DNA of 64,000 nt, from positions 101,198 through 165,197 of the forward strand of contig CAIPHT010000006.1 in NCBI GenBank assembly GCA_903864935.1, read 5' to 3'. Source of the DNA: Candidatus Vogelbacteria bacterium (GTDB lineage Bacteria; Patescibacteriota; Minisyncoccia; Phycocordibacterales; XYD1-FULL-46-19). This document shows, piece by piece, positions 1 through 64,000 of the stretch (positions are counted from its first letter, which is position 1; each line of letters starts with the position of its first letter). The notes beneath the pieces are model-generated. The model made no database searches and had not been told where the DNA came from. It saw nothing but the letters and a program-made list of their open reading frames with translations. A program made the translations under genes and the position numbers.

Positions 1-455
1 GCTCGCTTAGCTGGCGAATTAGGCAAAGGAGCGATGACGGTTAAGACATTATCCTTGATCCCAATCTCCATCCCCACGCCACTAAAGTTGCCACGAATTT
101 CTTCATCAAATTTCTTCTTCTTTTCTGGTGGGAAGAAGGTGGTATAAGGATCCCCGAGCGACGCGGTCATCCCAGCGATGGCCCCCCAGACTCGTTCTTG
201 ATTAGTAGTGTGCTTGGTGGTGGAGCTATTGCCGTTATCATCAATATAGCGTTCGTTAAGAATATTCCAGGCTTGCCAGAAGGGTGAGAAATCAACAGCC
301 TCTGGACGCCCCACGTTCTTACCCACAACATCAACAACCTTCTCCTCCGCCGGTCGATGTTCGGAACCAAAATAAAAACCAAGGTAGAAAGTTCCTGCCC
401 AAGCAATAATAACCACGAGCCAAATGAGCCACTTGGCTCTAGATATTTTTTTCAT
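1..455 (-). CDS. C-terminal processing peptidase (S41 family), N-terminal part; gene runs off the window start
   Basis: Minus-strand frame is open from the window edge to an ATG at 455..453. Translation is MKKISRAKWLIWLVVIIAWAG(TM)...FWQAWNILNERYID...GVGMEIGIKDNVLTVIAPLPNSPAKRA, typical of the Ctp/Prc PDZ region. It is absent from the ORF track because it is truncated. Confidence 0.65.
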   Translation of the reverse strand, partial: MKKISRAKWLIWLVVIIAWAGTFYLGFYFGSEHRPAEEKVVDVVGKNVGRPEAVDFSPFWQAWNILNERYIDDNGNSSTTKHTTNQERVWGAIAGMTASLGDPYTTFFPPEKKKKFDEEIRGNFSGVGMEIGIKDNVLTVIAPLPNSPAKR

Positions 456-517
456 CCTGTTAATTATCGCAAATTGTCCTCTTGTGGTCAAATCATGAAA
501 AAGCTATAATTTGCTTA

Positions 518-1411
518 ATGATTAAACAATTAAAATATAAAAACGTCTCTTGGATCGATATTAGTAAACCAACGCGAGAGGAGGTCGCCAATCTCGCCAA
601 GCAATATAACCTTCATGATGTTGTCGCTGAGGAACTCCTCTCCCCCGCCAGTCGCTCTAAGGTTGATTATTATGAGGACTACATCTATATTGTCCTTCAC
701 TTCCCCGTTGGCAAATATTCAGTCGCCGAGATTGACTTTGTCCTTGGCCAAGATTTTGTCCTAACTATTCACTCCGAGAATATCCAGCCTCTCGCTGAAT
801 TCTCTCAAATTCTTGACGGGGGCAATGACAGCAAAAAGGAGAAAGGCTTCCACGCCGGGCACCTCTTCTACTATATGTTGCGCGAACTTTATGGACCACT
901 TGAAGTCGAGCTCGATGGCGTTAATAACAAATTAAAGAAGATTGAGGAGAAGATCTTCGCTGGTCAAGAAGCCGAGATGGTTCGCTCGCTCTCGCACATT
1001 AACCACGAACTGCTTGATATTAAATGGTCACTCAAGTTCCACCGCGAAGTTCTCACTTCTCTTGCTGGAGTGGGCAAGGATTTCTACGGTGAGAAATTTG
1101 ATTATTATTTGCGAGCGATTGTAAATGAGTATGAGCATGTGGCCGAACTGGTGAAGAGCAACCGCGAGATTTTTGCCGAACTTCATGCCACCAACGAGTC
1201 GCTCTTAATGATTAAGAATGGCCTGACCATGCGTGTACTCACGGCTCTCGCCTTCATCTTCTTGCCCGTCTCCTTAATCGCCTTCATCTTCAGCATGAGC
1301 GGCTCTGGTCCAGTTGTCGAATCTTACTTTGGCTGGTATGGTGTAATTGGCCTAATGGTGCTCGCCGCTCTAATCACCACGGGCCTCGCCAAATACAAAA
1401 AATGGATCTAG
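518..1411 (+). CDS. CorA-family divalent cation transporter (GMN motif replaced by SMS)
   Basis: 309/297-aa ORF. The C-terminus has two TM helices, ...FLPVSLIAFIFSMSGSG...YKKWI, aligning to the CorA YGMNF region. ATG at 518 (MIKQLKYK) is preferred over TTG at 482. Confidence 0.7.
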   Translation: MIKQLKYKNVSWIDISKPTREEVANLAKQYNLHDVVAEELLSPASRSKVDYYEDYIYIVLHFPVGKYSVAEIDFVLGQDFVLTIHSENIQPLAEFSQILDGGNDSKKEKGFHAGHLFYYMLRELYGPLEVELDGVNNKLKKIEEKIFAGQEAEMVRSLSHINHELLDIKWSLKFHREVLTSLAGVGKDFYGEKFDYYLRAIVNEYEHVAELVKSNREIFAELHATNESLLMIKNGLTMRVLTALAFIFLPVSLIAFIFSMSGSGPVVESYFGWYGVIGLMVLAALITTGLAKYKKWI

Positions 1412-2721
1412 TATTCTACAACACCCTAACTCGCAAAAAAGAAGAATTCTCTCCCGTCGCCACGGAATCTAAAACTGTGAATCTCTATGTCTGTGGCCCA
1501 ACCGTCTATAATTATGCTCACATCGGGAATCTCCGTTCCTACGTCTTCGCCGATATCGCTTACCGCACGCTAGGCTTTGCTGGCTATGACGTTAAATGGG
1601 TAATGAATCTTACCGACATCGATGACAAAACGATTAAGGGAACTATCGATAAATACGGAAAAGATTCAGGGGTCAGAGAACTAAAAAGGTATACCGAAGA
1701 ATACACTCAAGCTTTTTTTGCCGATTTAGATAAATTAAATATTGAGAGAAAAAATATTAAATTTATTAAAGTCACCAATGTTATCCCGCAGATTCAAAAA
1801 TTTATCGTCGAGCTAATCAATAAAGGTTATGCTTACAAAGCTGATGATGGCAGCACCTATTTCAGTATTAATAAGTATCAAGAAGTTTTTAATAATTACG
1901 GTGAACTTGTCGGTGACAAATTCTTAGAGGGCAAGCAAATTGGAGCTGGTTCGACAGGCTCACCACAAGCTCGCAATAAAGCCGATGAATACACGAAGGA
2001 TGATATAAATGACTTTGCTCTCTGGAAGGCAAGGGCCCCCGAAGACGCCAACATTTATTGGGGGCACGAGATATTGGGCGATGGTCGCCCCGGTTGGCAT
2101 ATTGAGTGCTCAGTGATTAATTATGTCGCTTTCGGAGACAAAACTGTTGATATCCATACGGGGGGCGTTGATCTCGCTTTCCCCCACCACACCAATGAGA
2201 TGGCTCAGAGCGAGGCTCATAATGACAAGCCCTTTGTGAAATATTGGCTCCACCCTGAGCACCTCTTCGTCGACAACAAGAAGATGTCGAAGTCGCTCAA
2301 TAACTTTTATACTCTAACGGATATTAAAGAAAAACATTTTAACCCTATTGCCTATCGTTATATCCTCCTGCAATCAAGCTACAAGCAAACTACCAACTTC
2401 ACTTGGGAATCACTTGAAGCGGGAGCCAGAGGTTATGAAAATTTGAAAAGTAAAATTGAGCGTCTTAAAAAATCTACCGGGTTCTTCAAATCACTGCTTG
2501 CCAAATTTTCTGGAGGTGAGTCCTCAAGTGCGCCCGAGGTCTCTCCTCGAGAAAATTTCGATAAATATCTTAAAGACTTCCAAACCAAAATCGGCTCTCT
2601 AAACACCGCTGCCGGACTCGCCTCCTTGCAGGGTGTCCTCTCTGCCAAAGATCTTACCCCCGCCCAGAAGCTGGTCTTAATCAAAAAATTTGATGAGGTA
2701 CTAGGGCTAGAACTTCTCTAA
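1402..2721 (+). CDS. cysS: cysteine--tRNA ligase
   Basis: MDLVFYNTLTRKKEEF...CGPTVYNYAHIGN (HIGH motif)...KMSKSLNNF (KMSKS); length 439 aa. Confidence 0.95.
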   Translation: MDLVFYNTLTRKKEEFSPVATESKTVNLYVCGPTVYNYAHIGNLRSYVFADIAYRTLGFAGYDVKWVMNLTDIDDKTIKGTIDKYGKDSGVRELKRYTEEYTQAFFADLDKLNIERKNIKFIKVTNVIPQIQKFIVELINKGYAYKADDGSTYFSINKYQEVFNNYGELVGDKFLEGKQIGAGSTGSPQARNKADEYTKDDINDFALWKARAPEDANIYWGHEILGDGRPGWHIECSVINYVAFGDKTVDIHTGGVDLAFPHHTNEMAQSEAHNDKPFVKYWLHPEHLFVDNKKMSKSLNNFYTLTDIKEKHFNPIAYRYILLQSSYKQTTNFTWESLEAGARGYENLKSKIERLKKSTGFFKSLLAKFSGGESSSAPEVSPRENFDKYLKDFQTKIGSLNTAAGLASLQGVLSAKDLTPAQKLVLIKKFDEVLGLELL

Positions 2722-2759
2722 ATAAAAGTGGCCGACGCAGAAGCGTCGACCACGATGGA

Positions 2760-3950
2760 TCATTCGGTTTTATCATTGTTGCTTCTCGCAACAAGTAAGG
2801 CCCCGACGATAAGGGAAACTCCTGAGATTATCCACGCGGCTCCAATACCTAAGTACTGAGCAATTAGGCCACTCAACATCAGCCCCACGGCTCCACCAAT
2901 GTGTGGAGCAATAGAACAAAATGAAGATATTGTTGCTCGCTCATGAGACGGAATCCGTTTCTGAAGGTAACTACCAACCAGAGGATTCATGCAACCCCGC
3001 GGAACTTCGTGCAAGATAAACAGAACAACAATAAGGGGAAGTCCCGGAGCAAGAACGGTCATGATGACCAGTAGACCCGTCACAACTTGCGACCAAATGA
3101 TCAGCTTCTTTTCTTGACCATTAAGTTTGATCTGCGAGACAAGGTAGGCACCGACCGCCAAGGCAAGCATCATCCCGGTAAAAAGAAAGCCGAGGTGTTG
3201 CCTGCTCATCTGGTGCTCCCTAAAGTACGGTTGCCAGTACATGTTCAGGGGTTGAACGGCGAAGATCATAAGGCAGGTGACCACCAAGACAAAACGAACG
3301 GCCCGGTCATTCATACCATAACGGATACTCGTCACAGCGACCTCGCGCATTGAAGCCAGTCCCCTTCTAAAAGAGAAAGGTTTCCGCACAAAGTATTCTT
3401 CTCTCATCACGAGCGTCGCATAGACCGTCGTAATAAGGAGAACGAATCCGCCGACAAACCAGGGAAGAGCCGGATTATAGACCGCGAGATAAGAACCCGC
3501 AATAGCACCGATGCCTCCGCCAATCTGGAAAATCAGACCTTCTCGTCCAAAGATTCGGTGGAACTCTCCGTCATAGCCCTGGTGTTTGAGACTGTCAACA
3601 AGCCAAGCTTGGAAGGCTCCGCTGCGAAAAGTAAGGCCAACGGCACCCAATATCTCAGCGAGAGCAAACCCTAGAAATGTGTGTGACAAGCCATAGACAA
3701 ACATGCTCAAGGCCATAAGCCCGCAAGCAACAAGGAACGAGGTCTTCCGACCGAAGATGTCTGCGAAGGCTCCCGTGGGAATCTCGCAGGCAAACAAGGT
3801 CAGGAAGAAGACACAGTTGGCCAAGTTTACTTGAAGCAAGTTCAGGCCATTCCCGATCAAGAAGTCAACGTAGATAGCGCTGACAATAGACAGACCTCCA
3901 ACGTTGAAGAGACACGATAACACATAGTACTGACGGATGATCTTCTTCAT
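2760..3950 (-). CDS. MFS transporter
   Basis: 396 aa with 12 predicted TM helices and MFS-like loop motifs (GRK..S). Confidence 0.8.
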   Translation of the reverse strand: MKKIIRQYYVLSCLFNVGGLSIVSAIYVDFLIGNGLNLLQVNLANCVFFLTLFACEIPTGAFADIFGRKTSFLVACGLMALSMFVYGLSHTFLGFALAEILGAVGLTFRSGAFQAWLVDSLKHQGYDGEFHRIFGREGLIFQIGGGIGAIAGSYLAVYNPALPWFVGGFVLLITTVYATLVMREEYFVRKPFSFRRGLASMREVAVTSIRYGMNDRAVRFVLVVTCLMIFAVQPLNMYWQPYFREHQMSRQHLGFLFTGMMLALAVGAYLVSQIKLNGQEKKLIIWSQVVTGLLVIMTVLAPGLPLIVVLFILHEVPRGCMNPLVGSYLQKRIPSHERATISSFCSIAPHIGGAVGLMLSGLIAQYLGIGAAWIISGVSLIVGALLVARSNNDKTE

Positions 3951-4310
3951 GTTTTTTCCTTTCAGGAGTTGTTTTCAAAGAACAAAATTCCCTGGACGTG
4001 GGACGAAAAATCCCGACTTACGTCCAGTCGGGATTTTTCTAGAATACTTTTGAGAAGAGAGTTTTTAAATCAAAGGTATATGAGAAACATCACGACTAGT
4101 CGCAAGGCCGTCGATAGTGACGGGCATAGCGAAATAACCAGAGAGAAGATCCTGGTGATTCCAGTACTTATTAGTGATGTTCATATTTGCGTTCATATTT
4201 TTATACTATCCCATATATCCAATTCTGTCAATACAGAGATTCCGCAAGGTTATCAACTTCTGCCGATCGTCAATTTTTGATAACATTTTTCTTTAAGTAA
4301 AAAAACCGCC

Positions 4311-4345
4311 CTGCGCTCGATTGAGCGCAGGGCGGGAACTTACAG
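4311..4345 (-). terminator. rho-independent terminator (13-bp perfect stem ccgccctgcgctc/gagcgcagggcgg, loop gatt, T-run on minus strand)
   Basis: Perfect inverted repeat at 4316-4345, preceded by aaaaa on the + strand (ttttt on minus). Lies just downstream of the minus gene ending at 4365. Confidence 0.7.
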
Positions 4346-4364
4346 GTTGCCCTAGCCGCTGGGG

Positions 4365-4913
4365 CTAGAACAAAAGCGGACGGACGACCACCAGAAGGAC
4401 CATGACAGTCTCAATGACGGTGAACGTCAAAGGCTGAAGGGCATTTGCGAGGTCCCACTTCTTGAGCGCCAACAGAGCGCAAACGCAGGAAGCGAACCAA
4501 ATGCACCAGGACAGCGGGTCTTCTTGGGCGGGGCGGTAGTAGCCGTTGGCGAATGTCGGAAAAGCTCCGGCAAATACCGCGACTTGGCAGGACACGATCG
4601 CAAGGACCGCATTACCTGTCTTTTTCCACAGAGCAACACCGATAACTGCACCGGCAATACTCACCCACTCCGTCGAACCCATGGTCGGCTGGCCATAAAA
4701 GAACGCTAAGGCGGTAATGCCCCAAGCGCCAGCTACGGCCCCCGATATCTGCCCAAGTTTTGCCTTCTCCTTACGCATCGCGAGAAGGGAAAGTGTATCG
4801 ACACTCGCCCAGATTGCCCACGACACTGGAGACGGCACTGTCTCGCCATGAATGGTCGCCCATGCATATGGCAAGAAAGCCAAGAAAAACAGAATGCCTG
4901 ACAACGTGCTCAT
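4365..4913 (-). CDS. hypothetical integral membrane protein
   Basis: 182-aa ORF with about 5 hydrophobic helices and its own terminator downstream. Confidence 0.5.
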   Translation of the reverse strand: MSTLSGILFFLAFLPYAWATIHGETVPSPVSWAIWASVDTLSLLAMRKEKAKLGQISGAVAGAWGITALAFFYGQPTMGSTEWVSIAGAVIGVALWKKTGNAVLAIVSCQVAVFAGAFPTFANGYYRPAQEDPLSWCIWFASCVCALLALKKWDLANALQPLTFTVIETVMVLLVVVRPLLF

Positions 4914-5081
4914 TGGGTTTCCCCTCCGCTAGAGAACCGCTAATTCGGCTCTCAATATCTACTTACATTATAGCACCATATATACTATTTTGTCAAGTCG
5001 AGAATTCTCCCCTATTTATACACCTATTAACCCCAATTTGGGGCTTGGCTTTTAAATTGGGCAATGTGATAGAATAGAGAC

Positions 5082-6461
5082 ATGGCCGTCAACAAACAAC
5101 CTTTTGCTAACAAGCAACCCTTCAACACCGGGACAAAATTAAGGATCCCGCCCAATGATAATGAGGCCGAGCAGGCCCTCTTGGGTTCGGTCATGATTAG
5201 CCCCAAGAGCTTGGGTGAGATTGCCGACTTCTTGAAGGCCGAGGACTTCTATTCTATTCGTCATCACAAAATTTATAATGCTATGCTCGACTTGGCCGAC
5301 GTGGGTCACCCGGTGGATATTGTCTCTGTGTCGTCTAAGCTCAAAGACAAGGGGCTCTTAGAGAGTGTCGGCGGTTCGAGTTATATTGCCGAGATTGCCG
5401 GTAAGGTTCCCTCCGCTTCAAACATTGGCCACTATGCCGAACTCGTCCACAAGAAGTCGGCTCTCCGTAGTCTCATCAGCTCAGCCGACGAGATCTCCGA
5501 ACTCGGTTATCACGAGAGCGAAGATGTCAGTGACGTACTTGATCGCGCGCAGAAAATTATTTTCAATCTTGGTTCTTACGCTACTAAAAAAATCACTAAT
5601 CTTAAGGATGCCTTGGCTGAGGCTTGGGAACGCTTCGACCACTTGAGCAAAACTGAGGGCGAGATTCGCGGTGTCTCGACTGGCTTCAAAGGTCTTGATG
5701 ACAAGCTTGCTGGTCTACAAAAATCCGATTTAATTATCTTGGCCGCTCGCCCATCTATGGGTAAGACTTCTCTCGCGCTAGACATCGCTCGCCATGCTGC
5801 TTGTCGCAACAAGGTACCGACCCTTATCTTCTCGCTCGAAATGAGCACCCAACAATTGACCGATCGCCTACTCTCCGCCGAGAGCTTTGTCGATTCATGG
5901 AAGTTGCGCACCGGTGCCATTCGCGCCGATGAAGATTTTGCCCGTTTGCGCGACGCCTTAGATTCACTTGCCCAAGCGCCCATCTTCATTGACGATGAGC
6001 CATCCAATAATATTTTGCGTATGAAGTCCGAAGCTCGCAAGCTTAAGGCCGAGCACGGCCTAGGGCTCATTGTGGTGGACTACCTCCAACTCATGGTCCC
6101 CCGCACGCAATCTGATTCGCTCGTGCAACAAATCACTGAGGTCTCTCGTTCCTTAAAAGCTCTGGCTCGTGAGATTGATGTGCCGGTACTCGCCCTCTCT
6201 CAGTTGAACCGTGCTGTTGAGCAACGTGGTGGCAAGCCTCGCCTCTCTGACCTCCGTGACTCTGGATCCATCGAACAGGATGCCGACGTCGTGCTCTTCA
6301 TCCACCGCGAGAAAGATGAGAATAGCAACGAGAAGAATAGCCTCGCCGAGATCATGATCGAGAAGCACCGCAATGGCCCCACCGGTAAGGTGGACCTCTA
6401 CTTCGACGCCCAACGCACCAGCTTCTCGGATATTGAAAAGGGCGATTTTGGAACTTTTTAA
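5082..6461 (+). CDS. dnaB: replicative DNA helicase DnaB
   Basis: N-terminal EAEQALLGSVM, Walker A ARPSMGKTS, RecA-like C-terminal domain; 459 aa. Confidence 0.95.
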   Translation: MAVNKQPFANKQPFNTGTKLRIPPNDNEAEQALLGSVMISPKSLGEIADFLKAEDFYSIRHHKIYNAMLDLADVGHPVDIVSVSSKLKDKGLLESVGGSSYIAEIAGKVPSASNIGHYAELVHKKSALRSLISSADEISELGYHESEDVSDVLDRAQKIIFNLGSYATKKITNLKDALAEAWERFDHLSKTEGEIRGVSTGFKGLDDKLAGLQKSDLIILAARPSMGKTSLALDIARHAACRNKVPTLIFSLEMSTQQLTDRLLSAESFVDSWKLRTGAIRADEDFARLRDALDSLAQAPIFIDDEPSNNILRMKSEARKLKAEHGLGLIVVDYLQLMVPRTQSDSLVQQITEVSRSLKALAREIDVPVLALSQLNRAVEQRGGKPRLSDLRDSGSIEQDADVVLFIHREKDENSNEKNSLAEIMIEKHRNGPTGKVDLYFDAQRTSFSDIEKGDFGTF

Positions 6462-6471
6462 GGCAAGCGAG

Positions 6472-6549
6472 AGCCTTCGGCTTTTTGAAAATGTCTGGCC
6501 GAAATCGTAGATTGAGGAGAACCGAGGACTTTTCAAAAAGCCGAAGGCT
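6472..6549. repeat. intergenic hairpin repeat family A, copy 1 (outer stem agccttcggctttttgaaaa / ttttcaaaaagccgaaggct enclosing core tgtctggccgaaatcgtagattgaggagaaccgaggac)
   Basis: Core is 36/38 identical to copies at 34384-34459 and (reverse) 47440-47495. A diverged inverted copy lies at 6589-6632. Confidence 0.7.
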
Positions 6550-6588
6550 GGAGCGAACGATAGGAACAAAAATTAGTTTATTCCTATT

Positions 6589-6632
6589 AAAAAGTCCTCG
6601 GATCTCCTCGTGTATCTCGGCCAGACATTTTT
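6589..6632. repeat. family A repeat, diverged inverted copy
   Basis: aaaaagtcctcggatctcctcgtgtatctcggccagacattttt is the reverse complement of the core ends, with internal divergence. Confidence 0.5.
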
Positions 6633-6661
6633 ACTAGAAAAAATTAATTTTTGTTAAACAA

Positions 6662-7282
6662 ATGGACCCCATTCATCAATTAACCGATTTATTTAAAAAA
6701 TTTCCCGGCATTGGCCCACGCCAAGCCCGGCGTTTTGTTTATTATCTCCTCTCCGCTGACCAAAGTATCGTTGATCAAATGAGTGAAAAAATAAAAAATC
6801 TCAAGCAGGCTATCAAACAATGCTCCGAGTGCCAACGTTATTTTAATAATAGTTATAATCCTAAGAATAATTTATGCAAAATTTGTGCCGACAACACGCG
6901 CGATAAGGGTAGTCTCTTAATTATTGAGAAAGATATTGATCTTGAGGTTGTCGAGAAATCTGGCTCTTATAAGGGCTATTACTTCGTCCTAGGTGGGACA
7001 GTCCCAATCTTGGACCCTAATCCAGAGGTCCACATCCGCTTCCCTCTTCTCCTGTCAAAATTAGAAAATAAGATAAAGGAGGGCTTAAGTGAGATTATCG
7101 TGGCTCTTTCGGTCACCACCGAAGGTGACCACACGGCCCACTGGCTCGCCACCAAACTAGAACCCTTAGCCCTCCAAGCCGGGATCAAAATCTCCTTCCC
7201 CGGCCGTGGTCTCTCCACTGGCAGTGAGTTAGAATATGCTGACTCCGAGACCATCAAGAATGCTCTAAAAAATCGGCAGTAG
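6662..7282 (+). CDS. recR: recombination protein RecR
   Basis: HhH N-terminus (LFKKFPGIGPRQARR), C4 zinc finger CSECQRYFN..CKICAD, Toprim domain. Confidence 0.95.
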   Translation: MDPIHQLTDLFKKFPGIGPRQARRFVYYLLSADQSIVDQMSEKIKNLKQAIKQCSECQRYFNNSYNPKNNLCKICADNTRDKGSLLIIEKDIDLEVVEKSGSYKGYYFVLGGTVPILDPNPEVHIRFPLLLSKLENKIKEGLSEIIVALSVTTEGDHTAHWLATKLEPLALQAGIKISFPGRGLSTGSELEYADSETIKNALKNRQ

Positions 7283-7310
7283 GATTTCTCCGCCTGCCGA
7301 TTTTTTATTT
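7267..7310 (+). terminator. rho-independent terminator after recR
   Basis: aatcggcag...ctgccgatt stem followed by tttttta. Confidence 0.6.
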
Positions 7311-7406
7311 ACTTAGCCTTAACCTTCTTAGGTTTCTTGGCTTCGCGTCTTTGCTTATCACTTCCTTTAGCCATAAAAAATATAAATTATTTTTATAATG
7401 CTAATA

Positions 7407-7643
7407 TTATATCACTTTATGATAAGAAGGTAACCAGTCCATGAGACGACGACGGTGCTTATCGATCGTCCAAGTTTTTTTATCATCGAAAAGGACGGCA
7501 TGTGTTTCTTGGAATTGAAGGAGTGCCGCCTCCGTTGCCTGAGGAAAAGATTCGGGAATATTCTGATTGTAATACTCAACAAAGGCGCCCAAGGTAGTCT
7601 CCACAAAGTTCTTTTCTTGTTCTTGCTTATAGTTAAACTTCAC
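7407..7643 (-). CDS. hypothetical protein (78 aa)
   Basis: ORF only; no recognisable motif. Confidence 0.3.
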   Translation of the reverse strand: MKFNYKQEQEKNFVETTLGAFVEYYNQNIPESFPQATEAALLQFQETHAVLFDDKKTWTIDKHRRRLMDWLPSYHKVI

Positions 7644-7650
7644 CCTTACA

Positions 7651-8442
7651 TTATATCACAACCACAAGACTATTGTCAAAGTGAGCCCAGTCGCGCATAA
7701 AGGCGCTCTTGCTAACTACAATTCTCCCATAAGTGGGATCGTTCACAATAAGTTGACTGGGAGTGCTACTGCTTAAGCCCTGATAGCCAACAATGGTGCG
7801 GGCATGTTCGCCCGACCAAGCCTTGACCTCCTTGCCTTCACTCGTCCGCCAATTATCTGGTCGTGGATTACCCTCAACTGAGCCCCAATAAATTACCGGA
7901 TGGCCAGCCTTAAGCTCCCTGATGACATCGGCATAAGTGGCCCCACGATAACCGACACTGTCAGGTCGCCACTCTTGCACCAATTTTGTTAAGACGGGCC
8001 AATAGACCCCATAGCCGGTCGTATTCTGGGCGCCGTCAATTGAGCCGACAAATTCTTTATCAGGGTCACTCCAAGTATTATCAATCGAACGAGGAGCTGG
8101 GTTAATGGGCATTTTTTCTATCAAATCAGACTCACTAAGATTGACACCAAGCCCGGCCAGAGCCATCCTGAGAGCCGCGACCTCACAAGACAAGCTGTGT
8201 TGTTGATAATAGAGAGGGACAGACAAGATCAGGCGTTCAATTTTTGGTTCGGGAACAGTCAAGAAACTCTCTTCTGTCTGGGCCAAAATCGGTGGCGCCT
8301 TAAGCGGACGAGCTGTTCGCAGAACCGAAACATCAACAAGCTCTTCAGTCTCAACTTGATGATTAAAATAGACAAAAGAAAAAACCGCCCCCTCGGCCAG
8401 CAAAATCAAGAAAACAATTAAGACAAAAGTTTGTCTCTTCAC
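7651..8442 (-). CDS. secreted peptidase C39-like domain protein
   Basis: N-terminal signal anchor, then YQQHSLSCEVAALRMALAGLG (Cys of a C39/papain-like fold) with downstream His/Asp. Confidence 0.55.
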   Translation of the reverse strand: MKRQTFVLIVFLILLAEGAVFSFVYFNHQVETEELVDVSVLRTARPLKAPPILAQTEESFLTVPEPKIERLILSVPLYYQQHSLSCEVAALRMALAGLGVNLSESDLIEKMPINPAPRSIDNTWSDPDKEFVGSIDGAQNTTGYGVYWPVLTKLVQEWRPDSVGYRGATYADVIRELKAGHPVIYWGSVEGNPRPDNWRTSEGKEVKAWSGEHARTIVGYQGLSSSTPSQLIVNDPTYGRIVVSKSAFMRDWAHFDNSLVVVI

Positions 8443-8462
8443 CTCTTAATTATAATGCATAT

Positions 8463-8813
8463 TTATTTATAGACAATCTTCGTCTCGCGAAGTTCTTTTC
8501 TTATTTCCAGATAATTAGAAAAGGTTAGCGCCACCAAATTCCAAAAATTTGCCGAGTGATTAAATTCCTTCAAGTGACACAACTCATGCACAATAATATA
8601 ATCAGCCAGATGTGTCGGGAGCAAAACAATCTTATAATTGAAATTAAGATTCCCCCGCTTCGAGCAACTACCCCAACGCGTCTTCTGATTCCTGATACTG
8701 ATACGTCCCGGGGTAACCTGATACACCTGACTAAAATATTTAACCCGCTGATGAACCAAGAATCGAGCTAATTCACGATGTTTGAGATAATGACTTCGTC
8801 TCATGCTCGCCAA
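8463..8813 (-). CDS. YgjP/DUF45-like (SprT/M48-like) metal-dependent hydrolase, short form
   Basis: HExxH motif IIVHELCHL; WGSCS..G.L.FN motif typical of DUF45. Confidence 0.6.
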   Translation of the reverse strand: MASMRRSHYLKHRELARFLVHQRVKYFSQVYQVTPGRISIRNQKTRWGSCSKRGNLNFNYKIVLLPTHLADYIIVHELCHLKEFNHSANFWNLVALTFSNYLEIRKELRETKIVYK

Positions 8814-8889
8814 TTATAACATTGATTTTATAAACACTCGCAATTTGCTTTTTCTCTAAAAAGATGTCATTCTAGTGGAGGAATAATAT

Positions 8890-9129
8890 GCTCTTCACGG
8901 GGTGCCCGTGCCGTCTTCACCGGCCGGATTCCCTCCTGCTGAGGCCGCGCTCCACGCACGCGACCTCAGCCTATTAAAGCCCACCCGCCTCGTCCCATTC
9001 GGGTCAGGCACGCCTGAACGGCTAGCCAGGGGAACGCGTCTGCTACTGTCCATAACTCCCATGATTCCACGACCCTTGGCTAGCCAATTAAGTTCCCCGG
9101 ACGCGCAAACCCTTGCGCGTCCGTTTTTA
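8890..9129 (+). ncRNA. GC-rich structured ncRNA, possibly SRP RNA with an Alu-like 5' domain
   Basis: About 62% GC against 45% background. Contains several stems (gctgaggccgcg/gcgacctcagc; ggctagccagggg/cccttggctagcc), a GGUGCCCGUGCC...GGCCGGAUUCCCUCC segment resembling the Bacillus-type SRP Alu domain, a GUCAGG motif, and a terminal 10-bp hairpin plus U-run. The 5' boundary is approximate. No protein-like ORF. Confidence 0.4.
9099..9129 (+). terminator. intrinsic terminator closing the ncRNA
   Basis: ggacgcgcaa accc ttgcgcgtcc followed by gttttta. Confidence 0.7.
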
Positions 9130-9136
9130 TTTGCCA

Positions 9137-9520
9137 TTATTTAGTGACGCAACCGGTATAAGTATTATTGTTACCCTCAGTGATAAAGGCGGTATTGCCC
9201 TTGTTCCAAAAAACAAAACTCTCGTCCCCGTTGGCATAACGCGCGCCATCAGCCGAGATGGCATGGTCAAGTGTCAATTCTCGGCCATCGCTTAACTTTA
9301 GATCAACAGTGCCAGCCCCCGCTTCATAATTATGGAAGCGAGTTTCGACACTCTTGTCTCCAGCGCAAACAAATTTGGCCTTAATGACCTGACCCTCTAC
9401 CCCTTCAGTCTGCAAAATAAAATCAACAAGCTTAGGCAACCACAAACCTCGAGTAAAGACCAGAGCTAAGCCAATAATAATTAGGATCAATAAAACAAGG
9501 CGCAAAATTTTTATAAACAT
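9137..9520 (-). CDS. MliC-family lysozyme-inhibitor-like lipoprotein
   Basis: Signal anchor, two Cys (CAGDKS...GCVTK), GARY..G.ESFVFWNKG motif. Confidence 0.55.
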   Translation of the reverse strand: MFIKILRLVLLILIIIGLALVFTRGLWLPKLVDFILQTEGVEGQVIKAKFVCAGDKSVETRFHNYEAGAGTVDLKLSDGRELTLDHAISADGARYANGDESFVFWNKGNTAFITEGNNNTYTGCVTK

Positions 9521-9540
9521 ATATTTGTATTATATCATTT

Positions 9541-10479
9541 TTATTTTATTCGACACTTTGACTTTAAGGCCGAGAGGTCATCGGTTGTTAATTTGATATT
9601 CAGACCCTCGTTTAAGTAATACATAATTGCCTTGGAGTTATCGAGATGCTCTAAGCCAAGAGCATGCCCCAGCTCATGAGCCAAAACTCGAGTCAATTGA
9701 TCACGGTTATTGAATTGATAAATATCAATTACTGTCCCACTCGCATCACGACGATACTCCCCCTCGTTGAATTGACCGCCAGCTGAATTACCAACATTAT
9801 TATAATTACTAATATGAAGATTGAGAGTTGTCGCCAACTTATTGAGCACCTGCTCAGTTGAATTCAAAGTGCCCACCAATTGATTGAATTTGCCCTGTGC
9901 CTGCTTGAGCCCCTCGGCCAGAGCATTGAGACGAAGTCGCTCTTGATTGAAAGCGAGATACTCCTCTCTCGATGCGCCCCCTCGACGATTAGAGAGTTCA
10001 ACTTCTTGATTATAAGCCTTCTGTTCTGCCTCATAAGACGCAATCCTTGCCTCAATTTGCCCCTTCTGCTCATCATAAGAGGCGAGAAGTGTCTCATACC
10101 TAGCCTTCAGAGTGTCATAAGAGGCACGGTCATTATTGATAACCAAGCCAATTTTCTTAATCGCATCAGTCGCCTTCTGTCTATTATCATAAATAAAATT
10201 AATTTTGAGATCGCCAGTTGGTGAATATTCAAATAATTGCTTGCCCGCGGGAACTTCCCAAATTTTCTCTGCTTGTTCAATCTCGGCCAAGGCCTCATCT
10301 TTTGTCAAATTAAAACGAGGGTCAATCTCTCCCAACGAATAAGTAATGGGCTCGGCACAAGGTTGGGCGAGATTCATCAATTCTCTCGTCAGGCGACCCA
10401 AGTCATCGCGATAACAATAACCAACACCAATTAAAGCGACGAGAAGAATGATGTCTAAAATGTTTCGCCAGAGCCTCAT
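9541..10479 (-). CDS. membrane-anchored matrixin-like zinc metalloprotease (metzincin)
   Basis: HELGHALGLEH zinc-binding motif plus Met-turn AIMYY; N-terminal TM and coiled coil. Confidence 0.75.
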   Translation of the reverse strand: MRLWRNILDIILLVALIGVGYCYRDDLGRLTRELMNLAQPCAEPITYSLGEIDPRFNLTKDEALAEIEQAEKIWEVPAGKQLFEYSPTGDLKINFIYDNRQKATDAIKKIGLVINNDRASYDTLKARYETLLASYDEQKGQIEARIASYEAEQKAYNQEVELSNRRGGASREEYLAFNQERLRLNALAEGLKQAQGKFNQLVGTLNSTEQVLNKLATTLNLHISNYNNVGNSAGGQFNEGEYRRDASGTVIDIYQFNNRDQLTRVLAHELGHALGLEHLDNSKAIMYYLNEGLNIKLTTDDLSALKSKCRIK

Positions 10480-10504
10480 TTGTCAATTATAGCACAAACA
10501 ATTT

Positions 10505-11428
10505 TTACCATTTAAGCGTCGCGAGAATCTTGGCAACCGCCTCGTCGGCTCCAGGGTCACCGAAGTTGGCGCGCTCAAGGTCGCAAGCCGAGTGCTTAGG
10601 TTCGTCATAATTAGCACACTGCACCGAGCGCAAACTGAAGGTGAAGATTATCGTGCGATCACCCTTGTTAAGAGCGTAGGCATAATTCGTATAAGTACTC
10701 CCAGCGGCACCCTCGCTCTCGCGAGTGAGGCAGATAGACTGTTGGGCAATCTCTCGAGTAACTCCCGCGCAAGTATAAGGCCCTTTAACAATCTCAACCT
10801 TAGGTGGCCAATCAACAGTACTGATGTAATTAGTTAAAATATGATCAGGATAATTAAAAGTGACACTCGAGCTACTGTTTTGGACCATTTTTAATTCCTG
10901 GCTCCATAAACTCATCTCGGTGCCAGCGCTAATCTGCCCGGTGGCCGAGTTATAATTAACCCACAAGCTCTTGCCAATAGAAGGAGGTGTCACCATCGGG
11001 TCCGTCAATGCTCGGTCAGCATAATTATAGATCGCTCGCCCCTCACGGACCTCCACGGTCTGAGGCGCAATGCGGTCACCCAAGAGAAGCGCGTTCGTCG
11101 CCACATATTTATCACCCTTATTTATCGCTAAGACGGCATAATAGAAAGTGCCACTCCCCCCAGGGTTACTTACCAAGAGCACGGCGGCATCCTGTTTCCC
11201 ATCACTATTGAAGTCACCATAGACCGGCTGACCAAAAACCTTAAGAGAATCGCCAAGCGCCAAAGTCTCGCCATCAATAACATAAGAAATCTTATTAACA
11301 TCAAGAGAACTCACAACAGGGACAGTCTTACCGCCCGAAGTAACGTTATAACGAATAATCCCTAAGATGACCGCCACAACGGCAATCACTATCACAACCA
11401 TGGCCACTTTTATAAATACTTTGTTCAT
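10505..11428 (-). CDS. hypothetical exported protein
   Basis: 307 aa, N-terminal TM/signal, FNSDGKQDAAV (FG-GAP-like) segment. Confidence 0.55.
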   Translation of the reverse strand: MNKVFIKVAMVVIVIAVVAVILGIIRYNVTSGGKTVPVVSSLDVNKISYVIDGETLALGDSLKVFGQPVYGDFNSDGKQDAAVLLVSNPGGSGTFYYAVLAINKGDKYVATNALLLGDRIAPQTVEVREGRAIYNYADRALTDPMVTPPSIGKSLWVNYNSATGQISAGTEMSLWSQELKMVQNSSSSVTFNYPDHILTNYISTVDWPPKVEIVKGPYTCAGVTREIAQQSICLTRESEGAAGSTYTNYAYALNKGDRTIIFTFSLRSVQCANYDEPKHSACDLERANFGDPGADEAVAKILATLKW

Positions 11429-11466
11429 ATATGGCTAGAGACGAGGCTCATCCTCATAAATTACAC

Positions 11467-11898
11467 TTAGCGATTTAGGTAAGTAACTGTTAATTGCAAA
11501 ACAGTGGCAAAGGAGACCCAGAGTAGGTATGGGATTTGCAGATAGAAAATCCACATTATGCTTGACCCGCCTTCGCTCACGAGCTTCGACGAGGCGAAGA
11601 AAATAGCGAGCATTGCCCAGATGAGCGTGGCGAGAATAAGCAATATATCAGCAGCCGCCAAAAGATTATTCTTCAGGCCAAATTGAAGCGGAGTAAAAGC
11701 GAAATTGAAGATTAGGTTCAAGAGAAACGGTAAAGCAACCACTAGGCCAATCTTCCCTTGCCAAGCCAGATAGAAAACCTTGCCAAAGGAAACAGCGATC
11801 AGACAATAGAGGAAGGTCCACACGGGGCCAAAAAGCCACGATGGTGGCGACCAAGTCGGTTTGATAATTGTTGAGTACCAGTTATAAGAGTTATTCAT
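11467..11898 (-). CDS. tspO: TspO/MBR tryptophan-rich sensory protein
   Basis: KPTWSPPSWLFGPVWTFLY ... LQIPYLLWVSFATVLQ, five TM helices. Confidence 0.85.
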   Translation of the reverse strand: MNNSYNWYSTIIKPTWSPPSWLFGPVWTFLYCLIAVSFGKVFYLAWQGKIGLVVALPFLLNLIFNFAFTPLQFGLKNNLLAAADILLILATLIWAMLAIFFASSKLVSEGGSSIMWIFYLQIPYLLWVSFATVLQLTVTYLNR

Positions 11899-12086
11899 AT
11901 CTCAATATTATACCACTAAAATTTCTTATCAAGACAAAAGCCGACTCCCAATGGGCGAAGTCGGCCAAATTTCGAACCTCAAAACCTAGACTTTAGCTAT
12001 GCGACCTAGGTGGTGTCGCGTGCAAAGAACAAAAAACTCGAGCAAAATAAGGACGTCAGAAATTTGGCCTTAGTATCTCAACTTAC

Positions 12087-12287
12087 TTAGTGGTTATTTT
12101 TATAACCTGCGTCGTAAGCCTCCCTCTCTTCAGGGTCCGCTGGAGGATTATAGTGAACAGTGTCTCCTAAAAATCCAAAGCTCAGCAAACTTGCTACAAA
12201 ACCGGCTGAGGTACTCGGGGTGTTATCATCCTTCACCCTGTCTCCCTGTCCCTGATTGTTAGCCTCAGTGATCCTGTCTTTTTCCAT
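12087..12287 (-). CDS. hypothetical small protein (66 aa)
   Basis: ORF with a downstream hairpin plus T-run at about 11941-11975 on the minus strand. Confidence 0.25.
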   Translation of the reverse strand: MEKDRITEANNQGQGDRVKDDNTPSTSAGFVASLLSFGFLGDTVHYNPPADPEEREAYDAGYKNNH

Positions 12288-12499
12288 AGCCTTCTTGTGT
12301 CCTTCTCATCTCGCTCTCAAAGAGCTACGTTTCTTACACTGAGAAAGTTTTTGCAACAGAGCAAAACTCACTCAGATCTAATTTTAGAATAACACAAATA
12401 GAAAAAATAAACAAATTTGACTTTTAATTTAACTTATTCCATATTTAATCCGGAAACTTTGTCACAAAACCACAACCCAAACCATAAGGAAAAACACCG

Positions 12500-13147
12500 A
12501 TGGAAGAAGAGCTCCTTGCAATATTCGACTCCGACGGGGTCAAGGTCAACTCTTGGCCCCCTCACCACCAGTTCAAGACTGACATGGCTGAGAAATACCA
12601 GCCAGGGTTGGTCATCCCACCCCTCGCCGAGAGCTATCACCTCGTTGCCAACGGGATGATAAACGTCCTTCTCAAAGCGGGCTTCGACAAAGAGATCGCC
12701 GAAGTGATCATCCGCGAAGAATACAGCCACTTCGCCGATAATTACCCCTGCCCCCTCTTCCCCGGAGTAAGCGAGACGGTCAAGATGCTCAGTCTGTATA
12801 TGAATCTCGCCCTCGTCTCCTCGAACGAAGCGGCCAATGTCAGGAAGGTTCTCGGTCCGGCCCTGACGCCGTACTACAAACCCTTCGTGACAATGGAGAA
12901 TTTCCCTCAGGGAGGAAAAGCGGCAGGCATTCGTCACTGTCTCGAATTTCACGGCCTCACCCCCGACAAAGCCGTCTATGTCGGAGACACCATGAGCGAC
13001 AAGAAGGCGGCCGACGAAGTGGGAGTCTTCTTCATCGCCGCCGGCTATGGCTGGCAAATTCGCCCCGAAGGCGACCACCCCTTCCCCGTGGCGAAATCCT
13101 TCCCTGAAGTCGGGGGAATCATTCTCTCCCACTTTGGACTTGCCTAA
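12500..13147 (+). CDS. HAD-superfamily hydrolase
   Basis: Motif I FDSDGV, motif IV VGDTMSDKKAADEVG; local GC about 57%. The opposite-strand ORF 12434..13132 is treated as an antisense artefact. Confidence 0.75.
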   Translation: MEEELLAIFDSDGVKVNSWPPHHQFKTDMAEKYQPGLVIPPLAESYHLVANGMINVLLKAGFDKEIAEVIIREEYSHFADNYPCPLFPGVSETVKMLSLYMNLALVSSNEAANVRKVLGPALTPYYKPFVTMENFPQGGKAAGIRHCLEFHGLTPDKAVYVGDTMSDKKAADEVGVFFIAAGYGWQIRPEGDHPFPVAKSFPEVGGIILSHFGLA

Positions 13148-13167
13148 CCCCTAAAAAGACCGCCAGT

Positions 13168-13207
13168 GGCCGTTGTCTCATCACGAGACAACGGCCATGT
13201 TTTTTTA
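13168..13207 (+). terminator. rho-independent terminator after the HAD gene
   Basis: ggccgttgtctc atcac gagacaacggcc followed by atgttttttt. Confidence 0.75.
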
Positions 13208-13221
13208 TTTAAAAATCATGA

Positions 13222-13274
13222 CACACCAAAGCTATTTCCCTTCATACCAACAAACTCCAGTTTGTAAGGATGTT
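13222..13274. repeat. direct repeat, copy 1 (acaccaaagctatt..tcataccaacaaactccagtttgtaaggatgtt; contains 16-bp palindrome ACAAACTCCAGTTTGT)
   Basis: Near-identical to 13612-13663, 13853-13887 and 14432-14467. Confidence 0.8.
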
Positions 13275-13312
13275 AAATCAAAAAAAATAAATGAGACTAA
13301 ATTAAAATTAGG

Positions 13313-13618
13313 TTATGGTAGCGAGCGGAAGGTTTTGAGAAAATCGGCAAAGACTTTGCCGTAGGGCGAGAGCTCGTGCAGGACAAATTTGCCCTGATAT
13401 TTCTTATTGATTAGACCAGCGATATTGAGTCGTCTTGCGTGCTCCCCAATCGTCTTCTCATTAGCCTTAATTAGCTCAATAATCTCCTCCAGCGTTATCC
13501 GCGGATGGGACGCAACGGCAAGAAGAATCTCAATTCGATAGTGATTGGCGAGGCCTTTCAGATGGCGCTCCATTTGCTTGGACGTTTTTAATTTGCTCAT
13601 GACAATATTATACACCAA
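13313..13618 (-). CDS. ArsR/SmtB-family winged-helix transcriptional regulator
   Basis: HYRIEILLAVASHPRITLEEIIELI..EHARRLNIAGLI (HTH); 101 aa. Confidence 0.75.
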   Translation of the reverse strand: MVYNIVMSKLKTSKQMERHLKGLANHYRIEILLAVASHPRITLEEIIELIKANEKTIGEHARRLNIAGLINKKYQGKFVLHELSPYGKVFADFLKTFRSLP

Positions 13619-13663
13619 AGCTATTCCCTCTCATACCAACAAACTCCAGTTTGTAAGGATGTT
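13612..13663. promoter_or_regulatory. direct repeat, copy 2, immediately upstream of the arsR-like start; candidate operator/promoter (tataat 6 nt before the ATG on minus)
   Basis: Palindrome ACAAACTCCAGTTTGT. On the minus strand the order is ...ttacaaactggagtttgttggtatgagagggaatagctttggtgTATAATattgtcATG. Confidence 0.5.
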
Positions 13664-13852
13664 AATTAAGTTGAAAAAAAAGAAGGCCCCGCGAAGACCG
13701 GAGTGTCTTCGCGGGGCGGCACTAACTGCCGTTACAGCAGTGCGCAACAGTCCTGAGCGTGTAACGCTTCATGACGAGGGCTCCTCATGGTTAATCCTCT
13801 CCTCTATTATCATTATAGCATAGTCGTCAAGCCCTCCCTCAAAGACGATCCT

Positions 13853-13887
13853 TCTCATACCAACAAACTCCAGTTTGTAAGGATGTT
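13853..13887. repeat. direct repeat, copy 3
   Basis: tctcataccaacaaactccagtttgtaaggatgtt, followed by a partial echo gaggatgttta. Confidence 0.75.
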
Positions 13888-13906
13888 TAAATTTGAGTGA
13901 GGATGT

Positions 13907-14410
13907 TTATTTATAGATGGCGATGAGTTGGCGGAGGATGAGTGATTGAGGGGTGATCTCTTCGCCAGGGAAATCGAACCAAACTCGCAAAAAATCTTCT
14001 CGCTTAATCTTCCTCTCCCCGCCAATCTCCGGATCTTGAAGATAGATATAATCATCATCAAGCCCCGACACCACCGAGTAATGACCGTCGGGCACCTCCG
14101 AATCATCATAATCTTGTCGCCCCCGAGTGAACCAATTCACAATGACCGGTGTCCCCTTCTCGAGCCACTCCTCAATCTCCGCAAAATTGCTCTCATTCTT
14201 AATCTCCGCCCTGAAGCCAAGAGACTCTGCCGCTCGGACTATATCTTTGTCGCTAATGCCCAGATCAGAGACTAGACCTGTCAACTCGGCCAATTCTTTC
14301 TCCGTTTTCTCAACGCCATAATAATCCAAGACAATCTTAAGCGAAGCCGACCCGCACATCCCCGCATGCAAGGTTTCTTGAAAAGGTTTAATGGCTAGAT
14401 GTTTGTTCAT
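13907..14410 (-). CDS. peptidase C39-like domain protein (cytoplasmic, 167 aa)
   Basis: HAGMCGSASLKIVLDYYG, the classical C39 active-site Cys context. Confidence 0.6.
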   Translation of the reverse strand: MNKHLAIKPFQETLHAGMCGSASLKIVLDYYGVEKTEKELAELTGLVSDLGISDKDIVRAAESLGFRAEIKNESNFAEIEEWLEKGTPVIVNWFTRGRQDYDDSEVPDGHYSVVSGLDDDYIYLQDPEIGGERKIKREDFLRVWFDFPGEEITPQSLILRQLIAIYK

Positions 14411-14431
14411 GAGATTATTTTACCTCAGTCT

Positions 14432-14467
14432 CCTCATCCCAACAAACTCCAGTTTGTAAGGATGTTT
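14432..14467. promoter_or_regulatory. direct repeat, copy 4, upstream of the C39-like gene
   Basis: cctcatcccaacaaactccagtttgtaaggatgttt. Confidence 0.5.
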
Positions 14468-14498
14468 AGGCTTTTTTCTTTCTTCTCCCCTTTTCCCT

Positions 14499-14531
14499 GA
14501 AGTCGTATCTCGCGTAGCCCGATCCGACTTC
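14499..14531. repeat. GC-rich palindromic element, type A (gaagtcgtatctcgcgtagcccgatccgacttc; reverse orientation)
   Basis: Its reverse complement differs by 1 nt from the copies inside holB (48394-48426) and fmt (57638-57670). It directly abuts the stop codon of gene 14532..15230. Confidence 0.8.
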
Positions 14532-15230
14532 TTAGCTTACTATTTTTTTCTTAATGTCTTGAGTTAGAGTTTCAGGAGCATAAGAATAACTTACCGGGAC
14601 ACGCAGAATCGGAAGGCAGGCTTCCCTAAGAGATTTCTCAATATTCTCGTCACGTTCCACTCTATCGCTTCGTTGGTGTGAGCGATCGTCAAGTTCGATA
14701 ACAAGGACAGGTTTCAGATTTGTTTTTTCGCAAATAACAAAGTCCATCTCTCGTGATTTGATAGTATTTCTTAAGCCATAACGATTTTCCGCTTCAAACT
14801 TCACGCCGATTAGTGCTTCTAGTCTGACTTTAGATTGAATAACCCAGTTATTATCTACCGCAATTTTTTCTAAAACTTGATAAAAATTACTTTCTGCTTT
14901 TGAGAGAAACTCCTTTTTGTAAAAATTCGGCTCCTGATTTTCAACGACAACAGGCACAGGTTCTTCATTTGAGATAGTAAGATTAGAAATCTCAGACCTT
15001 CTTTTGTTAAAACTTAGCAAAGAAATTAAACCGTCCAAACCTCTTTTGGCAATAACAATAGGTATAACCAGTGTGACAAATATAGCGGCAAGAGAAAAGA
15101 TTACAATCAAACCATTCTTCGCCCCAAAAAGCCAAAGAATACTCCCAAAAATTAAAATAGTTATAATGGCTCCCGTTTGGTCAATTTTGACAGTTCCCCC
15201 TCGAGGATAGCGTCGATAATATCTTCTCAT
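14532..15230 (-). CDS. membrane-anchored DUF2726-like (PD-(D/E)xK-type) protein
   Basis: Two N-terminal TM helices, then FYQVLEKI...REMDFVICEKTNLKPVLVIELDDRSHQ..D, typical of DUF2726 nuclease-like domains. Confidence 0.55.
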   Translation of the reverse strand: MRRYYRRYPRGGTVKIDQTGAIITILIFGSILWLFGAKNGLIVIFSLAAIFVTLVIPIVIAKRGLDGLISLLSFNKRRSEISNLTISNEEPVPVVVENQEPNFYKKEFLSKAESNFYQVLEKIAVDNNWVIQSKVRLEALIGVKFEAENRYGLRNTIKSREMDFVICEKTNLKPVLVIELDDRSHQRSDRVERDENIEKSLREACLPILRVPVSYSYAPETLTQDIKKKIVS

Positions 15231-15271
15231 ATGTTTATTTTACCTCTTATGATAAGAATTGCCACTCCCCC

Positions 15272-15307
15272 GAAGTCGTACTTCAAGTGAGCCCGAAGTC
15301 CGACTTC
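15272..15307. repeat. GC-rich palindromic element, type B (gaagtcgtacttcaagtgagcccgaagtccgacttc)
   Basis: Same architecture as the copy inside eno (62427-62462): gaagtNNNacttc-aagtgagccc-gaagtNNNacttc. Confidence 0.75.
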
Positions 15308-15371
15308 TTAGGTTTCAGTTATTATGACACATTTTACCCTTGAGACGAGGTCCGACCTCGTTTCTCCTCAA

Positions 15372-15383
15372 GGGGGGGGGGGG
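15372..15383. repeat. homopolymeric G12 tract followed by tgaagttggacctcgcc
   Basis: 12 consecutive G, directly 3' of the stop of gene 15401..16084 (minus). A similar G10+tgaatttcaacctcacc sits at 19888-19915. Confidence 0.8.
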
Positions 15384-15400
15384 TGAAGTTGGACCTCGCC

Positions 15401-16084
15401 TTATTTATCCCCCATTTTCTTGCTATCTAACCAATTTTTATAAATGACATCAATTTCTTTATTTTGCTCTTGGGTAAGATCATTAACAAATCCCCCTTCT
15501 TTAGGCATCTCATCAATAGTTAGCGCTTGTTTAACATAATCAAACAATAAGCGTCTTTTAGCTTCGGGGTCACATAAATTTATTCCTTCATAAGCTAACA
15601 TAGAAATTCTTCCGTGGGCTAAGTCATTTCTTATTTCCTTTACTTTTCTCAAAAACTTAGTGTGTTCACTTTTCCCACACAATTTTTCTACTATATCTAT
15701 CCGATCATTAAAATATATTTTCCCTTGATCATAATCTGGGTGGTCAGGATCTACTTTTTCAAAAGAAATACCGTGATATTTTTTTATGAAATCCAAAAGT
15801 TCGACCGGGGTCTTCCCAAGAGCTTCCTCCATATTTTTAAAAGATACCTTAAGAATATTATCTAAATCTCTCTCTACCGCGTGACAAAACCAAAAAGCAA
15901 ATTGCACAGTAAGAATTTCTTCACTAGATAGCCCCATCATTGTTTGGGGAATAAATAGATTAAAATCAATTGCCTCAAACTTAGACAACCTATCCTTAAT
16001 GTTATCGAAATCATGTTTATTCACAATACTAATTTTAGTCTGATTCAAGAAATATTCGGGTAAAATTACTGGCATTTCTTTCAT
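15401..16084 (-). CDS. HEPN-domain protein (Abi-like)
   Basis: R-x4-H motif EIRNDLAHGR near the C-terminus, all-alpha; 227 aa. Overlaps the upstream gene by 50 nt. Confidence 0.5.
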   Translation of the reverse strand: MKEMPVILPEYFLNQTKISIVNKHDFDNIKDRLSKFEAIDFNLFIPQTMMGLSSEEILTVQFAFWFCHAVERDLDNILKVSFKNMEEALGKTPVELLDFIKKYHGISFEKVDPDHPDYDQGKIYFNDRIDIVEKLCGKSEHTKFLRKVKEIRNDLAHGRISMLAYEGINLCDPEAKRRLLFDYVKQALTIDEMPKEGGFVNDLTQEQNKEIDVIYKNWLDSKKMGDK

Positions 16085-17042
16085 CTTTTGGAAATAACAA
16101 GAAGGTGTTCATCTTCTCTTTTGTAAATTCAAAATTAATTTCATGGGGAAAAACATAATCAGCACCAAAGGAAATATACATATAAGCCCCTTCGGTTAGG
16201 TCTTTTTTAGACAAACTTAATTCTATCAAAAAAGGATTTATTATTTGTTGCGGGCCCAATTTGTGTTTGTCAGTGATGAGATTTAAGCCAAAACCAAACA
16301 TATTCCAACCAGTAAAAAGGCCTATTTGGGATGTTTTTTCTAAGGTAGAATTAATCCCCCCGGAAGTATAATTTATCCAAATGTCTCTTAAGACGCCATT
16401 TCCTTTATTTTGTATAACTAAACCGAAGCGACAAATAATTTTCTCCTCGTCCTCAAAATAGCTATCACCTTGGCTAACAGACCACCAGTAAATTAGCTCG
16501 GAAAGCCTTTGTCGATTATAAAGGCTAGAGATTATATCATGACTAGCAACAACAAAATCAGAACCAGACCTAACATAATATTTGCCCGGAATATCTTTTA
16601 TCTTTAGAGAGGGATTTACTTGAACTGGTGAGAAATAATATTTAGGTATTTCAGTGATTACATAACCATCCCCATTTTCATTTTTTATAGAAAAAGAATT
16701 AACTTCTTGCAAGATTGGCAATGATAATTTAGAGACCGCATTATTTAGTAAACCGACAAAATTATCGGGGTTTTTGACTGGATTTTTACAAAAAGTATTA
16801 TCCCCGTTATCTGTAATACCCCAAACAATTAAGCCTCCAGAAGTATTAGAGAAGCCAGATATTGCTTTGGCCAGATTTTTACGATCACTTTCACTCAAAA
16901 CCATTGATTTTTCTGAAATAGAGATATTTTTATAATCAATATAAAAATTTTCTTGATCACCTAAAATTAAAAGATTATCTATCGCTAAAACGCCCCTTGA
17001 TTTAAAACTTTCTAGCTCATTTTTGTAAGATTTAGATTCCAC
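16035..17042 (-). CDS. AlbA_2 (Schlafen-like) domain protein
   Basis: N-terminal ESKSYKNELESFKSRG...LAKAISGFSNTSGGLIVWGITDNG matches the AlbA_2/Schlafen core; 335 aa. Confidence 0.55.
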   Translation of the reverse strand: MESKSYKNELESFKSRGVLAIDNLLILGDQENFYIDYKNISISEKSMVLSESDRKNLAKAISGFSNTSGGLIVWGITDNGDNTFCKNPVKNPDNFVGLLNNAVSKLSLPILQEVNSFSIKNENGDGYVITEIPKYYFSPVQVNPSLKIKDIPGKYYVRSGSDFVVASHDIISSLYNRQRLSELIYWWSVSQGDSYFEDEEKIICRFGLVIQNKGNGVLRDIWINYTSGGINSTLEKTSQIGLFTGWNMFGFGLNLITDKHKLGPQQIINPFLIELSLSKKDLTEGAYMYISFGADYVFPHEINFEFTKEKMNTFLLFPKDERNASNFTRIFLESD

Positions 17043-17066
17043 TGTTTTACAAATTTTTCATATTTT

Positions 17067-19382
17067 TTAATCTTCTTCAACCACCTCCTGGACAATACCC
17101 TGAACGCTGTCACCTTCCTCGGGAATTATCGGAGAATGTTTTTTGTTTGAGCTTTTTGGTAAGAGAACTCTGCGACCATCTTTTTTATCATAAAATTTTA
17201 TAGTCACATTTTCTCCCCCTAATAACGCGACCACTCTGTCTCCTGTCTCAGCCTTTAACTGCTGGCGGCACAAGACGAGATCTTCATCTCTAATCCCGGC
17301 AAGATCCATAGAATCTCCCTCCGCACGCAAAATGAAATAGTTGTAGCCAGGTTTAATCTTACTTTTCTCAACTTTAATATATTCTTCGATGTTTTCTTCC
17401 CCTAGCAAAGGGCTGCCACAAGGGGCAGAACCGACCAAGGGGACAAGAACAAATTCTTTAATATAAGGAGACGGAATCTTTTCTTTCGTGACGAAAATAT
17501 TCTCTTCTGAAACAGGGGCGCTTGTGAGACTGTCCTTGAAATATTTTTCAGTCTCTTTGTCAGTAAAATAAACATAGCAGCCCTTCATCCCACGAGTCAT
17601 AAGAGTTCGATAAGTATTCTTAATTATCGCTTCGGCTTTTCTACTGGCTTCTTCTGGATTTTGAGCAAAAGCTTTTTTATACCCCTTTAAAGAAGCGTCA
17701 GTTTTTGCTCGTTTACTAGGGTTAGCAATTATTTTCCCATTTCTTGCGACAAGGTCGTCCCCAATAATTACCCCAACATAGTCAACTTCCAAACCTTGGC
17801 AAGTATGGATACAGCCAACTTCTCCAACTGACTCAGGAGCCATGATCCACAAGTTACCGTCGCTCGCTAGATTCCACTGCATCCCAAAATTATGCCCAGG
17901 AATACAAATATCCTTTAAGCCCTTATTTTTCTTACTTACCCAATCCCAACAATAACCAGCAACGATACGAGCTTTATTGTTTATCTTATTTTTTTCAAAC
18001 AACAAATCCCGTAACTCATTTGGAGAATCAACTATCCTAAAATCATAATTTATGCCGTCCAAAGTTGTATTTGCCGTCTCGTTAATCTGAAGAATATTAT
18101 CAAGCCAAGATAAATAGCCATCAGAACCGTTACAACGAAATTGTGACTCTAATTTAAGATTATAGACCTTAACACCAAGTCTATCTGCCCATTTTTCTAT
18201 TTCTTCTTTTTTGCCGATATCATGCCAAGTGACCTTCTGATCCTCGTCTATAAAGAAAATCGAGCACTTAGAGGATTCGATAATTTCCTTAATTTGGTTT
18301 TCACCAAGATTCTTGAACATACCCGATTTAGCGTTAAGCCGATGGGCTTCATCAACAATAAGGGTATCAAAAATATTTTTATCAGAACTCACAAAAGATC
18401 CTGATCCAGTAAAAAGATTCGATATCTCGGTCTTTTTGAGAGTCTCGGCAAGCTTAGCCTCAAAGACTCCGCGGGGCGCTGCGTTCTTTGTAACATATTG
18501 TGTGTTTAGACCAAGTTTAGTAATCGCCACCAGAAGATTAATGGCAACAACAGACTTGCCAGTACCAGGGCCACCCTCAACAATTAAAATATTTTTGTTT
18601 GCCTTAGAAGATTTTTTAGTCAAAGATAGAGCTGTTTCATAAACGAGTTTTTGCTCGTCTATCATCACAAATTCCTCATTCCCCTTCAACATTGAAGAGA
18701 GGCTGTCTGCAAGGTTTTTCGAAGGCCTAATTTCGCCGTGGTCAATACGGTAAAGAGTATTTTTACCTTCTCCGTATTTAACAAACTTTGCAATAAAATC
18801 TTGGAGTTTTTCTTTATCTCCCTTACAAAAAGCTGGGGCCTTCTCTAGATAATCATTATAAAAAGGACTCAAAATAACGCCTTCGTCCACATGATTATGT
18901 AAATAGGCACAAGGCTCAAGGCCAATATTTTCCTCATAAACGGTAGCGTTAAATCCATAAAGAAGAGTAGAGTAAGACCAAGCCTGGTAAGAAGGATGGA
19001 GTTCTTCGCTTGGACCATTTTTAAAACGAGTAAGGACTACAGCATCTTTGTCTGTTTTGTTAATATCCGTCCACTGCTTTAATTCAATTATAATAACTTT
19101 TTCTCGCCTTTCTTCGTCTTCTCCGGTAATGATAAAGTCAATTCTATTTTTTGTCCTTGGTATAGAATATTCAATAGCAACGCCAGAGTCATCTGGGATT
19201 TTGCTCGTCTGCATAACTTTATACATAGCGTCGCCCAGAGAATTTTTCCAAGAGTTATACTCACTACTTCCAACCTTGATATCAATATGAAGTTTCTCCT
19301 TTACTCTAGCCCTAACAATATCCTCTATACCATTAGAAGCGTCTTCTAAGAAACCGAGTTTCGTAGACTGGTAGACAATCAT
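17067..19382 (-). CDS. multidomain protein: PD-(D/E)xK-like N-terminal region + DUF2075-type P-loop ATPase/helicase + C-terminal LexA/UmuD-like S24 peptidase domain
   Basis: RIDFIITGEDEE..VIIIELKQW (D..E.K nuclease-like). Walker A LIVEGGPGTGKS, Walker B LIVDEAHRL, CIHTCQGLEVDYVGVIIG (DUF2075/UvrD-like C-terminus). Then VPLVGSAPCGSPLLG linker and ILRAEGDSMDLAGIRDEDLVLC...VVALLGGENVTIKFY (Ser/Lys dyad of S24). Confidence 0.7.
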   Translation of the reverse strand: MIVYQSTKLGFLEDASNGIEDIVRARVKEKLHIDIKVGSSEYNSWKNSLGDAMYKVMQTSKIPDDSGVAIEYSIPRTKNRIDFIITGEDEERREKVIIIELKQWTDINKTDKDAVVLTRFKNGPSEELHPSYQAWSYSTLLYGFNATVYEENIGLEPCAYLHNHVDEGVILSPFYNDYLEKAPAFCKGDKEKLQDFIAKFVKYGEGKNTLYRIDHGEIRPSKNLADSLSSMLKGNEEFVMIDEQKLVYETALSLTKKSSKANKNILIVEGGPGTGKSVVAINLLVAITKLGLNTQYVTKNAAPRGVFEAKLAETLKKTEISNLFTGSGSFVSSDKNIFDTLIVDEAHRLNAKSGMFKNLGENQIKEIIESSKCSIFFIDEDQKVTWHDIGKKEEIEKWADRLGVKVYNLKLESQFRCNGSDGYLSWLDNILQINETANTTLDGINYDFRIVDSPNELRDLLFEKNKINNKARIVAGYCWDWVSKKNKGLKDICIPGHNFGMQWNLASDGNLWIMAPESVGEVGCIHTCQGLEVDYVGVIIGDDLVARNGKIIANPSKRAKTDASLKGYKKAFAQNPEEASRKAEAIIKNTYRTLMTRGMKGCYVYFTDKETEKYFKDSLTSAPVSEENIFVTKEKIPSPYIKEFVLVPLVGSAPCGSPLLGEENIEEYIKVEKSKIKPGYNYFILRAEGDSMDLAGIRDEDLVLCRQQLKAETGDRVVALLGGENVTIKFYDKKDGRRVLLPKSSNKKHSPIIPEEGDSVQGIVQEVVEED

Positions 19383-19726
19383 AACTTATTGTACTTGGTA
19401 TGCTTCCCCTTTGCTTTTTCGACTGGATATTTTGCCTCATTTTTAGAAACTTTCTTTTCTTCGGCTTTCAAGATATCAATTCCTAGATCATGAGACATTA
19501 TGAGCAGGTAATTTAGAACGTCGGCCAACTCGTCAGCAATTTCGTCTTTGTTTGTTTTAACATATTCTTGAATCTCCTTTTCGCTTTTCCATTGAAAATG
19601 CTCCAGGACCTCTGTGGCCTCAAGAGTTAAGGAAATAGCTAAGTCTTTAGGATTATGAAATTGCTTCCAATCCCTAGCATCACGAAAAGCAATTATTCTC
19701 TTTGTTAGGCTCTTAATATCTGTCAT
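19379..19726 (-). CDS. MazG-like nucleoside triphosphate pyrophosphohydrolase (all-alpha NTP-PPase)
   Basis: EATEVLEHFQW...EIADELADVLNYLLIMSHDLGIDI...KNEAKYP. Its stop overlaps the ATG of the downstream 771-aa gene (ATGA). Confidence 0.7.
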   Translation of the reverse strand: MTDIKSLTKRIIAFRDARDWKQFHNPKDLAISLTLEATEVLEHFQWKSEKEIQEYVKTNKDEIADELADVLNYLLIMSHDLGIDILKAEEKKVSKNEAKYPVEKAKGKHTKYNKL

Positions 19727-19797
19727 TAGCCCTATTTTACCACATTTTCGAACAAAAATAAACCCCCTACTTCGCCAAGGCTTCGAAGGGCAAGCCC

Positions 19798-19886
19798 CCT
19801 AAACCGGGCAAGTATTCTTCCCTAGAGCCGTATACAGGCCACACCAACTAAAGATTGCTTCGAAGAGGCAGAAGCCGGAGAAGAAT
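19798..19886. repeat. ~90-bp direct repeat, copy 1 (left boundary of the Fic cassette)
   Basis: cctaaaccgggcaagtattctt...gccgtatacag...cttcgaagaggcagaagccggagaagaata; about 85% identical to 21451-21540. Confidence 0.8.
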
Positions 19887-19887
19887 A

Positions 19888-19897
19888 GGGGGGGGGT
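19888..19897. repeat. homopolymeric G10 tract
   Basis: 10 consecutive G between the direct repeat and the stop of gene 19918..20190. Confidence 0.8.
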
Positions 19898-19917
19898 GAA
19901 TTTCAACCTCACCCAGG

Positions 19918-20190
19918 TTAAACACTAAAACTAACAACGTCTCCATCAAAAAGAGGAGAATTAATCTGAGGAGAGACATTGTTTATCTCAAAGCCAAGCT
20001 TCCCGGGAGGATATTTTTCTTCAATCTCCGGGTATGTCATAAAAATATTATGTAATAAATAAACAAAGGTTGAACCTTCGCTTAGGATCATCGAAGATTC
20101 TTTTTCTTTTGTAATTCTCGTCAGTTCCTCGTCGAATAAGATGGTAATTTGAATAGGTTGAGGAAATCTTAGGTCATCTTCATTTTCCAT
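19918..20190 (-). CDS. small hypothetical protein (90 aa, possible beta-grasp/MoaD-ThiS-like fold without C-terminal GG)
   Basis: ...PPGKLGFEINNVSPQINSPLFDGDVVSFSV resembles a ThiS/MoaD C-terminal segment. Immediately downstream of fic. Confidence 0.4.
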   Translation of the reverse strand: MENEDDLRFPQPIQITILFDEELTRITKEKESSMILSEGSTFVYLLHNIFMTYPEIEEKYPPGKLGFEINNVSPQINSPLFDGDVVSFSV

Positions 20191-20196
20191 AATCTC

Positions 20197-21378
20197 CTAC
20201 TTCTTTCGTTTAGCTTCTCTATTAAATGACTCGTCAAAGATTGCGTAATAATCAGCATAAATATACTTTTGGGCATATTCGGCATCACCAAGAGGCTCGA
20301 GAATTTTTAGTTTCTCAAGACGTTCGATTACTTTATAAGCCCCTGGTGCCGTAAAGCCGGTCCATTTCATAATCTCAGCGATACCGACAATTGGCTGGCC
20401 AAACAATTTGCGGACAATCTCCAAGGTAGATTCTGCAGATTTTTTACCAAGCTTTTGCATCTTGGCAAAATCACGATCGCGCAAACTGGTAATTTGAGTG
20501 CAAGCCTCAATACTTGAGCTAGCAATCTCGGCGACTCCCTCAAGAAAAAATTCTAGCCAAGCATTAATATCAGAATCTTCATCATGGTAGCCCTGTAATT
20601 TTTGGTAATAAAGCTTTTGATATTTTTTGAAATAACTAGAGAGGTACAAAACTGGTAATTCCAAAATTTTTGCATAGTGAATATACATGGCAATCATCAT
20701 TCGACCAGTACGGCCATTACCATCGGTAAAAGGGTGAATTGTCTCGAATTGAGCGTGGATAAGACCAGCCTTAACAAGAGAGGGATAATCGTCCTCAGCA
20801 TGAATAAACTTCTCAAGATCATCTAGGGATTTCTGCATATCAATAACGGTCGGAGGGACAAAAGAGGCATCAGCAGGAGTTTTGCCTCCAATCCAATTTT
20901 GTGAACGACGAAACTCACCCGGATAGGCATGTTGAGTGCACCGAGCGCCCGTCATTAGTCTCCCATGAAGCTCTCTGATAAATCTGAGAGAAATCGGAAA
21001 CTCTTTTGTTCGTTCGATACCATAATTGACAGCCTTAACGTAGTGTTCAATGTCATCAACATCACGATTGTTGCGGTCCTTTTCTTCGGTGACAGGAGCC
21101 GCCACCGCATCCTGAAGAGTAGCCCTTGTTCCCTCGATTTGACTAGAATAAGCAGCATCTTTCACAATAAACATGGAGATAAAAAAGTCTTTGTCAGGCA
21201 AAAGACGCGTAATGCCATCAAGTTTACCAACCAGACGAATAGCCTCTTCGTGCTTTTTGTAGAGTTTGGGAGTAATTACAAAACCCTCTTTCGGAGGAAA
21301 TGCGAAAGGAGTAAAGGCATTAAAACCTTCTTTTTGTTTAACATAACGGCCAATTTTTGGTTTGTTTACATTACCCAT
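20197..21378 (-). CDS. fic: Fic family protein (AMPylation/filamentation domain)
   Basis: Canonical Fic motif HPFTDGNGRTGR; 393 aa with a C-terminal wHTH-like region. Confidence 0.85.
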   Translation of the reverse strand: MGNVNKPKIGRYVKQKEGFNAFTPFAFPPKEGFVITPKLYKKHEEAIRLVGKLDGITRLLPDKDFFISMFIVKDAAYSSQIEGTRATLQDAVAAPVTEEKDRNNRDVDDIEHYVKAVNYGIERTKEFPISLRFIRELHGRLMTGARCTQHAYPGEFRRSQNWIGGKTPADASFVPPTVIDMQKSLDDLEKFIHAEDDYPSLVKAGLIHAQFETIHPFTDGNGRTGRMMIAMYIHYAKILELPVLYLSSYFKKYQKLYYQKLQGYHDEDSDINAWLEFFLEGVAEIASSSIEACTQITSLRDRDFAKMQKLGKKSAESTLEIVRKLFGQPIVGIAEIMKWTGFTAPGAYKVIERLEKLKILEPLGDAEYAQKYIYADYYAIFDESFNREAKRKK

Positions 21379-21450
21379 ACCTATATAAACATATTATGCT
21401 TTTTTGTTTACATTGTCAACTACGATATAAACTACTTTAAAGCCCCTATT

Positions 21451-21540
21451 CCTAAACCGGGCAAGTATTCTTACTCAACGCCGTATACAGCCCGCACCAG
21501 CTGAAGATCGCTTCGAAGAGGCAGAAGCCGGAGAAGAATA
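21451..21540. repeat. ~90-bp direct repeat, copy 2 (right boundary; encodes the C-terminus of gene 21452..22303)
   Basis: Identical blocks of 22, 11 and 30 nt shared with 19798-19886. Confidence 0.8.
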
Positions 21541-22303
21541 AGATTAAGGGATTCCAAGTGGTGAGTATCGCAAAGAAGAAGAGGGCGACGGCTAGGGCCA
21601 AACGAATTAGCCGATCTCTCTTGCCAATATTTTGGGAGCGGCCTCGGACCGAGCGCTCGGCAAAGAATTTGGCCAAGAAGCGATAAGCGAAGCCGACAAT
21701 AAAGGCGAGGGTAAACATTAACAAAATTAAGCCCCAACCGAAGGGTGAATAGATAAAATTGGCCGGAGACTTACCAAAGAAGTCTCGCTTGAGTTGTGGC
21801 AAAACTTTATAAACATTCACCGTCTCGGCAAAAGAGAAACTCTCAATCTCGCCAACCGCCAAAGCATACTTACCTTTGTTCAGAGGGCTAGTAACGATAA
21901 CTTCATAATCTCCCGCTGGAGCTTGAGACTTATACTCTGGGCCGCGCCAATAATCATCATAGCCAAACTCTTCATGATACTTCTCCCAATTAGAATTTTG
22001 TCCGCCTAAGACGGCCAATTGTTCCCCATCGCGAGAAACAGTCGCCGAGATATCCCGCGGGGGGAGTGCCCCGGTGCCCGCCCTTTGATATGGCAACAAG
22101 ATATTAACATAGAGGGCAAAAGGTTTGTCTGAATGAATTTTATAAATCACCGGCTCCCCCGCCAGTTGCCCATAATAGGCCTTGGAGACCTCGGGGTCAC
22201 TAACAATAATCGGATTGCCGGCGGCGAGGCGGGGTTGATGGGCAAGGGCGAGGATGGGAATCCCTAAAATAATAAGGAGGATGGTGAGGAGGTATTTTTT
22301 CAT
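21452..22303 (-). CDS. hypothetical exported/membrane protein
   Basis: Signal peptide MKKYLLTILLIILGIPILALA, C-terminal TM helices; 283 aa. Confidence 0.55.
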   Translation of the reverse strand: MKKYLLTILLIILGIPILALAHQPRLAAGNPIIVSDPEVSKAYYGQLAGEPVIYKIHSDKPFALYVNILLPYQRAGTGALPPRDISATVSRDGEQLAVLGGQNSNWEKYHEEFGYDDYWRGPEYKSQAPAGDYEVIVTSPLNKGKYALAVGEIESFSFAETVNVYKVLPQLKRDFFGKSPANFIYSPFGWGLILLMFTLAFIVGFAYRFLAKFFAERSVRGRSQNIGKRDRLIRLALAVALFFFAILTTWNPLILFFSGFCLFEAIFSWCGLYTALSKNTCPV

Positions 22304-22351
22304 ATACTAAAATTATGCGCTTAAGTTATTTTTTAAGCAACGAGGGCAAGC

Positions 22352-23308
22352 TTAGATCAGATTAAGAATTAATTTAATAACTTTTTCTTTATCCTTTGGG
22401 TCGCTGCTCGCGACAAGAATGGTTAAGGTGGTAAGAGCCGTTGGGGTAAGTTTCTTGGTATCCAAAATTTTGGCCTGCTCAAGAAACCAGACAAAGGCAA
22501 AAGCCCCGCTTCGTTTATTGCCATCGGCGAAGGGATGATTCTTAACCATAAAGTACAGCAAGTGAGCCGCCTTCTCTTCAACAGCGGGGTAGAGTTCTTT
22601 GCCGGCAAAAGACTGCATCACGTTACCGACAATACCTGCGACAGACCCCGTCTCGCGTTCTCGTCCAAACAACTCGGTGGCCTCCTTTTTGCGCGTTAAC
22701 TCATCTTTCAATCCAAACAAACTCTTAGTGATTTTGTCAGTCGTGAGCTCAACCTTCTTCTTGGTCAATTTGCCCTTAGGCAGAGCGTCTCGGTCATAAG
22801 CATCAAGTGACAACCAAGTGTCCGCAAAAAGTGAGACGAGCTCGGCCACGCCAAGGGCTCCGACGTCGCTACCAGCCGGGAGAAGTTTCTTCATATCCTC
22901 AACCACACCCAAGAACTGGGCATAATTATGTTTAATCACCTTAGGATTAATAGTGAAACCCTTGGTGATGTGCTCACGGAGAGTCTTGGTGGCCCATTGG
23001 CGGAATTGGATAGCTCTTGCTGAATTAGTTTTGTAACCAACAGACAAAATAACATCCAGATTATAAAACTGTACTTGGTAAACTTTCCCATCATCGGCAG
23101 TATGTGCAAATTTTGCACAAACTGAATTTTTGTCTAATTCTTTATCTTTTAGAATATTTCTAATGTGCTTAGTAATAACAGAACGTTCAACACCAAACAC
23201 CTCCGCAATCTGCGCCTGGGTTGCCCAAATTGTCTCAGCCTTATAATCACCCTTGAGCTCAATGGCTCCGGACTTGGCTTGGTAGATTATTAAATTTTTC
23301 TTTTTCAT
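22352..23308 (-). CDS. RhuM-like N-terminal domain fused to Fic/Doc family domain
   Basis: N-terminal IELKGDYKAETIWATQAQIAEVFGVERSVITKHIRNI (RhuM-like); C-terminal HPFADGNKRSGAFAFVWFL (Doc-type HxFx(D/N)GNKR). Confidence 0.75.
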   Translation of the reverse strand: MKKKNLIIYQAKSGAIELKGDYKAETIWATQAQIAEVFGVERSVITKHIRNILKDKELDKNSVCAKFAHTADDGKVYQVQFYNLDVILSVGYKTNSARAIQFRQWATKTLREHITKGFTINPKVIKHNYAQFLGVVEDMKKLLPAGSDVGALGVAELVSLFADTWLSLDAYDRDALPKGKLTKKKVELTTDKITKSLFGLKDELTRKKEATELFGRERETGSVAGIVGNVMQSFAGKELYPAVEEKAAHLLYFMVKNHPFADGNKRSGAFAFVWFLEQAKILDTKKLTPTALTTLTILVASSDPKDKEKVIKLILNLI

Positions 23309-23382
23309 TATTTAAATTATAACACAAAAAAATCCCTGGAGGCTTACTGCCCCAAGTTCGAATTCAGGGTTCATAGCGAAAA

Positions 23383-23706
23383 TTATTCCACCACCACGGC
23401 TGTGCCATAGCAGAGCACCTCGGTGACTCCCTGGAGGAGTTCGGTGGTGTCGTAGCGGACACCAATGATGGCATTGGCACCTTGAGCTTCGGCATGCTTG
23501 ATCATAAGCTCGAAGGCTTCTTCGCGGGTCTTCTCACAGAGGGAGGTGAAGAGGGAGATATTGCCACCCAATATTGTCTGGAGCCCACCGCCGATAGTAC
23601 CGACAATGGAGCGTGAGCGAACAATTATCCCCTTCACAATCCCTAAATTCTTAACAATCTTCTGACCTGGTAATTCGAACGCGGTCGTGGTGTTATTGTG
23701 ATTCAT
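23383..23706 (-). CDS. YbjQ/UPF0145 family protein
   Basis: [27 protein letters not shown]...[10 protein letters not shown], typical of the YbjQ pentamer family. Confidence 0.85.
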
Positions 23707-23751
23707 ATTTATATTTTACAGTATCTATTAAAATTAGTATAATTAAACCCA

Positions 23752-23958
23752 ATGGAACCAAATCTAGAACAACGGCTCGCGGGGCTTGAAGAGAAGATTG
23801 ATAAAATTTTTCGCTCGGTGGAGAAGACGCGCAAATATTTTCTCTGGACCATGATTATCACGCTCGTGTTGTTTGTGCTCCCCCTTATCGGCCTCGTCTT
23901 TGTCGTGCCAATGTTTATGAGCAATTATGTCGGCCAGCTTAGCGGCTTGGGGTTGTAG
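23752..23958 (+). CDS. small membrane protein (68 aa)
   Basis: ORF with a TATAAT 8 nt upstream of the ATG (near-leaderless); one TM helix. Confidence 0.3.
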   Translation: MEPNLEQRLAGLEEKIDKIFRSVEKTRKYFLWTMIITLVLFVLPLIGLVFVVPMFMSNYVGQLSGLGL

Positions 23959-23998
23959 GGATTAAGCTCCCCTAGTGACATCGACCCTTCAACCAAGC

Positions 23999-24505
23999 TT
24001 AGGACCTATCAACTAAACCACCTGAATAATCCGCATCATAAATCTCAACACCGGCACGGAGGATGACTTCTTGTCCCTTGAAACGCGAGAGCTCCCCAGA
24101 GTAAGAATTAGAATAAACCCACTCCACGCCAGCAATAGTCTCCTTGAGTTCAATTGGGCCACGCACTGGCAATTCGTCGGGCGCATTCATTAAGGCCTTG
24201 GTTAAGAATCCATAGACTTCGTTTTTATCAATCTCCTTATCACTCACCTCGCCATAATAGACCATCATCCACACCGGCTTACCATCAGAAAAAATTACCT
24301 CGCGACCACCATAAGGTTCGCCGCCAAAATAATTATCATGGAAGCGCCATGCTCCTTCTGGACTCTCATAAGTGATGGTGGTGGAGCTATCGGCCTCCTT
24401 AACGCGCACTCGCTCTTCGCCACTACCATAACCCTGTTTATTGGCCTCAATTAAAAATTTTTTAATAGCCTCGAGCTGTTCTAAGTTTTGTGACACTTTT
24501 TCCAT
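23999..24505 (-). CDS. hypothetical protein (168 aa)
   Basis: ORF; the YGG.EVIFSDGKPVWMMVYYG segment is suggestive of a conserved DUF. Confidence 0.45.
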   Translation of the reverse strand: MEKVSQNLEQLEAIKKFLIEANKQGYGSGEERVRVKEADSSTTITYESPEGAWRFHDNYFGGEPYGGREVIFSDGKPVWMMVYYGEVSDKEIDKNEVYGFLTKALMNAPDELPVRGPIELKETIAGVEWVYSNSYSGELSRFKGQEVILRAGVEIYDADYSGGLVDRS

Positions 24506-24517
24506 ATTTTTTAAAAA

Positions 24518-25006
24518 TTATAATTTTTCTTTTAATTCTAAAGCTCTCTCCATAATTCTAGCACCAACTTCGCCCCAGTCGAAGTATTGTTTATAGTCGG
24601 CGGGGTTGATAAGTTTGATCGCTTCAACATCTCCAGCTGGATCCTTAACAAATGGACCAAACGGGCGCACCTGGCAAACGGCTCGCAATTGATAGATAAC
24701 TTGGCCGGTCGGTTCGGTAACCCTCTGATAACCAATGGGTAGCCACTTGAGAACCTCCATATTAGACTCTTCGAGAATCTCACGCTTGAGTGTCTCTTCG
24801 AAGGTCTCACCCGGCTCGGGGGTGCCACCCACCGGACCCCAAGCCTGCCGATCTCCCTCAAAAACAAGAAGAAGCTCTTCATCGCAAAAACAAAAACCAT
24901 AAATTTGGGTGCAGAGATCGCGTGGGATAGAATCAAAAGTCTCAACATCCTCATAAACAAGCTCGAGATCTTTGCCCTGATAATTCAATTTGCTTTCTAT
25001 TTTCAT
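24518..25006 (-). CDS. NUDIX hydrolase
   Basis: Nudix box GGTPEPGETFEETLKREILEESNMEV. Confidence 0.8.
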   Translation of the reverse strand: MKIESKLNYQGKDLELVYEDVETFDSIPRDLCTQIYGFCFCDEELLLVFEGDRQAWGPVGGTPEPGETFEETLKREILEESNMEVLKWLPIGYQRVTEPTGQVIYQLRAVCQVRPFGPFVKDPAGDVEAIKLINPADYKQYFDWGEVGARIMERALELKEKL

Positions 25007-25076
25007 AATTTACATTTATTAAACTACTAATAAAAATTAATTCTAAAAACAAAAAACCCCGCGGGAGCGAGGTTCT

Positions 25077-25409
25077 TTATTTGCCGATTTTGGCAATGGA
25101 GACTTTGGTAAATGGTTGTCGGTGACCGGCCTTCTTGTGGTGGCGAACCTTGGCCTTGTATTTAACAACGACAATCTTCTTGTTGCGGCCGTCGGCCTCG
25201 AACTTGGCAGTAACGGTAGCTCCATCTAGATAAGGGGTGCCTACCTCAACCTTCTCACCATCAGCAATCATGAGGACTTTATCAAAAACAACCTCGCCTT
25301 TGGTCTTAGCCTCGGCTAGTTTTTCTACCTGCAAAAGATCGCCCTCGGCGACTTTATACTGCTTTCCACCTGTTTCGATAATTGCGAACATAACTTTAGT
25401 ATTATACAC
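25077..25409 (-). CDS. rplU: 50S ribosomal protein L21
   Basis: MFAIIETGGKQYKVAEGDLLQVEKL...; 110 aa. Confidence 0.9.
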   Translation of the reverse strand: MYNTKVMFAIIETGGKQYKVAEGDLLQVEKLAEAKTKGEVVFDKVLMIADGEKVEVGTPYLDGATVTAKFEADGRNKKIVVVKYKAKVRHHKKAGHRQPFTKVSIAKIGK

Positions 25410-25473
25410 AAAAGCACAAAGGAATCAAGGGCAGGTCTTGGGCTCACTTAAGGCCTGCCCTTTTAGGCTCCAT

Positions 25474-26535
25474 TTAGTCCTCTAAATTGGGCTTCTCAAT
25501 GGCCTGGGGCTCGAAACCGGCCGAGACGCCGGTGACCCGCATCACATCCTTGTCGACCTTCTTGAGCTCCTTATAGGCCAAATTATAGTGATTTACCGAG
25601 GTCCCAAGGGCATTGCCCAGCTTGGCCATATAGCCCTCATAGGCCCCTATATGCTTGCCTAGCTCCTCAACCCTCTTACGTATCTCCTTGGCGGATTCTT
25701 CGATCTGAAGGGCTTTTAGGCCCTGTAGGACGGTCTGGAGATAGGCCAAGAAGCTGGTCGGCGAGACGATAATAACGTGGTATTTGGAGGCGGCCCGCTG
25801 GATAAGATTCTCGGTATTCTCGTCTTGAAGAGCCCCAATTTTATTGATCAAAAGGTCGTAATAAATAGCCTCGTGGGGGATGAACATGAAGGCGAACTCC
25901 ATGGTCCCTTGATCGGGCTGAACATATTTGGCCGTCTCGGTGATGCGGTTCTTGAGATCATTCACAAAGACTTTCTCATACTTCTCTTTCTCGGTCTCAT
26001 TCCTCTCCCCCACTATGCGATTATAATTCTCGAGAGAGAATTTAGAATCGATGGGAATTATTTTATCTTTTACAAACACCACGGCATCAACAATGGTGCC
26101 ATCGGGGAAGGGGTACTGCATCTGATAAGAACCCGGTGGCATAATATTCTTGAGTAAGGTCTCAAGATAATACTCCCCCACTATCCCGCGCTGTTTAGGA
26201 TTCTTAAGAATGTCTTGGAGGGACTGAAGTTGGTCGGTAAAATTAACGACTTGTTTATTGGTCTCTTCAAGCCGCACCAACTTCTCGGTCACTTCACGCG
26301 AGAGACGAGAGAACTCATTGAATTGTTCGCGCGCATTCTCGCTCGAGAGCTTGGTTGATTCATGGAGGCGGTTATCAAGAGACTTGGTAAGATTCTCAAT
26401 CTGATTCTGAAGGAGCATCATGGCACCATTATCTTCTTTCTTCTCCTCCTTCTTAGGAACGAGAAATTTCAGAGCCACCAGTGCCAGACCAAAACCCACG
26501 ATCAGAGCAATAATTACAAAAATTATGGTGTTCAT
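25474..26535 (-). CDS. rmuC: DNA recombination protein RmuC
   Basis: N-terminal TM, long coiled coil, C-terminal RmuC nuclease-like region (FAFMFIPHEAIYYDLL). Confidence 0.75.
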   Translation of the reverse strand: MNTIIFVIIALIVGFGLALVALKFLVPKKEEKKEDNGAMMLLQNQIENLTKSLDNRLHESTKLSSENAREQFNEFSRLSREVTEKLVRLEETNKQVVNFTDQLQSLQDILKNPKQRGIVGEYYLETLLKNIMPPGSYQMQYPFPDGTIVDAVVFVKDKIIPIDSKFSLENYNRIVGERNETEKEKYEKVFVNDLKNRITETAKYVQPDQGTMEFAFMFIPHEAIYYDLLINKIGALQDENTENLIQRAASKYHVIIVSPTSFLAYLQTVLQGLKALQIEESAKEIRKRVEELGKHIGAYEGYMAKLGNALGTSVNHYNLAYKELKKVDKDVMRVTGVSAGFEPQAIEKPNLED

Positions 26536-26583
26536 TACTTTAATAATCTCATATTTTGAACAAATACGAAAGTCCCACGATGA

Positions 26584-27759
26584 CTAGCCTTTACTTTTTT
26601 TCTTATAACTATCAATTGTTTCTTGATAAGTTTTTTCCCATAAAAGGCCGATGGCTTCAGTTGAATACCTTTCCGCTACCTGATGGCCAGCAAGACCAAA
26701 TTGATCCCTAAGAGCTGAATCATTAAGTAATTTAATAACCTTGCCAGCGAGAGCCTTGTGGTCATCGACAGGAACAAGATAACCAGTTTCCCCCTCAATG
26801 ACATACTCTGGCAAAGCGCGGGATTTAACACCAACAACCGGTAAACCACAAGCCATCGCTTGGAGGGTAACCATGCTTTGCGTTTCGAGTGGACTGGTAA
26901 TTACAAAGACGTCTGTCGCGTGAAATAGTTTAGCCAAGTCAGGTTTACTTAATTGACCAGTAAAGACAATGTTTTCTTGAATCTCCAAATTTTTAGCTAA
27001 GCGACGCCAACCCTCTTCTTCAAAACCACAGCCAGCCAAAGCAAGCACAATGTTAGGGATTTCCTTTTTAATACAAGCTGTCGCCATTAAGATAACCTCG
27101 ACTCTCTTCTCCGGAGAAAAACGACCGGCAAAAGTAATAACGGGTTTACCTGTAAAAACAAAGTCTTTTTTAATTTCTTCTTTTGACAAAAAAGGCAAGG
27201 AAAAAGTCTTGGTATCAATCGGGTTAGATATAACGCAATTAGGCTTACAAAATCCAAAACGAGACATGGCCTTAGCCACAACACTAGAAGGAGCAGTCAA
27301 TAATTCGCCTCGATTATAAAACCAAGCATCATAGTAAGAAGCGACGAAAGCTAATTTTTTAAGAATCGATGGCCAATAAAGAGAGAGCTCTGAAGTAATA
27401 GTGTGATTGGTACCAACAAGAGGAATTTTAAGAAGTCGTGAAGCTACGACAGATTCAAGACCAAGACTAACCATTGTATGAGTATGGATAATATCTGGCC
27501 GATTGCGACGCAAAAAGAAGAAACCCAAACCAAGGGGCAAGGCTAATCTAACAGGCAAAGAATTTGGAATAGTGACAGAAGGGAAACGACAAATAGAAAC
27601 ATTGGGGCCGAGATAAATTTCTTTATCTTGATCAATCGATGGAACATAAATATCAACAAGGTGTCCCCGCTCGCCTAAAGATTGAGCCATAAGAGCCACA
27701 GAGTCTTCTAAACCGCCCAAGTGTGGATAAAAAGAATCAGAGAAAATAGCAATCTTCAT
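26584..27759 (-). CDS. glycosyltransferase family 4 (GT-B)
   Basis: MKIAIFSDSFYPHLGGLE...; C-terminal E..G.P.V motif (GETGYLVP). Confidence 0.85.
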   Translation of the reverse strand: MKIAIFSDSFYPHLGGLEDSVALMAQSLGERGHLVDIYVPSIDQDKEIYLGPNVSICRFPSVTIPNSLPVRLALPLGLGFFFLRRNRPDIIHTHTMVSLGLESVVASRLLKIPLVGTNHTITSELSLYWPSILKKLAFVASYYDAWFYNRGELLTAPSSVVAKAMSRFGFCKPNCVISNPIDTKTFSLPFLSKEEIKKDFVFTGKPVITFAGRFSPEKRVEVILMATACIKKEIPNIVLALAGCGFEEEGWRRLAKNLEIQENIVFTGQLSKPDLAKLFHATDVFVITSPLETQSMVTLQAMACGLPVVGVKSRALPEYVIEGETGYLVPVDDHKALAGKVIKLLNDSALRDQFGLAGHQVAERYSTEAIGLLWEKTYQETIDSYKKKSKG

Positions 27760-27774
27760 GTTTCTAAATTATCT

Positions 27775-28386
27775 TTAATTCTCCTTGCGGTGACGACGCC
27801 AATAATAGAAACCGAGAGCAAGAGCCACAGCGAGAGCAATCGACAAAACCGCTCCGGCATAATCCAAATAAACAACAACCTTCTGATAGGCGTCACCGAT
27901 AAAATAGCCAATGGTCATCAGAATTGCCGTCTTAATAATCTCAATCGTTAAACTGTAACGCAAAAAGCTCCAGAAGCTATACTTGGCAAGACCCGCGCCT
28001 ACCAAGACGGCCGCTGAGGCAAAATGGGGGGTAATCTTGGCGGTCAGTAAAATCTTACCCCCATGATTATCAAAATGCTTTTTTAATTTAACGGTCTCCT
28101 CCAGATCGAGCTTAAACCAGTGACCCCATTTCTTAATCAGCGGTGGGCCACCCCAATAGCCAATCAGATAATAAATAGTGTCACCTAAAATATTGGCAAA
28201 AATTAAGAGTAGGTAAACAACAAAAAAATTAAGGATCCCCAGCGCCACAAACCAGCCACAAATCACGGCAATAATCGGACCCTCCACTAAAGCCACCGGA
28301 AAGATTAAATAATAGCCATAAGTCTTAAGAAGCAAGATGGCTTGGGCAATGGTAAACATGTCCGGTAATTTTATCACGTTGCCCAA
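27775..28386 (-). CDS. DedA/VTT-domain membrane protein
   Basis: YGYYLIFPVALVEGPIIAV...; SNARE-associated/DedA signature, 4-5 TM helices. Confidence 0.8.
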   Translation of the reverse strand: MGNVIKLPDMFTIAQAILLLKTYGYYLIFPVALVEGPIIAVICGWFVALGILNFFVVYLLLIFANILGDTIYYLIGYWGGPPLIKKWGHWFKLDLEETVKLKKHFDNHGGKILLTAKITPHFASAAVLVGAGLAKYSFWSFLRYSLTIEIIKTAILMTIGYFIGDAYQKVVVYLDYAGAVLSIALAVALALGFYYWRRHRKEN

Positions 28387-28421
28387 AAGTTTTCTAGATG
28401 TTATATTATAAAAGCTAAAAT

Positions 28422-28496
28422 TAAATAAACAGGCCCTATCGTCTAACGGTTAGGACATCGCCTTCTCAAGGCGGCAATCGGGGTCCGATTCCCCGT
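28422..28496 (+). tRNA. tRNA-Glu (anticodon CUC), CCA encoded
   Basis: GGCCCTA acceptor pairs with TGGGGTC; anticodon stem TCGCC/GGCGG with loop TTCTCAA (anticodon CTC); T-arm CGGGG-TCCGATT-CCCCG; 3' ACCA; 75 nt. Confidence 0.85.
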
Positions 28497-28605
28497 GGGG
28501 TCACCAAGGACTTGACATAATTCTTATAGTTTGCGATACTATACCCAGACAGAATCTTGCCTGGTTTTAGGCGAGTTCACATACTTTGACCTCCCCCTCC
28601 CCTTG

Positions 28606-28672
28606 ACCGAGTCTGGTCCGTGCATCCCCCTACCCCCTACCCAGCACGGGCCAGACATTTTTTTATATTTTA
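28606..28672 (+). terminator. hairpin with C-rich loop plus T7 run downstream of tRNA-Glu
   Basis: tctggtccgtgc...gcacgggccaga stem (1 mismatch), loop atccccctaccccctaccca, then cattttttt. Confidence 0.5.
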
Positions 28673-28675
28673 AAA

Positions 28676-28704
28676 CTTGACATTCTTGTCATATTGTGCT
28701 AGAC
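28676..28704 (+). promoter_or_regulatory. sigma70-like promoter (TTGACA-17-TAGACT) for CDS 28765..29415
   Basis: ttgacattcttgtcatattgtgctagact; RBS gagaaggag 8 nt before the ATG at 28765. Confidence 0.5.
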
Positions 28705-28764
28705 TATAGTTAGAAATTGACCGGCACGGAGCCTTAGGCCCGAGCCATTGAGAAGGAGAAAAAG

Positions 28765-29415
28765 ATGAAGAAGGCATTGTTTGTTATGGCGGCCATAACC
28801 CTTGGGGCGATTATTGGGGAAGGCCTGATGGAAAGGCATCTTGAGAATGTCGGCCCCATCAAGTTGGGGATTTTCACGCTCAAGTTTGCCCACGCAGCCG
28901 AGACCACCAAAACCTCCGGGCCCGTCGAGGTGTGGGATTGTGGCCCCAACACGGCCGACGACAATCATAACTACAGTTACCACATCGGAGACGATGGGCA
29001 ATTGTACGACGACGGGACGATGTGGGATTTCTGCACTCTCGTCAACCCTCAAATCGAGGGAGAACGGGTGTATATCCCCGAGGACTTGCTCTCCGAAAGT
29101 CAGAGAGTCGAAGGCAAGGATCACTGGTTCTACAAAGACACCTGCCGACTGATTACGGCGCCGGTGTACACGCTTCGAACAAGCGGTAGAGGGAAGTACG
29201 ACGTCTACTCATATGACAGAAAGGACCACATGAGGGAAGTCCGCAAGGAAGACCCGCGCGAATACGACAAGCAGTTCTTTCTTGTCGCCCCCAAAATCGA
29301 GGGTCGGCGGATAATTCTCGAGAACTACACAGAGGACGGACGAGTTTACTTCATTCCCCGCGCCGATCTGGTGTGGGTCAATCCCCCGATCAAGGTATCC
29401 ACCTCACCCAGTTAA
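28765..29415 (+). CDS. hypothetical secreted protein
   Basis: Signal peptide MKKALFVMAAITLGAIIG; 216 aa; GC-rich. Minus-strand ORFs overlapping it are treated as artefacts. Confidence 0.6.
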   Translation: MKKALFVMAAITLGAIIGEGLMERHLENVGPIKLGIFTLKFAHAAETTKTSGPVEVWDCGPNTADDNHNYSYHIGDDGQLYDDGTMWDFCTLVNPQIEGERVYIPEDLLSESQRVEGKDHWFYKDTCRLITAPVYTLRTSGRGKYDVYSYDRKDHMREVRKEDPREYDKQFFLVAPKIEGRRIILENYTEDGRVYFIPRADLVWVNPPIKVSTSPS

Positions 29416-29476
29416 TTCTTCTCCCCTGTTCGTACAGCCCCGGAACTCGCAAGAGTTCCGGGGCTGAATTGATTTA

Positions 29477-29504
29477 GGATGTTAAACATCCGATGTCGAA
29501 CATT
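29477..29504. repeat. palindromic hairpin family C (ggatgttaaacatccgatgtcgaacatt)
   Basis: Shares the core aacatccgatgtYgRacatt with 55870-55898. Lies between convergent genes. Confidence 0.55.
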
Positions 29505-30832
29505 TATCGCTTCTTCCATTCGCTGTCCTGACGGACCAAAAGTTTTTCTTTGAGCTCAGGGTGAAGCATTATTTCTTCAACCACCTTTTCCATACGCACC
29601 GATTGTGACCCTTTAACAAAAATTACGTCCCCCGCCTTTAGCTTCCCCTGCAAAAATTGCCCCGCTTCAAGTGAATCATCAAAATGTTTTATTTTTTTCT
29701 CGGAGAATTTTTTCTCCACCAAAGCCTCATCAATAAACTTAGAGCGCAAGCCAACGGTGATAACAAGATCACAAAACTCGGCCGCTTGATAACCAATCTT
29801 TTTATGCGCTTCAACCGTCATGCCACCCAATTGCATCATATCACCCATAACCGCAATCTTGCGACCCTCATTCTTAAAACTGGCAAGGGCTGTTAACCCG
29901 GCACCCATTGCCGCTGGCGAAGCATTGTAAGTATCGTCAAGAATAGTGGTGTTCTTAATGCCCTCAATTAAGCGCAAGCGTCCTGGCGGTGGCAAATAAC
30001 TCTCAAGCGAATCAACCATCTCGACCATATTAAGGCCAAGCTTGTCTCCCACCGAGAGAGCCGCAAGAACAGGATAAATTTGGTGCGCGCCGATAACACC
30101 AGGAATTCTTACTGGGATCTCTCTTTCATTGTGTTGAAGTTTGAAGGCGAGACCTGCCGGCAAACTCTGACCCTCTTTCTCCTCATAAAATGTCTCACCT
30201 AAACCAGCCTGATAATCGGCCGCCTCAGCCTGCCCATAGGTAAAAACTTCGGCCTTAATCTCCGGGATAAATTTAAGAGCATTGGGGTCATCAGCATTAA
30301 GCAGGACAAAGCCCTCAAGCGGGACAGATTTGGGCAACATCATTTTCTCATTTATGACCTCGTCCTTAGATTTGAAGAACTCCATATGCACAGGGACCTC
30401 CGGCATGAGAGTGGTCACGGCGATATCAAACTTAACCCATTTGAGAATATCCTTGATTTCCCCCGGATACTCCAAGCCAACCTCAAGCACGAGCCACTTA
30501 GGATAAGACTCTTTGCCAAACAATTGACGCAGACCATAAATAATAATCTCAAGCCAACCAAAAGGATCATTCCACGCGGACTGACAACCTAAGATAGTAA
30601 GAGGTACACCGATATCACCGTTATAACTCTTCTCACTCTTACGGACAGAGAAACCGCCAGCGCTGAGGACTCGATAGATAGCATCCTTGGTCGAAGTCTT
30701 GCCGACAGAACCCGTCACTCCAATAATCTTGGGGTGATATTTATCAAGAAGCATCTTGGCCTCCCATTGCAATATCTTGGCAATTGTTGTTTTTAAAATT
30801 TTTTTCATGATTTTATTTTCTCCCGACCACAC
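29504..30832 (-). CDS. murF: UDP-N-acetylmuramoyl-tripeptide--D-alanyl-D-alanine ligase (Mur ligase, MurF-like)
   Basis: GVTGSVGKTSTKD P-loop, DDTYNASP, C-terminal VKGSQSVRMEKVVEEI matching MurF rather than MurE (no DNPR). Confidence 0.75.
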   Translation of the reverse strand: MWSGENKIMKKILKTTIAKILQWEAKMLLDKYHPKIIGVTGSVGKTSTKDAIYRVLSAGGFSVRKSEKSYNGDIGVPLTILGCQSAWNDPFGWLEIIIYGLRQLFGKESYPKWLVLEVGLEYPGEIKDILKWVKFDIAVTTLMPEVPVHMEFFKSKDEVINEKMMLPKSVPLEGFVLLNADDPNALKFIPEIKAEVFTYGQAEAADYQAGLGETFYEEKEGQSLPAGLAFKLQHNEREIPVRIPGVIGAHQIYPVLAALSVGDKLGLNMVEMVDSLESYLPPPGRLRLIEGIKNTTILDDTYNASPAAMGAGLTALASFKNEGRKIAVMGDMMQLGGMTVEAHKKIGYQAAEFCDLVITVGLRSKFIDEALVEKKFSEKKIKHFDDSLEAGQFLQGKLKAGDVIFVKGSQSVRMEKVVEEIMLHPELKEKLLVRQDSEWKKR

Positions 30833-30869
30833 CTCGGGCTCACTTGAGGTCTGGTCGGGGAAAAGTGGG

Positions 30870-32576
30870 CTACCTATCCGGTGGGACTTGGTAATAGTTT
30901 AGCAGAAAACGGGACGTATTCACAAATGGCGTCGTTAGAGTCTCAGAGGAGAATTGGGCCCCCTTAGGATTCATAATAAAGATAAAAACAAGGAAGCGTG
31001 GGTTATAAGCTGGGAAATAACCAAAGAAGGAGTGGAGATAACGGTCATCATAATACTTACCGTTGGCCGGATTGGCAATCTGGGCCGTCCCGGTCTTGGC
31101 GGCAATGGTATAACGCTCCATCTTCACCTTGGGCATCTTACTATCAACAACGGTGGCCAACATTCGACTAATCTCTTCGCTTGTCTCTTTCTTAATCACT
31201 TGGCGTCCAATCTTCGGTTCAATCTTCTGAGTTAATTTATTTTGGTAATCAATCTCTTTAACAATGTGTGGGGTTATCAAATAACCACCGTTACCAAGTG
31301 AGGACAGGGCACGAACGAGAGAGAGCGGTGTCACGGCAATCCCCTGACCAAAAGAGGCGGTGGCATAATCAACAATGCGTGGACTCTTAAGATTCTTCAT
31401 TAAGTTTGTCGCCTCGCCCGGCAAGTCAACCCCAGTCGGTTCGTTGAAGCCATAAGCATTAAAATATTGTCTGAAGCGGTCTTGCCCCAATTTCTCAGTG
31501 ACAAAAGAGGCACCACAATTTAGTGATTGATTAAGCACTTCTTGCATTGGGATAACGCCACGTGCCTTATCATCATAATTACAAATTTTCTTTTTATTTA
31601 AAGTAATACAACCTGTATCATTATAAGTGGTCTTAGCGGTGACCACGCCAGTATCAAGGCCGGCCGCCATGGTGAGCGGTTTGAAGATTGAGCCAAGTTC
31701 ATAAACCCCCTCGACAAGAGGGTTAGTGAGTACGCCGAGATCGGTCACTTTATTCCCCGGATCAAAATTCGGCCAGGCACTCATGGCAATAATCTCCCCC
31801 GTTTTTGGGTCAATAATAATGCCACCAATCTTATCACCCTGCCACTCGTCCTCCGCCTTCATTAATTCCCCTTCAAAAAACTTCTGCGTTACCGGCTCGA
31901 TAGTGGTAACAATATCGCCTTCGGCCGCCGCTGTTTTACCCGAGAGCGAACTCTCAATTCCTGAGAAAATCTCAACAAAGAAATTGGCGAAGGACATCTC
32001 CGAACCACGGGTCAGAACTTTCTCATACTGTCGCTCTAGGCCATAACGACCGATCAAATCACTCTCCTTATAACCCACCAGACCGACAACATGAGAAGCT
32101 GAGGTACCAAAGGGATAAGAGCGAAGCTTCTGTTTATAAATAGTAATCCCTTTGATATTTAATTTCTTAATCGCTTCGGCCTTGTCTGGCTCAACCTTAG
32201 AGGCTAACTCTCGATAGGTCGAGGTGCTATTCACCCATTTAAGCCAATCAGCGGGGTCAAGCGGGATGAGCGGATTAAGCTTGTCATAAGTACTAGAGGC
32301 TTGATCTTTAAACAAACGTGGATTAAGGGTAATGAGATAAGCCGTCTTCATCCCGGCCAAAGCAAAAAGCGAGCCATCCTTCTTCTCAGCAAAGATGCTC
32401 CCTCGATTAAAGATGTCGGTACTTGGACGAAGATATTGTCGATCCCCTTTCTCGCGGTAAAAATCGGATTTAACAATTTGGATAAAAAAAAGTCGAACAA
32501 AACACAATAAGGCCACCAACAAAAAGGCCAAAGCCAGAAAACTTATACGATTACGAGTATTAGAACTAGATTTCAT
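30870..32576 (-). CDS. ftsI: class B penicillin-binding protein (FtsI-type transpeptidase)
   Basis: N-terminal TM, SIFKPLT (SxxK), KTGTA; 568 aa, in the dcw cluster. Confidence 0.85.
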   Translation of the reverse strand: MKSSSNTRNRISFLALAFLLVALLCFVRLFFIQIVKSDFYREKGDRQYLRPSTDIFNRGSIFAEKKDGSLFALAGMKTAYLITLNPRLFKDQASSTYDKLNPLIPLDPADWLKWVNSTSTYRELASKVEPDKAEAIKKLNIKGITIYKQKLRSYPFGTSASHVVGLVGYKESDLIGRYGLERQYEKVLTRGSEMSFANFFVEIFSGIESSLSGKTAAAEGDIVTTIEPVTQKFFEGELMKAEDEWQGDKIGGIIIDPKTGEIIAMSAWPNFDPGNKVTDLGVLTNPLVEGVYELGSIFKPLTMAAGLDTGVVTAKTTYNDTGCITLNKKKICNYDDKARGVIPMQEVLNQSLNCGASFVTEKLGQDRFRQYFNAYGFNEPTGVDLPGEATNLMKNLKSPRIVDYATASFGQGIAVTPLSLVRALSSLGNGGYLITPHIVKEIDYQNKLTQKIEPKIGRQVIKKETSEEISRMLATVVDSKMPKVKMERYTIAAKTGTAQIANPANGKYYDDRYLHSFFGYFPAYNPRFLVFIFIMNPKGAQFSSETLTTPFVNTSRFLLNYYQVPPDR

Positions 32577-32868
32577 TATTAGAAGCTAGCAAACCAAGAG
32601 GCTCGTTGCGGGTGGCAAAACTGGCACTATCCGCAGCATCAACATAACCCATTTTTTTAACCAGCTCTAAATTAATACTGCTCATTCGGCCAAGATAATT
32701 GGCCTCCAGGGATGAGACCTCGGCATCAAGAGCAACAATTTTTTCTTCATTATCACGACGCAAGGCAACCGAAGAAACAGAATTACTAAGAAAATAAACA
32801 TAGGCCCCGGTCATTAAGACCAGACTAGCAATTAGAACCCATTTAATTTTATTTTCCCAATTTTTCAT
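32566..32868 (-). CDS. ftsL: cell division protein FtsL-like
   Basis: 100 aa, single TM plus coiled coil, positioned between rsmH and ftsI. Confidence 0.5.
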   Translation of the reverse strand: MKNWENKIKWVLIASLVLMTGAYVYFLSNSVSSVALRRDNEEKIVALDAEVSSLEANYLGRMSSINLELVKKMGYVDAADSASFATRNEPLGLLASNNEI

Positions 32869-33779
32869 TTTATTTTTTGAATTACTCGCAATTGAGCGCT
32901 GCGTGATCTTGGATTTGATATTTCTTCTTCTCTCTCTGGCATAATCGCCTTCTTATTAACAAGTTCCCCTTCTCCACTCACAACCTTATCTTTAAAAAAA
33001 TTCTTAACTGTTCTAGCTTCGAGACTGTGGAAGGAAATGGCAGCGACCCTCCCTCCACAGCCGAGCTTAATCCAAGCGCCGGCCAACCCTTCCTTCAGGG
33101 CGCCGATCTCATCGTTGACGGTAATGCGTAAAGCTTGAAAAGTTTTGGTGGCAAAATGTGTCTTCCCGTGTAACTTATTGGCCGGCATCGCACTCTTGAT
33201 CACTTCAACTAGGTCGAAGGTGGTAACAATCTCTTTCTTCTTTCTCGCCTCCACAATCGCGTGGGCAATGCGTCGAGATAATCTCTCCTCGCCATAGCCG
33301 TAGATAATGTCGGCAATATTCTCTTCGTCCCAAGTATTCACAATCTCTTTAGCAGTTAAGGTCTCTTCGCTAATCTCGCTCGCCAGAGTCATAAGAAGTG
33401 GTTCATCTTTTTGGAAAGTGAAGCCCCTGCCTAATGGCAGGCAAGCCGTCTCAGATGAATCAAAGTGCTCAGAGTTAAGACCAAGGTCAAACAGGACAGC
33501 ACTTACCTCCTCTATCCCCTGTTCATCTAAAGCCCCGGCCAGATTGCGAAAATTCGTGTTTATAAAAATGGTTTGGCAAGGCACCCCCTTGAGATTCTCC
33601 TTAGCCTTAGCGAGCAAACTCGCATCAGCATCGAGACCAATCAAGAGACCCGTCTTACCTAAAATTTTGGCAATTTCCTGACTATGACCGGCAAGGCCCA
33701 GAGTGGCATCTACCACTTTGTCACCCTCCTTAATATTCAGTAGCTCAATTGTCGATTGTAAAAGAACTGGTACGTGCAT
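32865..33779 (-). CDS. rsmH: 16S rRNA (cytosine1402-N4)-methyltransferase RsmH (MraW)
   Basis: Starts MHVPVLLQSTIELLNIKEGDKVVDATLGLAGHS. The ORF-track start at 33929 is an upstream extension; the ATG at 33779..33777 abuts the mraZ stop. Confidence 0.9.
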   Translation of the reverse strand: MHVPVLLQSTIELLNIKEGDKVVDATLGLAGHSQEIAKILGKTGLLIGLDADASLLAKAKENLKGVPCQTIFINTNFRNLAGALDEQGIEEVSAVLFDLGLNSEHFDSSETACLPLGRGFTFQKDEPLLMTLASEISEETLTAKEIVNTWDEENIADIIYGYGEERLSRRIAHAIVEARKKKEIVTTFDLVEVIKSAMPANKLHGKTHFATKTFQALRITVNDEIGALKEGLAGAWIKLGCGGRVAAISFHSLEARTVKNFFKDKVVSGEGELVNKKAIMPEREEEISNPRSRSAQLRVIQKIK

Positions 33780-33780
33780 A

Positions 33781-34215
33781 CTAAAACATTCCCACTTCGC
33801 TGAGACGCTCGGCCAGCACGTCGGCCTGCTTCTCGACCTTGTCAATATTTTCCTTCCATTTGCGGTCATCCCAAATTTCGATTCGCTCGGAGAGGCCCAC
33901 CACCACGACTCGGCTCTTAAGATCAGCAAAATCTTTGAGATGCTCAGGGATTAAGACGCGCCCCATACTATCAATCTCCACCTCAAAGGCACTACCTAAA
34001 ATAAAACGAGAGAAAGAACGGGCCGCACTCTGAGTCATGGGCAATTTATCAATCTCGCCGCTCACCTTCTTCCACCCGTCGAGAGTATAAGCGAAGAGAC
34101 AAGAGTCGAGGCCTTTAGTAATTACCATTTTTTTGCCAATTTCTTTACGAAAAGAAGCCGGCATCGAAATACGCTTCTTATCATCAATGGTATGTCTAAA
34201 TTCCCCGATTAACAT
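33781..34215 (-). CDS. mraZ: transcriptional regulator MraZ
   Basis: MLIGEFRHTIDDKKRISMPASFR...duplicated MraZ fold; start taken at the internal MLIGEF. Confidence 0.85.
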   Translation of the reverse strand: MLIGEFRHTIDDKKRISMPASFRKEIGKKMVITKGLDSCLFAYTLDGWKKVSGEIDKLPMTQSAARSFSRFILGSAFEVEIDSMGRVLIPEHLKDFADLKSRVVVVGLSERIEIWDDRKWKENIDKVEKQADVLAERLSEVGMF

Positions 34216-34383
34216 CACTTCCCATTCTATCCCACTGTCTCCCACTTTACAACAAGCCTCTCCCACCTAAAACTGTGGATAACCCTGAGCAAAGCGATGG
34301 AGCAATGGTCGTATGACCATAAAGCCAAAAAAACCGCCTGAACTTGTTAACAAGTTCAGGCGGTTTTCTATGTGTTAAGCGAA

Positions 34384-34459
34384 GGGCTCAGCGTTTTAAA
34401 AATGTCTTGCCGAAATCGTAGATTGAGGAGATCCGAGGACTTTTTAAAACGCTGAGCCC
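34384..34459. repeat. intergenic hairpin repeat family A, copy 3
   Basis: Outer stem gggctcagcgttttaaaaa/tttttaaaacgctgagccc; core tgtcttgccgaaatcgtagattgaggagatccgaggac. Confidence 0.7.
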
Positions 34460-34463
34460 AAGC

Positions 34464-35567
34464 TTATCTTAAGGCTGTCCAAAGATTCGGATCACTCTCG
34501 CCATCCACTTTGAAAAGGGCAATGCCCTTAAGGCCAAGATTCTTGGCAAGTTTTACTTTAGAAGCAATGGCGACGCTGTCAGAGATAACGGCATAACGAC
34601 TCTGCCCATCTTTGAAATAGGTGAAAGATAACTCACCAGCGTTATTGCGCTTAGGTGTTGAGCCCGTGCTTGCGGCCAAATCCATAAAAGTTTTGTAAGT
34701 CAGAGCACTCAATTTTTTGTAATCATAGAAAGTGCCCTTATCGATCACTTGATAAGCATAGCCATAATTAGCGACGCCGATAACAATTTTATTATACGCA
34801 ATTTGTTGATGAGCATAACCCACCACCTTCTTCACAAAACTGATATCGGCCACCGGCGCGTATAAGCCGACAGATTTATTGCGTCGATTCAAGAGGATAT
34901 CGGCCGTCATCTGATCATAGGCCATTAGGCGCACCTCGTCACAATAAGTGTTGATCATCTTGTAATCGTTCGAATACTCAATCTCCTCCGGCACAGTTAA
35001 GAAGCGTGAGGTCGGCGGGAGCCTTGGTTCGATTGTACAAACAAGAACTTTTTTATTCTTGTGAAGTTGTATTGAGAGATCTTTAAGAAAAAGGCCGAAG
35101 GTCTTGAAGACGGCCGTGGTCTTACCTTCATAATCAATATCAATGCCATCGTAATTATTAGCCTTCACAATGTCGGTGATTTGTTTGATCTGGGCATCAC
35201 GAGTCTTTTTTGTCGCCATCGTCTTCTGGATAGCTTGGCCATCATTCCACAATATCGCGGGGATAAGCTTAACTTTCTTGGCCCGGGCAGAGGCCAGAAG
35301 TGAGACCCAAGGCTCTTGGCTTATCTTCATGGGATCCTTAATCGTGCCATCGTCATTTACTTCATAAGAAAAAGGGCTCAGGGTGGTGAGTTGATTAAGG
35401 TGAGTGGTAGCTTCAGCCGAAGCAGCCGTCTTCTTCCAATATGGGACCCAGGCCGAGAATTCTAAGGCCTTAGCCTGAGATATGGCCGGTATTAACAAAA
35501 TAAACAACAAAAATAAGACTTTTTTCATAAGTCTTTGTATTATAGCACAAAAATTGCCCCTCAACAA
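34464..35567 (-). CDS. secreted glycoside hydrolase family 18 (chitinase-like) protein
   Basis: Signal peptide; catalytic motif YDGIDIDYE (DxxDxDxE). Confidence 0.75.
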   Translation of the reverse strand: MLRGNFCAIIQRLMKKVLFLLFILLIPAISQAKALEFSAWVPYWKKTAASAEATTHLNQLTTLSPFSYEVNDDGTIKDPMKISQEPWVSLLASARAKKVKLIPAILWNDGQAIQKTMATKKTRDAQIKQITDIVKANNYDGIDIDYEGKTTAVFKTFGLFLKDLSIQLHKNKKVLVCTIEPRLPPTSRFLTVPEEIEYSNDYKMINTYCDEVRLMAYDQMTADILLNRRNKSVGLYAPVADISFVKKVVGYAHQQIAYNKIVIGVANYGYAYQVIDKGTFYDYKKLSALTYKTFMDLAASTGSTPKRNNAGELSFTYFKDGQSRYAVISDSVAIASKVKLAKNLGLKGIALFKVDGESDPNLWTALR

Positions 35568-35832
35568 AAACCGCGCGGGCGCCCCGAAGGGTTCCCGCGC
35601 GAGAAAAATGTGTCGATCATGAAAATAACCAAAATAATAGCCCGAGTGCCAGAAAGGTCAATATGACCTTGCACAAATACATTGTGTCTATGGCCCAACA
35701 CTGGGCTTCATAGTTTTCCTGAATCTTCTGGTCTCTCTGAGTGGGTCCGCGATTTTCATCCATGGCAAAGCTTTCCTTTTTGTTGTAGAAGTTCCTCCAC
35801 CACAAACCGTACCACGCTTTCAAAATCTTTGC

Positions 35833-35877
35833 AAAAAGGTAACACAACTGACGACCGTCAGCTGTGTTACCTTTTTG
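35833..35877. terminator. hairpin family B, copy 1 (aaaaaggtaacacaactgacg ac cgtcagctgtgttaccttttt), bidirectional-terminator-like
   Basis: About 20-bp stem flanked by an A-run and a T-run. Near-identical copies at 36458-36503 and 55806-55850. Overlaps ORF 35617..35847, which is therefore doubted. Confidence 0.6.
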
Positions 35878-35992
35878 GGTTACTGATTATTTATTCTTAA
35901 AACTTAAGGCCTAAACAATTTTCGATTCTTTGGCTTCAAAAAATTTTAGATATTGAAGTAGCCCTCTTTCTTGGGCAGCCTCAATGAATTCT

Positions 35993-36433
35993 TTAGGTAA
36001 AGGCGCCGGCCCCAACCAAACACTTTTTTTGCATTATTTTGAAATCAAGATGAGTTAATTCAATTCGCAACCAATTGCGATAGCGACGGTGAGATTCGGG
36101 TATATCAAAAGAGATGATTATTTTATCATTCGACTCTGGGACGGGAGGATAACTCAAGTGTTGCTTTAAAATATCTTTTTTCTTTTTAGTCTTGTCCCTG
36201 CCCAATTTGGTCAAAAACCAGCCGTCATTCTTCTCTTCGATTATCCCGTTTTTTCTCAAACGCCAGAGGGTCATTCGGAGAACTTTCTCTTTTGCCTTAA
36301 TTTCTTTCTGACGTATTTCCTCGTCCAACCTTTTGTCGGCAAGATAAGTATCGCCGATCAAACGCATTCTTAGGTCACGATAATTACCAGGATGATTAAC
36401 CAAATGAAAAATTATTTCTTCTGCTAGACCCAT
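35993..36433 (-). CDS. hypothetical protein with winged-helix-like segment
   Basis: 146 aa; TLWRLRKNGIIEEKNDGWFLTKLGRD resembles a wHTH. Confidence 0.4.
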   Translation of the reverse strand: MGLAEEIIFHLVNHPGNYRDLRMRLIGDTYLADKRLDEEIRQKEIKAKEKVLRMTLWRLRKNGIIEEKNDGWFLTKLGRDKTKKKKDILKQHLSYPPVPESNDKIIISFDIPESHRRYRNWLRIELTHLDFKIMQKKCLVGAGAFT

Positions 36434-36457
36434 GCCCTAAATTTTATCAAATTCCCA

Positions 36458-36503
36458 AAAAGGTAACAATGCTGACGGTCGTCAGGGATGTTACCATTTT
36501 TTA
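36458..36503. terminator. hairpin family B, copy 2
   Basis: aaaaaggtaacaatgctgacggtcgtcagggatgttaccatttttt. Confidence 0.55.
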
Positions 36504-36553
36504 ATGGGAGAAGGTGTTTGTTTCTACTTTAAAATATCAAGAGAGTTGTAGGA

Positions 36554-38017
36554 CTATTTGTCCTTAGGGCGCATGAGCGGGAAAATCTGCGCTTCGCGGG
36601 TGGAGCGGTTGGCGAGGAAAGCAAAAACGCGTTCGCTCATACCGAAGCCACAAGTTGGCGGCATGCCATACTCTAGAGCTTCAACGAATTCTTCATCTTT
36701 CATCTGGGCCTCATCATCCCCGGCTTCACGCAATTTGGCCTGCTCATTGAAGCGCTCCATCTGATCGATCGGATCATTGAGCTCACTATAACCATTACCA
36801 AGTTCGGAACCAGCAATAATCGGTTGGAAGCGTTGGGTGCGGCGAGGATCTTTCTCATCACGTTTAGCGAGCGGAGAAATCTCAATCGGCACACCAACCA
36901 AGAAACCGGGACCGGCAATCTGCTTGCGACAATACTTCCACAAATTATCAATGGCGCGAGTAATATTAAAACCTTTTTTATCATAAACAATCCCGAGCTC
37001 TTTTAATTTAGCCTCAATTTCTTCAATCTTAGTTTCAAAAACATCAACCCCTGTCATCTTCTTCACTGTCTCGCGGAAGTCGTAGCGCTCCCACTTCTTA
37101 CCCAAGTCTACCTCGAATTCGCCAATCTTGAATTGTTGGGTGCCAAAAACTTCTTGCGCGACATGCTTGTATAATTCTTCTACCAATTGCATCCCTTGCT
37201 CGTAATCAGCATAGCCAAGATAAAATTCCATCTGCGAGTAATCCTGCACGTGCTCGGCATCCATGCCCTCGTTCCTAAATTGACGACCAATCTCGAAGGT
37301 GCGCGGGAAGCCAGCGACCATTAATTTCTTCTGCCAGAGTTCACCCGTCGAGATACGAAGGAAGACATCAATATCAAGAGCGTTGTGGTGAGTGACAAAA
37401 GGACGAGCATCGGCTCCGCCAGCGGTGTTTTCTAAAACCGGAGTCTCGACTTCAAGAAAATTTTTGCTTAAGAGAAAATTGCGAACCGCTTGCCAGAACC
37501 GGCCACGCTTTACCACCATGTCTCGGACGTCGTCATTTAAGAGTATATCAAGATAACGCTTGCGCAAACGCTCTTCGGTATCTTGAAAGCCGGACCATTG
37601 ATCTGGTAAGGGGCGCAAACTTTTGGCCAAAATCTTCCACCCTTCGGCCTCAACCGTTTTCTCGCCACGCTTGGTAGTAATAAGTTTGCCGGTCACCTGA
37701 ATAAAGTCACCAATATCAATGGTATCAGCTAAGAGTTCGAAGGTGTGGCCAAGATTATCTTCTTTGAGCAAGGTCTGGATTTTTACTCCGTTATCAAACA
37801 AATCAACAAAAATTAACCCACCCTGACGACGCAAGGCCATGATGCGCCCGCCAGTTGTAATGTCGTGACCCTTCGCAACAAATTGATCAAAATTGGTAAC
37901 CGCCTCCTCAATCGAAGTATTAATCTCTGTTTGCGCCGGATAAGGATTATAACCGCCCTCTCGGAGCAAGTTGAGTTTCTTTAAACGTTCATTTCGTAAT
38001 TCTTCGAGAGAGGCCAT
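36554..38017 (-). CDS. lysS: lysine--tRNA ligase (class II)
   Basis: OB-fold N-terminus, class II motifs (FRNEGMD...), 487 aa. Confidence 0.95.
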   Translation of the reverse strand: MASLEELRNERLKKLNLLREGGYNPYPAQTEINTSIEEAVTNFDQFVAKGHDITTGGRIMALRRQGGLIFVDLFDNGVKIQTLLKEDNLGHTFELLADTIDIGDFIQVTGKLITTKRGEKTVEAEGWKILAKSLRPLPDQWSGFQDTEERLRKRYLDILLNDDVRDMVVKRGRFWQAVRNFLLSKNFLEVETPVLENTAGGADARPFVTHHNALDIDVFLRISTGELWQKKLMVAGFPRTFEIGRQFRNEGMDAEHVQDYSQMEFYLGYADYEQGMQLVEELYKHVAQEVFGTQQFKIGEFEVDLGKKWERYDFRETVKKMTGVDVFETKIEEIEAKLKELGIVYDKKGFNITRAIDNLWKYCRKQIAGPGFLVGVPIEISPLAKRDEKDPRRTQRFQPIIAGSELGNGYSELNDPIDQMERFNEQAKLREAGDDEAQMKDEEFVEALEYGMPPTCGFGMSERVFAFLANRSTREAQIFPLMRPKDK

Positions 38018-38024
38018 TTAGAAT

Positions 38025-38489
38025 TTATTGGATATCAATGATTTTATATTTGTTCTCACCTTTGGGCGTACTAACAGCAACAATCTCACCGATCTTATGT
38101 CCGAGAAGAGCGGCCCCAAGCGGTGACTCGTGAGAAATTTTGCCAAGATTCATGTCAGCTTCTTCGGCACCAACGATCACAAATTTTTCTTCGTTACCGT
38201 TATCTCGCTTAGTCACAACTGTTGTGCCAACTTCAGCCTTGTCAGATTTGTGAGAAGAAATGATAATGCCATATTTAATAATTTCTTCTAATTCAGAGAT
38301 GCGATCTTCAACATCAGCCTGCTTATCACGAGCCTCGTGGTATTCGGCATTCTCGGAGAGGTCGCCTAGAGACTTGGCGTACTCTAAGTTCTCAGCAATT
38401 TTTTTGCGTTCAATAGTCTTAAGTTGTTTAAGCTCCTCTTTAAGAACATCGTATTTCTCCTGACTTAAATAGTGGGGGTTATTTGCCAT
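38025..38489 (-). CDS. greA: transcription elongation factor GreA
   Basis: Coiled-coil N-terminus plus FKBP-like C-terminus (VGTTVVTKRDNGNEEKFVIVG). Confidence 0.9.
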   Translation of the reverse strand: MANNPHYLSQEKYDVLKEELKQLKTIERKKIAENLEYAKSLGDLSENAEYHEARDKQADVEDRISELEEIIKYGIIISSHKSDKAEVGTTVVTKRDNGNEEKFVIVGAEEADMNLGKISHESPLGAALLGHKIGEIVAVSTPKGENKYKIIDIQ

Positions 38490-38518
38490 ATCGCCCTGTA
38501 TTATAGCAGATTAATTGT

Positions 38519-40222
38519 TTATTTCAAATATTCCGGCGCATAAATAGTCATCCAATCTAAAAGCTGCCGCACGGCCACGACACTCCCCACAGTGTTGGTG
38601 CGTTCCCCTTTCTCCATCACAACAGCAAAAGCATAGTGGGGCTTCTCGTAAGGCCAGTAACCAGCAATCCACGAATTAACACGAGTTTTGGTAATGCCAA
38701 TTTCGGCACTACCGGTCTTAGCGGCCACCGTGACATTGGGCAAATTAAGCGACTTCGCTGTGCCCTCTGTCACTGTCTGACGCATCCCTTCTCGAACCGC
38801 TTGCCAAACTGACGGATCGACAGTAATGGTACTAGAGGCCTTGGCTTGCTCTGGTTTAATCTTTACCACAGTGGGCTGAAGTAATTTACCACCATTAGCA
38901 ATGGCCGCATAAGCCCGAGCCAATTGAATTGGCGTAACCTGTACTCCATACTGACCAATCGCCGTATGGTAGGTATCACCAAGACGCCAGGCCTCACCCT
39001 TGAAGTTCTCCGCCTTCCATTCGGGACTAGGGATAGAGCCATCCTCCTCGCCCGGTAAATTAACCCCGGTCTTAGAAGCAAGTCCAAAGAGTCTAGAATA
39101 TTTCTCGATATTCAAAATACCCAAACCGGGTTGAGAACCGAAGCCACCACCAATGATGTAAAAATAGACATCGCAAGAGACAGCAATTGCTCGACGCAAG
39201 TCCACAGTCCCATTGTTCTGCCAATCTTTAAAAACGGTCTCTTTAGTTTTGTCATAAGGATTCGGCACCACCAATTTGCCGTTTGTCACAAAATTCTTAA
39301 GTGGATTAACAGTCTTCTCAGCGAGGGCACCGATAGCGACAAAAAGTTTGAAGGTCGAACCAGGGGCATAGAGTCCGCCAATCGAACGGTCCAACATAAA
39401 GTTATTACTATCAGTGAGATATTTTTTGATTAAAGATTTGTCTTGTCCTAAGGATAGCACGTTAGGATCATAGTCGGGATAACTGGTGATGGCTAAGATT
39501 TCGCCCGTCTCGACATCCATGACCACTCCCCCGCCTCCAGAGAAACCGTGGTCGAGAGCAATCTGCTTCATAAATTCGTAGAGCTTGGTCTGAACCTTGT
39601 TATCAATGGAGAGCTTCAGCTCTTGGCCAGGCACAGGCAACTTAACGATATGATCGGAGGCCAATTTGCCCGCAGCATTAACCTCAACAATTCTTACCCC
39701 TCTCTCCCCTAACAAATATTCATTATAAGTTCGCTCTACCCCATCACGCCCCAATAATTCTTGAGGATGATATTTTCCGGTAGAAAACTCTTCTTCATTG
39801 GGGAAACTAACATAACCGAGAAGATGGCCCAGCCCTGGAGTATCGAGATAAACACGATTGGGGCCGACACGTTTGTCGGTCGATGTCCCGTTATCAGTCC
39901 AAGCCAAGACCTTGCCGTTGCGATCATAGATATTGCCTCGCTCAGCAAAAATTGGAGTGAAATTCAAACTATTACTCTGGCTTCGCTCGGCATAATAATT
40001 ACCCTCAACGACCATCAACCAGAAAGTCCGACCAACAAAAGCCAAGAACAACAAGGTGCAAAAAATAAGTAGCCCATAGAAAGTCCGACGACTAATGGCT
40101 CGTTCGAGACGCCCTTCGAATTGTTGTTCGTCATACTTGGGCAAGTTGCTGGCATCAACAAAAATCTCGTCTGGTGACAAGTCAAAATTGCGAGATAACC
40201 TTTTCCTTTTAGTGAAAAACAT
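38519..40222 (-). CDS. mrdA: class B penicillin-binding protein 2 (elongasome transpeptidase)
   Basis: STFKLFV (SxxK), SxN, KTGSA; adjacent to mreDCB. Confidence 0.85.
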   Translation of the reverse strand: MFFTKRKRLSRNFDLSPDEIFVDASNLPKYDEQQFEGRLERAISRRTFYGLLIFCTLLFLAFVGRTFWLMVVEGNYYAERSQSNSLNFTPIFAERGNIYDRNGKVLAWTDNGTSTDKRVGPNRVYLDTPGLGHLLGYVSFPNEEEFSTGKYHPQELLGRDGVERTYNEYLLGERGVRIVEVNAAGKLASDHIVKLPVPGQELKLSIDNKVQTKLYEFMKQIALDHGFSGGGGVVMDVETGEILAITSYPDYDPNVLSLGQDKSLIKKYLTDSNNFMLDRSIGGLYAPGSTFKLFVAIGALAEKTVNPLKNFVTNGKLVVPNPYDKTKETVFKDWQNNGTVDLRRAIAVSCDVYFYIIGGGFGSQPGLGILNIEKYSRLFGLASKTGVNLPGEEDGSIPSPEWKAENFKGEAWRLGDTYHTAIGQYGVQVTPIQLARAYAAIANGGKLLQPTVVKIKPEQAKASSTITVDPSVWQAVREGMRQTVTEGTAKSLNLPNVTVAAKTGSAEIGITKTRVNSWIAGYWPYEKPHYAFAVVMEKGERTNTVGSVVAVRQLLDWMTIYAPEYLK

Positions 40223-40454
40223 ATAAACGCGTTTTAAGCCATTCGATAATCGGGATTAATAATAAAATTCCTAGCGTTAACCAGAGGACCGAACTATTTA
40301 AACTATAAAGCAATTCGTATAATAAAACAGCGATCACTCCTTCATAGTACCAAGGGAAATAGAGGACAAGCGCCAACAAAAAGATTGAGCTTATCCACCA
40401 AGGAAGAGCCACGGCCGAGAACAAAAGGAGAATAAAAAAACTAATTCTTGGCAT
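40209..40454 (-). CDS. small membrane protein, possible MreD
   Basis: 81 aa, three TM helices, located between mreC and the PBP2 gene. Confidence 0.4.
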   Translation of the reverse strand: MPRISFFILLLFSAVALPWWISSIFLLALVLYFPWYYEGVIAVLLYELLYSLNSSVLWLTLGILLLIPIIEWLKTRLYVFH

Positions 40455-41250
40455 TATAAATTTCTAACCACTTAAGCTGCCAAAGATTGACAGGCGTCTT
40501 AATCAGAATTACCTGATTGGGTTGACTCGGATTTTTGCTAATCGCTCTGACCGTGCCCACCAGTAGATTATTAAAAAGTGGAGCCGTAACTCGATCACCA
40601 ATAGAGATAACCGTATCTTTAGGTAGAGAGACGGCAAAATTACCGGCTCCCTCACCCAAGGCCTGCGCCGGGACATTCTTCGGACCAATAGAAACTGAGA
40701 TATTATTCTCAGCCGATAATAAACTAACTTTAGAATACCAGGCCCCCACTTCGGCCACACGGCCAACTAAGACGGTACGGTCGGTAACAGCCAGATCGCC
40801 AACCTTAATTTTTTTGGAAAGATTATTTTTGCCAACATCAATAAGCAGAGTTTGGTAAGGGACAAAATTAGGCAAGAAGATAACACTCCCAACTACCGGC
40901 AAGCCCTTATCTTTAGCTTTGCCAAAGAGGTTCCGCAAATAATCATTATCGCTCTTGAGCTGGTTCTTAGTTAGAAGCTCTGTTTTCAAACTACCGTTTT
41001 CTACTTGAAGACGACGATTCTCTATGGCCAAACTGTTCTTATTACGGAAAAAGTCAAAAATTGTTTGCCCGCCAGCAAAAAGACCCTCATTCGCCCACCA
41101 CAAAGGCCGGAAGATGAAGCTCGTTGGGCCAGAGAGCGGACGAAGCAGCACTCCACCCAAAAAATAAACTAGCACCAAAACAAAAAAGAAGGCGAGAATC
41201 TTCTGAATTAATTTTTTACGATTTTGTTGATAGTAATTACGTTTGATCAT
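40441..41250 (-). CDS. mreC: rod shape-determining protein MreC
   Basis: N-terminal TM, coiled coil, beta-rich C-terminus; downstream of mreB. Confidence 0.8.
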   Translation of the reverse strand: MIKRNYYQQNRKKLIQKILAFFFVLVLVYFLGGVLLRPLSGPTSFIFRPLWWANEGLFAGGQTIFDFFRNKNSLAIENRRLQVENGSLKTELLTKNQLKSDNDYLRNLFGKAKDKGLPVVGSVIFLPNFVPYQTLLIDVGKNNLSKKIKVGDLAVTDRTVLVGRVAEVGAWYSKVSLLSAENNISVSIGPKNVPAQALGEGAGNFAVSLPKDTVISIGDRVTAPLFNNLLVGTVRAISKNPSQPNQVILIKTPVNLWQLKWLEIYNAKN

Positions 41251-42303
41251 TTAACGCGGAGTTAATTCTTCTTCATTATCGATTAATATGTCACGATAGG
41301 CCTCAAAGTCATCGAGAATTACTCCCGTCCCACGCACCACCGCGGTGAGAGGGTCCTCGGCCAGGTGCACGGGGATCTCTAGCTCTTTGCTTAAGAGTTC
41401 GTCGAGACCACGAATTAGGGCTCCTCCGCCGGTAATCACCAAGCCTCGACGCATAATATCGGAGACAACTTCGGGAGGCGTCGCTTCTAAAACTTCTTTA
41501 ACTGCATCAACAAAAATAGTTAGGGAAGTAAAAATGGCTTCGCGCACATCCGAATCGGTAATAGCAACTTCACGTGGGAGACCAGTCACTAAGTCACGAC
41601 CACGAACAAGAGTTTCATTATTATCCTTCTGTTTCAAAACGGCGCCAATATTTATTTTGACTTCTTCGGCGGTGCGCTCACCCAACAAAATTTTGAACTC
41701 ATCGCGGACATAATTAATAATGTCCTGATTGAAGCGTTCGCCAGCGATCAAAAGATTCTTAACTTTAACCAAACCGCCAAGAGAGATAACCGCAATATCC
41801 GTTGTGCCCCCACCAATATCGACAATCATGTTACCAACTGGATCAAAAATCGGCATATTAATACCAATGGCCGCGGCCACTGGTTGCTCGACAATATGTA
41901 CCGCGCGCGCGCCGGCTGCCGTGGCCGCATCACGCACCGCCCGACGTTCAACGTTCGTAATACCAGACGGGACAGCAATGACAACACGAGGGCGAAAAAG
42001 ATTGCTACCAACTAAAGTGGCTGTTTTTTTCAAAAAATAGGCCAGCATCTCCTCGGCCACTTCATAATTAGAAATGACTCCTCCCACTAGAGGTTTAATC
42101 GCTTGAATGTGAGCTGGTGTGCGTCCAATCATCTGACTCGCATCATTGCCGACCGCCACCACGCGCCCCGTCTTCTGGTTCAATGCAACAATTGATGGTT
42201 CGGAGATAATGATCCCGTGACCCTTTACATACACTAAGGTATTAGAAGTACCCAGATCGATACCAACATCATTAGAAAACATTTTTGGTAATTGCCAGAA
42301 CAT
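41251..42303 (-). CDS. mreB: rod shape-determining protein MreB (actin homologue)
   Basis: IGIDLGTSNTLVYVKG...DIGGGTTDIAVIS. Confidence 0.95.
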   Translation of the reverse strand: MFWQLPKMFSNDVGIDLGTSNTLVYVKGHGIIISEPSIVALNQKTGRVVAVGNDASQMIGRTPAHIQAIKPLVGGVISNYEVAEEMLAYFLKKTATLVGSNLFRPRVVIAVPSGITNVERRAVRDAATAAGARAVHIVEQPVAAAIGINMPIFDPVGNMIVDIGGGTTDIAVISLGGLVKVKNLLIAGERFNQDIINYVRDEFKILLGERTAEEVKINIGAVLKQKDNNETLVRGRDLVTGLPREVAITDSDVREAIFTSLTIFVDAVKEVLEATPPEVVSDIMRRGLVITGGGALIRGLDELLSKELEIPVHLAEDPLTAVVRGTGVILDDFEAYRDILIDNEEELTPR

Positions 42304-42329
42304 ATCAATTTTTCTCGCTGAAATTAAAC

Positions 42330-43580
42330 TTATTTAACAATCTCAATTAATTCTTCTAAATTAACCATCCTCACTTCCCCACTCTGCCTTTCTTTAAGTT
42401 CGAAGCCCCCACTCGCCAGAGTCTTATCAGAAACAATAACCCGATAAGGCATGCCGAGCAAATCGGCATCAGCAAATTTCTCGCCCGCCCCCAGATTGCG
42501 ATCATCAAAGAGAACTTCGATCCCCAACTCACTAAAAACTCGGTATAAGTCTTCGGCCTCTGTATAAGCCTCACCACCCTCTGTCCCTAAAGCAACTAAG
42601 TGGACAGTAAATGGAGCAATATTTCGAGGCCAGACCAAACCGCGATCATCAGACATAACTTCAGCAATAGTTCCCATAAGACGGTCAACTCCGAGACCAT
42701 AACTCGCACCGATAGCCGGTTTTGTTTCTCCGTTTTCATCGATAAATTTTAGCCCCAAAGGCTCGGTATACCTTGTACCCAGTTTAAAAATATTGCCTGT
42801 CTCAATAGCTTTCTTCTCAACAAGATCGTCCATCCCGATACCAAATTCAGCTAAAATTTCTTCATCCAAGACCTCCTTGTTAATCGCAAATTTTTTCTCT
42901 TCATTGACATAGATAGTATCTTCACCCGCTTCAGACAAAGTTTGAAACTCATGGCTATACTTACTAAAAATACCGCCGCTAGCAAAAGTAAAATAAGTTA
43001 GCTCACCCAAGCCGACTCTCTCAAAGACCCTTTCATAAGCACCCTTAACTTTATCGTAGTAATCATTTAGGTCTTCTTCGTTGGCGTGGAAAGAATACAA
43101 ATCTTTCATCGTGAATTCTCGCCCACGCATAATACCACTCTTCGCTCGAATTTCGTTGCGAAATTTCTTCTGAATCTGATAGACAGACATTGGCAAATCT
43201 TTGTACGAACTGACGTGCCCGACAAGCATAGCCGTGATAGCTTCTTCATGAGTTAAACCCAAACCAAGCTTGCCACCAGATTTTAATTCTGTTTTAAACC
43301 AGTTATCAACAACTTCGTCATCCCAACGATTGGTCTTCTCGTAAAGTTCTGGATTCTGCAAGGTTGTCATCTGGACCTCAAGTCCTCCGACGGCATTCAT
43401 TTCTTCGCGAATAATATTTTTTATTTTTTCTAGGACAATAAGACCAAGAGGCAAGAAGGTGTAAACTCCAGCTAATTCTTTGCTAATAAAACCCGCTCGA
43501 ATTAAGAGTTTGGCATTCTCAGCCACCTCATCTTTAGGCGCTTCGCGCCTTGTTTTAGTAAACAATTGAGATTGTCGCAT
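42330..43580 (-). CDS. proS: proline--tRNA ligase (short form lacking the editing insertion)
   Basis: Class II motif 2 FRNEIRAKSGIMRGREFTMKD; C-terminal anticodon-binding domain; 416 aa. Confidence 0.9.
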   Translation of the reverse strand: MRQSQLFTKTRREAPKDEVAENAKLLIRAGFISKELAGVYTFLPLGLIVLEKIKNIIREEMNAVGGLEVQMTTLQNPELYEKTNRWDDEVVDNWFKTELKSGGKLGLGLTHEEAITAMLVGHVSSYKDLPMSVYQIQKKFRNEIRAKSGIMRGREFTMKDLYSFHANEEDLNDYYDKVKGAYERVFERVGLGELTYFTFASGGIFSKYSHEFQTLSEAGEDTIYVNEEKKFAINKEVLDEEILAEFGIGMDDLVEKKAIETGNIFKLGTRYTEPLGLKFIDENGETKPAIGASYGLGVDRLMGTIAEVMSDDRGLVWPRNIAPFTVHLVALGTEGGEAYTEAEDLYRVFSELGIEVLFDDRNLGAGEKFADADLLGMPYRVIVSDKTLASGGFELKERQSGEVRMVNLEELIEIVK

Positions 43581-43613
43581 ATGCCCCCATCTTAACCCAA
43601 AAGAGGAGGGGGG

Positions 43614-44612
43614 TCAAAGAACACCAATTTGCTCAATCTGCCGTTTTAAACCATACCCATTACCCCACCCCAGCATCCCCAAATATGATTGTAATATCTC
43701 CTCTTTACCACCGGCTTCTCTAATCTTCTTAAACATCCTTCTCTTGGTCGAAGTCCGCAAAACACAATGTTTATAGAAATGCACCCAGCCCAAAAAATCA
43801 ACGCCCGAAGAGAGCGTCTTGATGTAAACTTTATCAGGGTGCAGTTTTAGTTTAAGTTTTTCTGCTAGAAATTCGTCAACCTCAGTGAGAAGCTTTTCTA
43901 AATACTTTTTGTCACTCGACATAATCACAAAATCATCAGCATAACGGACATAATATTTAACTTTAAGCTGATGCTTCATAAATTGGTCAAAATCATTCAT
44001 GTAGATATTTACTAAAAGTTGCGAGGTCAAATTACCCAAGGGTAGACCTTTGCCTCTTTCAGTGCTGTGGAAACTTACAATAACTTGCTCAAGTAGCCAG
44101 ATAATATCAGGGTCTGGTTCAAACTTCTTCAAGATTTTAATCAAAACCTCGTGATCAATTGAAGCAAAGAACTTGCGCACATCACATTTCAAGACCCAAC
44201 AGGCCTGCGTATTGTTTTGTGAGACCTTCCGCCCAAATTCGGCAAATCGTTTAATTGCTCGGCGCGTGCCTTTGTTTAGACGACAAGAATATGAATCAAA
44301 AACAAATTTAGGGTTGAAGTGATAATACAGAACCCGATAAATAGCATGATGGAGTAGACGATCACGAACCGTGGCCTTGTGGATATCACGCGGTTTGGGA
44401 TCAGAAATTTTGAAGGCTTGATAAGAGCCATGGGCATAAATTTTGTTTTTGAGATCAGAATGGAGGGCAATGATATTACTCATGAGATTTCTCTCAAATT
44501 CTTGAACATCTTTTTTAGATTTTTTGTCTCTGATGAATTCCCGCCAAGCGCCTAGCAAATTATCAAGCGAGATGATATCCTCATATTTATGGATAAATTG
44601 AATTTTTCTCAC
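43614..44612 (-). CDS. reverse transcriptase of a diversity-generating retroelement (DGR RT), GTG start
   Basis: RT motifs: LPLGNLTSQLLVNIYMNDFD (DGR-type (I/L)GxxxSQ, not group II QGxxxSP), YVRYADDFVI (YxDD), KT...FLGW. 332 aa. TR/VR pair nearby. Confidence 0.85.
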   Translation of the reverse strand: MRKIQFIHKYEDIISLDNLLGAWREFIRDKKSKKDVQEFERNLMSNIIALHSDLKNKIYAHGSYQAFKISDPKPRDIHKATVRDRLLHHAIYRVLYYHFNPKFVFDSYSCRLNKGTRRAIKRFAEFGRKVSQNNTQACWVLKCDVRKFFASIDHEVLIKILKKFEPDPDIIWLLEQVIVSFHSTERGKGLPLGNLTSQLLVNIYMNDFDQFMKHQLKVKYYVRYADDFVIMSSDKKYLEKLLTEVDEFLAEKLKLKLHPDKVYIKTLSSGVDFLGWVHFYKHCVLRTSTKRRMFKKIREAGGKEEILQSYLGMLGWGNGYGLKRQIEQIGVL

Positions 44613-44625
44613 ACAACCAATAATA

Positions 44626-44634
44626 CCCCCCCCC
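44626..44634. repeat. homopolymeric C9 (G9 on the coding strand) in the RT 5' leader
   Basis: 9 consecutive C at 44626-44634, 14-22 nt upstream of the GTG start of the RT on the minus strand. Confidence 0.8.
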
Positions 44635-44733
44635 GCAAAATTACTACCACTTCTTCAGTATCTCAAATCAGCCTATCTTCTGTGGCATCAATATCACCAG
44701 GTTCTTCCCAAGGTTGAGCGGTTTTCTCTAGGT

Positions 44734-45006
44734 TTGAGAGTTGATAATTTATTTATTGAAACAATAGAAGCGGTTGCCAGTGCCTCTTTTTTGTCTCCAG
44801 TCGACAAGGCACCTTATGTTCGACTGGCCATAAGAAAAATGGATACAATAAAAGTTTTGTTATTGGTTTTATGGGAAACAAGGTCTCTGGATACTAAAAA
44901 ATATGCGGCCATATCTGTAAAACTAGAAGAGATTGGCAAAATGCTCGGTGGTTGGAGTGGCCAATTGCTAAAACAAAACTCCCCCGCAAAAACGGGAGAG
45001 AAATGA
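44734..45006 (+). CDS. avd: Avd-like accessory variability determinant (four-helix-bundle protein), non-ATG start
   Basis: C-terminus LEEIGKMLGGWSGQLLKQN resembles Bordetella bAvd IAEVGRILGSWIARVNRK. Frame open from 44602; first candidate start TTG 44734. Divergent to the RT and ends 5 nt before the TR. Confidence 0.45.
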   Translation: MRVDNLFIETIEAVASASFLSPVDKAPYVRLAIRKMDTIKVLLLVLWETRSLDTKKYAAISVKLEEIGKMLGGWSGQLLKQNSPAKTGEK

Positions 45007-45010
45007 AGGA

Positions 45011-45127
45011 GTTGCGGAAGGCAAACCAATCGTAGGAGTTGTCGAAGTTCTCGATCCAGTTGAGATTCGCCTTGCGCTTCGAGTCGTTCCACCAGACATA
45101 GCAGGCGTTGCGGTTGCCCTCGAAGGA
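45011..45127 (-). repeat. DGR template repeat (TR), 117 bp
   Basis: Aligns gap-free to 45495-45611 with 11 mismatches, all at T on the + strand (A on the sense/minus strand). Encodes an Asn(AAC)-rich segment if translated. Confidence 0.85.
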
Positions 45128-45490
45128 ATTGTGCGTGAGACTATCCGTACCACTGCCCTTTGAATACTCTCGGGGCTGTATATTATTCGGCATCTCTTCC
45201 AATAGAATTACTACTGGATACAATGCCCTAGTGACTCGCACCAAGTAGCTTCATTTTTTGTGAAGTGTCTGCATACATCACTCTATCCGAAACCGTAGTC
45301 GCGAATATTCTCAATGTATGGATACTGGATTCGGTAGAGAGAAACCGTAGTCGCTCACATATTCACCTACTACCACCAACTATCTTACCATAACTAATAC
45401 GAGCTCGGTATCCGCCAAAGCGAACACCGAGCCCAAGAGCTGAAGACCGAGGCCAAAGAACAGAAGTTCAAAGAGGCCCAGGCTTAAGGT

Positions 45491-46111
45491 CTACTTGCGG
45501 AAGGCAAACCAAGCGTAGGAGAAGTCGAAGACCTCGATCCAGTCGAGACCCGCCTCGCGCATCGAGTCGTTCCACCAGACATAGCAGGCGTCGCGGTTGC
45601 CCTCGAAGGAACAATCCGTCGTGGCCACCACGTACATCGGATTTTGCTCGAGCTGTTCGTGAAGCTTCGGGTGCTGTTCGCCAACGGCGAAGACTTCGCG
45701 CGGGTTGGTCCGCTTAAGGCCGTGAGCTCCCGCCCACACATTGGCCTTGTCCCAGTTGCCGTCGCCCTTCGGGAAGTTGAGAAGGATGAGTTCCTCCTCG
45801 ATGACTTCCCCGCCGACCGACGGATACTGACCGCCAACCTTGCGGACATTGTAGCTATCCGGCGTGTCGGGGCCAGCGGCACTCACGGCATCTTGCCACT
45901 CACGGCTCTGATCAACCTTGACCCTGAGAACGTGGACGCGCGCGCCTTCCGGCGGAGCAATGCCCCCCGATTCAAGTTTGAGAGAGTCGAGGAAGTGGCC
46001 AAAAGAACCGTCGTCGATGGCTTGCTGAAAACGATCACGACCCACCTGTTTCTCGTTGGCGATTTTGCGGAGACACTCCGCCTGGCTAACTGTTACGGGC
46101 TTGCGACTCAT
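45491..46111 (-). CDS. DGR target protein with C-terminal variable (C-type-lectin/FGE-like) domain
   Basis: C-terminus ...FEGNRDACYVWWNDSMREAGLDWIEVFDFSYAWFAFRK is encoded by the VR; GC about 58%. Confidence 0.8.
   Translation of the reverse strand: MSRKPVTVSQAECLRKIANEKQVGRDRFQQAIDDGSFGHFLDSLKLESGGIAPPEGARVHVLRVKVDQSREWQDAVSAAGPDTPDSYNVRKVGGQYPSVGGEVIEEELILLNFPKGDGNWDKANVWAGAHGLKRTNPREVFAVGEQHPKLHEQLEQNPMYVVATTDCSFEGNRDACYVWWNDSMREAGLDWIEVFDFSYAWFAFRK
45495..45611 (-). repeat. DGR variable repeat (VR) at the 3' end of the target gene
   Basis: Same 117-bp alignment. VR codons differ from TR only where the TR sense strand has A (AAC>GAC/GGC/GTC/TTC, AAG>ATG/GAG, GAC>GCC). Confidence 0.85.
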
Positions 46112-46287
46112 AACTTCACCTTGCCTTTCTCTCCTTTGTGTCTACCCTAAGACGCCGAGACAGTCGGTATCACGGGCGGACAAACTCAATGTACATACCT
46201 TGTGATTATACACCTAAATAGCCCTGCCTGTCAATAGCAGAAGGTAATCTCCCCCGAGACTAAGTCTCGGGGTAAAATAAGGCTATT

Positions 46288-47427
46288 TTACAACAATTTA
46301 GCAATATCGCTCACGGCGATGATTATCATAAGAAGGATGAGAAGGACAAAGCCAATCATATTAAGAGCGTTGGCAATTGAGGGCTTAATCGGTCGGCGAA
46401 TTATTGCCTCAATAGCCACAAAGAGGAGACGTCCGCCATCCAAAGCTGGGAAGGGCAAGAGATTAATAATCGCCAAATTAATGGAGATCACCACCATAAA
46501 GTTAAGCACATAGACCAAACCCATCTTGCTCGCGTCATTCATTAGACTATAAATACCAATCGGACCAGAAACGGCCGCCAGAGCTCCTCGGCCTTCAGTA
46601 AAAATCATGGAGAAGAAATCACCGAAGGACAAGAAGGTATTGATGATCATGTGATAAGTAAAATATAGACCATAGAAAGGCGCTTGCCACCAGGCGGCCG
46701 AGACCAAACCAATCTTCTGCATCGCGATACCAATCATGGCATCGCTACTAGAACTGTTTGTTTTAGGAATAACCGTCGCAAAAGAAGTTGTCGCCAAAGC
46801 ACCCTTGCGTGAATATTCTACCTTCACTTCTTGATTGGGAAATCTCTTAACAAAATTACGCACTGAGTCAGCTGACAAGTCTGTCGCCTTTTCCTTCCCT
46901 GAAAATAGCGAAAGTAATTGATCTCCTGACTTAAGACCACCAAGGGCGGCCGGTGAATCTTTAAGCACATTGACCACCGCCAACATTTCACGATGAACAG
47001 TCATGCCCACTGGCACTCCCCCGTCGGTGGCAATTGGCATACCAATCATTAGATTGATAGAAATAAGAATCCAAGCAAAAATTAAGTTGAAACTGACCCC
47101 CGCCGCTAAGACCAAAGCTTGCAGCCATTTGGGCTTATTCACAAAAGAGCGAGCACTATCAGGACCATTCGTATTCTCTTCATTAGGATCTTCGCCAAAA
47201 ATTTTTACAAAACCGCCAAAGGGCAACCAATTGAGCGAATAGATAGTCTCGCCAAATTTCTTACCCACGGCGCGGGGTGGCAAACCAAGACCAAATTCAT
47301 CAACGCGAATCCCGCCGAGCTTGGCGACAATAAAATGCCCAAACTCGTGAGTAAGGATTAAGAGAGCGAGGACGATGATGAAAAGTACTATAGTCATTTT
47401 ATTTTTTAATTTAATCTTTTGAGCCAA
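46288..47427 (-). CDS. rseP: RIP metalloprotease RseP (site-2 protease, M50) with PDZ domain
   Basis: HEFGHFIVAKLGG (HExxH), PDZ segment, LDGG motif near the C-terminus. Confidence 0.85.
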   Translation of the reverse strand: MAQKIKLKNKMTIVLFIIVLALLILTHEFGHFIVAKLGGIRVDEFGLGLPPRAVGKKFGETIYSLNWLPFGGFVKIFGEDPNEENTNGPDSARSFVNKPKWLQALVLAAGVSFNLIFAWILISINLMIGMPIATDGGVPVGMTVHREMLAVVNVLKDSPAALGGLKSGDQLLSLFSGKEKATDLSADSVRNFVKRFPNQEVKVEYSRKGALATTSFATVIPKTNSSSSDAMIGIAMQKIGLVSAAWWQAPFYGLYFTYHMIINTFLSFGDFFSMIFTEGRGALAAVSGPIGIYSLMNDASKMGLVYVLNFMVVISINLAIINLLPFPALDGGRLLFVAIEAIIRRPIKPSIANALNMIGFVLLILLMIIIAVSDIAKLL

Positions 47428-47439
47428 AACCGGCTCAAG

Positions 47440-47495
47440 CTTCTAAAAAGTCCTCGGTTCTCCTCAATCTACGATTTCGGCCAGACTTTTTTATA
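47440..47495. repeat. intergenic hairpin repeat family A, copy 4 (reverse orientation)
   Basis: aaaaagtcctcggttctcctcaatctacgatttcggccagac is the reverse complement of the family core (1-2 mismatches). Confidence 0.7.
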
Positions 47496-47523
47496 ATCAT
47501 GGGCCGATTTTTGGCAACAAGAA

Positions 47524-48072
47524 TTACGACATTATTTCGGCTTCCTTTCTCTTCGACAGAGATTCGAGTTTGCCGTTAGCTTCGTCAATCATCTTCTGCA
47601 AATCTTCCTTAGCCTTGAATTTGTCGTCCTCGCTCATCTCACCGGCTTTCTCTTGCTCCTGAATTTCTTCCCAAACTTTCTCACGTTCTTTGCGCACCGA
47701 GATACGAGCATCTTCTAATTTCTCACCCGTGAGTTTAATCAACATCTTGCGACGCTCTTCGGTCAACATTGGGAAGATGGCGCGGAGTCCGGCTGAATCT
47801 GGTGAAACAGAGAGTCCGATATTAGCCGCCTCAATCGCTGATTGGATGGCGCCAAGCTGACTCTTGTCCCACGGAGTAATACGCACAGTGCGCGCATCCT
47901 CAATCCCAATCGCAGCGACATGCTTAAGCGGCGTTTTGGTCCCATAGGACTCCACCATGACACTATCCAAGACCGCCGGTGTCGCCTTGCCCGTCCTAAT
48001 GCTCAGATACTCCCGCCCGAGCCAGTCCTCAACCTCTGTTAATTTTGTTTTAAATGTGGAAAAGTTATACAT
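47524..48072 (-). CDS. frr: ribosome recycling factor
   Basis: 182 aa; canonical Frr sequence MLTEERRKMLIKLTGEKLEDARISVR. Confidence 0.95.
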   Translation of the reverse strand: MYNFSTFKTKLTEVEDWLGREYLSIRTGKATPAVLDSVMVESYGTKTPLKHVAAIGIEDARTVRITPWDKSQLGAIQSAIEAANIGLSVSPDSAGLRAIFPMLTEERRKMLIKLTGEKLEDARISVRKEREKVWEEIQEQEKAGEMSEDDKFKAKEDLQKMIDEANGKLESLSKRKEAEIMS

Positions 48073-48094
48073 AGGGATATTATATAGGAAGTTG

Positions 48095-48853
48095 TCAATT
48101 TGGTAAAATAAACGCCAGATGTTCGAGAATCAAACGATTGGACGAACGGGGGTTCTCGAGATAACGGCGGGATTTTTCTAATTCGTGGAGGGAAAGTTCT
48201 TCGTCTTTAGTAATTTTCCTCATCTCTATCCCCGCTCGGAGAGCTTTTTCTAAATCAATAACAAAATCAATTATTTCGCTCTTACTTTTGTCTTTATTTT
48301 TTAGAAATTCTTTTTGTAAGAATTCAAGACGGTCGGGGAGGTCTAGTTTGAGAAAGTTACTAGCCCTCTTTTCGGCTTCACCGAAGTCGGATCTGGCTAC
48401 GCGAGATACGACTTCAGTTCCGCCTCCACTTGGAGGTTTCGCCTCCAAGTTACCGCCAACATTCATTACCATCATTCGCGAACGAACTGTCGGGAGAAAA
48501 ATCTCGGCCGAACGAGCAATAATAAAAAAATGAGTATCAGGGATTGGCTCTTCAAAAGTCTTGAGCAAAGCATTTTGCGCTTCGGGAGTCGCTGAATTTA
48601 TCTCAAGGACAAAAAAACGGCCACTGCCAGAAAATGATTTGCGTGATTCCTTCTCAATCAAACCATGACTGTCTTTGATACCAAAAGAATCATAACTCTG
48701 CCAAAAGATATCTGGGCAAGAGGACAAATTCTCAATCTTTAGATTCTTTTTTAGTTCTTGCTTAAGAATTTCTCGCCAATATTCCCTATCTCCGACCAGC
48801 AAATAGGCATGATATAATTCCTCAAAATTAAAGATTTTTTTATCTTTCATCAA
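48095..48853 (-). CDS. holB: DNA polymerase III delta' subunit-like (clamp-loader AAA+), carrying an in-frame palindromic-element insertion
   Basis: HAYLLVG, FFIIARSAEIFLPTVRSR (sensor-2 like). The insertion encodes ...KPPSGGGTEVVSRVARSDFGEAEKR. Confidence 0.65.
   Translation of the reverse strand: MMKDKKIFNFEELYHAYLLVGDREYWREILKQELKKNLKIENLSSCPDIFWQSYDSFGIKDSHGLIEKESRKSFSGSGRFFVLEINSATPEAQNALLKTFEEPIPDTHFFIIARSAEIFLPTVRSRMMVMNVGGNLEAKPPSGGGTEVVSRVARSDFGEAEKRASNFLKLDLPDRLEFLQKEFLKNKDKSKSEIIDFVIDLEKALRAGIEMRKITKDEELSLHELEKSRRYLENPRSSNRLILEHLAFILPN
48394..48426. repeat. GC-rich palindromic element, type A, inside holB coding sequence (in frame)
   Basis: gaagtcggatctggctacgcgagatacgacttc, identical to 57638-57670. 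Confidence 0.85.
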
Positions 48854-48881
48854 CTTACGACTTATTACTTATCGTTTACTA

Positions 48882-49895
48882 CTATCTCTTAGAGATAATA
48901 CTCCTTTTATAGACATCAATGTGATCGAGGGCAATCCCCGTCCCCTTGGCCACACAGTAGAGAGCCTCCTCTGCGACGTAGGCCTTGACCCCTGTCTTCC
49001 TAAAGATGAGTTCGGCCAAGTTGCGAAGTTGTGACGAACCACCCGTCAAGACTATCCCTTGATCGATAACATCCGCCGAGAGCTCTGGCGGAGTATCTTG
49101 GAAGACGGCTTTAATGGCCCTCACAATTTCTTTAAGTTCATTGTCAATCGCTCGAACAATTTCGTTGGTTCGCACTTCGGCCGAACGCGGGAGTCCAGTC
49201 ATGAAGTCGCGACCCTTAATCGTATAAGACATCTCATCTTCAATCGGGACAGCTGAGCCAACCGAAATCTTCACCTCCTCGGCCGTCTTGTCACCAATCG
49301 CAAGATTAAAAGTTTTTTTAATATAATCGGCAATCGCTTGGTCTATCTTATTACCAGCATGCTTAACCGAAGTTGAAGAAACAATACCGCCAAGAGAGAT
49401 TACCGCGACATCTGTCGTTCCCCCACCAATATCAACAACCATGTGCCCGCAAGCTTCATAAATAGGTATACCCGCACCAATTGCCGCCAAAATTGGTTCC
49501 TTCACAACATAGGCATTCTTGGCGCCGGCGCGCATTGCGGCCTCAATCACCGCTCGACGCTCAGTTGAGGTGACTCCAGCCGGAACAGAAATCATGACAT
49601 CGGGCTTGAACAAATTAAAACGCCCAATCGCTTTATTGATATAATAACGCAACATCGCTTCAGTAATACGATAATCGGCAATCACCCCATCCTTCATTGG
49701 CTTGTAGACCATAATGGTATCCGGGGCCTTGCCCACCATATCCTTGGCCTCGCCGCCCACCGCCACCACTCGATTATCCATTAAATTAACCGCCACCACG
49801 GACGGTTCATTGAGAACAATTCCCTGACCCGGCACATAGACCAAAGTATTGGCCGTGCCTAAGTCTATTCCTAATTTTGTGGTAAACACTGACAT
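48882..49895 (-). CDS. MreB-family actin-like protein (second paralogue)
   Basis: LGIDLGTANTLVYVPGQG...DIGGGTTDVAVIS; 337 aa. Confidence 0.85.
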   Translation of the reverse strand: MSVFTTKLGIDLGTANTLVYVPGQGIVLNEPSVVAVNLMDNRVVAVGGEAKDMVGKAPDTIMVYKPMKDGVIADYRITEAMLRYYINKAIGRFNLFKPDVMISVPAGVTSTERRAVIEAAMRAGAKNAYVVKEPILAAIGAGIPIYEACGHMVVDIGGGTTDVAVISLGGIVSSTSVKHAGNKIDQAIADYIKKTFNLAIGDKTAEEVKISVGSAVPIEDEMSYTIKGRDFMTGLPRSAEVRTNEIVRAIDNELKEIVRAIKAVFQDTPPELSADVIDQGIVLTGGSSQLRNLAELIFRKTGVKAYVAEEALYCVAKGTGIALDHIDVYKRSIISKR

Positions 49896-51205
49896 AATTC
49901 GTTTTTATCATCACCGGAGACTCGTTTGATCTCTAAACCCAAGGAGACTAGGCGTTTCTCGATCTCTTCATACCCACGGTCGATATATTCGACATTATGG
50001 ACTACTGATTGCCCAGATGCAATAATGGCCGCCAGAACATAAGCAAGCCCCGCCCGCAAGTCTGGGCTCTCAATTTCTCGTCCGGAGAGAGGGGTGGGGC
50101 CATCAATAATCGCTCGGTGCGAATCAAGGACCTTAACTTTGGCCCCCATACGACTGAGCGCGTCAAAATAATTGAGGCGACCCTCAAAAATTGTTTCAAA
50201 GAGATAACTTTGCCCCTCGGCCTGTGTGAGAAAAATAGAAAAAGGCGCTTGCAAATCAGTGGGGAAACCAGGGTACTCATGAGTCTTAACATCAAGCGAG
50301 GTGAATTTTTCTCGGCCAGAATTTATTACCTTAACCCAATCAGGGCCGGTCTCAATTTCTACTCCGGCCTCAGACAAATAAGCAATAAGGGCATCGAGAT
50401 GGTCGGGACGACATTTCTTCACGATGATTTCTTTGCCGGCCAAGGCACCGAGAATAATAAAACTTCCCGCCTCAATTCGGTCAGGCAAAGTATGATGAAT
50501 TTTATCTTGGCCTTGCAATAATTCGCCACCTTCAATAATAATAGTAGAGGTACCGAGCCCCGTAATTTTGGCCCCGCACTCATTTAACCATTCACCAAGA
50601 GAAACAATCTCTGGCTCAACCGGGCAATTCTTGAGAACCGTCTTCCCCCTAGCGAGAACTCCCGCCATCATAAAAGTCTCGGTTACTGTCACGCTCTGAA
50701 TTTTAGAAAAAATTTCTGCTCCTACTAAGTGACCATTCTCGGCCTCAACAACAAAATTCTCCCCATCTTCAGTAATCTTAGCGCCCATCTTTCTAAAGCC
50801 CGCCAAGAAAAGATCAATGGGGCGCTTACCAATCACACAACCCCCAGGATAAGGAAAAATTACTTTACCAAAACGAGCCAAGAGCGGACCAGTAATAACA
50901 ATCGAGGCACGCAGTTTCTTCGAAATATCAGCGGGAAGAGAAAATTCTTTTAATTCTGTAGTATCGAAACTATATTTATTTTTCTCTGGGTGCTCAACTT
51001 TAATACCCAGACGTTTTAACAATTCAATCAGACGATGAACATCTTCAATCTCGGGAACGTTGAGAGCAGTAAAGCCGTCTTGGAACAAGACACTGCCCGC
51101 CAAGACCTTAAGCGCCTCATTCTTCGCTCCACCAATAACAATCTCCCCCTGGAGAGTTTTGGCACCGCCTAAACCGGCGATAATAAATCTATCGTCTTTA
51201 GTCAT
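49871..51205 (-). CDS. murA: UDP-N-acetylglucosamine 1-carboxyvinyltransferase
   Basis: IIAGLGGAKTLQGEIVIGGAKNEALKVLAG...; 444 aa EPSP-synthase fold. Confidence 0.9.
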   Translation of the reverse strand: MTKDDRFIIAGLGGAKTLQGEIVIGGAKNEALKVLAGSVLFQDGFTALNVPEIEDVHRLIELLKRLGIKVEHPEKNKYSFDTTELKEFSLPADISKKLRASIVITGPLLARFGKVIFPYPGGCVIGKRPIDLFLAGFRKMGAKITEDGENFVVEAENGHLVGAEIFSKIQSVTVTETFMMAGVLARGKTVLKNCPVEPEIVSLGEWLNECGAKITGLGTSTIIIEGGELLQGQDKIHHTLPDRIEAGSFIILGALAGKEIIVKKCRPDHLDALIAYLSEAGVEIETGPDWVKVINSGREKFTSLDVKTHEYPGFPTDLQAPFSIFLTQAEGQSYLFETIFEGRLNYFDALSRMGAKVKVLDSHRAIIDGPTPLSGREIESPDLRAGLAYVLAAIIASGQSVVHNVEYIDRGYEEIEKRLVSLGLEIKRVSGDDKNELCQCLPQN

Positions 51206-51215
51206 ACTAGGCTTA

Positions 51216-53186
51216 TTATTTCACAGAAATGTCTCTTGTCAAAATTCCCTTAGAGAAATTGACTGGACCAGATTGATAGGTCTTAAGATAAGAACCGTCT
51301 AATTGCTTTTCTTCAACGGTATAATAATAGACCCCAGGTCGCACCAGAAGATAGAAACGTCCAAATTTATCGGCCACCACTGACTTAATTTGCTGATTAA
51401 GATCCGGCAAGAAGACTCGAATAATAGCAAAAGGTAATGGTTCATCGCTCCCCTCCCTCACAACCTTAAGCGGTCGACGCTTGTCACGCCAAAACTTATT
51501 CAAGAGAATAACGGCCACATACAAGAAGAGGACAGCCAAATTGAGCAATGAGGGATTGAGGAAAAGAAGAGTCACCGAGAGAACAAAGCCTAAAGCAAAA
51601 AAGAAATTATAGAGACGCTTCAGCCAGATTTGCTGACGAGTATAGAAATGATAGAAATTTGTCTTAGTCTTGGCAAACTCATTCCAATCGAAGTCGATTG
51701 AATCCATCGGTATATTGATATTAATAATCTCTTCACCGGTAACAACCAAGGGATGACCAAAATATAAATCGTTATAAATTTCGTCCGTTGTTTTGCCCTG
51801 CAATTTTTCTGAAGGAAATTTGTAATGCGTTTTATTCGCCAAGAGCTGATAGGTGCCGGCCGGCAAGAAGAAACTAAAACGTCCATCGATATCCGTGATA
51901 GCACTCGCCACCTCCTTCATCACACCGTCCGGCCCAGCTTGTGACGCCGTGACATAGACCGGATCAAGTGGTCGCTTGGTCACCGAATCATAAACTGTTC
52001 CCCAAGGTTTATCATGACGACGGCGACCAAAGAAATAGCCCATGGCACGGAAGAGACCAAGTAACAAATCATAGAAAGAAGGTAAGAAACCGAAGGCGAG
52101 ACCGCCCGCCACGGCAACAGGGGCAACCTGCCCCACAACCGTCTCCGCCCAAAAGATTAGAGGGCTCGGGATAATTAGACTGCCTCTAATATGTGCCGTG
52201 GTTTGATTCTCATAATTGATAATGTAGATATCAAGCGGGTAGGTCCCTTGTTTAATAAGTGGACTAAGCGTCGCCTCATAACTCAAACCATCGGCTGAAC
52301 GATGAAGAAGAAAGGAAAAAGTTTTATTTTTATCTCGTGGGTCGGTCAGGGTCACACCGATAGTCTTAAGATAATTAAGAGGCTTATTAGGAGTGAAGAT
52401 GATTGTAATCGTCTTGTCACCAGATAAGCTGACCCTCCCTCGCCAATCAAAAGTCTTAATATCTTCTTCAGGTTGGGCAAAACTTAAATGCCAGCTACTC
52501 TTAACGAGAGTGGTCAAAGAGCTGGTGGCCACCGGCAAGGAACCAAAGATTCCCCCTCCGCCACCGAGGCCGTTATTATCGCCCCCCTCCCCCGGCGGGA
52601 TAACGGGCGGCTCTTCATCTTTTGAGTAAGTACAGTGGCCGTCGTCCTCTGTCGCTTTAGGATCATAATTGGTCGCTCGAGAATCAAGACAACCCGGGAT
52701 ACTATCAACAACCTTAAGGTAACGACAACTGCCATCGTCTTTGGTGGCGACAGAATTATAATTGATTGCCAGAGAATCAGTACAGCCCGGAATTTCTTGC
52801 GGAATTATTATTGTTCCACCGGGCGTATAGGAACAACTTAGATTATCCTGTGTCGCTAGAGGATTGTAATTTAAAGCCTTAGGATCAGTACAACCCAAGA
52901 CAGGGGTCGTCGTCGGAGCAACAGGCACAGAACTGGCCGTCCCACTTTCTAAATAACGATAACCTGAACTAGCGCTATTACTCGTCCCACTACTAAGACC
53001 GGAGATAATTTCGCCCAGAGTATCCTTAACCGAATAATTGGGAGAAGTCGCACTGTCTAAACCACCAAGATTAAGACTATCTTTCTCAAGATGATAATTG
53101 GGACTCGCTGCCACATAAGCCGAAGACGAAGAAACAACTCCCCCAAACAAGAGAGCAATGATGAGAATGAAAAAAAACTTCTTCAT
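51216..53186 (-). CDS. large surface protein with three tandem Cys-rich ~36-aa repeats, carboxypeptidase-regulatory-like beta domain and C-terminal TM helices
   Basis: Signal peptide. Repeats LGCTDPKALNYNPLATQDNLSCSY / PGCTDSLAINYNSVATKDDGSCRY / PGCLDSRATNYDPKATEDDGHCTY. GGGG-rich linker. IDGRFSFFLPAGTYQL. Confidence 0.6.
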   Translation of the reverse strand: MKKFFFILIIALLFGGVVSSSSAYVAASPNYHLEKDSLNLGGLDSATSPNYSVKDTLGEIISGLSSGTSNSASSGYRYLESGTASSVPVAPTTTPVLGCTDPKALNYNPLATQDNLSCSYTPGGTIIIPQEIPGCTDSLAINYNSVATKDDGSCRYLKVVDSIPGCLDSRATNYDPKATEDDGHCTYSKDEEPPVIPPGEGGDNNGLGGGGGIFGSLPVATSSLTTLVKSSWHLSFAQPEEDIKTFDWRGRVSLSGDKTITIIFTPNKPLNYLKTIGVTLTDPRDKNKTFSFLLHRSADGLSYEATLSPLIKQGTYPLDIYIINYENQTTAHIRGSLIIPSPLIFWAETVVGQVAPVAVAGGLAFGFLPSFYDLLLGLFRAMGYFFGRRRHDKPWGTVYDSVTKRPLDPVYVTASQAGPDGVMKEVASAITDIDGRFSFFLPAGTYQLLANKTHYKFPSEKLQGKTTDEIYNDLYFGHPLVVTGEEIININIPMDSIDFDWNEFAKTKTNFYHFYTRQQIWLKRLYNFFFALGFVLSVTLLFLNPSLLNLAVLFLYVAVILLNKFWRDKRRPLKVVREGSDEPLPFAIIRVFLPDLNQQIKSVVADKFGRFYLLVRPGVYYYTVEEKQLDGSYLKTYQSGPVNFSKGILTRDISVK

Positions 53187-53195
53187 GACTTATAA

Positions 53196-53825
53196 TCAAC
53201 GCGTCGGCGCGAGAACAAAAACATAAGTCTTACCGCGTCGACCATCTGGGAAAATCGGTGTAACTGTACCCGAAGAACCATTGCTATCAATCCGAATATC
53301 TACCTGGTCAGCAAAAGTTTGGCGTAATTCTTGTTTTAGAGATTCGTCAGCGGTACTTGAGCCACTCGTTGGGACCGCCAACAAGCGATAAGATGGTTTG
53401 TCGGCCGGAACAATTCCCCCAAAAAGTTTACTACTACTAGCCTGTTCAGCTTTAATTTCACTTAAAATTTGTTGCCTTAATTGCTCACGCAAAAGGGCAG
53501 TCTCGGTTGACGAAGCAGACAAAGTAACCATTGGAGTCGGCGTTGTCACCCTCGCACGACCAAAGAGATTAAGAATAGAGTCATAAACCGAAGCGGTGAA
53601 AAAAACGCTATCAGGTAACTGAATCTTCGTCAGTGCCTGGTAACGTTCTCGAGGTAAATTATAGTCAGCCAGACTATTACCAATTTGCATCCCACCAATA
53701 AGAATAATAGCCAGGCTAAAACCGGTCAGGGGCAAAGCCAATAACTTCAAACCGTCTTGCTTGTTTAGCGCCAACTTCCGACCAGAAGGAAGAGCCGGTC
53801 TAACTTTAAAATAGCCAACTTTCAT
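53196..53825 (-). CDS. hypothetical membrane-anchored protein
   Basis: 209 aa, N-terminal TM, Ser/Thr-rich. Confidence 0.45.
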   Translation of the reverse strand: MKVGYFKVRPALPSGRKLALNKQDGLKLLALPLTGFSLAIILIGGMQIGNSLADYNLPRERYQALTKIQLPDSVFFTASVYDSILNLFGRARVTTPTPMVTLSASSTETALLREQLRQQILSEIKAEQASSSKLFGGIVPADKPSYRLLAVPTSGSSTADESLKQELRQTFADQVDIRIDSNGSSGTVTPIFPDGRRGKTYVFVLAPTR

Positions 53826-53909
53826 CCCCTACATAATACAACAAGGACGCTGATTTGAGAAGAAAAAGGGCGGTTGTGGATAAACAATAAAATCGCTATA
53901 CTCAAAGCA

Positions 53910-55799
53910 ATGAAGATCGTCACTGTTATTCCCCTAAAAAAGAGCGTCTGGCGAGATAATTTGACATATTTTACCGCGCAAGATGCTCCTCTCGGCTCAC
54001 TCGCCACCGTCCCAGTGCGCGGACAACAAGTCCTCGCCCTGATCGTTGATAGCCGCGAAGCGAGTGACTTAAAGAGTGAGTTAAAAACGGTGGACTGGCA
54101 ATTGCGCAAGGTCACCAAAATTAAGAAGATAAATTATTTTGATTCGGCCTTCATTAGCGCGGCTGGCCTCACGGCCGATTATTTTGCCACTCTCACCGGG
54201 CACGTTATCAAGACAGCCGTTCCTCAAGCGATTCTCGACGAACTCCCCGAAGTTAAAATAGCAAAAAGGGGGGAAGCCGAGAAAATCTTAGCCGAGGTCA
54301 ACGCCGTGCAAGAATCCGAAGACGAACGTTTGGCTCGTTATAAAAGCTTGATTCGAGAGGCCTTTGCCAAGAAACAATCGGTTTACCTTTGCTTACCAAC
54401 AAGTGCCGACATCAATCGCATTATTGAACCACTTAAAAAAGGGATCGAAAATTATGTCTTGGTGGGACACGGTGCCCTCTCCAAGAAAGAGCAACTCGAT
54501 TTTTGGAAAAAGGCGCAGAGCATCGAACACCCCATTCTTGTTGTGGGCACCCCCCTCTTTCTCTCTCTCCCTCGCGAGGATATAAGCACAATCATCATTG
54601 AACGAGAAAATTCCTCTGCTTACAAAATGTTGGCCCGACCCTTCGTCGATTGGCGCTTCTTTATTGAAGAATTAGCGAAGCAAAGAGAAATCCGTTTGAT
54701 CTTGGGTGATAGTGCCCTGCGCAGTGAGACAATCTATCGCTTAGGCAAGGGCGAGATCGCTCCCTTGGGCTCAATAAAATATCGCTATACGGGGAGTGCC
54801 ACCAGTCAAATTATTGCTCTCGGTACCGACAAGGACAAAACAGCAATCCTTGAGGCGACCAACGAACGCTTAAGAGAACGAATAGAAAACGCTTTAGACA
54901 GTAACGAAAAGATTTTTATCTATTCTGGCCGACGCGGTCTCGCTCCCCTAACTCTTTGTCGCGACTGCGGGACAATTATGAATTGTGACGTCTGTCATCT
55001 CCCACTCACCATCCACCAGAGTCCTCGTCTTAAAGAACGTGTCTTTGTTTGTCATAAATGCAGTCAGATTGTGGAAATTGAAGATGAATGCAAAAAGTGT
55101 AAGGGCCAACGTCTCGCCATCATTGGCTTCGGAGTTGAGAAGATTGCCGAGGAGCTCTCCGTCGCTTTTCCCAACACCACCCTCTTCCACCTCGACAGTG
55201 ACAGTACCAAAACTAGCAAAAAAGCTGAGGAGGTAATTAGGCAATTCAACAAAACACCAAACAGTATTCTAATTGGCACCGAGATGGCTCTTCATTACTT
55301 AGATAATCAAGTTGATAATGTCTTGGCTGTTGGTCTCGACGCCTTCCTCGCTATGCCCGATTGGCGCGCGAGTGAAAAATTATTCTCCACCCTCCTCCGA
55401 CTCAAACAATTGGCCCGTAAGCATTTTATTCTTCAAACACGTGAGCCAGAAGAAAAAATTTTCTCTTATATCACTGGTGGCAATCTTATCGACTTCTATC
55501 GTGACGAAATTGCCGACCGACAAGAATTAGGTTACCCACCCTTCAAAGTCCTGATCAAAATATCTCTGGCCGGGAGTTTACCCGAAATTAGAAAAGAGAT
55601 GTCCAGATTGGAAAAAATGCTCGAAAAATGGCACCCCCTTGGTTATCCTGATATCTCTAAAAATACTAAGGGCCTCCCCGTTCTTAATATTCTCCTCCGT
55701 CTCCCGGCGAGTGCTTGGCCCCATCCCGAGTTATTAAAAATTCTCAAATCCCTCCCCCCATCTTTCATAATTAACGTCGATCCAGAATCGGTATTATAA
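53910..55799 (+). CDS. priA: PriA-like primosomal protein N' with degenerate helicase motifs
   Basis: N-terminal MKIVTVIPL...LATVPVRGQQVLALIV; Cys cluster CRDCGTIMNCDVCHLPLTIH...CHKCSQ...CKKCKG. Walker A absent (KKQSVYLCLPTS) and DEEH replaced by IIIEREN. Confidence 0.7.
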   Translation: MKIVTVIPLKKSVWRDNLTYFTAQDAPLGSLATVPVRGQQVLALIVDSREASDLKSELKTVDWQLRKVTKIKKINYFDSAFISAAGLTADYFATLTGHVIKTAVPQAILDELPEVKIAKRGEAEKILAEVNAVQESEDERLARYKSLIREAFAKKQSVYLCLPTSADINRIIEPLKKGIENYVLVGHGALSKKEQLDFWKKAQSIEHPILVVGTPLFLSLPREDISTIIIERENSSAYKMLARPFVDWRFFIEELAKQREIRLILGDSALRSETIYRLGKGEIAPLGSIKYRYTGSATSQIIALGTDKDKTAILEATNERLRERIENALDSNEKIFIYSGRRGLAPLTLCRDCGTIMNCDVCHLPLTIHQSPRLKERVFVCHKCSQIVEIEDECKKCKGQRLAIIGFGVEKIAEELSVAFPNTTLFHLDSDSTKTSKKAEEVIRQFNKTPNSILIGTEMALHYLDNQVDNVLAVGLDAFLAMPDWRASEKLFSTLLRLKQLARKHFILQTREPEEKIFSYITGGNLIDFYRDEIADRQELGYPPFKVLIKISLAGSLPEIRKEMSRLEKMLEKWHPLGYPDISKNTKGLPVLNILLRLPASAWPHPELLKILKSLPPSFIINVDPESVL

Positions 55800-55805
55800 A
55801 AAGTA

Positions 55806-55850
55806 GAAAAAGGTAACGTCCGTGACGATCGTCAGCTGTGTTACCTTTTT
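55806..55850. terminator. hairpin family B, copy 3
   Basis: aaaaaggtaacgtccgtgacgatcgtcagctgtgttacctttttc, directly after the priA stop. Confidence 0.55.
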
Positions 55851-55869
55851 CAAAATTACAACACACCAA

Positions 55870-55898
55870 AAATGTCCAACATCCGATGTTGGACATTT
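55870..55898. repeat. palindromic hairpin family C (aaatgtccaacat ccg atgttggacattt, perfect 13-bp arms)
   Basis: Shares its core with 29477-29504. Confidence 0.6.
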
Positions 55899-55942
55899 CA
55901 AGGCAATTCGACCTGCAAGCTTTTTTGTGTTAAAATGAGAGC

Positions 55943-56452
55943 ATGGTAAAAATTGTTCAAAAAGAGAATAAGGTCTTACACGAGCGGGCCAAGACTGTGC
56001 CCAAGGAACTTTTTGGGACCAAAGAATTGAAGAAAATTGTGGCTGATATGAGCCTCGCCCTATCTAAAGAAGATGATGGGGTGGCGATTGCCGCACCACA
56101 AATTGCCGTGCCTCTTCGTATTTTTGTTATTGCTGGCAAAGTTCTAACACCAGAGGATGAAGAAAAAGTTTATCCCGACCTCGTCTTCATTAATCCCGTC
56201 ATCACAAGTATGTCTAAGACAAAAAGAGAAATGGATGAGGGTTGTCTCTCTGTGCGTTGGTACTTCGGTCAGGTGAAGCGCGCCAACAAAGCAACAGTTG
56301 AAGCTTATGATATTAATGGGGGGAAATTCTCTCGCTCTGGCTCAGGCGTGATTGCCCAAATCTTCCAACACGAGACTGACCACTTAGATGGCGTTCTCTT
56401 TACCGAGAAAGCGAAGAATCTTAAGGAGTATACACCCCCACACCAAGATTAG
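55943..56452 (+). CDS. def: peptide deformylase
   Basis: GIGIAAPQI-like, EGCLSV, QHETDHLDG motifs. Confidence 0.9.
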   Translation: MVKIVQKENKVLHERAKTVPKELFGTKELKKIVADMSLALSKEDDGVAIAAPQIAVPLRIFVIAGKVLTPEDEEKVYPDLVFINPVITSMSKTKREMDEGCLSVRWYFGQVKRANKATVEAYDINGGKFSRSGSGVIAQIFQHETDHLDGVLFTEKAKNLKEYTPPHQD

Positions 56453-56609
56453 TATAGTACGATAGTACATGTTTTTTATAAAAAACGATACTAATCTTGG
56501 TGTGGGGGCACGCCAGAGATAAATAATTAATCTAAAAACAACAAGCCCCCGTGCTCACAAACTGTGACACGGGGGCATAAACGAATAAAAGGAGAAGAAC
56601 AAAGTTCGG

Positions 56610-57242
56610 TCAGGATGATGACTTGGGAGCAAGTCTTTTCTCGGCAATTAGGAAACTCTCTGTCTCACAAAACAACTCCTTGTCGAAAGAAAGAAACTCC
56701 CTCTCTATCCGCTCCTTGATTCGAAACCAGGACAGCAAGAGCTCCGACAAAACAGGGCCTCGGCGTTGCTCATCCTCCATCTCTCGCGCTTCGGTAAGCT
56801 GGCGCCGGAGCGAAGCGTGTAGCCACTTGCCATAGAGTTCATCCCTCTTGACTCGATAAGAAGGGTCAACCTCGACGAGGAGATTGAAGGCATAACCAAA
56901 ATCGGTGGCCTCGGCTGTCTCCAGGCTTTGTCTGAAGTGCTGAGACAGAGACCTCTTAGTCGCCTCCACGAGGTCGTTAGCTCTCTCAATACCATATCCC
57001 TTATTGCAAAGCCTGGGATAATACTGCAAGAGCTTCGAGTAGTGCCAGAATGGGTGTCCCGGTAACCGAAAGTGATCATTTTTCATCTCCTCCAAGAGCC
57101 GCTCAGCCTCGGCCACCTGCTTTTCTTCGTCAAGACCCTCGGGCCAAACAACTGGTTTCTTGCGACCCCAGAAGATCAAAAACGTAGCCAAAGAGACAAG
57201 GGCCAACCCAAGCAATATAAGTCCATGCACTTGAGATGTCAT
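56610..57242 (-). CDS. hypothetical membrane-anchored protein
   Basis: 210 aa, single N-terminal TM; GC-rich. Confidence 0.45.
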   Translation of the reverse strand: MTSQVHGLILLGLALVSLATFLIFWGRKKPVVWPEGLDEEKQVAEAERLLEEMKNDHFRLPGHPFWHYSKLLQYYPRLCNKGYGIERANDLVEATKRSLSQHFRQSLETAEATDFGYAFNLLVEVDPSYRVKRDELYGKWLHASLRRQLTEAREMEDEQRRGPVLSELLLSWFRIKERIEREFLSFDKELFCETESFLIAEKRLAPKSSS

Positions 57243-57398
57243 GACAATAGCTCCTACTTGTTGACAATGAGTTCCATAATTTAAAAACGCTCAAGAACAC
57301 CCCAAGCGTTTCTCCTGACAAAATCTACTTAGAAAAGTAACATTTATAAAGAATAGCGTCAACTGCCAAAAAAGCGCTTTTTTTGCTATCATCAGAGA

Positions 57399-58301
57399 AT
57401 GAATTTTGCTTTCTTCGGAACTGATGAATTTAGCGTGCGGGTTTTAGATAATCTAAAAAAGGCAAATCTTTTGCCTTCACTTATTGTCACCGTGCCCGAT
57501 CAACCCAAGGGACGCAAGATGGTGATGACTCCCCCACTAGCGAAGACGTGGGCAGAGGAAAATAATATTGAGGTGATGCAGCCGGCAAGTTTGAAAGGCC
57601 TCAAGTTTTCTGAAGTCGCATCTGACCAGAGCTCCCCGAAGTCGGATCTGGCTACGCGAGATACGACTTCTGTCCGCTCTTGGGACCTCTTCATCGTTGC
57701 CTCATATGGCAAAATCATTCCCCAAGAAATTCTCGACATCCCAACTCATGGTACCCTAAATATTCACCCATCGCTTTTGCCTAAATACCGCGGACCCTCA
57801 CCACTTGAGACAGCCATCTTGAATGGGGACCAAGAAACCGGTGTCGCCATCATGCTTGTTGATGCGCTAATGGATCACGGGCCAATTGTTGCCATGGAGA
57901 AAATTGAATTAAACGATAAGTATAATTTCGAACAATTGCGCGACAAACTGGCCGACGAAGGAACAAGCTTGCTAAAAAAAATTTTATCAGATTATCTCGA
58001 CGGTAAAATTACACCCGAACCTCAAGATCACGACCAAGCTACTGTTACCAAAAAATTTACTAAAGAAGACGGCTTCCTCGATCAAGAAGCGCCCGCTCTT
58101 TCTCGCTATCGTCAAATTCTCGCCCTTAATCCTTGGCCTGGCACTTACTTAGATTACCCTGGTCCCGATGGCAAAATTCGCCTAATTATAAAACAAGCTC
58201 ATCTCGACGGAGATAAGCTTGTCTATGATCGTGTCGTCCCCGAAGGACGCAAAGAGATGGATTGGAAATCTTTTCTAAATGGTTTACACGCGACGAAATA
58301 G
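57399..58301 (+). CDS. fmt: methionyl-tRNA formyltransferase with an in-frame palindromic-element insertion
   Basis: MNFAFFGTDEFSV..., HPSLLPKYRGPSP (SLLP motif), C-terminal domain. Extra ...SEVASDQSSPKSDLATRDTTSVRSW... segment between QPASL and VASYG, compared with canonical Fmt. Confidence 0.9.
   Translation: MNFAFFGTDEFSVRVLDNLKKANLLPSLIVTVPDQPKGRKMVMTPPLAKTWAEENNIEVMQPASLKGLKFSEVASDQSSPKSDLATRDTTSVRSWDLFIVASYGKIIPQEILDIPTHGTLNIHPSLLPKYRGPSPLETAILNGDQETGVAIMLVDALMDHGPIVAMEKIELNDKYNFEQLRDKLADEGTSLLKKILSDYLDGKITPEPQDHDQATVTKKFTKEDGFLDQEAPALSRYRQILALNPWPGTYLDYPGPDGKIRLIIKQAHLDGDKLVYDRVVPEGRKEMDWKSFLNGLHATK
57638..57670. repeat. GC-rich palindromic element, type A, inside fmt (in frame)
   Basis: gaagtcggatctggctacgcgagatacgacttc; a partial second copy gaagtcgcatctg lies 26 nt upstream. 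Confidence 0.85.
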
Positions 58302-58640
58302 TCTCTTGATCGCGCGCCCACCTCGTTTGAATAAAGTATTTTTCTTTTTCTCAACATTACTAATTTCTTCAGCCATACCATCCTTAACTTTATCAATGGC
58401 CGCATAGAGATCAGATTCTTCTTCAACCCGACGAATAAGTCGGCCTTCAGTATGGAGGTTAATCTCAGCAAAAAACCAATCACCACTCTTATGATGCTTG
58501 GTCCTCTTCCCAATCTCCACATCCGCATAAGCGGCGGGATCATGAACTAATAATTTCTCGAGCATGGCCACCTTATCATTAACATAGGAGCTGAGTGCGG
58601 GAGTAAGTTCTACCCCAGAAGCTTTGATATTGATCCTCAT
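58284..58640 (-). CDS. hpf: ribosome hibernation promoting factor / RaiA (S30AE family)
   Basis: MRINIKASGVELTPALSSYVNDKV...; 118 aa. Confidence 0.85.
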   Translation of the reverse strand: MRINIKASGVELTPALSSYVNDKVAMLEKLLVHDPAAYADVEIGKRTKHHKSGDWFFAEINLHTEGRLIRRVEEESDLYAAIDKVKDGMAEEISNVEKKKNTLFKRGGRAIKRLFRRV

Positions 58641-58735
58641 GATTATTATTAATTAACTTATTAATAATGGGGCCTTTTATAACTACATTATACTACTTAT
58701 TACGAGAGAAAACGAGTTTTTGTTTCACTGTCAGA

Positions 58736-60169
58736 TTATATCGTCTCAGCCAAAATTGTATTGGTCGCACCCGCCGTACCAAGTGGCAAACCAGCGACAA
58801 TAATGACCTTATCCCCCTTCTTAACCAATTTTTTGTCTAGGAGCATCCCCTTTGTCTCCTCGACAACCTCTGACAAAGAAGAAAAATTCTTATCAAACAA
58901 TGGGTAACAACCAAAGGAGAGGGCCATCTGATTATAAGTTTTCTCGTTCGGAGTAAAGACAATTAGGGGCTTCTTTGGCTTAAGGCGAGAAATCATGCGC
59001 GCGGTATAGCCCGAAGCCGAGAGCACAACAATAGCACTCGCCTCAATATTGCGACCAACATTTATTGCCGCCTGAGAGATGGCGTCGGTGACATTGCTCT
59101 TAAGACAGACATTGCCAGCACAAACGTTGGCCAAGTAGACATCGTGGTCAAGATGCTTCTCAGTCTGAATAGCGACACGAGACATGACATCAACCGCTTC
59201 AACCGGATGGTCACCAAGAGTTGTCTCCTCCGACAACATCACAGCATCTGTCCCGTCGAAGATGGCATTGGCCACATCATTAACCTCCGCTCGAGTTGGC
59301 GTCGCCGACTTAATCATAGACTCTAACATCTGGGTCGCGGTAATAACCGGCAAACCTAAGCGGTTACATTTCTTAATAATTGTCTTCTGAGCAAAAGGCA
59401 CTTGCTCGGCCGGGATCTCAATAGCCAAGTCACCACGCGCCACCATCACCCCATCCGAGACCGCCAAAATAGCGTCAAGATTATCAATAGCCTCCTCGGT
59501 CTCAATCTTAGAAATAATTTTAATCTCACTCGCGCCTTTTTCTTTAAGAATTTCACGCAACTCAACCACGTCCTCAGGACGACGAACAAAAGACAGGGCC
59601 ATAAAATCAACTTTTTTCTCTATCCCAAATTCCAAATCTCGCTTATCTTTATCGGTCAATGAAGAGAGGGAGAGATAAGCACCGGGGACATTAACACCGC
59701 GCTTGCCCTTAGTCTCACCGCCAATAATAATTTGGCAATAAATATCGTTGCCCTCGACTCTTTTTACTTCAAGCTTCTTTTTTCCATCGTCAAGAAAAAT
59801 AATATTCCCCGCTTTAACTTCTTGGGGCAAATTAGCATAAGAAACCCAAGCCTTGTGTTCATCCCCAACAATACCCTCGGTTGTTGTTAGTATAAACTCT
59901 TCACCTGGAGTTAAGGTCACTCGTTCTTGATAAAATTCACCAATCCGAATTTTGGGCCCGCAAAGATCTTGCAAAATAGCGACGGGAGTACCAAGTTTCT
60001 CAGAGATTGCTCGGGCTCGCGTTACGCGATGGCCATGCTCTTCGAAGTCGCCGTGAGAAAAATTAAGACGGATGACATTAACACCGTGCTTAATCAATCG
60101 CTCCAGAGTTTTCTCATCCTCTGAGACCGGTCCAATGGTTGCGACAATCTTTGTTTTCTTGGTATACAT
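58736..60169 (-). CDS. pyk: pyruvate kinase
   Basis: KIVATIGPVSEDEKTLERLIKHGVNVIRLNFSHG...; 477 aa. Confidence 0.95.
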   Translation of the reverse strand: MYTKKTKIVATIGPVSEDEKTLERLIKHGVNVIRLNFSHGDFEEHGHRVTRARAISEKLGTPVAILQDLCGPKIRIGEFYQERVTLTPGEEFILTTTEGIVGDEHKAWVSYANLPQEVKAGNIIFLDDGKKKLEVKRVEGNDIYCQIIIGGETKGKRGVNVPGAYLSLSSLTDKDKRDLEFGIEKKVDFMALSFVRRPEDVVELREILKEKGASEIKIISKIETEEAIDNLDAILAVSDGVMVARGDLAIEIPAEQVPFAQKTIIKKCNRLGLPVITATQMLESMIKSATPTRAEVNDVANAIFDGTDAVMLSEETTLGDHPVEAVDVMSRVAIQTEKHLDHDVYLANVCAGNVCLKSNVTDAISQAAINVGRNIEASAIVVLSASGYTARMISRLKPKKPLIVFTPNEKTYNQMALSFGCYPLFDKNFSSLSEVVEETKGMLLDKKLVKKGDKVIIVAGLPLGTAGATNTILAETI

Positions 60170-60243
60170 ATTTTTTATAAAAAATTATAAGAGGTGAAAC
60201 TTCCCCATGGAAAGTCCCACCTCTTAGGTGATTTAATAACTAA

Positions 60244-61017
60244 TTACTTTATACCATAACGCAAAACTACTGAAGCTGTCAAATCTTGCGATCCCGGTTC
60301 GATCGTTGGAGCGGGAGCCACAGCACTCTTGGCCATCAGAGCGTCGGCCCCTCCGCCCATGCCATAGACCGGCTGATAGGGGCTACCGTTATCTTCGATC
60401 GAGAGCAGTTCTCCGAGACGGAAGCCGGCGGTAGCAGCTAAAGCCTTAGCCTTAAGTTGAGCTTTCTTAACCGCTTCACCCTTAACTTGGCCCAAGAGGC
60501 TATCCATATCATCAAAGGTAAAGTTCAATTGTGAGACACTATTGGCTCCATTAGCCACAACTCCCTGCAAGACTGGGCCGATAATTTTGAAGTCGCGAAT
60601 TTTTACCGTAGCGTTTTGTCTTACAGTATAACCAACAATGGTCGCAGGCGGACAGACCACTCCCATTTGGCAATTAGAATATTGGTAACGAGGAGAGAGA
60701 TTATAACCCGAGGTCTTGATATCTTTAGAGTCAATCTTCTGACCCTTCAAATAATCAATAATTTTATTCATCTTGGTGGTGTTTTGTTCTTGCAACTTGG
60801 CAACATCAACTCCTCCTTCGGTCACCACACCGAGGTCAACTTGAGCAATATCTGGCACAGCATTAACCTTAGCTTCGCCAGTGACACTAAAACTTCTAAG
60901 CATCATTGAGTCAGAATAGGTCTGAGAGTAAGAATAAGCTGAATAAGCAACAACCAGCAAAGCAATAACGAGAGCTCCATAAACGACATCTTTCAATTTT
61001 AAATTATAGTTATTCAT
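60244..61017 (-). CDS. SIMPL-domain (DUF541) protein
   Basis: N-terminal TM, then the BP26/SIMPL-like beta-alpha domain; 257 aa. Confidence 0.75.
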   Translation of the reverse strand: MNNYNLKLKDVVYGALVIALLVVAYSAYSYSQTYSDSMMLRSFSVTGEAKVNAVPDIAQVDLGVVTEGGVDVAKLQEQNTTKMNKIIDYLKGQKIDSKDIKTSGYNLSPRYQYSNCQMGVVCPPATIVGYTVRQNATVKIRDFKIIGPVLQGVVANGANSVSQLNFTFDDMDSLLGQVKGEAVKKAQLKAKALAATAGFRLGELLSIEDNGSPYQPVYGMGGGADALMAKSAVAPAPTIEPGSQDLTASVVLRYGIK

Positions 61018-61025
61018 ATCTTCTA

Positions 61026-61898
61026 TTATAGCACAATTCGGAGTATAAGAGCAAGAATAATAGCCAGAGCCTTAAGACGCCAATTGCGCGTAAGAAAGAC
61101 TCGCCAGAAATGAGAAAATTCTGGCTCTTGAGCCACACTAATAAACTTACTAATTTGCTCCTCGAGAAGATGCCAGTCATTAATCTTTTGCAATTCACCA
61201 CGGCTGGCCACAGAGATTTCTCCTCGCTCCTCAGAAACAATAATTACTAAGGCATCTGTTCGCTGGGTCAAGCCCACCGCTGCTCGGTGTCTTGTCCCCG
61301 TTCGTTCGAAACCAGAAAAATTATCGGCCAAGGGTAAATGCACACCAAATTTCTTAACACGGTTATTATCAATAATCATGGCTCCATCATGTCCCGGACT
61401 CGTCGGGTCGAAGATCGACAAAATTAAGGGCAACGAAACTCTCCCGTCGAGAGCAAAACCTCCTTCCACAATTCCTTCAAGTGGCAATTCACCAGGCAAG
61501 ACAATAAGAGCCCCAATCTTCTTGGCGGCCATTTCTTGTGCCGCCTTAATAAGAGAGAAGGAAACCTCGTTAGAGATTGTTCGTTGACGACTATGAGCCA
61601 AGCGACGAGTCGAGATAAAAATCCAGTCGAAGAAGCGACGCAATTCACGCTGAAAGATGACCACAAAGACCAAGAGAAAGACGGTGGAAAGGATTTGGAA
61701 GATTTCCCGAGTTAAAGTTAGAGACAAAGTTCGTGCAAAATAAATAATCAATAAATAAATCGCTGTCCCATAAGCAATAACAAAAGACTTAGACTGCTTA
61801 ATAAAGACCAGAATAAAATATATCAGCAAGGCGACTAATAGGATATCGATAATATCTTTGAATTGTAATAATGATAAAAATGACATTGTAAAAAACAA
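61026..61898 (-). CDS. cdaA: diadenylate cyclase CdaA (DAC domain)
   Basis: Three N-terminal TM helices; DAC motifs DGAMII and GTRHRAAVGLTQRTDALVIIVSEERGEIS. Confidence 0.85.
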   Translation of the reverse strand: MFFTMSFLSLLQFKDIIDILLVALLIYFILVFIKQSKSFVIAYGTAIYLLIIYFARTLSLTLTREIFQILSTVFLLVFVVIFQRELRRFFDWIFISTRRLAHSRQRTISNEVSFSLIKAAQEMAAKKIGALIVLPGELPLEGIVEGGFALDGRVSLPLILSIFDPTSPGHDGAMIIDNNRVKKFGVHLPLADNFSGFERTGTRHRAAVGLTQRTDALVIIVSEERGEISVASRGELQKINDWHLLEEQISKFISVAQEPEFSHFWRVFLTRNWRLKALAIILALILRIVL

Positions 61899-61990
61899 TA
61901 AGAACTAGGAATTTTGCCCCTAGCTCTTTAATTAAGACGTGTAATACTTATTATTCTAACAAATTTGTCTCGCGCGAGCAAATCGGTTAG

Positions 61991-63343
<1,353 letters not shown>

Positions 63344-63378
63344 TTATCCGGCCATAAAAAATAACTAAAATCAAAAGA

Positions 63379-63422
63379 CCCTTATTGTGCGATATCCAAT
63401 CTCGCACAACAAGGGTTTTTTC
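63379..63422 (+). terminator. rho-independent terminator after eno
   Basis: cccttattgtgcga...tcgcacaacaaggg (1 mismatch) followed by ttttttc. Confidence 0.7.
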
Positions 63423-63485
63423 TGTAAATAGAAAACTCGCCTCGCAATGGATAACGAAGCGAGTTCGCTATCCCTTGCGGGCGAG

Positions 63486-63968
63486 TTAGTAACCGAAGAT
63501 CCACCACAGTACGAAGAAAAGTGGAAGAAGGAAAAGGGCAATAATCCAGTGGCCGGAGAAGAGACTGACCAGGATACAGAAGGTGGCCAGAAGATACAGG
63601 TAGAGATTGCGTCTCTTGCGATTCTTCTTCATCTCCTCCCAGATCGGTTCCATCCTTTCACGACACAGACTTTCTTCTTCCTCTTTGTCTTCTTGTTTCT
63701 CTCTCCAGACCTCTTCGTCCTCCAATTCCCTGGCAATATCTTCCTTTTGCCAGGCATACGGTGCCGGAGAATGCCCCGCGGATTCTTCTTGGGACAGAAC
63801 ACGAATGTAGGAAAACCCCATTATCCCATATCCACCCTTCTCCATCGGTGTTTCAAGAACAAATCCTGCGAGACCTTCAGCAACATCAGTCAAGGTGGCG
63901 AAATACCACTCACCCGTCTGAGCCGGAATCTGGACCTTCACAATGGCCCCTCGTTCGTAACCGTACAT
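63486..63968 (-). CDS. hypothetical protein with acidic middle region and C-terminal TM helices
   Basis: 160-aa ORF; no motif recognised. Confidence 0.4.
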   Translation of the reverse strand: MYGYERGAIVKVQIPAQTGEWYFATLTDVAEGLAGFVLETPMEKGGYGIMGFSYIRVLSQEESAGHSPAPYAWQKEDIARELEDEEVWREKQEDKEEEESLCRERMEPIWEEMKKNRKRRNLYLYLLATFCILVSLFSGHWIIALFLLPLFFVLWWIFGY

Positions 63969-64000
63969 AGCACGAACCTCCTTCCTTGGAGTTATCTAGA

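Follow-up and report, generated by a model that had tools for sequence, protein, structure and literature searches.

The window, by which we mean the whole 64-kb stretch of DNA that was analysed, contains four near-identical direct repeats surrounding the genes of a small ArsR-like regulator and of a C39-like peptidase. The question that this arrangement raises is whether the repeats are binding sites of the regulator or, instead, the boundaries of mobile gene cassettes. We consider it very probable that each repeat would be an operator for the 95-aa ArsR/SmtB-fold protein, the whole constituting an autoregulated regulon whose repeats also recombine.

The repeat element and its surroundings

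An exact core of 27 nt, CAACAAACTCCAGTTTGTAAGGATGTT on the plus strand, occurs at 13248-13274, 13637-13663, 13861-13887, and 14440-14466, all four copies being direct repeats on one strand and all lying within 1.3 kb around arsR. Elsewhere in the 64-kb window no further match to that core turned up with as many as 3 mismatches allowed, the chance expectation from 100 shuffles being 0.00, so that the four near-identical direct repeats reported in the initial annotation stand. The repeat family reaches 48 nt at 77-100% identity with the reference copy; copies 1 and 2 have 77 nt in common at 83%, and attached to copies 1 and 3 is a duplicated stretch of 20-35 nt from the arsR promoter flank, ending about 20 nt from the site in the one and about 35 nt in the other. 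That the copies resemble one another past the palindrome, with 27 nt exact and homology over as much as 77 nt, we attribute to duplication history combined with selection.

The 16-bp palindrome first described, ACAAACT-CC-AGTTTGT, is indeed a perfect inverted repeat in all four copies, but the functional unit would be larger: a 34-bp near-palindrome of 16-2-16 architecture, AACATCCTTACAAACT-GG-AGTTTGTTGGTATGAG on the gene-sense strand. A weight-matrix scan of the 64-kb window gave no site scoring 12 or more besides the four copies (S1 scored 49.1, against a shuffle maximum of 10.5), nor did the same matrix yield a diverged site of at least 12 before the window's own TspO gene (11467-11898). 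The coordinates (Table 1) bear out the earlier placement: on the minus strand the ArsR-like gene is directly preceded by copy 2 and the C39 gene by copy 4, and copies 1 and 3 come after those genes.

Table 1. Positions of the features at the repeat locus, in window coordinates.
Feature	Position	Strand	Basis or remark
arsR promoter/start remnant joined to S1 (…GCTTTGGTGTGTCATGA)	13218..13240	-	77-nt copy 1/copy 2 homology
Operator copy S1 (predicted)	13241..13274	-	Downstream of arsR; exact core confirmed
ArsR/SmtB-fold winged-helix regulator, 95 aa	13313..13600	-	Pfam, NCBIfam, AlphaFold2, Foldseek
arsR -10 box TATAAT	13607..13612	-	6 nt before ATG
Operator copy S2 (predicted)	13630..13663	-	Upstream of arsR; weight matrix
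Intrinsic terminator of small unit, 13-bp GC-rich stem and T-tail	13676..13717	-	Hairpin analysis
18-codon ORF (MRSPRHEALHAQDCCALL), GAGGAG ribosome-binding site	13732..13788	-	Sequence
Extended -10 box (TGCTATAAT) of small unit	13812..13817	-	Sequence
Operator copy S3 (predicted)	13854..13887	-	Downstream of C39 gene
Stand-alone C39-family cysteine peptidase domain protein, 167 aa	13907..14410	-	Peptidase_C39 E=2e-13; Peptidase_C39_2 E=1.1e-12
Operator copy S4 (predicted)	14433..14466	-	Upstream of C39; weight matrix
Separate 33-nt hairpin repeat	14499..14531	-	Adjoins S4; outside operator; second kind of breakpoint in relatives

The TATAAT was found where it had been claimed, and its distance from the arsR start codon (13600-13598) implies a leaderless mRNA; the predicted -35 box, ATGAGA, stands 16 nt from that TATAAT and coincides in part with the right end of S2. 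At S4 the right arm forms a -35-like hexamer (TTGTTG or TTGGGA) placed 17 nt from a TAAAAT or AATAAT, and the C39 ATG follows 3-6 nt past that -10-like box, the peptidase gene being a putative member of the regulon. Since the sites lie on or against the -35 box and spacer, with the start codon close by, a bound protein would block RNA polymerase.

The spacer between S2 and S3 had been called gene-less, a description that we must correct, inasmuch as it holds a minus-strand small transcription unit with promoter, ribosome-binding site, ORF, and terminator; the GC hairpin noted there was confirmed at 13686-13717, where the stem counts 13 pairs and is followed, on the minus strand, by a T-tail. 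The ORF may specify a micropeptide or else belong to a small RNA; an Rfam search of the unit matched no family, and the unit is missing from the closest relative (L018). With S3 located about 36 nt upstream of the small-unit -10 box, simple occlusion would be inapplicable at that copy.

S1, for its part, has no gene following it because it faces the terminator of a convergent HAD gene, and in the remnant attached to it a gap of 8 nt relative to S2 destroys the -10 box, a fragment of the arsR start (GTCATGA) being present. The degraded box, that fragment, and the missing gene, along with the promoter flank that copies 1, 2, and 3 share beyond the palindrome, would agree with the notion that only the copy upstream of arsR is functional and that the other three do nothing, having been left behind by recent local segmental duplication around the arsR promoter; which notion we nonetheless judge very unlikely, for among 79 independent loci whose flanks are unrelated nearly all have a second site at or over the arsR stop codon, S4 stands in promoter register before C39, and sites away from arsR keep the invariant bases described below.

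Two further candidates were rejected. Dispersed repeats of the REP or MITE kind would not be confined to four copies per 64 kb, all around arsR, nor cluster elsewhere at arsR and gene starts; and a phage or mobile origin was discarded after the core gave no match in viral contigs.

The regulator and its relatives of known structure

Public sources start the regulator at an internal Met, at a length of 86 aa (P0001). Its earlier assignment to the ArsR family is borne out by the fold, but the HMM scores fall below the curated thresholds: against a cut-off of 22, Pfam HTH_5 falls just short at 21.3 bits, and for NCBIfam HTH_metalloreg the score is 32.4 where 55 is required, the SdpR-type autorepressor being the second-best NCBIfam model. 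Many close homologues carry precomputed PF01022 hits, and a PDB profile search returned HlyU, ArsR, and CadC at E values of 5e-5 to 1e-3, with HlyU the best (5e-5). The AlphaFold2 model (pLDDT 90.6) has the topology α1-α2-α3-αR-β1-β2-α5 (helices 8-18, 21-32, 38-45, and 49-61; strands 65-70 and 73-78; helix 80-90), and the top Foldseek matches were CadC, SmtB, HlyU, PagR, CzrA, and SqrR, with TM values of 0.66-0.79 among the hits listed. The modelled structure makes us confident of an ArsR/SmtB fold.

Members of the family classically recognise 12-2-12 inverted repeats in the promoters of their own genes, and SmtB, CzrA, and CadC are small homodimeric autorepressors with operators of that kind. 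To these proteins the present system is akin in its small winged-helix fold and in having an imperfect inverted repeat with a 2-bp centre at its own promoter, with more copies before regulated genes; the 16-2-16 element is predicted to fit such an operator, and the 95-aa protein is the predicted binder of the four sites. It differs from them in that the predicted operator is longer and far more conserved, that a second such site after the stop codon is nearly universal, that the putative targets are not metal-efflux genes, and that the regulator has neither a cysteine nor an α5 metal site. Inspection of the 95-aa translation indeed revealed no cysteine; helix α5 has no histidine and offers no His/Asp/Glu metal site, and the four conserved histidines (H13, H20, H54, and H75) are found outside α5, H13 and H20 being invariant, as is E11; by its sequence, then, the regulator has no metal- or metalloid-sensing site of the α3/α3N Cys or α5 Asp/His/Glu type. 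HlyU, PagR, and SdpR, which are the best sequence matches among solved structures, likewise all lack the classical metal sites; but identity with them is only about 20%, their regulon is different, and the present regulator is restricted to the CPR. Sensing of the HlyU and BigR type employs a Cys pair, which pair is absent here.

Among the Foldseek matches were also structures of AspA (TM about 0.71), and one might conceive of the sites as centromere-like or architectural elements bound by a DNA-organising protein with an ArsR fold, like the AspA of pNOB8, the more so as the palindromic sites occur in a cluster, with one on either side of arsR. That conception appears highly improbable to us: no parA- or parB-like partner lies beside arsR in the window or in the loci inspected, the surroundings are chromosomal and of a housekeeping nature, and the sites are in promoter register.

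Recurrence of regulator and site in other genomes

Eighty metagenomic loci were picked by ArsR protein similarity alone, and not by the site, and in essentially all of them the element lies directly upstream of arsR. The inner 16-mer was met with at most 4 mismatches, and at most 110 nt upstream of arsR, in 71 of 77 protein-selected loci, such a match having a calculated chance of about 0.3% per locus; the remaining six carry visibly diverged versions of the palindrome. An absence of the palindrome upstream of arsR homologues, which would speak against the operator reading, was thus sought in 77 loci and the opposite was found. The common arsR promoter, TTGAGA-16-TATAAT-6-ATG, is leaderless, and in nearly all loci the element overlaps its -35 box and spacer. 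Among 83 arsR-proximal sites the TATAAT is perfect in 62 and begins 3 nt past the element in 44, the hexamer TTGAGA at the element centre stands 16 nt upstream of TATAAT in 44, and the gap from TATAAT to ATG is 6 nt in 49 of the 83 promoters. The most divergent homologue (L008; 50% identity), altered in both the helix and the wing, is accompanied by a palindrome changed symmetrically in both arms (ACATTCT-TG-AGAATGT); elsewhere the recognition helix, KTIGEHTRRL, is nearly invariant among homologues. The upstream sites, the promoter overlap, and the mirror symmetry, taken together, support the original proposal of operator/promoter sites within a predicted autoregulated regulon.

Across 186 unique sites the bases A4, C7, A10, A12, C15, and T16 are invariant, as are their mirror counterparts A19, G20, T23, T25, G28, and T31, and non-arsR sites retain the identical set. 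Perfect 16/16 palindromes number 13 of the 186, one locus (L011) carrying a perfect 14-2-14 version, and at positions 13 and 14 only 51% of sites have complementary arms. The two central bases, TG or GG, belong to the -35 hexamer in most arsR promoters. An exact 21-nt core is shared by 13 species-level genomes, drawn from several CPR classes, whose ArsR proteins are only 50-89% identical. As to protein-DNA mutual information, the top pairs involved variable, non-recognition residues, phylogeny confounding the signal.

This pattern of conservation bears on whether the palindrome acts as an RNA hairpin, for processing or termination, in read-through transcripts, as its location in the 3' regions of upstream genes, which read-through would transcribe, might suggest. 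We find that scarcely credible, as the inner stem would leave a 2-nt loop, the bases are invariant rather than changing in compensation, non-complementary arm 'flavours' are tolerated, a U-tract is lacking, and nothing in Rfam rose above sub-threshold noise.

In 93 other loci we counted 235 sites, clustered at arsR and at gene starts: 82-83 stand before arsR, the count varying with the motif, and 130 before other ORFs, where the distance to the next start codon spreads broadly from -12 to 130 nt. Pfam-confirmed genes behind the sites include TspO, UvrC, Pyr_excise, an MGMT-type DNA_binding_1, GIY-YIG, PDDEXK_1, a PolB-like exonuclease, NUDIX (three times), Cpn10, and TfoX_N, and sites also stand before many other genes; in two loci (L010 and L017) a site lies directly upstream of TspO with no arsR nearby. 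The Pyr_excise target is a pyrimidine-dimer glycosylase, and the Cpn10 target corresponds to GroES.

As a functional analogy only, LexA/SOS and the DdrO/RDRM system come to mind, both with an autoregulated repressor and a palindromic box before scattered DNA-repair genes; the candidate repair-type targets behind the analogy include UvrC, Pyr_excise, MGMT-like, GIY-YIG, exonuclease, and NUDIX. The fold is unrelated to that of LexA or DdrO, however, no cleavage or protease partner was identified, and TspO and many unrelated genes are among the putative targets.

At least 1030 protein clusters belong to the family, which is present in at least 566 metagenomic loci, with the regulator restricted to the CPR, and the predicted repressor/site pair recurs in hundreds of loci of the Patescibacteria (CPR). 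In the literature we found no description of the palindrome sequence itself, nor of the pair, which is apparently undescribed. Comparative sequence evidence strongly supports a CPR-wide autoregulated winged-helix repressor with its own operator, a regulator of a known kind within a pair that is new.

In the mechanism that we propose, the 34-bp site would be bound by one regulator dimer, or possibly two, with repression of arsR at S2 and of the C39 peptidase at S4, and probably of the small ORF/RNA unit at S3. S1 would represent the near-universal post-arsR site, which elsewhere would control whichever gene comes next. The repressor would be released by a signal, thiol-based and classical α3N/α5 metal sites being excluded, and the pair would form a Patescibacteria-wide regulon with TspO and DNA-repair/stress genes as recurrent targets. 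What the sequences and the model show is the repeat with its symmetry and invariance, its linkage to arsR, the promoter geometry, the fold, and the rearranged contigs; binding, repression rather than activation, stoichiometry, inducer, and recombination mechanism are all matters that we infer.

Predicted operators as likely breakpoints and the cassette alternative

Rearrangements at the repeats were seen in public contigs from closely related populations, all of them short. In one (L003) the left side of copy 3 is joined precisely to the right side of copy 1, with the deletion of two units; two others (L002 and L099) contain the junctions to be expected if the C39 unit and the arsR unit were circular or in tandem, circle and tandem duplication being indistinguishable on such contigs; and the close relatives L018 and L100 have different unit sets, in answer to the suggestion that homologous loci be compared for variation in their units. 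Furthermore, the gene after arsR is hypervariable, and arrays of up to 6 sites exist in some loci.

The initial annotation had offered a cassette-like duplication as the alternative. Stated fully, the repeats would be site-specific recombination sites resembling the attC of integrons, with circles excised and inserted and with arsR as one common cassette. The single-orientation succession of repeat, gene, repeat, gene resembles an integron array, as do the whole-unit variants and the junctions compatible with excised circles; and the deletion, the differing unit sets, the hypervariable gene, and the large arrays could be read likewise. Even so, we regard such a system as improbable. No tyrosine or serine recombinase or transposase (Phage_integrase, resolvase) is among the window's main ORFs, nor does one occur systematically near the large arrays of other loci, where a single rve transposase (L062) was found. 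The attC sites have an R''-L''/L'-R' architecture in which structure is conserved and sequence variable, whereas the sites here are conserved in sequence, mirror-symmetric, and centred on 2 bp; their register with the -10 box and the start codon of arsR is fixed, a DNA-binding regulator is linked to them, and lone sites occur upstream of TspO, distant from arrays. The unequal ends of the duplicated flanks point, moreover, to segmental duplication and not to a fixed crossover, while direct repeats of 33-48 nt suffice for homologous or slippage-type deletion and duplication.

On inspection the attC consensus GTTRRRY fits only one of the four window copies, and a true attC was rejected in view of the 12 invariant bases, the 2-bp centre, and the lack of an IntI-type recombinase among the window's main ORFs. 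A serine-recombinase crossover site, suggested by the asymmetric 2-bp centre, was discarded as well, no recombinase having been found and the TG or GG centre usually forming part of the -35 hexamer.

With no recombinase found nearby, the rearrangements have likely come about through the repeated operators recombining with one another: being long, near-identical direct repeats, the operators would allow recombination to delete or duplicate the units that they bracket, whence the cassette-like look. The part of the cassette alternative that survives is that the repeats are breakpoints of unit deletion and duplication in relatives; the operator reading is the one favoured, and the repeated sites likely double as breakpoints for the loss and duplication of gene units. 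A bolder extension, in which operator-bounded units (operator, promoter, and gene) would leave as circles and enter again at other operators, either without a dedicated integrase or by means of an unrecognised one, we hold to be unlikely; if true, it would mean that Patescibacteria recruit new genes into one stress regulon, possibly of DNA-damage or photo-oxidative character, downstream of arsR.

Patescibacteria (CPR) represent a large part of bacterial diversity; to our knowledge almost none has been cultured, and gene regulation in the CPR is almost wholly unstudied. For these bacteria the present analysis provides a concrete predicted regulator/operator pair, with a 34-bp site, 12 invariant bases, a leaderless promoter layout, and a first list of targets comprising TspO, UV- and alkylation-repair genes, NUDIX, and GroES. 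The operator reading would, in addition, furnish a natural example of long conserved operators serving as recombination substrates and thereby reshuffling the genes under their control.

Repeat copies and their linkage to the arsR-like gene

The initial annotation described four near-identical direct repeats, which observation was borne out: all four copies lie in the window in a single orientation and have in common an exact 27-nt core that finds no further match at ≤3 mismatches across the 64 kb, the expectation from shuffled sequences being zero. The coordinates nevertheless required slight correction, and the true extent of the element is larger than was claimed; the repeat family reaches 48 nt, with 77 nt at 83% common to copies 1 and 2. 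The surrounding genes are all on the minus strand, and their order, read in the sense of the genes, is DUF2726 gene, 33-nt hairpin repeat, S4, C39 peptidase gene, S3, a small transcription unit, S2, arsR-like gene, S1, a remnant of the arsR promoter, and the terminator of a convergent HAD-hydrolase gene—S1 to S4 being the predicted operators of copies 1 to 4.

Coordinates of the repeats, genes and other features in the window
Feature	Position (nt)	Strand	Remarks
Exact 27-nt core, copies 1 to 4	13248-13274, 13637-13663, 13861-13887, 14440-14466	+	CAACAAACTCCAGTTTGTAAGGATGTT
arsR-like gene	13313-13600	-	
Small unit	13676-13817	-	stand-alone transcription unit between S3 and S2
Terminator of small unit	13686-13717	-	strong
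18-codon ORF of small unit	13732-13788	-	preceded by a ribosome-binding site
C39 peptidase gene	13907-14410	-	
GGTAAAATAA motif	14411-14422, 15231-15243		before the C39 and DUF2726 genes
33-nt hairpin repeat	14499-14531 (-), 48383-48415 (+), 57638-57670 (+)		GAAGTCGGATC[G/T]GGCTACGCGAGATACGACTTC; related copies at 15269-15323
Accessory/defence-like genes	14532-24505	-	GC 0.32-0.40
Diversity-generating retroelement	43614-46111		complete
Reverse transcriptase (RVT_1)	43614-44612	-	
Template repeat	45012-45128		117 nt, near the reverse transcriptase
206-aa ORF	45491-46111		
Variable repeat	45495-45611		3' end of the 206-aa ORF

Metagenomic loci were collected by protein similarity alone, without selection on the site; a relative is encoded in at least 566 of them, of which we analysed the best 80 (64–90% identity). 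The inner palindrome (≤4 mismatches) was found ≤110 nt upstream of arsR in 71 of the 77 loci with enough upstream sequence—the chance expectation, by our own calculation, being about 0.3% per locus—while the remaining six carried recognisably diverged palindromes there; moreover, a second site followed or overlapped the arsR stop codon in nearly all loci. These results support the proposal of the initial annotation that the palindromes would be operator/promoter sites for the ArsR-like protein; the absence of the palindrome upstream of arsR homologues elsewhere, named there as the finding that would speak against that proposal, was not encountered.

The exact 21-nt core occurs in 13 species-level genomes, the hosts being Saccharibacteria, Paceibacterota, Moran-, Nomura-, Vogel-, and Sungiibacteria along with two 3-kb contigs binned as Gammaproteobacteria; both of these contigs, which are probably mis-binned, encode the same arsR, and one also TspO. 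In most of the 13 genomes the core adjoins a homologue of the same small regulator, before it, after it, or both, and always in the same orientation. No match to the core was found among viral contigs.

Symmetry of the element and promoter geometry

Comparison of the core surroundings among genomes defined the unit as a 34-bp palindrome of 16-2-16 architecture, perfect in some genomes (AACATCCTTACAAACT-GG-AGTTTGTAAGGATGTT), whose left arm is canonical and right arm variant (…AGTTTGTTGGTATGAG) in the window copies. In the window, a weight matrix trained on 132 sites retrieved the four copies and nothing else, with scores of 49–50 versus a shuffle maximum of 10.5; over 93 loci it retrieved 235 sites, at 1–6 per locus. 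Among 186 unique sites, 13 of them perfect palindromes, the invariant positions of the left half (A4, C7, A10, A12, C15, T16) are exactly mirrored in the right (A19, G20, T23, T25, G28, T31), as would be expected of DNA read by a symmetric protein dimer. If, alternatively, the element were an RNA stem, compensatory changes would be expected, instead of which we found mirrored invariant bases; attC-type sites, for their part, keep structure and not sequence, whereas here the sequence itself is invariant. In L008, the locus with the most divergent regulator (50% identity, with recognition helix and wing changed), the palindrome is altered identically in both arms (ACATTCT-TG-AGAATGT); this joint alteration of regulator and palindrome, as a single case, is only suggestive.

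We also rejected an integron (no integrase among the main ORFs of the window, no attC architecture), a REP or MITE element (low copy number, copies tied to one gene), and a partition site (no partner ATPase gene next to arsR in the window or the loci inspected).

A perfect TATAAT accompanies 62 of the 83 arsR-proximal sites and a one-mismatch version another 19; the box begins 3 nt past the element in 44/83, the central hexamer of the element is TTGAGA, 16 nt upstream of the -10 box, in 44/83, and the ATG follows that box by 6 nt in 49/83. From these positions we derived the canonical arsR promoter TTGAGA-16-TATAAT-6-ATG, in which the arsR mRNA is predicted to be leaderless and the predicted -35 box is embedded in the operator centre. 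The TATAAT noted previously 6 nt before the arsR ATG of the window is present. In the small lineage to which the window belongs, together with the loci L007, L013/L018, and L016, the -10 box begins 17 nt after the element, and the predicted -35 box (ATGAGA-16-TATAAT) shares bases with the right end of the operator; the right arm of S4 likewise provides a -35-like hexamer ahead of the C39 gene. Because of this overlap with the -35 region, the predicted repression by occlusion is well founded for arsR and C39; at S3, which lies farther upstream of the promoter of the small unit, we infer such repression, while S1, having no downstream gene, is best seen as a conserved 'post-arsR' site.

In the C39 and DUF2726 genes the GGTAAAATAA motif is followed after a few nt by the ATG, which places a -10-like box at 6 nt from the start codon and leaves no Shine–Dalgarno spacing; this arrangement suggests that leaderless mRNAs may be common in this organism.

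The small unit and rearrangements at the repeats

The small unit has an extended -10 box (TGCTATAAT), and its terminator corresponds to the GC hairpin already noticed in the initial annotation. The putative 18-aa product carries a Cys-Cys pair (MRSPRHEALHAQDCCALL); no Rfam family matched the unit, and it is missing from L018, the closest relative (90% ArsR identity). The unit may yield a micropeptide or a small RNA, or else a substrate for the C39 peptidase.

Rearrangements whose junctions fall exactly on the repeats were seen in public contigs of closely related populations. In contig L003 the left flank of S3 is fused to the right flank of S1, with deletion of the small unit and arsR, though its positions 1–109, which have no match in the window and meet the rest of the contig midway through the DUF2726 gene, reflect either another rearrangement or a chimeric assembly. 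Contig L002 begins with the 3' end of C39, which a hybrid S3/S4 site links to the 5' end of the C39 gene, and in L099 the 3' and 5' ends of arsR are likewise linked via an S1/S2 hybrid; such junctions would indicate tandem duplications or excised circles. Contig L001 terminates exactly at S4. A dedicated site-specific recombination system acting at the repeats has a low probability, since no recombinase or transposase occurs among the main ORFs of the window, nor systematically near the larger site arrays of other loci, and the duplicated flanking sequence extends to unequal distances from S1 and from S3. On these grounds homologous or slippage-type recombination is, in our reading, the cause of the rearrangements; between direct repeats of 33–48 nt it would reshuffle the units. 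This operator-mediated reshuffling is an interesting secondary feature.

The 33-nt hairpin repeat also lies at breakpoints: in L018, extra genes amounting to about 1.6 kb, flanked by copies of it, lie between an S4-type site and C39, and in L100 (96% identity) arsR directly follows the hairpin, without C39 or the small unit. One window copy is intergenic beside S4, and two others are in frame within coding genes, namely a DNA polymerase III delta'-like gene and fmt, in which the repeat corresponds to an extra loop segment. The stretch beyond that intergenic copy encodes DUF2726, a weak HEPN_Apea match, Schlafen AlbA_2, a Schlafen-type helicase fused to an S24 peptidase, a MazG-like protein, two Fic proteins (one with RhuM), a YgaP-like TM protein, YbjQ, DUF5680, and NUDIX, and looks like a variable island adjoining the operator array. 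Elsewhere, in the diversity-generating retroelement, all 11 mismatches between template and variable repeat replace template adenines by G, T, or C.

The regulator and its putative regulon

The arsR product is a 95-aa winged helix that scores just below the curated HMM thresholds (HTH_5, 21.3 vs. 22; HTH_metalloreg, 32.4 vs. 55), while a profile search matched structures of HlyU, ArsR, and CadC. AlphaFold2 gave a confident model (pLDDT 90.6) with the canonical α1-α2-α3-αR-β1-β2-α5 topology, and CadC, SmtB, PagR, HlyU, CzrA, and SqrR occupied the top Foldseek ranks (TM 0.66–0.79 among the matches listed). Membership in the ArsR/SmtB superfamily is thus supported by fold and operator type, and not by curated HMM thresholds or metal-site motifs. 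The 95-aa sequence contains neither cysteine nor an α5 metal site. The family comprises at least 1030 clusters at 90% identity, annotated only generically, and the taxon labels among the matches listed are all of the Patescibacteria group or simply 'bacterium'; our literature search found no published description of it. The proposed mechanism resembles that of the SmtB-, CzrA-, and CadC-type autorepressors, whose operators are 12-2-12, and of the non-metal members HlyU, PagR, and SdpR.

At L089 3237-4069 there is, in addition to the canonical arsR of that genome, a divergent second ArsR-like gene (89 aa, …MEKTVKGFSNHRRIQMLELL…), with a weak site (score 23) ahead of it and TspO directly behind; its product may be a paralogous regulator for 'variant half-site' flavours.

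Of the 235 sites, 82–83, depending on the motif, precede arsR, another 130 stand ahead of other ORFs, and for the remaining 23 there is no ORF within 130 nt; the gene immediately 3' of arsR is highly variable between loci. TspO recurs 7–8 times as a target, the others being mostly singletons. The Pfam-confirmed putative targets include UvrC, pyrimidine-dimer glycosylase, an MGMT-type DNA-binding domain, GIY-YIG, a PD-(D/E)XK nuclease, and a PolB-like 3'-5' exonuclease, along with TspO, NUDIX (three times), TfoX_N, Cpn10, GNAT, MIP, an M23 peptidase, YgjP-like, NYN, CYTH, DUF192, and DUF2177. A response to DNA damage or photo-oxidative stress would be a plausible theme. The kind of system, an ArsR-type autorepressor with its operator, is already known, but this predicted repressor–site pair is new and CPR-wide, and offers a directly testable regulon in organisms without genetics.

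Follow-up and report, generated by a model that had tools for sequence, protein, structure and literature searches.

Adjacent Schlafen-type and HEPN-like genes from the defence island of a Patescibacteria-like organism: candidates for two stand-alone abortive-infection RNases

Two genes lying head to tail on one strand, one for a Schlafen-like (AlbA_2) protein and one for a small helical protein with a HEPN-type motif, raise the question of whether they form a single defence module or are independent genes that happen to adjoin. The original prediction saw in them a candidate two-gene abortive-infection module. In its strict form, as an obligate pair or toxin-antitoxin system, the HEPN RNase would be the toxin, and the AlbA_2 protein would sense the trigger for it or neutralise it. 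Such an arrangement has precedents, i.e., HEPN toxins are commonly partnered, and Schlafen-HEPN fusions are on record, occurring in the MAE_18760 HEPN family. The window analysed here is the whole stretch of DNA, 64,000 nucleotides in length, and positions are counted from its first letter. As we set out below, we lean towards a different reading, namely that two independent, horizontally mobile single-protein abortive-infection RNases are stacked in one island, probably co-transcribed but not interdependent.

Gene layout and the start of the HEPN-like gene

Both open reading frames were found in the ORF list as originally described:

15401 to 16084, minus strand: longest ORF of the HEPN-like protein, 227 aa (ORF list)
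15401 to 16024 (GTG, 207 aa) or 15401 to 16075 (ATG, 224 aa), minus strand: likely true HEPN coding sequence (homologue N-termini, public call)
16035 to 17042, minus strand: pSlfn gene, GTG start, 335 aa (ORF, Pfam, alignment, AlphaFold2)

The overlap of 50 nt described between the two genes requires that the HEPN ORF starts at its first ATG (16084). In the public gene call (P0001), the second ATG is used instead, which gives 224 aa and a 41-nt overlap, and an in-frame GTG at 16024, located 10 nt past the upstream stop codon, gives a protein of 207 aa, a length typical of the family. Ribosome-binding sites inspected in the window do not decide between these starts, because most of its genes have no Shine-Dalgarno sequence. 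In 17 of the 18 true HEPN homologues, the N-terminus aligned to residues 18–28 of the 227-aa protein, and residues 1–18 have a pLDDT below 50 in the AlphaFold2 model. Since the homologue N-termini lie some 20 residues further in and the first 18 residues are modelled with low confidence, the 50-nt overlap is doubtful; it is true of the longest ORF but not of either later start, and is probably an artefact of ORF calling, which weakens the tight juxtaposition as an argument for a two-gene module. Whichever start is used, the genes overlap or have a gap of no more than 10 nt, which holds no terminator. Coupled expression is thus likely, and we infer that the Schlafen and HEPN genes are probably co-transcribed.

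Domains and predicted folds of the two proteins

The segments on which the functional assignments depend are the following:

16518 to 16961, minus strand: Schlafen/AlbA_2 nuclease domain, about residues 28–175 (profile and Foldseek matches)
16929 to 16952, minus strand: predicted catalytic motif ENFYIDYK, i.e., E31-x4-D36-x-K38 (translation, alignment)
16125 to 16505, minus strand: C-terminal Ig-like β-sandwich, about residues 180–306, putative sensor (AlphaFold2, Foldseek)
15608 to 15637, minus strand: EIRNDLAHGR, HEPN-type R-x4-H motif with R152, N153, H157 and R159 (translation, alignments)

The AlbA_2 assignment was borne out: residues 45–162 of the 335-aa protein match Pfam SLFN_AlbA_2 (PF04326) with 38.7 bits, above the cut-off of 25.3 (E 1.7e-9). 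Homologue starts coincide with the start of this protein in a 32-sequence family alignment, and its AlphaFold2 model has a pLDDT of 87. A look-up of its exact sequence returned no record. The nuclease-domain profile matched Schlafen 8/12/14/5 and CbCash, and the Foldseek comparison that had been proposed as a check returned, for the N-terminal half of the model, the rSAMD9 tRNase domain (probability 1.0, TM-target 0.42–0.46) and SLFN14. Within this domain, the 32 sequences show no change at E31 or K38 and at least 90% conservation at D36. The spacing of the three residues equals that of E17/D22/K24 in CbCash, a triad proven by mutation, and the published Ex4(E/D)xK consensus.

The C-terminal half, previously described only as uncharacterised, is predicted by AlphaFold2 to hold nine strands (residues 183–306) that would form an Ig-like β-sandwich, in an architecture of the pSlfn5 type. 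Foldseek matched this half to TTHA1873, carbohydrate-binding modules, the α-macroglobulin receptor-binding domain, and the integrin αV/αIIb/αX ectodomains. It is less conserved than the nuclease, with N- versus C-terminal identities of 74/60, 59/47, and 36/16% across the family. Judged by sequence and model, the 335-aa protein is a prokaryotic Schlafen nuclease with a predicted sensor domain of its own. The complete catalytic motif and this predicted domain argue that it is an effector in its own right, which speaks against a subordinate role as partner of the HEPN protein.

In the HEPN-like protein, the two arginines R152 and R159 do not vary among 19 close homologues, and N153 and H157 are at least 90% conserved there; in 96 distant family members, R and H of the RNxxxH motif are invariant and N nearly so. 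The AlphaFold2 model is almost wholly α-helical (pLDDT 82), in agreement with the original description of an all-α protein carrying this motif. Among 1.84 billion proteins, the family forms 132 representative clusters. Its complete members almost all measure 130–240 aa and show no recurrent fusion partner, and none of the family was found in viral contigs. No curated Pfam HEPN model reaches its cut-off with this protein. HEPN_Apea scored 17.8 bits, below its gathering score of 24.4, and gave weak matches to 17 of the 19 close members (best 7.7e-6) and 9 of the 96 distant ones; further sub-threshold matches of the family were to RiboL-PSP, Cthe_2314, MAE_28990, Abi_2, the Cas13 C-terminus, and Csm6. 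All of these weak profile matches were to HEPN families, and always over the motif region. Foldseek of the 227-aa model returned nothing significant in the PDB (best E 0.72) or BFVD, and when the HEPN sequence profiles were run against the PDB, the matches were chance ones (MEK1) or a non-significant one to HepS; the best PDB matches of the family, likewise non-significant, were Csm6 and HepS, both HEPN proteins.

The sub-threshold Pfam score and the lack of a significant PDB or BFVD match could mean that the 227-aa protein does not function as a HEPN RNase, i.e., that its R-x4-H motif is a chance or degenerate one or that its role lies outside defence, and that the Schlafen gene is the sole defence gene of the pair. 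Consistent with this, three homologues (L001, L005, and L101) lie among housekeeping genes. Against it stand the conservation of the motif in divergent members, the exclusive and motif-centred matching of HEPN families, and the placement of many homologues beside defence, toxin-antitoxin, or mobile genes, including DUF4238-Pers, PDC-S13, YafQ, SocA_Panacea, recombinases, and a type ISP restriction-modification (R-M) enzyme, so that we consider this alternative unlikely. Motif and profile evidence favour HEPN, but Foldseek gave no significant match and so did not confirm the fold. The protein belongs to a small, uncurated family whose members stand alone and are about 200 aa long.

Gene neighbourhoods and the four-gene block

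Two outcomes had been named in advance as refuting the two-gene module, namely that no HEPN fold is predicted or that the genes never co-occur elsewhere, and the second of these is what the present sample shows. In a sample of 112 loci, 17 with the HEPN family and 90 with the Schlafen family, none outside the window held both (0/112), whereas the same HMMs detected both in the window as a positive control. No neighbour is common to the nine distinct HEPN contexts that extend 1 kb or more upstream, and an all-against-all BLAST of the neighbours of the HEPN homologues revealed no partner in common. In the contexts examined, neither a nucleotidyltransferase nor any other conserved partner adjoins the HEPN family members, which are solitary beside unrelated genes.

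The relatives of the Schlafen protein keep different company. The closest (59–67% identity; L019–L022) lie between hsdM and hsdS in type I R-M operons that have no HEPN gene, and a further homologue, L011, lies inside a methyltransferase/helicase cluster. This placement fits the published Weickert cluster 4, which consists of R-M-associated Schlafens with an unknown C-terminal domain. No R-M gene was found near the window copy (tblastn with HsdM/S/R over the 64 kb). Across 76 distinct Schlafen loci, of which many are on short contigs and 45 extend at least 650 nt downstream, R-M genes and transposases were the sole recurrent neighbours, and all-against-all BLAST of the neighbours revealed no common partner. 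A search of the neighbours with the pattern R[ND]x3-5H was non-specific, with about nine matches expected by chance (a hand estimate from typical residue frequencies). Pfam upheld the candidates in L091 and, weakly, in L053, and no others: in these distant Schlafen homologues, a Hypoth_Ymh HEPN-type gene (3e-39) and a weak RiboL-PSP-like match, respectively, lie 150–180 nt downstream. Such sporadic Schlafen-then-HEPN adjacency agrees with a two-gene module, but these genes belong to other HEPN families and are set apart by the gaps just given.

The absence of the two families from each other's company in every other locus sampled disfavours an obligate two-gene system. The intact catalytic motif, the co-occurrence count, and the lack of conserved neighbours together speak against the AlbA_2 protein as a sensor or antitoxin, and we regard the two-gene module as very improbable. 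A toxin-antitoxin reading with AlbA_2 as antitoxin was rejected on account of its kept catalytic triad and its solitary occurrence elsewhere.

Both genes do lie within a defence-like island, as originally noted and as a two-gene module would also lead one to expect. The island includes SoFic (PADLOC 9e-104), a RhuM/Fic protein, a DUF2726 protein, and a DUF2075/SLFN-g3 helicase with weak PADLOC matches to Nhi, AbiO, and PDC-S41, and its GC content is 0.32–0.39 compared with about 0.45 elsewhere. The features that surround the gene pair are:

17067 to 19382, minus strand: DUF2075/Schlafen-group-3-type helicase, 771 aa, with a C-terminal LexA-like S24 peptidase domain (Pfam, NCBIfam)
19379 to 19726, minus strand: MazG-like nucleotide pyrophosphohydrolase gene (Pfam 8e-19)
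15231 to 15400, minus strand: intergenic region behind the HEPN gene, structured by two strong hairpins (RNA fold)
15378 to 15400, minus strand: direct repeat GGYGAGGTYnAAnTTCACCCCCC, copy 1, right behind the HEPN stop codon
19891 to 19913, minus strand: the same direct repeat, copy 2, upstream of the MazG-like gene

The helicase gene lies upstream of the Schlafen gene with a 24-nt gap and overlaps the MazG-like gene by 4 nt; its product has Pfam matches at 1.5e-104 (Schlafen group 3 helicase) and 1.2e-20, and an NCBIfam lexA match at 2e-22. The intergenic region behind the HEPN gene (fold −59.7 kcal/mol, z −3.5) probably marks where the transcription unit ends. It lacks a U-tract and so does not qualify as a canonical intrinsic terminator, and no Rfam match was found in 13.0–21.5 kb. 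The direct repeat of 23–26 nt occurs in two copies in the 64 kb and in none of 100 shuffles. Its copies flank the four genes MazG, DUF2075-S24, pSlfn, and HEPN, and its uniqueness in the window around this block is a hint of joint mobility.

These features invite the alternative that the block is one four-gene system, in which the helicase/S24 protein would respond to phage DNA or RecA-ssDNA filaments by licensing both RNases. The shared strand, the short overlap and gaps with no internal terminator, the bracketing repeat, and the membership of the helicase in the Schlafen group 3 family agree with it, as does the behaviour of SLFN11, whose tRNase activity is reported to be activated by ssDNA binding of its helicase domain. 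However, homologues of DUF2075, MazG, S24, and DUF2726 are absent from all 90 Schlafen and 17 HEPN loci. Helicase homologues on unrelated plasmids (53–58% identity) lack the S24 domain, and neither a pSlfn nor a HEPN gene adjoins them; a MazG-like gene adjoins the DUF2075 homologues in L106 and L109 as well, and the DUF2075 helicase is a separate module elsewhere. In addition, GC content varies from segment to segment of the block (0.32–0.39), and every component family is mobile by itself. A four-gene system, which would be a 'split' counterpart of the group-III Schlafens, whose helicase and nuclease are fused, therefore seems to us unlikely. The most specific form of the proposal, that a LexA-like self-cleaving Schlafen-type helicase unleashes two different downstream tRNA/RNA nucleases in such a gene-split arrangement, is very improbable. 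If the block-level reading were true, it would provide a prokaryotic model of a Schlafen helicase controlling a Schlafen nuclease, but the evidence does not favour it.

On the side opposed to independence of the two genes, the tight spacing, the repeat-bracketed block, the recorded Schlafen-HEPN fusions, and the adjacencies in L091 and L053 are to be counted.

What the analysis itself shows are the domains, the motifs, the predicted folds, the sizes of the families, their changing neighbourhoods, and the setting in an island. For two independent single-protein RNases, the reading we prefer, a working scheme can be drawn from characterised analogues, from which we infer RNase activity, substrates, triggers, and oligomeric state. 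The N-terminal domain of the Schlafen protein would supply a metal-dependent E-x4-D-x-K active site and the C-terminal β-sandwich would serve as sensor. By analogy with RorSlfn5, binding of a phage protein to the sensor would rouse the otherwise latent enzyme, which would oligomerise and cut tRNA, halting translation. The HEPN protein of about 207 aa would be a solitary RNase resting as an inactive homo-oligomer, as suggested by HepS and ApeA; a phage-derived ligand may rearrange the oligomer and bring two R-x4-H motifs together into an active site, which would cut tRNA or other RNA. It is plausible that both products are abortive-infection RNases. Two recently characterised single-protein tRNase defence types, Schlafen-Ig and solo-HEPN, would thereby be extended to a Patescibacteria-like host, i.e., to small-genome organisms with few described defences, where divergent versions of both would be stacked in one island. 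The analysis also defines an uncurated HEPN family of about 130 representative clusters and ties one Schlafen subfamily to the slot between hsdM and hsdS.

Comparison with known systems

The Schlafen protein resembles pSlfn5/RorSlfn5, a bacterial Schlafen nuclease fused to an Ig-like sensor (Perez Taboada et al., Nat Microbiol 2026, PMC13056530), in architecture: both have an N-terminal Slfn nuclease with Ex4(E/D)xK. In pSlfn5, the sensors are reported to be more divergent than the nuclease domain and the C-terminus to be similar to integrin ectodomains, and the protein studied here likewise has a predicted, faster-diverging C-terminal β-sandwich with Foldseek similarity to integrin ectodomains. 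Both are also single-gene units in defence islands. The host is Patescibacteria-like, whereas that of RorSlfn5 belongs to the Enterobacterales, and the nearest relatives here lie within type I R-M operons, a placement undescribed for RorSlfn5. With CbCash, the protein shares a weak profile match (E 0.0026) and identical spacing of the E-D-K triad, and its closest homologues lie between hsdM and hsdS. Points of difference are that the window Schlafen has no Csx15/CARF-like domain, no CRISPR context, and no nearby R-M gene. The close Schlafen homologues occupy the same kind of hsd-operon slot as anticodon nucleases of the PrrC/RloC type, a placement that points to a latent RNase, either guarded by the R-M enzyme or serving as its backup. 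In contrast to PrrC/RloC, these proteins have a Schlafen fold rather than HEPN fused to an ABC-ATPase, and the window copy lies outside an R-M operon.

Like HEPN-MNT and other HEPN toxin-antitoxin pairs, the HEPN-like protein combines the R-x4-H motif with a mobile or defence setting, but unlike HEPN-MNT it has no adjacent conserved antitoxin, and the neighbours differ in every context examined. ApeA is a single-gene HEPN anticodon nuclease (Pfam HEPN_Apea; bioRxiv 10.64898/2026.01.26.701840) with a β-rich N-terminal domain of about 300 aa, ApeA-NTD1 (PMC3710099). Its HEPN region is the commonest weak Pfam match of the close members and both would be stand-alone defence RNases; however, all HEPN_Apea scores lie below the Pfam cut-off, and the helical protein of 207–227 aa has no ApeA-NTD1. 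Membership of the ApeA family was rejected because of this missing domain. HepS, the 'HEPN solo' abortive-infection protein of prophage Gifsy-1 (Nature 2026, PMC13043305; PDB 9oij), is likewise a single-domain HEPN protein of about 200–210 aa with an RN-x3-H motif and no partner gene, and is the best PDB match of the family profile, a non-significant one (E 0.21 over 47 residues). Unlike HepS, the family gives no sign of a prophage location. By analogy, HepS and ApeA would be the closest functional counterparts of the HEPN-like protein, and both genes of the pair are further members of kinds already known.

Gene order and start codons

Both minus-strand open reading frames of the predicted pair are present, within the following gene order.

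Features around the gene pair (coordinates, strand where applicable, description)
14532-15230, minus, DUF2726 gene beyond the spacer, same-strand run
15231-15400, structured spacer of 170 nt after the HEPN-like gene
15378-15400, direct repeat GGYGAGGTYnAAnTTCACCCCCC (23-26 nt), copy 1
15401-16084, minus, HEPN-like ORF, 227 aa, ATG start
16035-17042, minus, AlbA_2 (pSlfn) ORF, 335 aa, GTG start
16929-16952, minus, predicted catalytic octapeptide ENFYIDYK (E31/D36/K38)
17067-19382, minus, DUF2075/'Schlafen group 3 helicase' protein, 771 aa, C-terminal S24 peptidase domain
19379-19726, minus, MazG-like gene, same-strand run
19891-19913, direct repeat, copy 2
20197-21378, minus, SoFic (PADLOC, 9e-104)
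22352-23308, minus, RhuM/Fic-domain protein

The GC content is 0.32-0.39 around the gene pair, whereas elsewhere in the window it is about 0.45, and SoFic and the RhuM/Fic-domain protein lie further along; the defence-island setting is therefore real. With these two genes the island of defence and toxin functions reaches about 23.3 kb. SoFic and orf90 form a cassette flanked by a 90-nt direct repeat (19798-19887 and 21451-21540) whose copies share 89% identity; the 3' end of a YgaP-like gene (21452-22303) constitutes one of them, a pattern as expected of site-specific insertion duplicating the end of a target gene. A 48-nt intergenic repeat with the palindrome ACAAACTCCAGTTTGT occurs in four copies (13227-13274, 13616-13663, 13840-13887 and 14419-14466) surrounding genes for an ArsR-like regulator and a C39 peptidase, and these are possible operator sites. 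The spacer between the HEPN-like and DUF2726 genes holds two strong RNA hairpins (z -3.5) and a cluster of GTCGGACYTCG and related short motifs, with no U-tract and no Rfam match.

The 50-nt overlap of the original prediction holds for the longest ORF only and is doubtful by homologue starts, public annotation and the structural model. In the public annotation the identical protein begins at the second ATG (224 aa), the N-termini of 17 of 18 true homologues align to residues 18-28 of the 227-aa ORF, and pLDDT falls below 50 over residues 1-18 of the AlphaFold2 model. An in-frame GTG at 16024, 10 nt past the stop codon of the upstream Schlafen gene, gives a product of family-typical length (207 aa). 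Shine-Dalgarno sequences are absent from most window genes, so that ribosome-binding sites are no guide to this start; together with the TATAAT-like box found immediately 5' of the ATG at several genes (Shine-Dalgarno-less starts of this kind include 23308, 10479 and 11898), this suggests that leaderless mRNAs are frequent in the source organism. Whichever start codon is used, the two genes are tightly packed, no terminator-like site was found between them, and they probably share one transcript.

The Schlafen protein and its relatives

As predicted, the upstream protein has an AlbA_2 domain, matching Pfam SLFN_AlbA_2 above threshold, and a 32-sequence family profile matches Schlafen 8/12/14/5 and the bacterial CbCash structure. 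In the family alignment E31 and K38 are invariant and D36 is at least 90% conserved. The E-x4-D-x-K spacing is the same as that of the CbCash triad E17/D22/K24, mutation of which abolishes tRNA cleavage, and the motif fits Ex4(E/D)xK, the consensus of 5,930 prokaryotic Schlafens. In the AlphaFold2 model (pLDDT 87), the N-terminal alpha/beta domain matches the SAMD9 tRNase domain and SLFN14 by Foldseek, and residues ~180-306 form a nine-strand beta-sandwich that matches TTHA1873, carbohydrate-binding modules, the alpha-macroglobulin receptor-binding domain and many integrin ectodomains. This architecture is the one reported for pSlfn5 proteins such as RorSlfn5, a Schlafen with an Ig-like sensor (PMC13056530), whose sensor likewise diverges faster than the nuclease domain. 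Nuclease versus C-terminal identity is 74% versus 60% for the closest homologue and 36% versus 16% for distant ones. The shared architecture and rapid divergence suggest that the C-terminal half, originally described as uncharacterised, is most likely the protein's own putative sensor. Its catalytic motif and its own putative sensor speak against the proposal that this protein acts as sensor or antitoxin of its HEPN neighbour; by analogy it is a complete putative Schlafen effector, and neither of those partners.

Homologues came from Patescibacteria metagenome bins (Amesbacteria, Paceibacterota and Saccharibacteria), which makes this group the probable source of the window. The closest Schlafen homologues (59-67% identity, L019-L022) lie between hsdM and hsdS in type I restriction-modification (R-M) operons, separated from or overlapping the hsd neighbours by 4-11 nt, and with overlapping stop and start codons. 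For a Schlafen nuclease this slot recalls that of PrrC, and it is worth recording for the subfamily. A further homologue lies in a methyltransferase/DEAD-helicase cluster with a second, different AlbA_2 gene (L011, 2443-8008), where the order is R-M-like: HTH, N6_N4 methyltransferase, 234-aa AlbA_2, 250-aa unknown, DEAD/ResIII helicase, 266-aa unknown and 335-aa Schlafen homologue. Others are found beside an HpaII R-M system and a serine recombinase (L009) or amid ribosomal-protein or housekeeping genes (L007 and L008). Across 76 distinct loci there was no common immediate neighbour bar scattered R-M genes and transposases. The R-M theme among these relatives matches the published 'cluster 4' Schlafens, which are R-M-associated with unknown C-terminal domains; for the window gene itself, tblastn with HsdM, HsdS and HsdR found no R-M gene in the 64 kb.

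The HEPN-like protein and its family

The downstream protein is part of a small family: its relatives numbered 7 by word-indexed search and 20 by profile search, and an exhaustive profile search of 1.84 billion proteins gave 132 representative clusters, in which nearly all complete members had 130-240 aa, shorter matches resembled fragments and no recurrent fusion partner was found. In 19 close members R152, R159 and E71 do not vary, while N153 and H157 are at least 90% conserved; all 96 distant members retain the R and H of RNxxxH, bearing out the predicted HEPN-type R-x4-H motif. No curated HEPN model reaches threshold on the protein. The sub-threshold HEPN matches are consistent, the localised ones falling on the motif-bearing region (residues ~99-170): HEPN_Apea weakly matched 17 of the 19 close members (best 7.7e-6) and 9 of the 96 distant ones, and other weak matches were to RiboL-PSP, Cthe_2314, MAE_28990, Abi_2, the Cas13 C-terminus (PADLOC) and Csm6 (NCBIfam). 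The AlphaFold2 model (pLDDT 82) is helical with a single small hairpin after the motif. Foldseek found nothing significant in the PDB (top, the HEPN protein Csm6, E 0.72) and no match in BFVD, and the best sequence match of a broader profile to the PDB was HepS (E 0.21), aligned over F..KI...l..lN.iRN..aH. A rival reading, in which the small protein is not a HEPN or has a non-defence role, is considered unlikely. Given consistent weak profile matches and an invariant motif, but no significant fold match, the protein is likely a HEPN. The family is unlisted in Pfam, NCBIfam and PADLOC. Identity as an ApeA, a single-gene HEPN nuclease, was ruled out because the window protein lacks the ~300-aa beta-rich N-terminal domain that defines it (PMC3710099).

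Association of the genes and proposed mechanism

Co-occurrence was assessed with HMMs of both families over six-frame ORFs of 112 fetched loci; as a positive control, these models detect the two window genes. Of the loci, 17 contained the HEPN family, representing nine distinct contexts that extend at least 1 kb upstream, 90 contained the Schlafen family, and none of the 112 held both, a negative that is strong but not exhaustive, since Schlafen contigs were often short (at least 650 nt downstream in only 45 of 76). The obligate two-gene module originally predicted is thus not supported, even though the genes are probably co-transcribed and fusions of Schlafen domains to MAE_18760-family HEPN domains are known (PMC3710099). 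Two distant Schlafen homologues do have another HEPN-type gene 150-180 nt downstream, encoding Hypoth_Ymh (3e-39) in L091 and, in L053, a protein that weakly resembles RiboL-PSP and has two RNxxxH motifs. Because HEPN domains are among the commonest in defence islands and these gaps are large, we read both adjacencies as island co-residence and not as a conserved module. The HEPN homologues themselves neighbour a DUF4238-Pers gene (8-nt overlap; a PADLOC DUF4238-Pers candidate in Saccharibacteria, L015 5145-6624), a Bro-N/PDC-S13 gene, DUF7674 with an ISL3 transposase, a YafQ toxin-antitoxin pair, SocA_Panacea, serine recombinases, a type ISP R-M enzyme or, in some cases, plain housekeeping genes, and no similarity was found among their flanking proteins.

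The two copies of the direct repeat, the only ones in 64 kb, bracket exactly the MazG-to-HEPN block; they may mark the limits of a cassette or represent a terminator-like element common to both sites. This arrangement would favour an integrated four-gene, 'split group-III Schlafen' system, which we nevertheless consider very unlikely: no helicase, MazG, S24 or DUF2726 homologue was found in any Schlafen or HEPN locus examined, and the DUF2075 homologues (53-58% identity; Bacteroidota, Halomonas and archaeal plasmids) had no Schlafen or HEPN neighbour on those plasmids and no S24 domain. Because the families occur apart and the helicase homologues occur without Schlafen or HEPN, every block gene is independently mobile. 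The MazG-like pyrophosphohydrolase gene overlaps the helicase gene by 4 nt in the window and lies beside it in two of five homologous loci (L106 3390-4004 and L109 6509-6838), and these two may form a conserved module of their own. The window helicase carries an N-terminal PD-(D/E)xK-like motif (IDFII...IIIELKQW). Its C-terminal S24 domain is of the LexA/UmuD type and contains a sequence resembling the context of a LexA cleavage site, VPLVGSAPCGSPLL, as well as a GDSM serine motif; a self-cleaving nuclease-helicase responsive to DNA damage would be unusual.

Two stacked, self-sufficient abortive-infection RNases are the most likely reading of the pair, the downstream gene being a probable solitary HEPN RNase. 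Domains, motifs, predicted folds and contexts were observed; for activity, substrates, triggers and oligomeric state we reason by analogy with RorSlfn5, CbCash, HepS and ApeA. The Schlafen protein would remain latent until a phage component is bound by the Ig-like domain, and would then oligomerise and cut tRNA through the E31/D36/K38-Mg2+ site. The HEPN protein would rest as an inactive homo-oligomer, which a phage protein or small molecule may rearrange so that paired R152/H157 motifs form the active site. In size and solitude it is similar to HepS, an anticodon nuclease that acts in abortive infection and is described as 'HEPN solo' (PMC13043305). Both window genes are divergent and new, and the kinds of system to which they belong were characterised in 2026.

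Follow-up and report, generated by a model that had tools for sequence, protein, structure and literature searches.

The region downstream of a YgaP-like membrane protein gene in a 64-kb window of a Candidatus Vogelbacteria genome (the whole 64,000-nucleotide stretch analyzed here) contains a SoFic-type defence gene and a small companion ORF enclosed between two copies of the YgaP-like gene's own 3′ end. The silent-site divergence of these two gene ends indicates that a relative's version of the neighbouring gene came in with the cassette. As the mechanism of this arrival, we favour homology-anchored recombination over the site-specific att integration proposed in an earlier note on this DNA.

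The target gene (21452..22303, minus strand), defined by its ORF, translation, and Pfam assignment, encodes an exported or membrane protein of 283 aa, which begins with a signal-peptide-like segment and ends in a YgaP-like transmembrane domain (residues 224–282; Pfam YgaP-like_TM PF11127, E 1.2e−13). Its working last 29 codons and stop constitute the right, proximal copy of a direct repeat (21451..21540, minus strand), confirming that this repeat supplies the C-terminus of the protein. The left, distal copy (19798..19887, minus strand) is an orphaned 3′ end consisting of 29 codons and a stop, with no gene body. The copies are identical at 80 of 90 positions (89%, rather than the approximately 85% first estimated) and share blocks of 22, 11, and 31 nt, the last of which had previously been given as 30 nt. 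In the 64-kb window there are exactly two occurrences of the 31-nt block, compared with 0 expected from shuffled sequence, and no third copy of the 90-nt repeat was found there. As the earlier note described, the repeats enclose fic (20197..21378, minus strand) and a 90-aa ORF, here orf90 (19918..20190, minus strand). Both junctions were recovered at 99.4%–100% identity in independently assembled metagenome contigs (L001 and L002 on the right side, L095–L099 on the left), with L096 the only contig below 100%; an assembly chimera is thus ruled out.

Two properties of the repeat had been missed: the left copy preserves the reading frame of the same 29 codons together with the stop codon, and the differences between copies are nearly all synonymous (8 synonymous codons vs. 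1 non-synonymous). L003, the closest relative, has the same peptide as that encoded by the orphan copy. With neutral drift, approximately 75% of changes would be expected to be non-synonymous, and the probability of observing at most 1 of 10 is below 1e−4. Judged by this codon pattern, the two copies derive from two functional alleles, and not from duplication in place followed by drift. Divergence from L003 is 9/87 for the orphan copy and 8/87 for the proximal copy, a comparison that does not tell which copy is native. A single crossover among the right copy, the left copy, and L003 was also considered and rejected, as the pattern is a mosaic with no one breakpoint. Third-position GC content (GC3) is 0.59 in the orphan copy and 0.76 in the proximal copy, compared with 0.44–0.62 in host genes and 0.26–0.37 in the genes on either side of the orphan; the orphan copy is host-like DNA, and the defence-island blocks on its two sides are low in GC and foreign. 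Within the target gene itself, the last 152 nt are 9.2% diverged from L003, against 3.7% in the central 410 nt (Fisher p = 0.016, with boundaries set after the data were seen). This modest step suggests a crossover just upstream of the repeat.

The defence island (14532..21450, minus strand; GC3 0.26–0.37) comprises genes for DUF2726, HEPN_Apea, Schlafen AlbA_2, helicase-S24, and MazG proteins, followed by the orphan copy, orf90, and SoFic. By Pfam assignment, the gene next to the orphan copy is MazG-like (19379..19726, minus strand) and overlaps that for a Schlafen-type helicase with a C-terminal S24 peptidase (17067..19382, minus strand); PADLOC matches to this pair were weak. L003 carries a different island at this position, a 5.4-kb restriction–modification locus.

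Pfam (Fic_N and Fic), PADLOC, and PDB comparisons identify the fic product as a SoFic-type Fic AMP-transferase, self-inhibited and predicted to act in anti-phage defence. The protein contains a Fic_N domain with an SSQIEG inhibitory motif, a Fic core motif (HPFTDGNGRTGR) satisfying the HxFx(D/E)GNGRxxR pattern, and a C-terminal domain. As expected of the SoFic system, in which both the Fic and internal inhibitory motifs are present, it matches the PADLOC SoFic profile PDLC03963 over its full length (E 8.8e−104; residues 18–382 on profile positions 5–359 of 361) and SoFic chains of solved structure in the PDB (E about 1e−22); "Fic toxin", the label used previously, is acceptable but imprecise. 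More than 7000 Fic homologs were found, and in Patescibacteria SoFic is a widely scattered and extremely well conserved single-gene module, at 80%–85% amino-acid identity. No flanking repeats surround the SoFic gene in four other genomic contexts, and an exact-protein look-up of Fic returned no match. Searches of viral contigs with the Fic protein and the conserved gene-tail motif were likewise negative, and in collections of phage and plasmid DNA the sole similarity was a weak one to the Fic core, on plasmids of Rhizobium and Agrobacterium. The region upstream of fic (21379..21450, minus strand) contains the Fic promoter (TTGACA-17-TAATAT at 21419..21391) with operator-like repeats at 21361–21390 and 21403–21432. 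This region is shared with Fic genes of other genomes up to about position 21441 and begins approximately 10 nt from the right repeat, leaving no space for att arms.

The start of orf90 lies 6 nt past the Fic stop and is preceded by an AGGAG ribosome-binding site. A Pfam search with orf90 found no match, only one homolog was recovered, and an AlphaFold2 model (mean pLDDT 52) was too poor for a fold search; the earlier note's description of the ORF as beta-grasp-like gained no support from these analyses. In E. coli, a small anti-SoFic gene has been reported downstream of SoFic (PMC12249575); orf90 may similarly be a small partner or antitoxin of SoFic. The likeness is one of position, with a small ORF directly downstream in both cases; AS1 of E. 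coli is 47 aa long, whereas orf90 has 90 aa and no detectable family.

Between orf90 and the orphan copy, a spacer (19888..19917, minus strand) contains a short hairpin motif, GGGTGAGGTTGAAATTCACCC, exactly at the junction and followed on the minus strand by a C9 tract (together 19888–19914); the length of this tract is the same in five independent assemblies. A second copy of the hairpin motif, with a C12 tract (15372..15400, minus strand), marks the other junction, where the low-GC island ends at the HEPN gene stop and sequence conserved in L003 begins. The motif of approximately 21 nt (GnGAGGTnnAAnTTCAC), followed by a run of C9–C12, is identical at both foreign-to-host junctions. Illegitimate joining alone does not predict a motif shared by both, and this one could be the terminus of an element. 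When the junction regions were folded, nothing beyond small hairpins emerged and no structure was significant; a z of −2.1 in one segment reflects a terminator-like hairpin of the host. A search of 13000–24000 detected no Rfam family and no structured element of any other kind. A 9-nt inverted match at the cassette ends (GAATAGGGG/CCCCTATTC) is likely due to chance, since it relies on the G-run and the repeat itself. Together with the orphan gene ends in three genomes, the shared motif could mark an undescribed capture process: a hairpin and homopolymer would serve as the element end and a conserved gene tail as the landing pad for integrase-independent or trans-integrase cassette capture in Patescibacteria, though we regard this as distinctly improbable.

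To place the window in context, the target gene was compared across approximately 160 loci (80 species loci and 80 metagenome loci). The gene is conserved across Patescibacteria, and TspO, its usual neighbour, lies directly 3′ in many loci. Most loci have variable content downstream of the gene and no remnant of a second gene end; such a second copy is present in only 3. The region just downstream of the YgaP-like gene is a hot spot for exchange of defence and accessory genes, and the YgaP-like gene–TspO interval constitutes a phylum-wide variable locus. An attempt to detect hidden repeats at the target 3′ end from the clustering of contig ends was dropped, as the signal was weak (12 vs. 7 at the 5′ side) and biased by the way in which loci were found.

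Sites without a cassette occur in other genomes. At L032, the target gene is followed directly by MazG and helicase-S24, without the cassette. For two further genomes with the same architecture, L008 and L022, L006 provides the empty counterpart. At L008, a Glyoxalase and InPase-like cassette separates the gene from a decayed 117-nt orphan copy, with a downstream flank 92% identical to that of L006; at L022, a remnant of approximately 45 nt follows a block encoding an 88-aa protein and DPRP, and has no counterpart at that junction in L006. Identity to L006 is 80% in the L008 orphan copy, in line with the gene body (70%–83%), whereas it jumps to about 90% in the proximal copy, which fits the arrival of a new end with the cassette; the L008 copies differ by 14 synonymous and 5 non-synonymous changes. 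The cassettes of L008 and L022 are unrelated, and remnant lengths differ among the three genomes (approximately 45 nt in L022, 90 nt in the window, and 117 nt in L008). An exact empty site in a close relative was not found: the sole close genome, L003, has another island, and when metagenomes were scanned for close relatives, the L003 contig was again the only one recovered. Within the population, look-ups by exact protein (target protein, MazG, and orf90) revealed no empty or alternative arrangement, every contig being filled as in the window. These comparisons, together with the two-allele divergence, bear out the earlier claim of an insertion at the gene's 3′ end with that end duplicated, the gene remaining intact through its proximal copy and the distal copy being stranded.

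These data are most consistent with displacement of the resident 3′ end through homology-anchored recombination with one illegitimate junction, an explanation we consider moderately probable. DNA from a related lineage would have brought the 3′ part of the same gene together with the SoFic gene and orf90, and would have paired with the resident gene, the conserved 3′ region acting as the homologous anchor. At its other end, the incoming DNA would then have formed an illegitimate joint within the resident gene, 29 codons ahead of the stop. The outcome would be an intact gene with an incoming 3′ end (the right copy), the cassette, and a stranded resident 3′ end (the left copy) that remains linked to MazG and the helicase, its former neighbours. 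We infer this order of events, as well as natural transformation as the entry route and an illegitimate joint at the poly-C tract; the order is seen only indirectly, as L003, the only close genome, carries a different island. Saccharibacteria have been shown to undergo Com-dependent natural transformation by homologous recombination, and conservation of com genes extends across the candidate phyla radiation (CPR) (PMC10633639). Remnants of approximately 45, 90, and 117 nt fit random illegitimate joints, and variable content without a remnant at most of the sampled loci is expected if ordinary double-crossover exchange dominates.

For the orphaned 3′ regions of T6SS and Rhs loci, a comparable process has been proposed, namely homology-facilitated illegitimate recombination (HFIR) (PMC5361080). 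As in the Rhs, CDI, and T6SS cases, the conserved upstream part of the gene is retained as the anchor, a new 3′ end and new downstream genes are present, and the old end persists as an orphan derived from a functional allele (8:1 in the window, 14:5 in L008), with no integrase (PMC5361080). However, those systems displace a variable toxin domain together with its cognate immunity gene, while the part displaced here is a conserved YgaP-like transmembrane tail; the cargo (SoFic and orf90) has no functional tie to the anchor gene, there is no immunity-gene array, and remnants occur in only the three loci.

The decayed integrative islet of the earlier note would instead require a circular element whose attP mimics the final ~90 nt of the gene and, to integrate it, a tyrosine or serine recombinase that was later lost or acted in trans, with the islet resembling a cis-mobilizable element (CIME) accreted beside an older islet. 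We consider this unlikely. The layout is the classical one for an integrative element or CIME, with flanking direct repeats of which the proximal one lies over the target gene end and restores the gene, and the hairpin and poly-C motif at the end of both low-GC blocks may represent an element end that they share. There is also precedent: at E. coli icd, the target of e14 and phage 21, the 3′ end is duplicated, the proximal copy is functional, and its differences from the stranded copy (icdC) are mostly silent (PMC13626634). Similarly, integrase-less CIMEs accrete in tandem with other islets at fda and tRNA 3′ ends in streptococci, flanked by direct repeats that include the target gene end (PMC5704250). 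However, the e14 prophage spans 15 kb, encodes an integrase of its own, and excises upon SOS induction, compared with a 1.56-kb segment here that has no recombinase and a variable remnant length, and the attL and attR sites of CIMEs are recognized by known integrases of related ICEs or IMEs. No integrase or transposase domain was identified by Pfam in any window ORF tested, in agreement with the earlier statement that none is present. Searches outside the window were equally negative, with no recombinase genes around L008 and L022 and no integrase family among the 25 most-matched Pfam families listed for 139 ORFs just downstream of the gene (63 of 80 species loci). Boundaries are not constant across insertions, as the unequal remnants attest; a second copy in so few loci, the proximity of the conserved Fic promoter to the repeat, the absence of a third att copy at the end of the second block, the lack of repeats around SoFic elsewhere, and the lack of related sequence in viral contigs, phages, and plasmids all count further against att duplication, which is left unsupported. 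An integron cassette was also rejected, given the missing integrase, the absence of structured elements in 13000–24000, and the same lack of SoFic flanking repeats in other contexts.

Alternatively, the order of events may have been reversed: SoFic and orf90 would already have stood beside the gene, and the MazG-to-HEPN block would have come later from a relative, carrying that relative's own last 29 codons and forming its illegitimate joint directly behind orf90. In that case the orphan copy would represent the gene end of the donor, not of the resident. This order would account for MazG and the helicase directly following the gene in L032, and for both blocks ending in the same motif and poly-C, as if a fixed right-hand border had taken a second block; the orphan and proximal copies are, moreover, equally far from L003. 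Nevertheless, we judge it quite improbable, as in L008, an independent case, the orphan copy, unlike the proximal one, is diverged to the same degree as the resident gene body, favouring a new end that arrived with the cassette. The last 152 nt, with their raised divergence from L003, are likewise consistent with a proximal end that was imported. Duplication of the gene end in place, or of a whole paralog later mostly deleted, with subsequent drift and insertion of the cassette between the copies, is highly improbable. Though direct repeats alone are compatible with it, the 8:1 ratio of synonymous to non-synonymous differences rejects drift of a dead copy (P < 1e−4), and none of the ~160 loci contains tandem full-length paralogs or both repeats without the cassette, the arrangement in relatives that the earlier note had associated with a simple tandem duplication.

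With displacement by homology-anchored recombination as the preferred explanation, the locus preserves a clean, datable footprint of defence-gene entry into the very small genomes of Patescibacteria, a group in which the mechanisms of gene flow are poorly known. If this explanation is correct, defence islands would turn over here by transformation and homology, not by mobile-element machinery. The case leaves current concepts unchanged, offering a good example and no new principle.

Two further features were observed nearby. A RhuM and Fic/DOC gene (22352..23308, minus strand; PADLOC candidate PDC-S23) is inserted between YbjQ and the target gene, and is absent from L003. The 46-nt direct repeats around the DUF2726 gene were considered as target duplications and rejected; they are dispersed REP-like palindromes that also occur at 48378, 57633, and 62427.

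The 90-nt direct repeat (19798–19887 and 21451–21540) is identical at 80 of its 90 bases. The longest stretch of identity, a 31-nt block, is present at exactly two places in the 64 kb and never in shuffled sequence. A whole-window repeat scan identified just two other coding-derived repeats, the template/variable pair of a diversity-generating retroelement (DGR) and a pair of MreB paralogs. The minus strand is the coding strand of every gene at the repeat and cassette. The right copy comprises the final 29 codons and stop of the 283-aa target gene (21452..22303, −), which begins with a signal-peptide-like segment and contains, at residues 224–282, a Pfam YgaP-like transmembrane domain; the predicted mature protein apparently begins with His (ALA|HQPR). 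Between the copies lie a Fic gene (20197..21378, −; Fic_N and Fic domains, motif HPFTDGNGRTGR) and a 90-aa ORF, orf90 (19918..20190, −). Both junctions were recovered at 99.4–100% identity in independent metagenome assemblies (the right in L001 and L002, the left in L095–L099, with L096 alone below 100%); the structure is therefore real, and the earlier note's description of a repeat enclosing Fic and a 90-aa ORF is confirmed. The 100%-identical contigs, from several independent metagenome assemblies, all break at 20454 (in Fic) and at ~23001–23014 (in a RhuM-Fic gene), probably because highly conserved defense genes common to many co-occurring genomes tangle the assembly graph.

The left, orphan copy still reads LFFSGFCLFEAIFSWCGLYTALGKNTCPV-stop in unchanged frame. 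Eight synonymous codons and one non-synonymous codon (S/G) distinguish it from the right copy, and it encodes the same peptide as the closest relative, L003. If substitutions fell at random on this sequence, ~75% would be non-synonymous, and the probability of at most one non-synonymous change in 10 is below 1e-4; this excess of synonymous differences rules out a duplicate that drifted in place. Each copy was shaped as coding sequence in its own lineage, and the stranding of one is recent. Pairwise divergence among the right, left, and L003 copies is 9–13% (8–11 of 87 nt), and no single crossover pattern was seen among the three.

Third-position GC content (GC3) is 0.44–0.62 in host genes of the window and 0.26–0.37 in seven genes extending from DUF2726 (14532) to Fic (21378). 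Values for the left (0.59) and right (0.76) copies are host-like; the orphan, amid low-GC3 genes, is thus host-type DNA between two foreign blocks. These blocks are defense-related: to the left of the orphan are a MazG-like gene, a Schlafen-type helicase with an S24 peptidase tail, a Schlafen AlbA_2 protein, a HEPN protein, and DUF2726. Within this group (17067–19726), the MazG-like gene overlaps by 4 nt the Schlafen group 3 helicase fused to the S24 (LexA-like) peptidase; the pair also occurs in locus L032, where the helicase is split into two ORFs, and has weak PADLOC matches (PDC-S41, Nhi, AbiO). The two genes may represent an undescribed defense unit. The target gene is bracketed by Fic-family defense genes, since a RhuM-Fic/DOC gene (22352–23308; PADLOC candidate system PDC-S23, E 9e-109) is inserted on its far side, separating it from YbjQ. 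L003 lacks this RhuM-Fic/DOC gene, and there just 2 nt lie between YbjQ and the target gene.

The source organism belongs to the Patescibacteria, and its closest genome, L003, is a Candidatus Paceibacterota MAG with a target gene 91.5% identical. In a survey of 80 species and 80 metagenome loci, the target gene commonly lies directly before TspO or is separated from it by one to several variable genes; the downstream genes are nearly all co-oriented with it. The commonest inserts are photolyase-related DPRP, DNA methylases, DUF1295, Schlafen helicases, and restriction enzymes. In L003, this position is taken up by a different island (restriction-modification, 5.4 kb), and synteny resumes at window ~15366. 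Together, these data identify the site as a phylum-wide variable locus. Recurrent neighbors of the target gene in loci L003–L180 (TspO, photolyase-related DPRP, photolyase, DUF1295, and SOUL heme-binding genes) suggest a conserved light- or oxidative-stress cluster in Patescibacteria.

The gene tail is seldom present twice: beyond the window, a second copy was found just in L008 and L022, for both of which L006 represents an empty site. The L008 orphan (117 nt, with an in-frame stop and a frameshift) borders a cassette of Glyoxalase and InPase-like genes, and the flank past it is 92% identical to that of L006. The L022 remnant (~45 nt) follows an 88-aa/DPRP block, inside a ~95-nt insert missing from L006 at the same DPRP junction. 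The two L008 copies differ by 14 synonymous and five non-synonymous codons; against L006, the orphan is 80% identical, like the gene body (70–83%), and the proximal copy ~90%, as would be expected if a new gene end came with the cassette and the resident end was pushed downstream. In L032, the target gene is directly followed by MazG and the helicase-S24 gene, the window arrangement minus the cassette. The earlier note's proposal of an insertion at the 3′ end of a gene, with that end duplicated, is supported by these comparisons and by the identity of the right copy as the gene end. The window and L003 target genes differ by 3.7% in the central 410 nt, rising to 9.2% in the last 152 nt (p = 0.016; the boundaries were set after the data had been inspected), a step compatible with a crossover a short way upstream of the right copy.

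The Fic protein is a full-length match to the PADLOC SoFic model (E 8.8e-104), and solved SoFic structures also match. Homologs number >7000; the best 120 share 80–100% protein identity (one identical, 119 at 80–85%), many on contigs scarcely longer than the gene. SoFic neighbors in other Patescibacteria include a type I restriction system, GmrSD, topoisomerase I, and, in L006, a target-gene homolog (SoFic at 6864–8045, ~1.9 kb upstream and on the opposite strand). L035 contains a distant Fic (10859–11646; 24% identity) starting 73 nt after the target-gene stop, a spacing as in the window; the contig ends within this gene. The conserved SoFic DNA unit consists of the ORF and ~60 nt of promoter/operator (window 20197–21441), ending at the stop codon, and no flanking repeats surround it in the other Patescibacteria contexts compared. 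The orphan gene orf90 starts 6 nt past the Fic stop, preceded by an AGGAG ribosome-binding site; its sole homolog (58% identity) adjoins a HicA-like gene. A small anti-SoFic gene downstream of SoFic has been reported in E. coli (PMC12249575). A candidate role for orf90 as a SoFic partner is plausible.

We favor, with modest confidence, homology-anchored recombination in which one joint is illegitimate. A relative's DNA containing the 3′ part of the target gene, then SoFic and orf90, would enter and recombine homologously within the target gene, while its far end would join in the resident gene 29 codons ahead of the stop, duplicating the tail. This mechanism accounts for several features: the copies derive from two alleles, the orphan is host-like and lies between foreign blocks, remnants vary in length (~45, 90, and 117 nt), no recombinase was matched in the ORFs scanned, and remnants are rare at an otherwise highly variable site, where an ordinary double crossover would leave nothing behind. 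Com genes are conserved in the phylum and natural transformation has been demonstrated for Saccharibacteria (PMC10633639), both of which fit this mechanism; horizontally acquired islands and defense genes are reportedly abundant in Patescibacteria genomes (PMC12455944). Orphaned 3′ regions are described at T6SS/Rhs loci, for which the proposed model matches the mechanism favored here (PMC5361080). On this reading, the locus is a further example of this known kind: a gene end orphaned by recombinational insertion of a known defense gene, at a defense hot spot.

The earlier note had instead read the cassette as probably an att-flanked, decayed integrative islet. Site-specific integration at the 3′ end of a gene has precedents in icd/e14 and CIME; however, its defining components are missing at the locus, and it predicts neither that remnant lengths should differ nor that a functional promoter should sit 10 nt away from the repeat, making it doubtful here. 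No integrase, resolvase, or transposase was matched by Pfam in the ~64 gene-like ORFs scanned (23999..24505 included) of 89 listed window ORFs of at least 100 aa, the remaining ORFs for the most part overlapping others or lying on the opposite strand, with seven (e.g., 32566..32868, 35993..36433, 38025..38489) free of overlap. The same search was negative in the L008 and L022 neighborhoods. Among 139 ORFs directly downstream of the target gene (63 of 80 species loci), no recombinase family is included in the 25 most-matched Pfam families, which reach down to two-member families, with further two-member families and single occurrences beyond them. These results leave the att/integrase mechanism unsupported. 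The gene-tail motif and Fic protein had no match in viral contigs, nor did cassette DNA in phages; plasmid matches to the cassette were weak and restricted to the Fic core (Rhizobium and Agrobacterium plasmids). A reverse order of events, in which the MazG block arrived second and brought a donor gene tail along, is unlikely, and L008 speaks against it by analogy.

The motif G-GAGGT-NN-AA-N-TTCAC followed by C9 or C12 (minus strand) occurs just twice in the window: at 19888–19914 (C9), in the gap separating the orf90 stop from the orphan copy, and at 15372–15400 (C12), between the HEPN stop and L003-conserved sequence. Both copies sit where foreign DNA meets host-like DNA, and the motif is absent from all ~180 other loci searched. 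The C9 length is the same in five assemblies. G or C runs of at least 8 number three in 64 kb, the third adjoining the reverse transcriptase gene. The motif could be a fragile site favoring illegitimate joints, a fixed hot-spot border, or an element end.

The DGR spans 43614–46111, with a reverse transcriptase (43614..44612, −; RVT_1, E 1.3e-27), a 117-nt template repeat (45012–45128), and a variable repeat (45495–45611) that lies in ORF 45491..46111(−), at its 3′ end. At each of the 11 mismatches, an A in the template (minus strand) is replaced by a different base in the variable copy; no Pfam match was obtained for ORFs 44894..45244 and 45491..46111. A 48-nt motif with the palindrome ACAAACTCCAGTTTGT occurs in four copies (13227–13274, 13616–13663, 13840–13887, and 14419–14466), each just upstream of a minus-strand gene (ArsR-type HTH, C39 peptidase, and others), and is at least 90% conserved in both L003 and L029; a role as promoter or operator for a small regulon is probable. 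Intergenic palindromic repeats (REP-like or terminator-like) of several dispersed families are also present in this small genome, at 14494–14534, 48378–48418, and 57633–57673; 15272–15307 and 62427–62462; 35833–35876, 36457–36500, and 55807–55850; and 6477–6544 and 34388–34455. The pattern GAAGTNNNACTTC occurs eight times, as compared with 2.6 expected.
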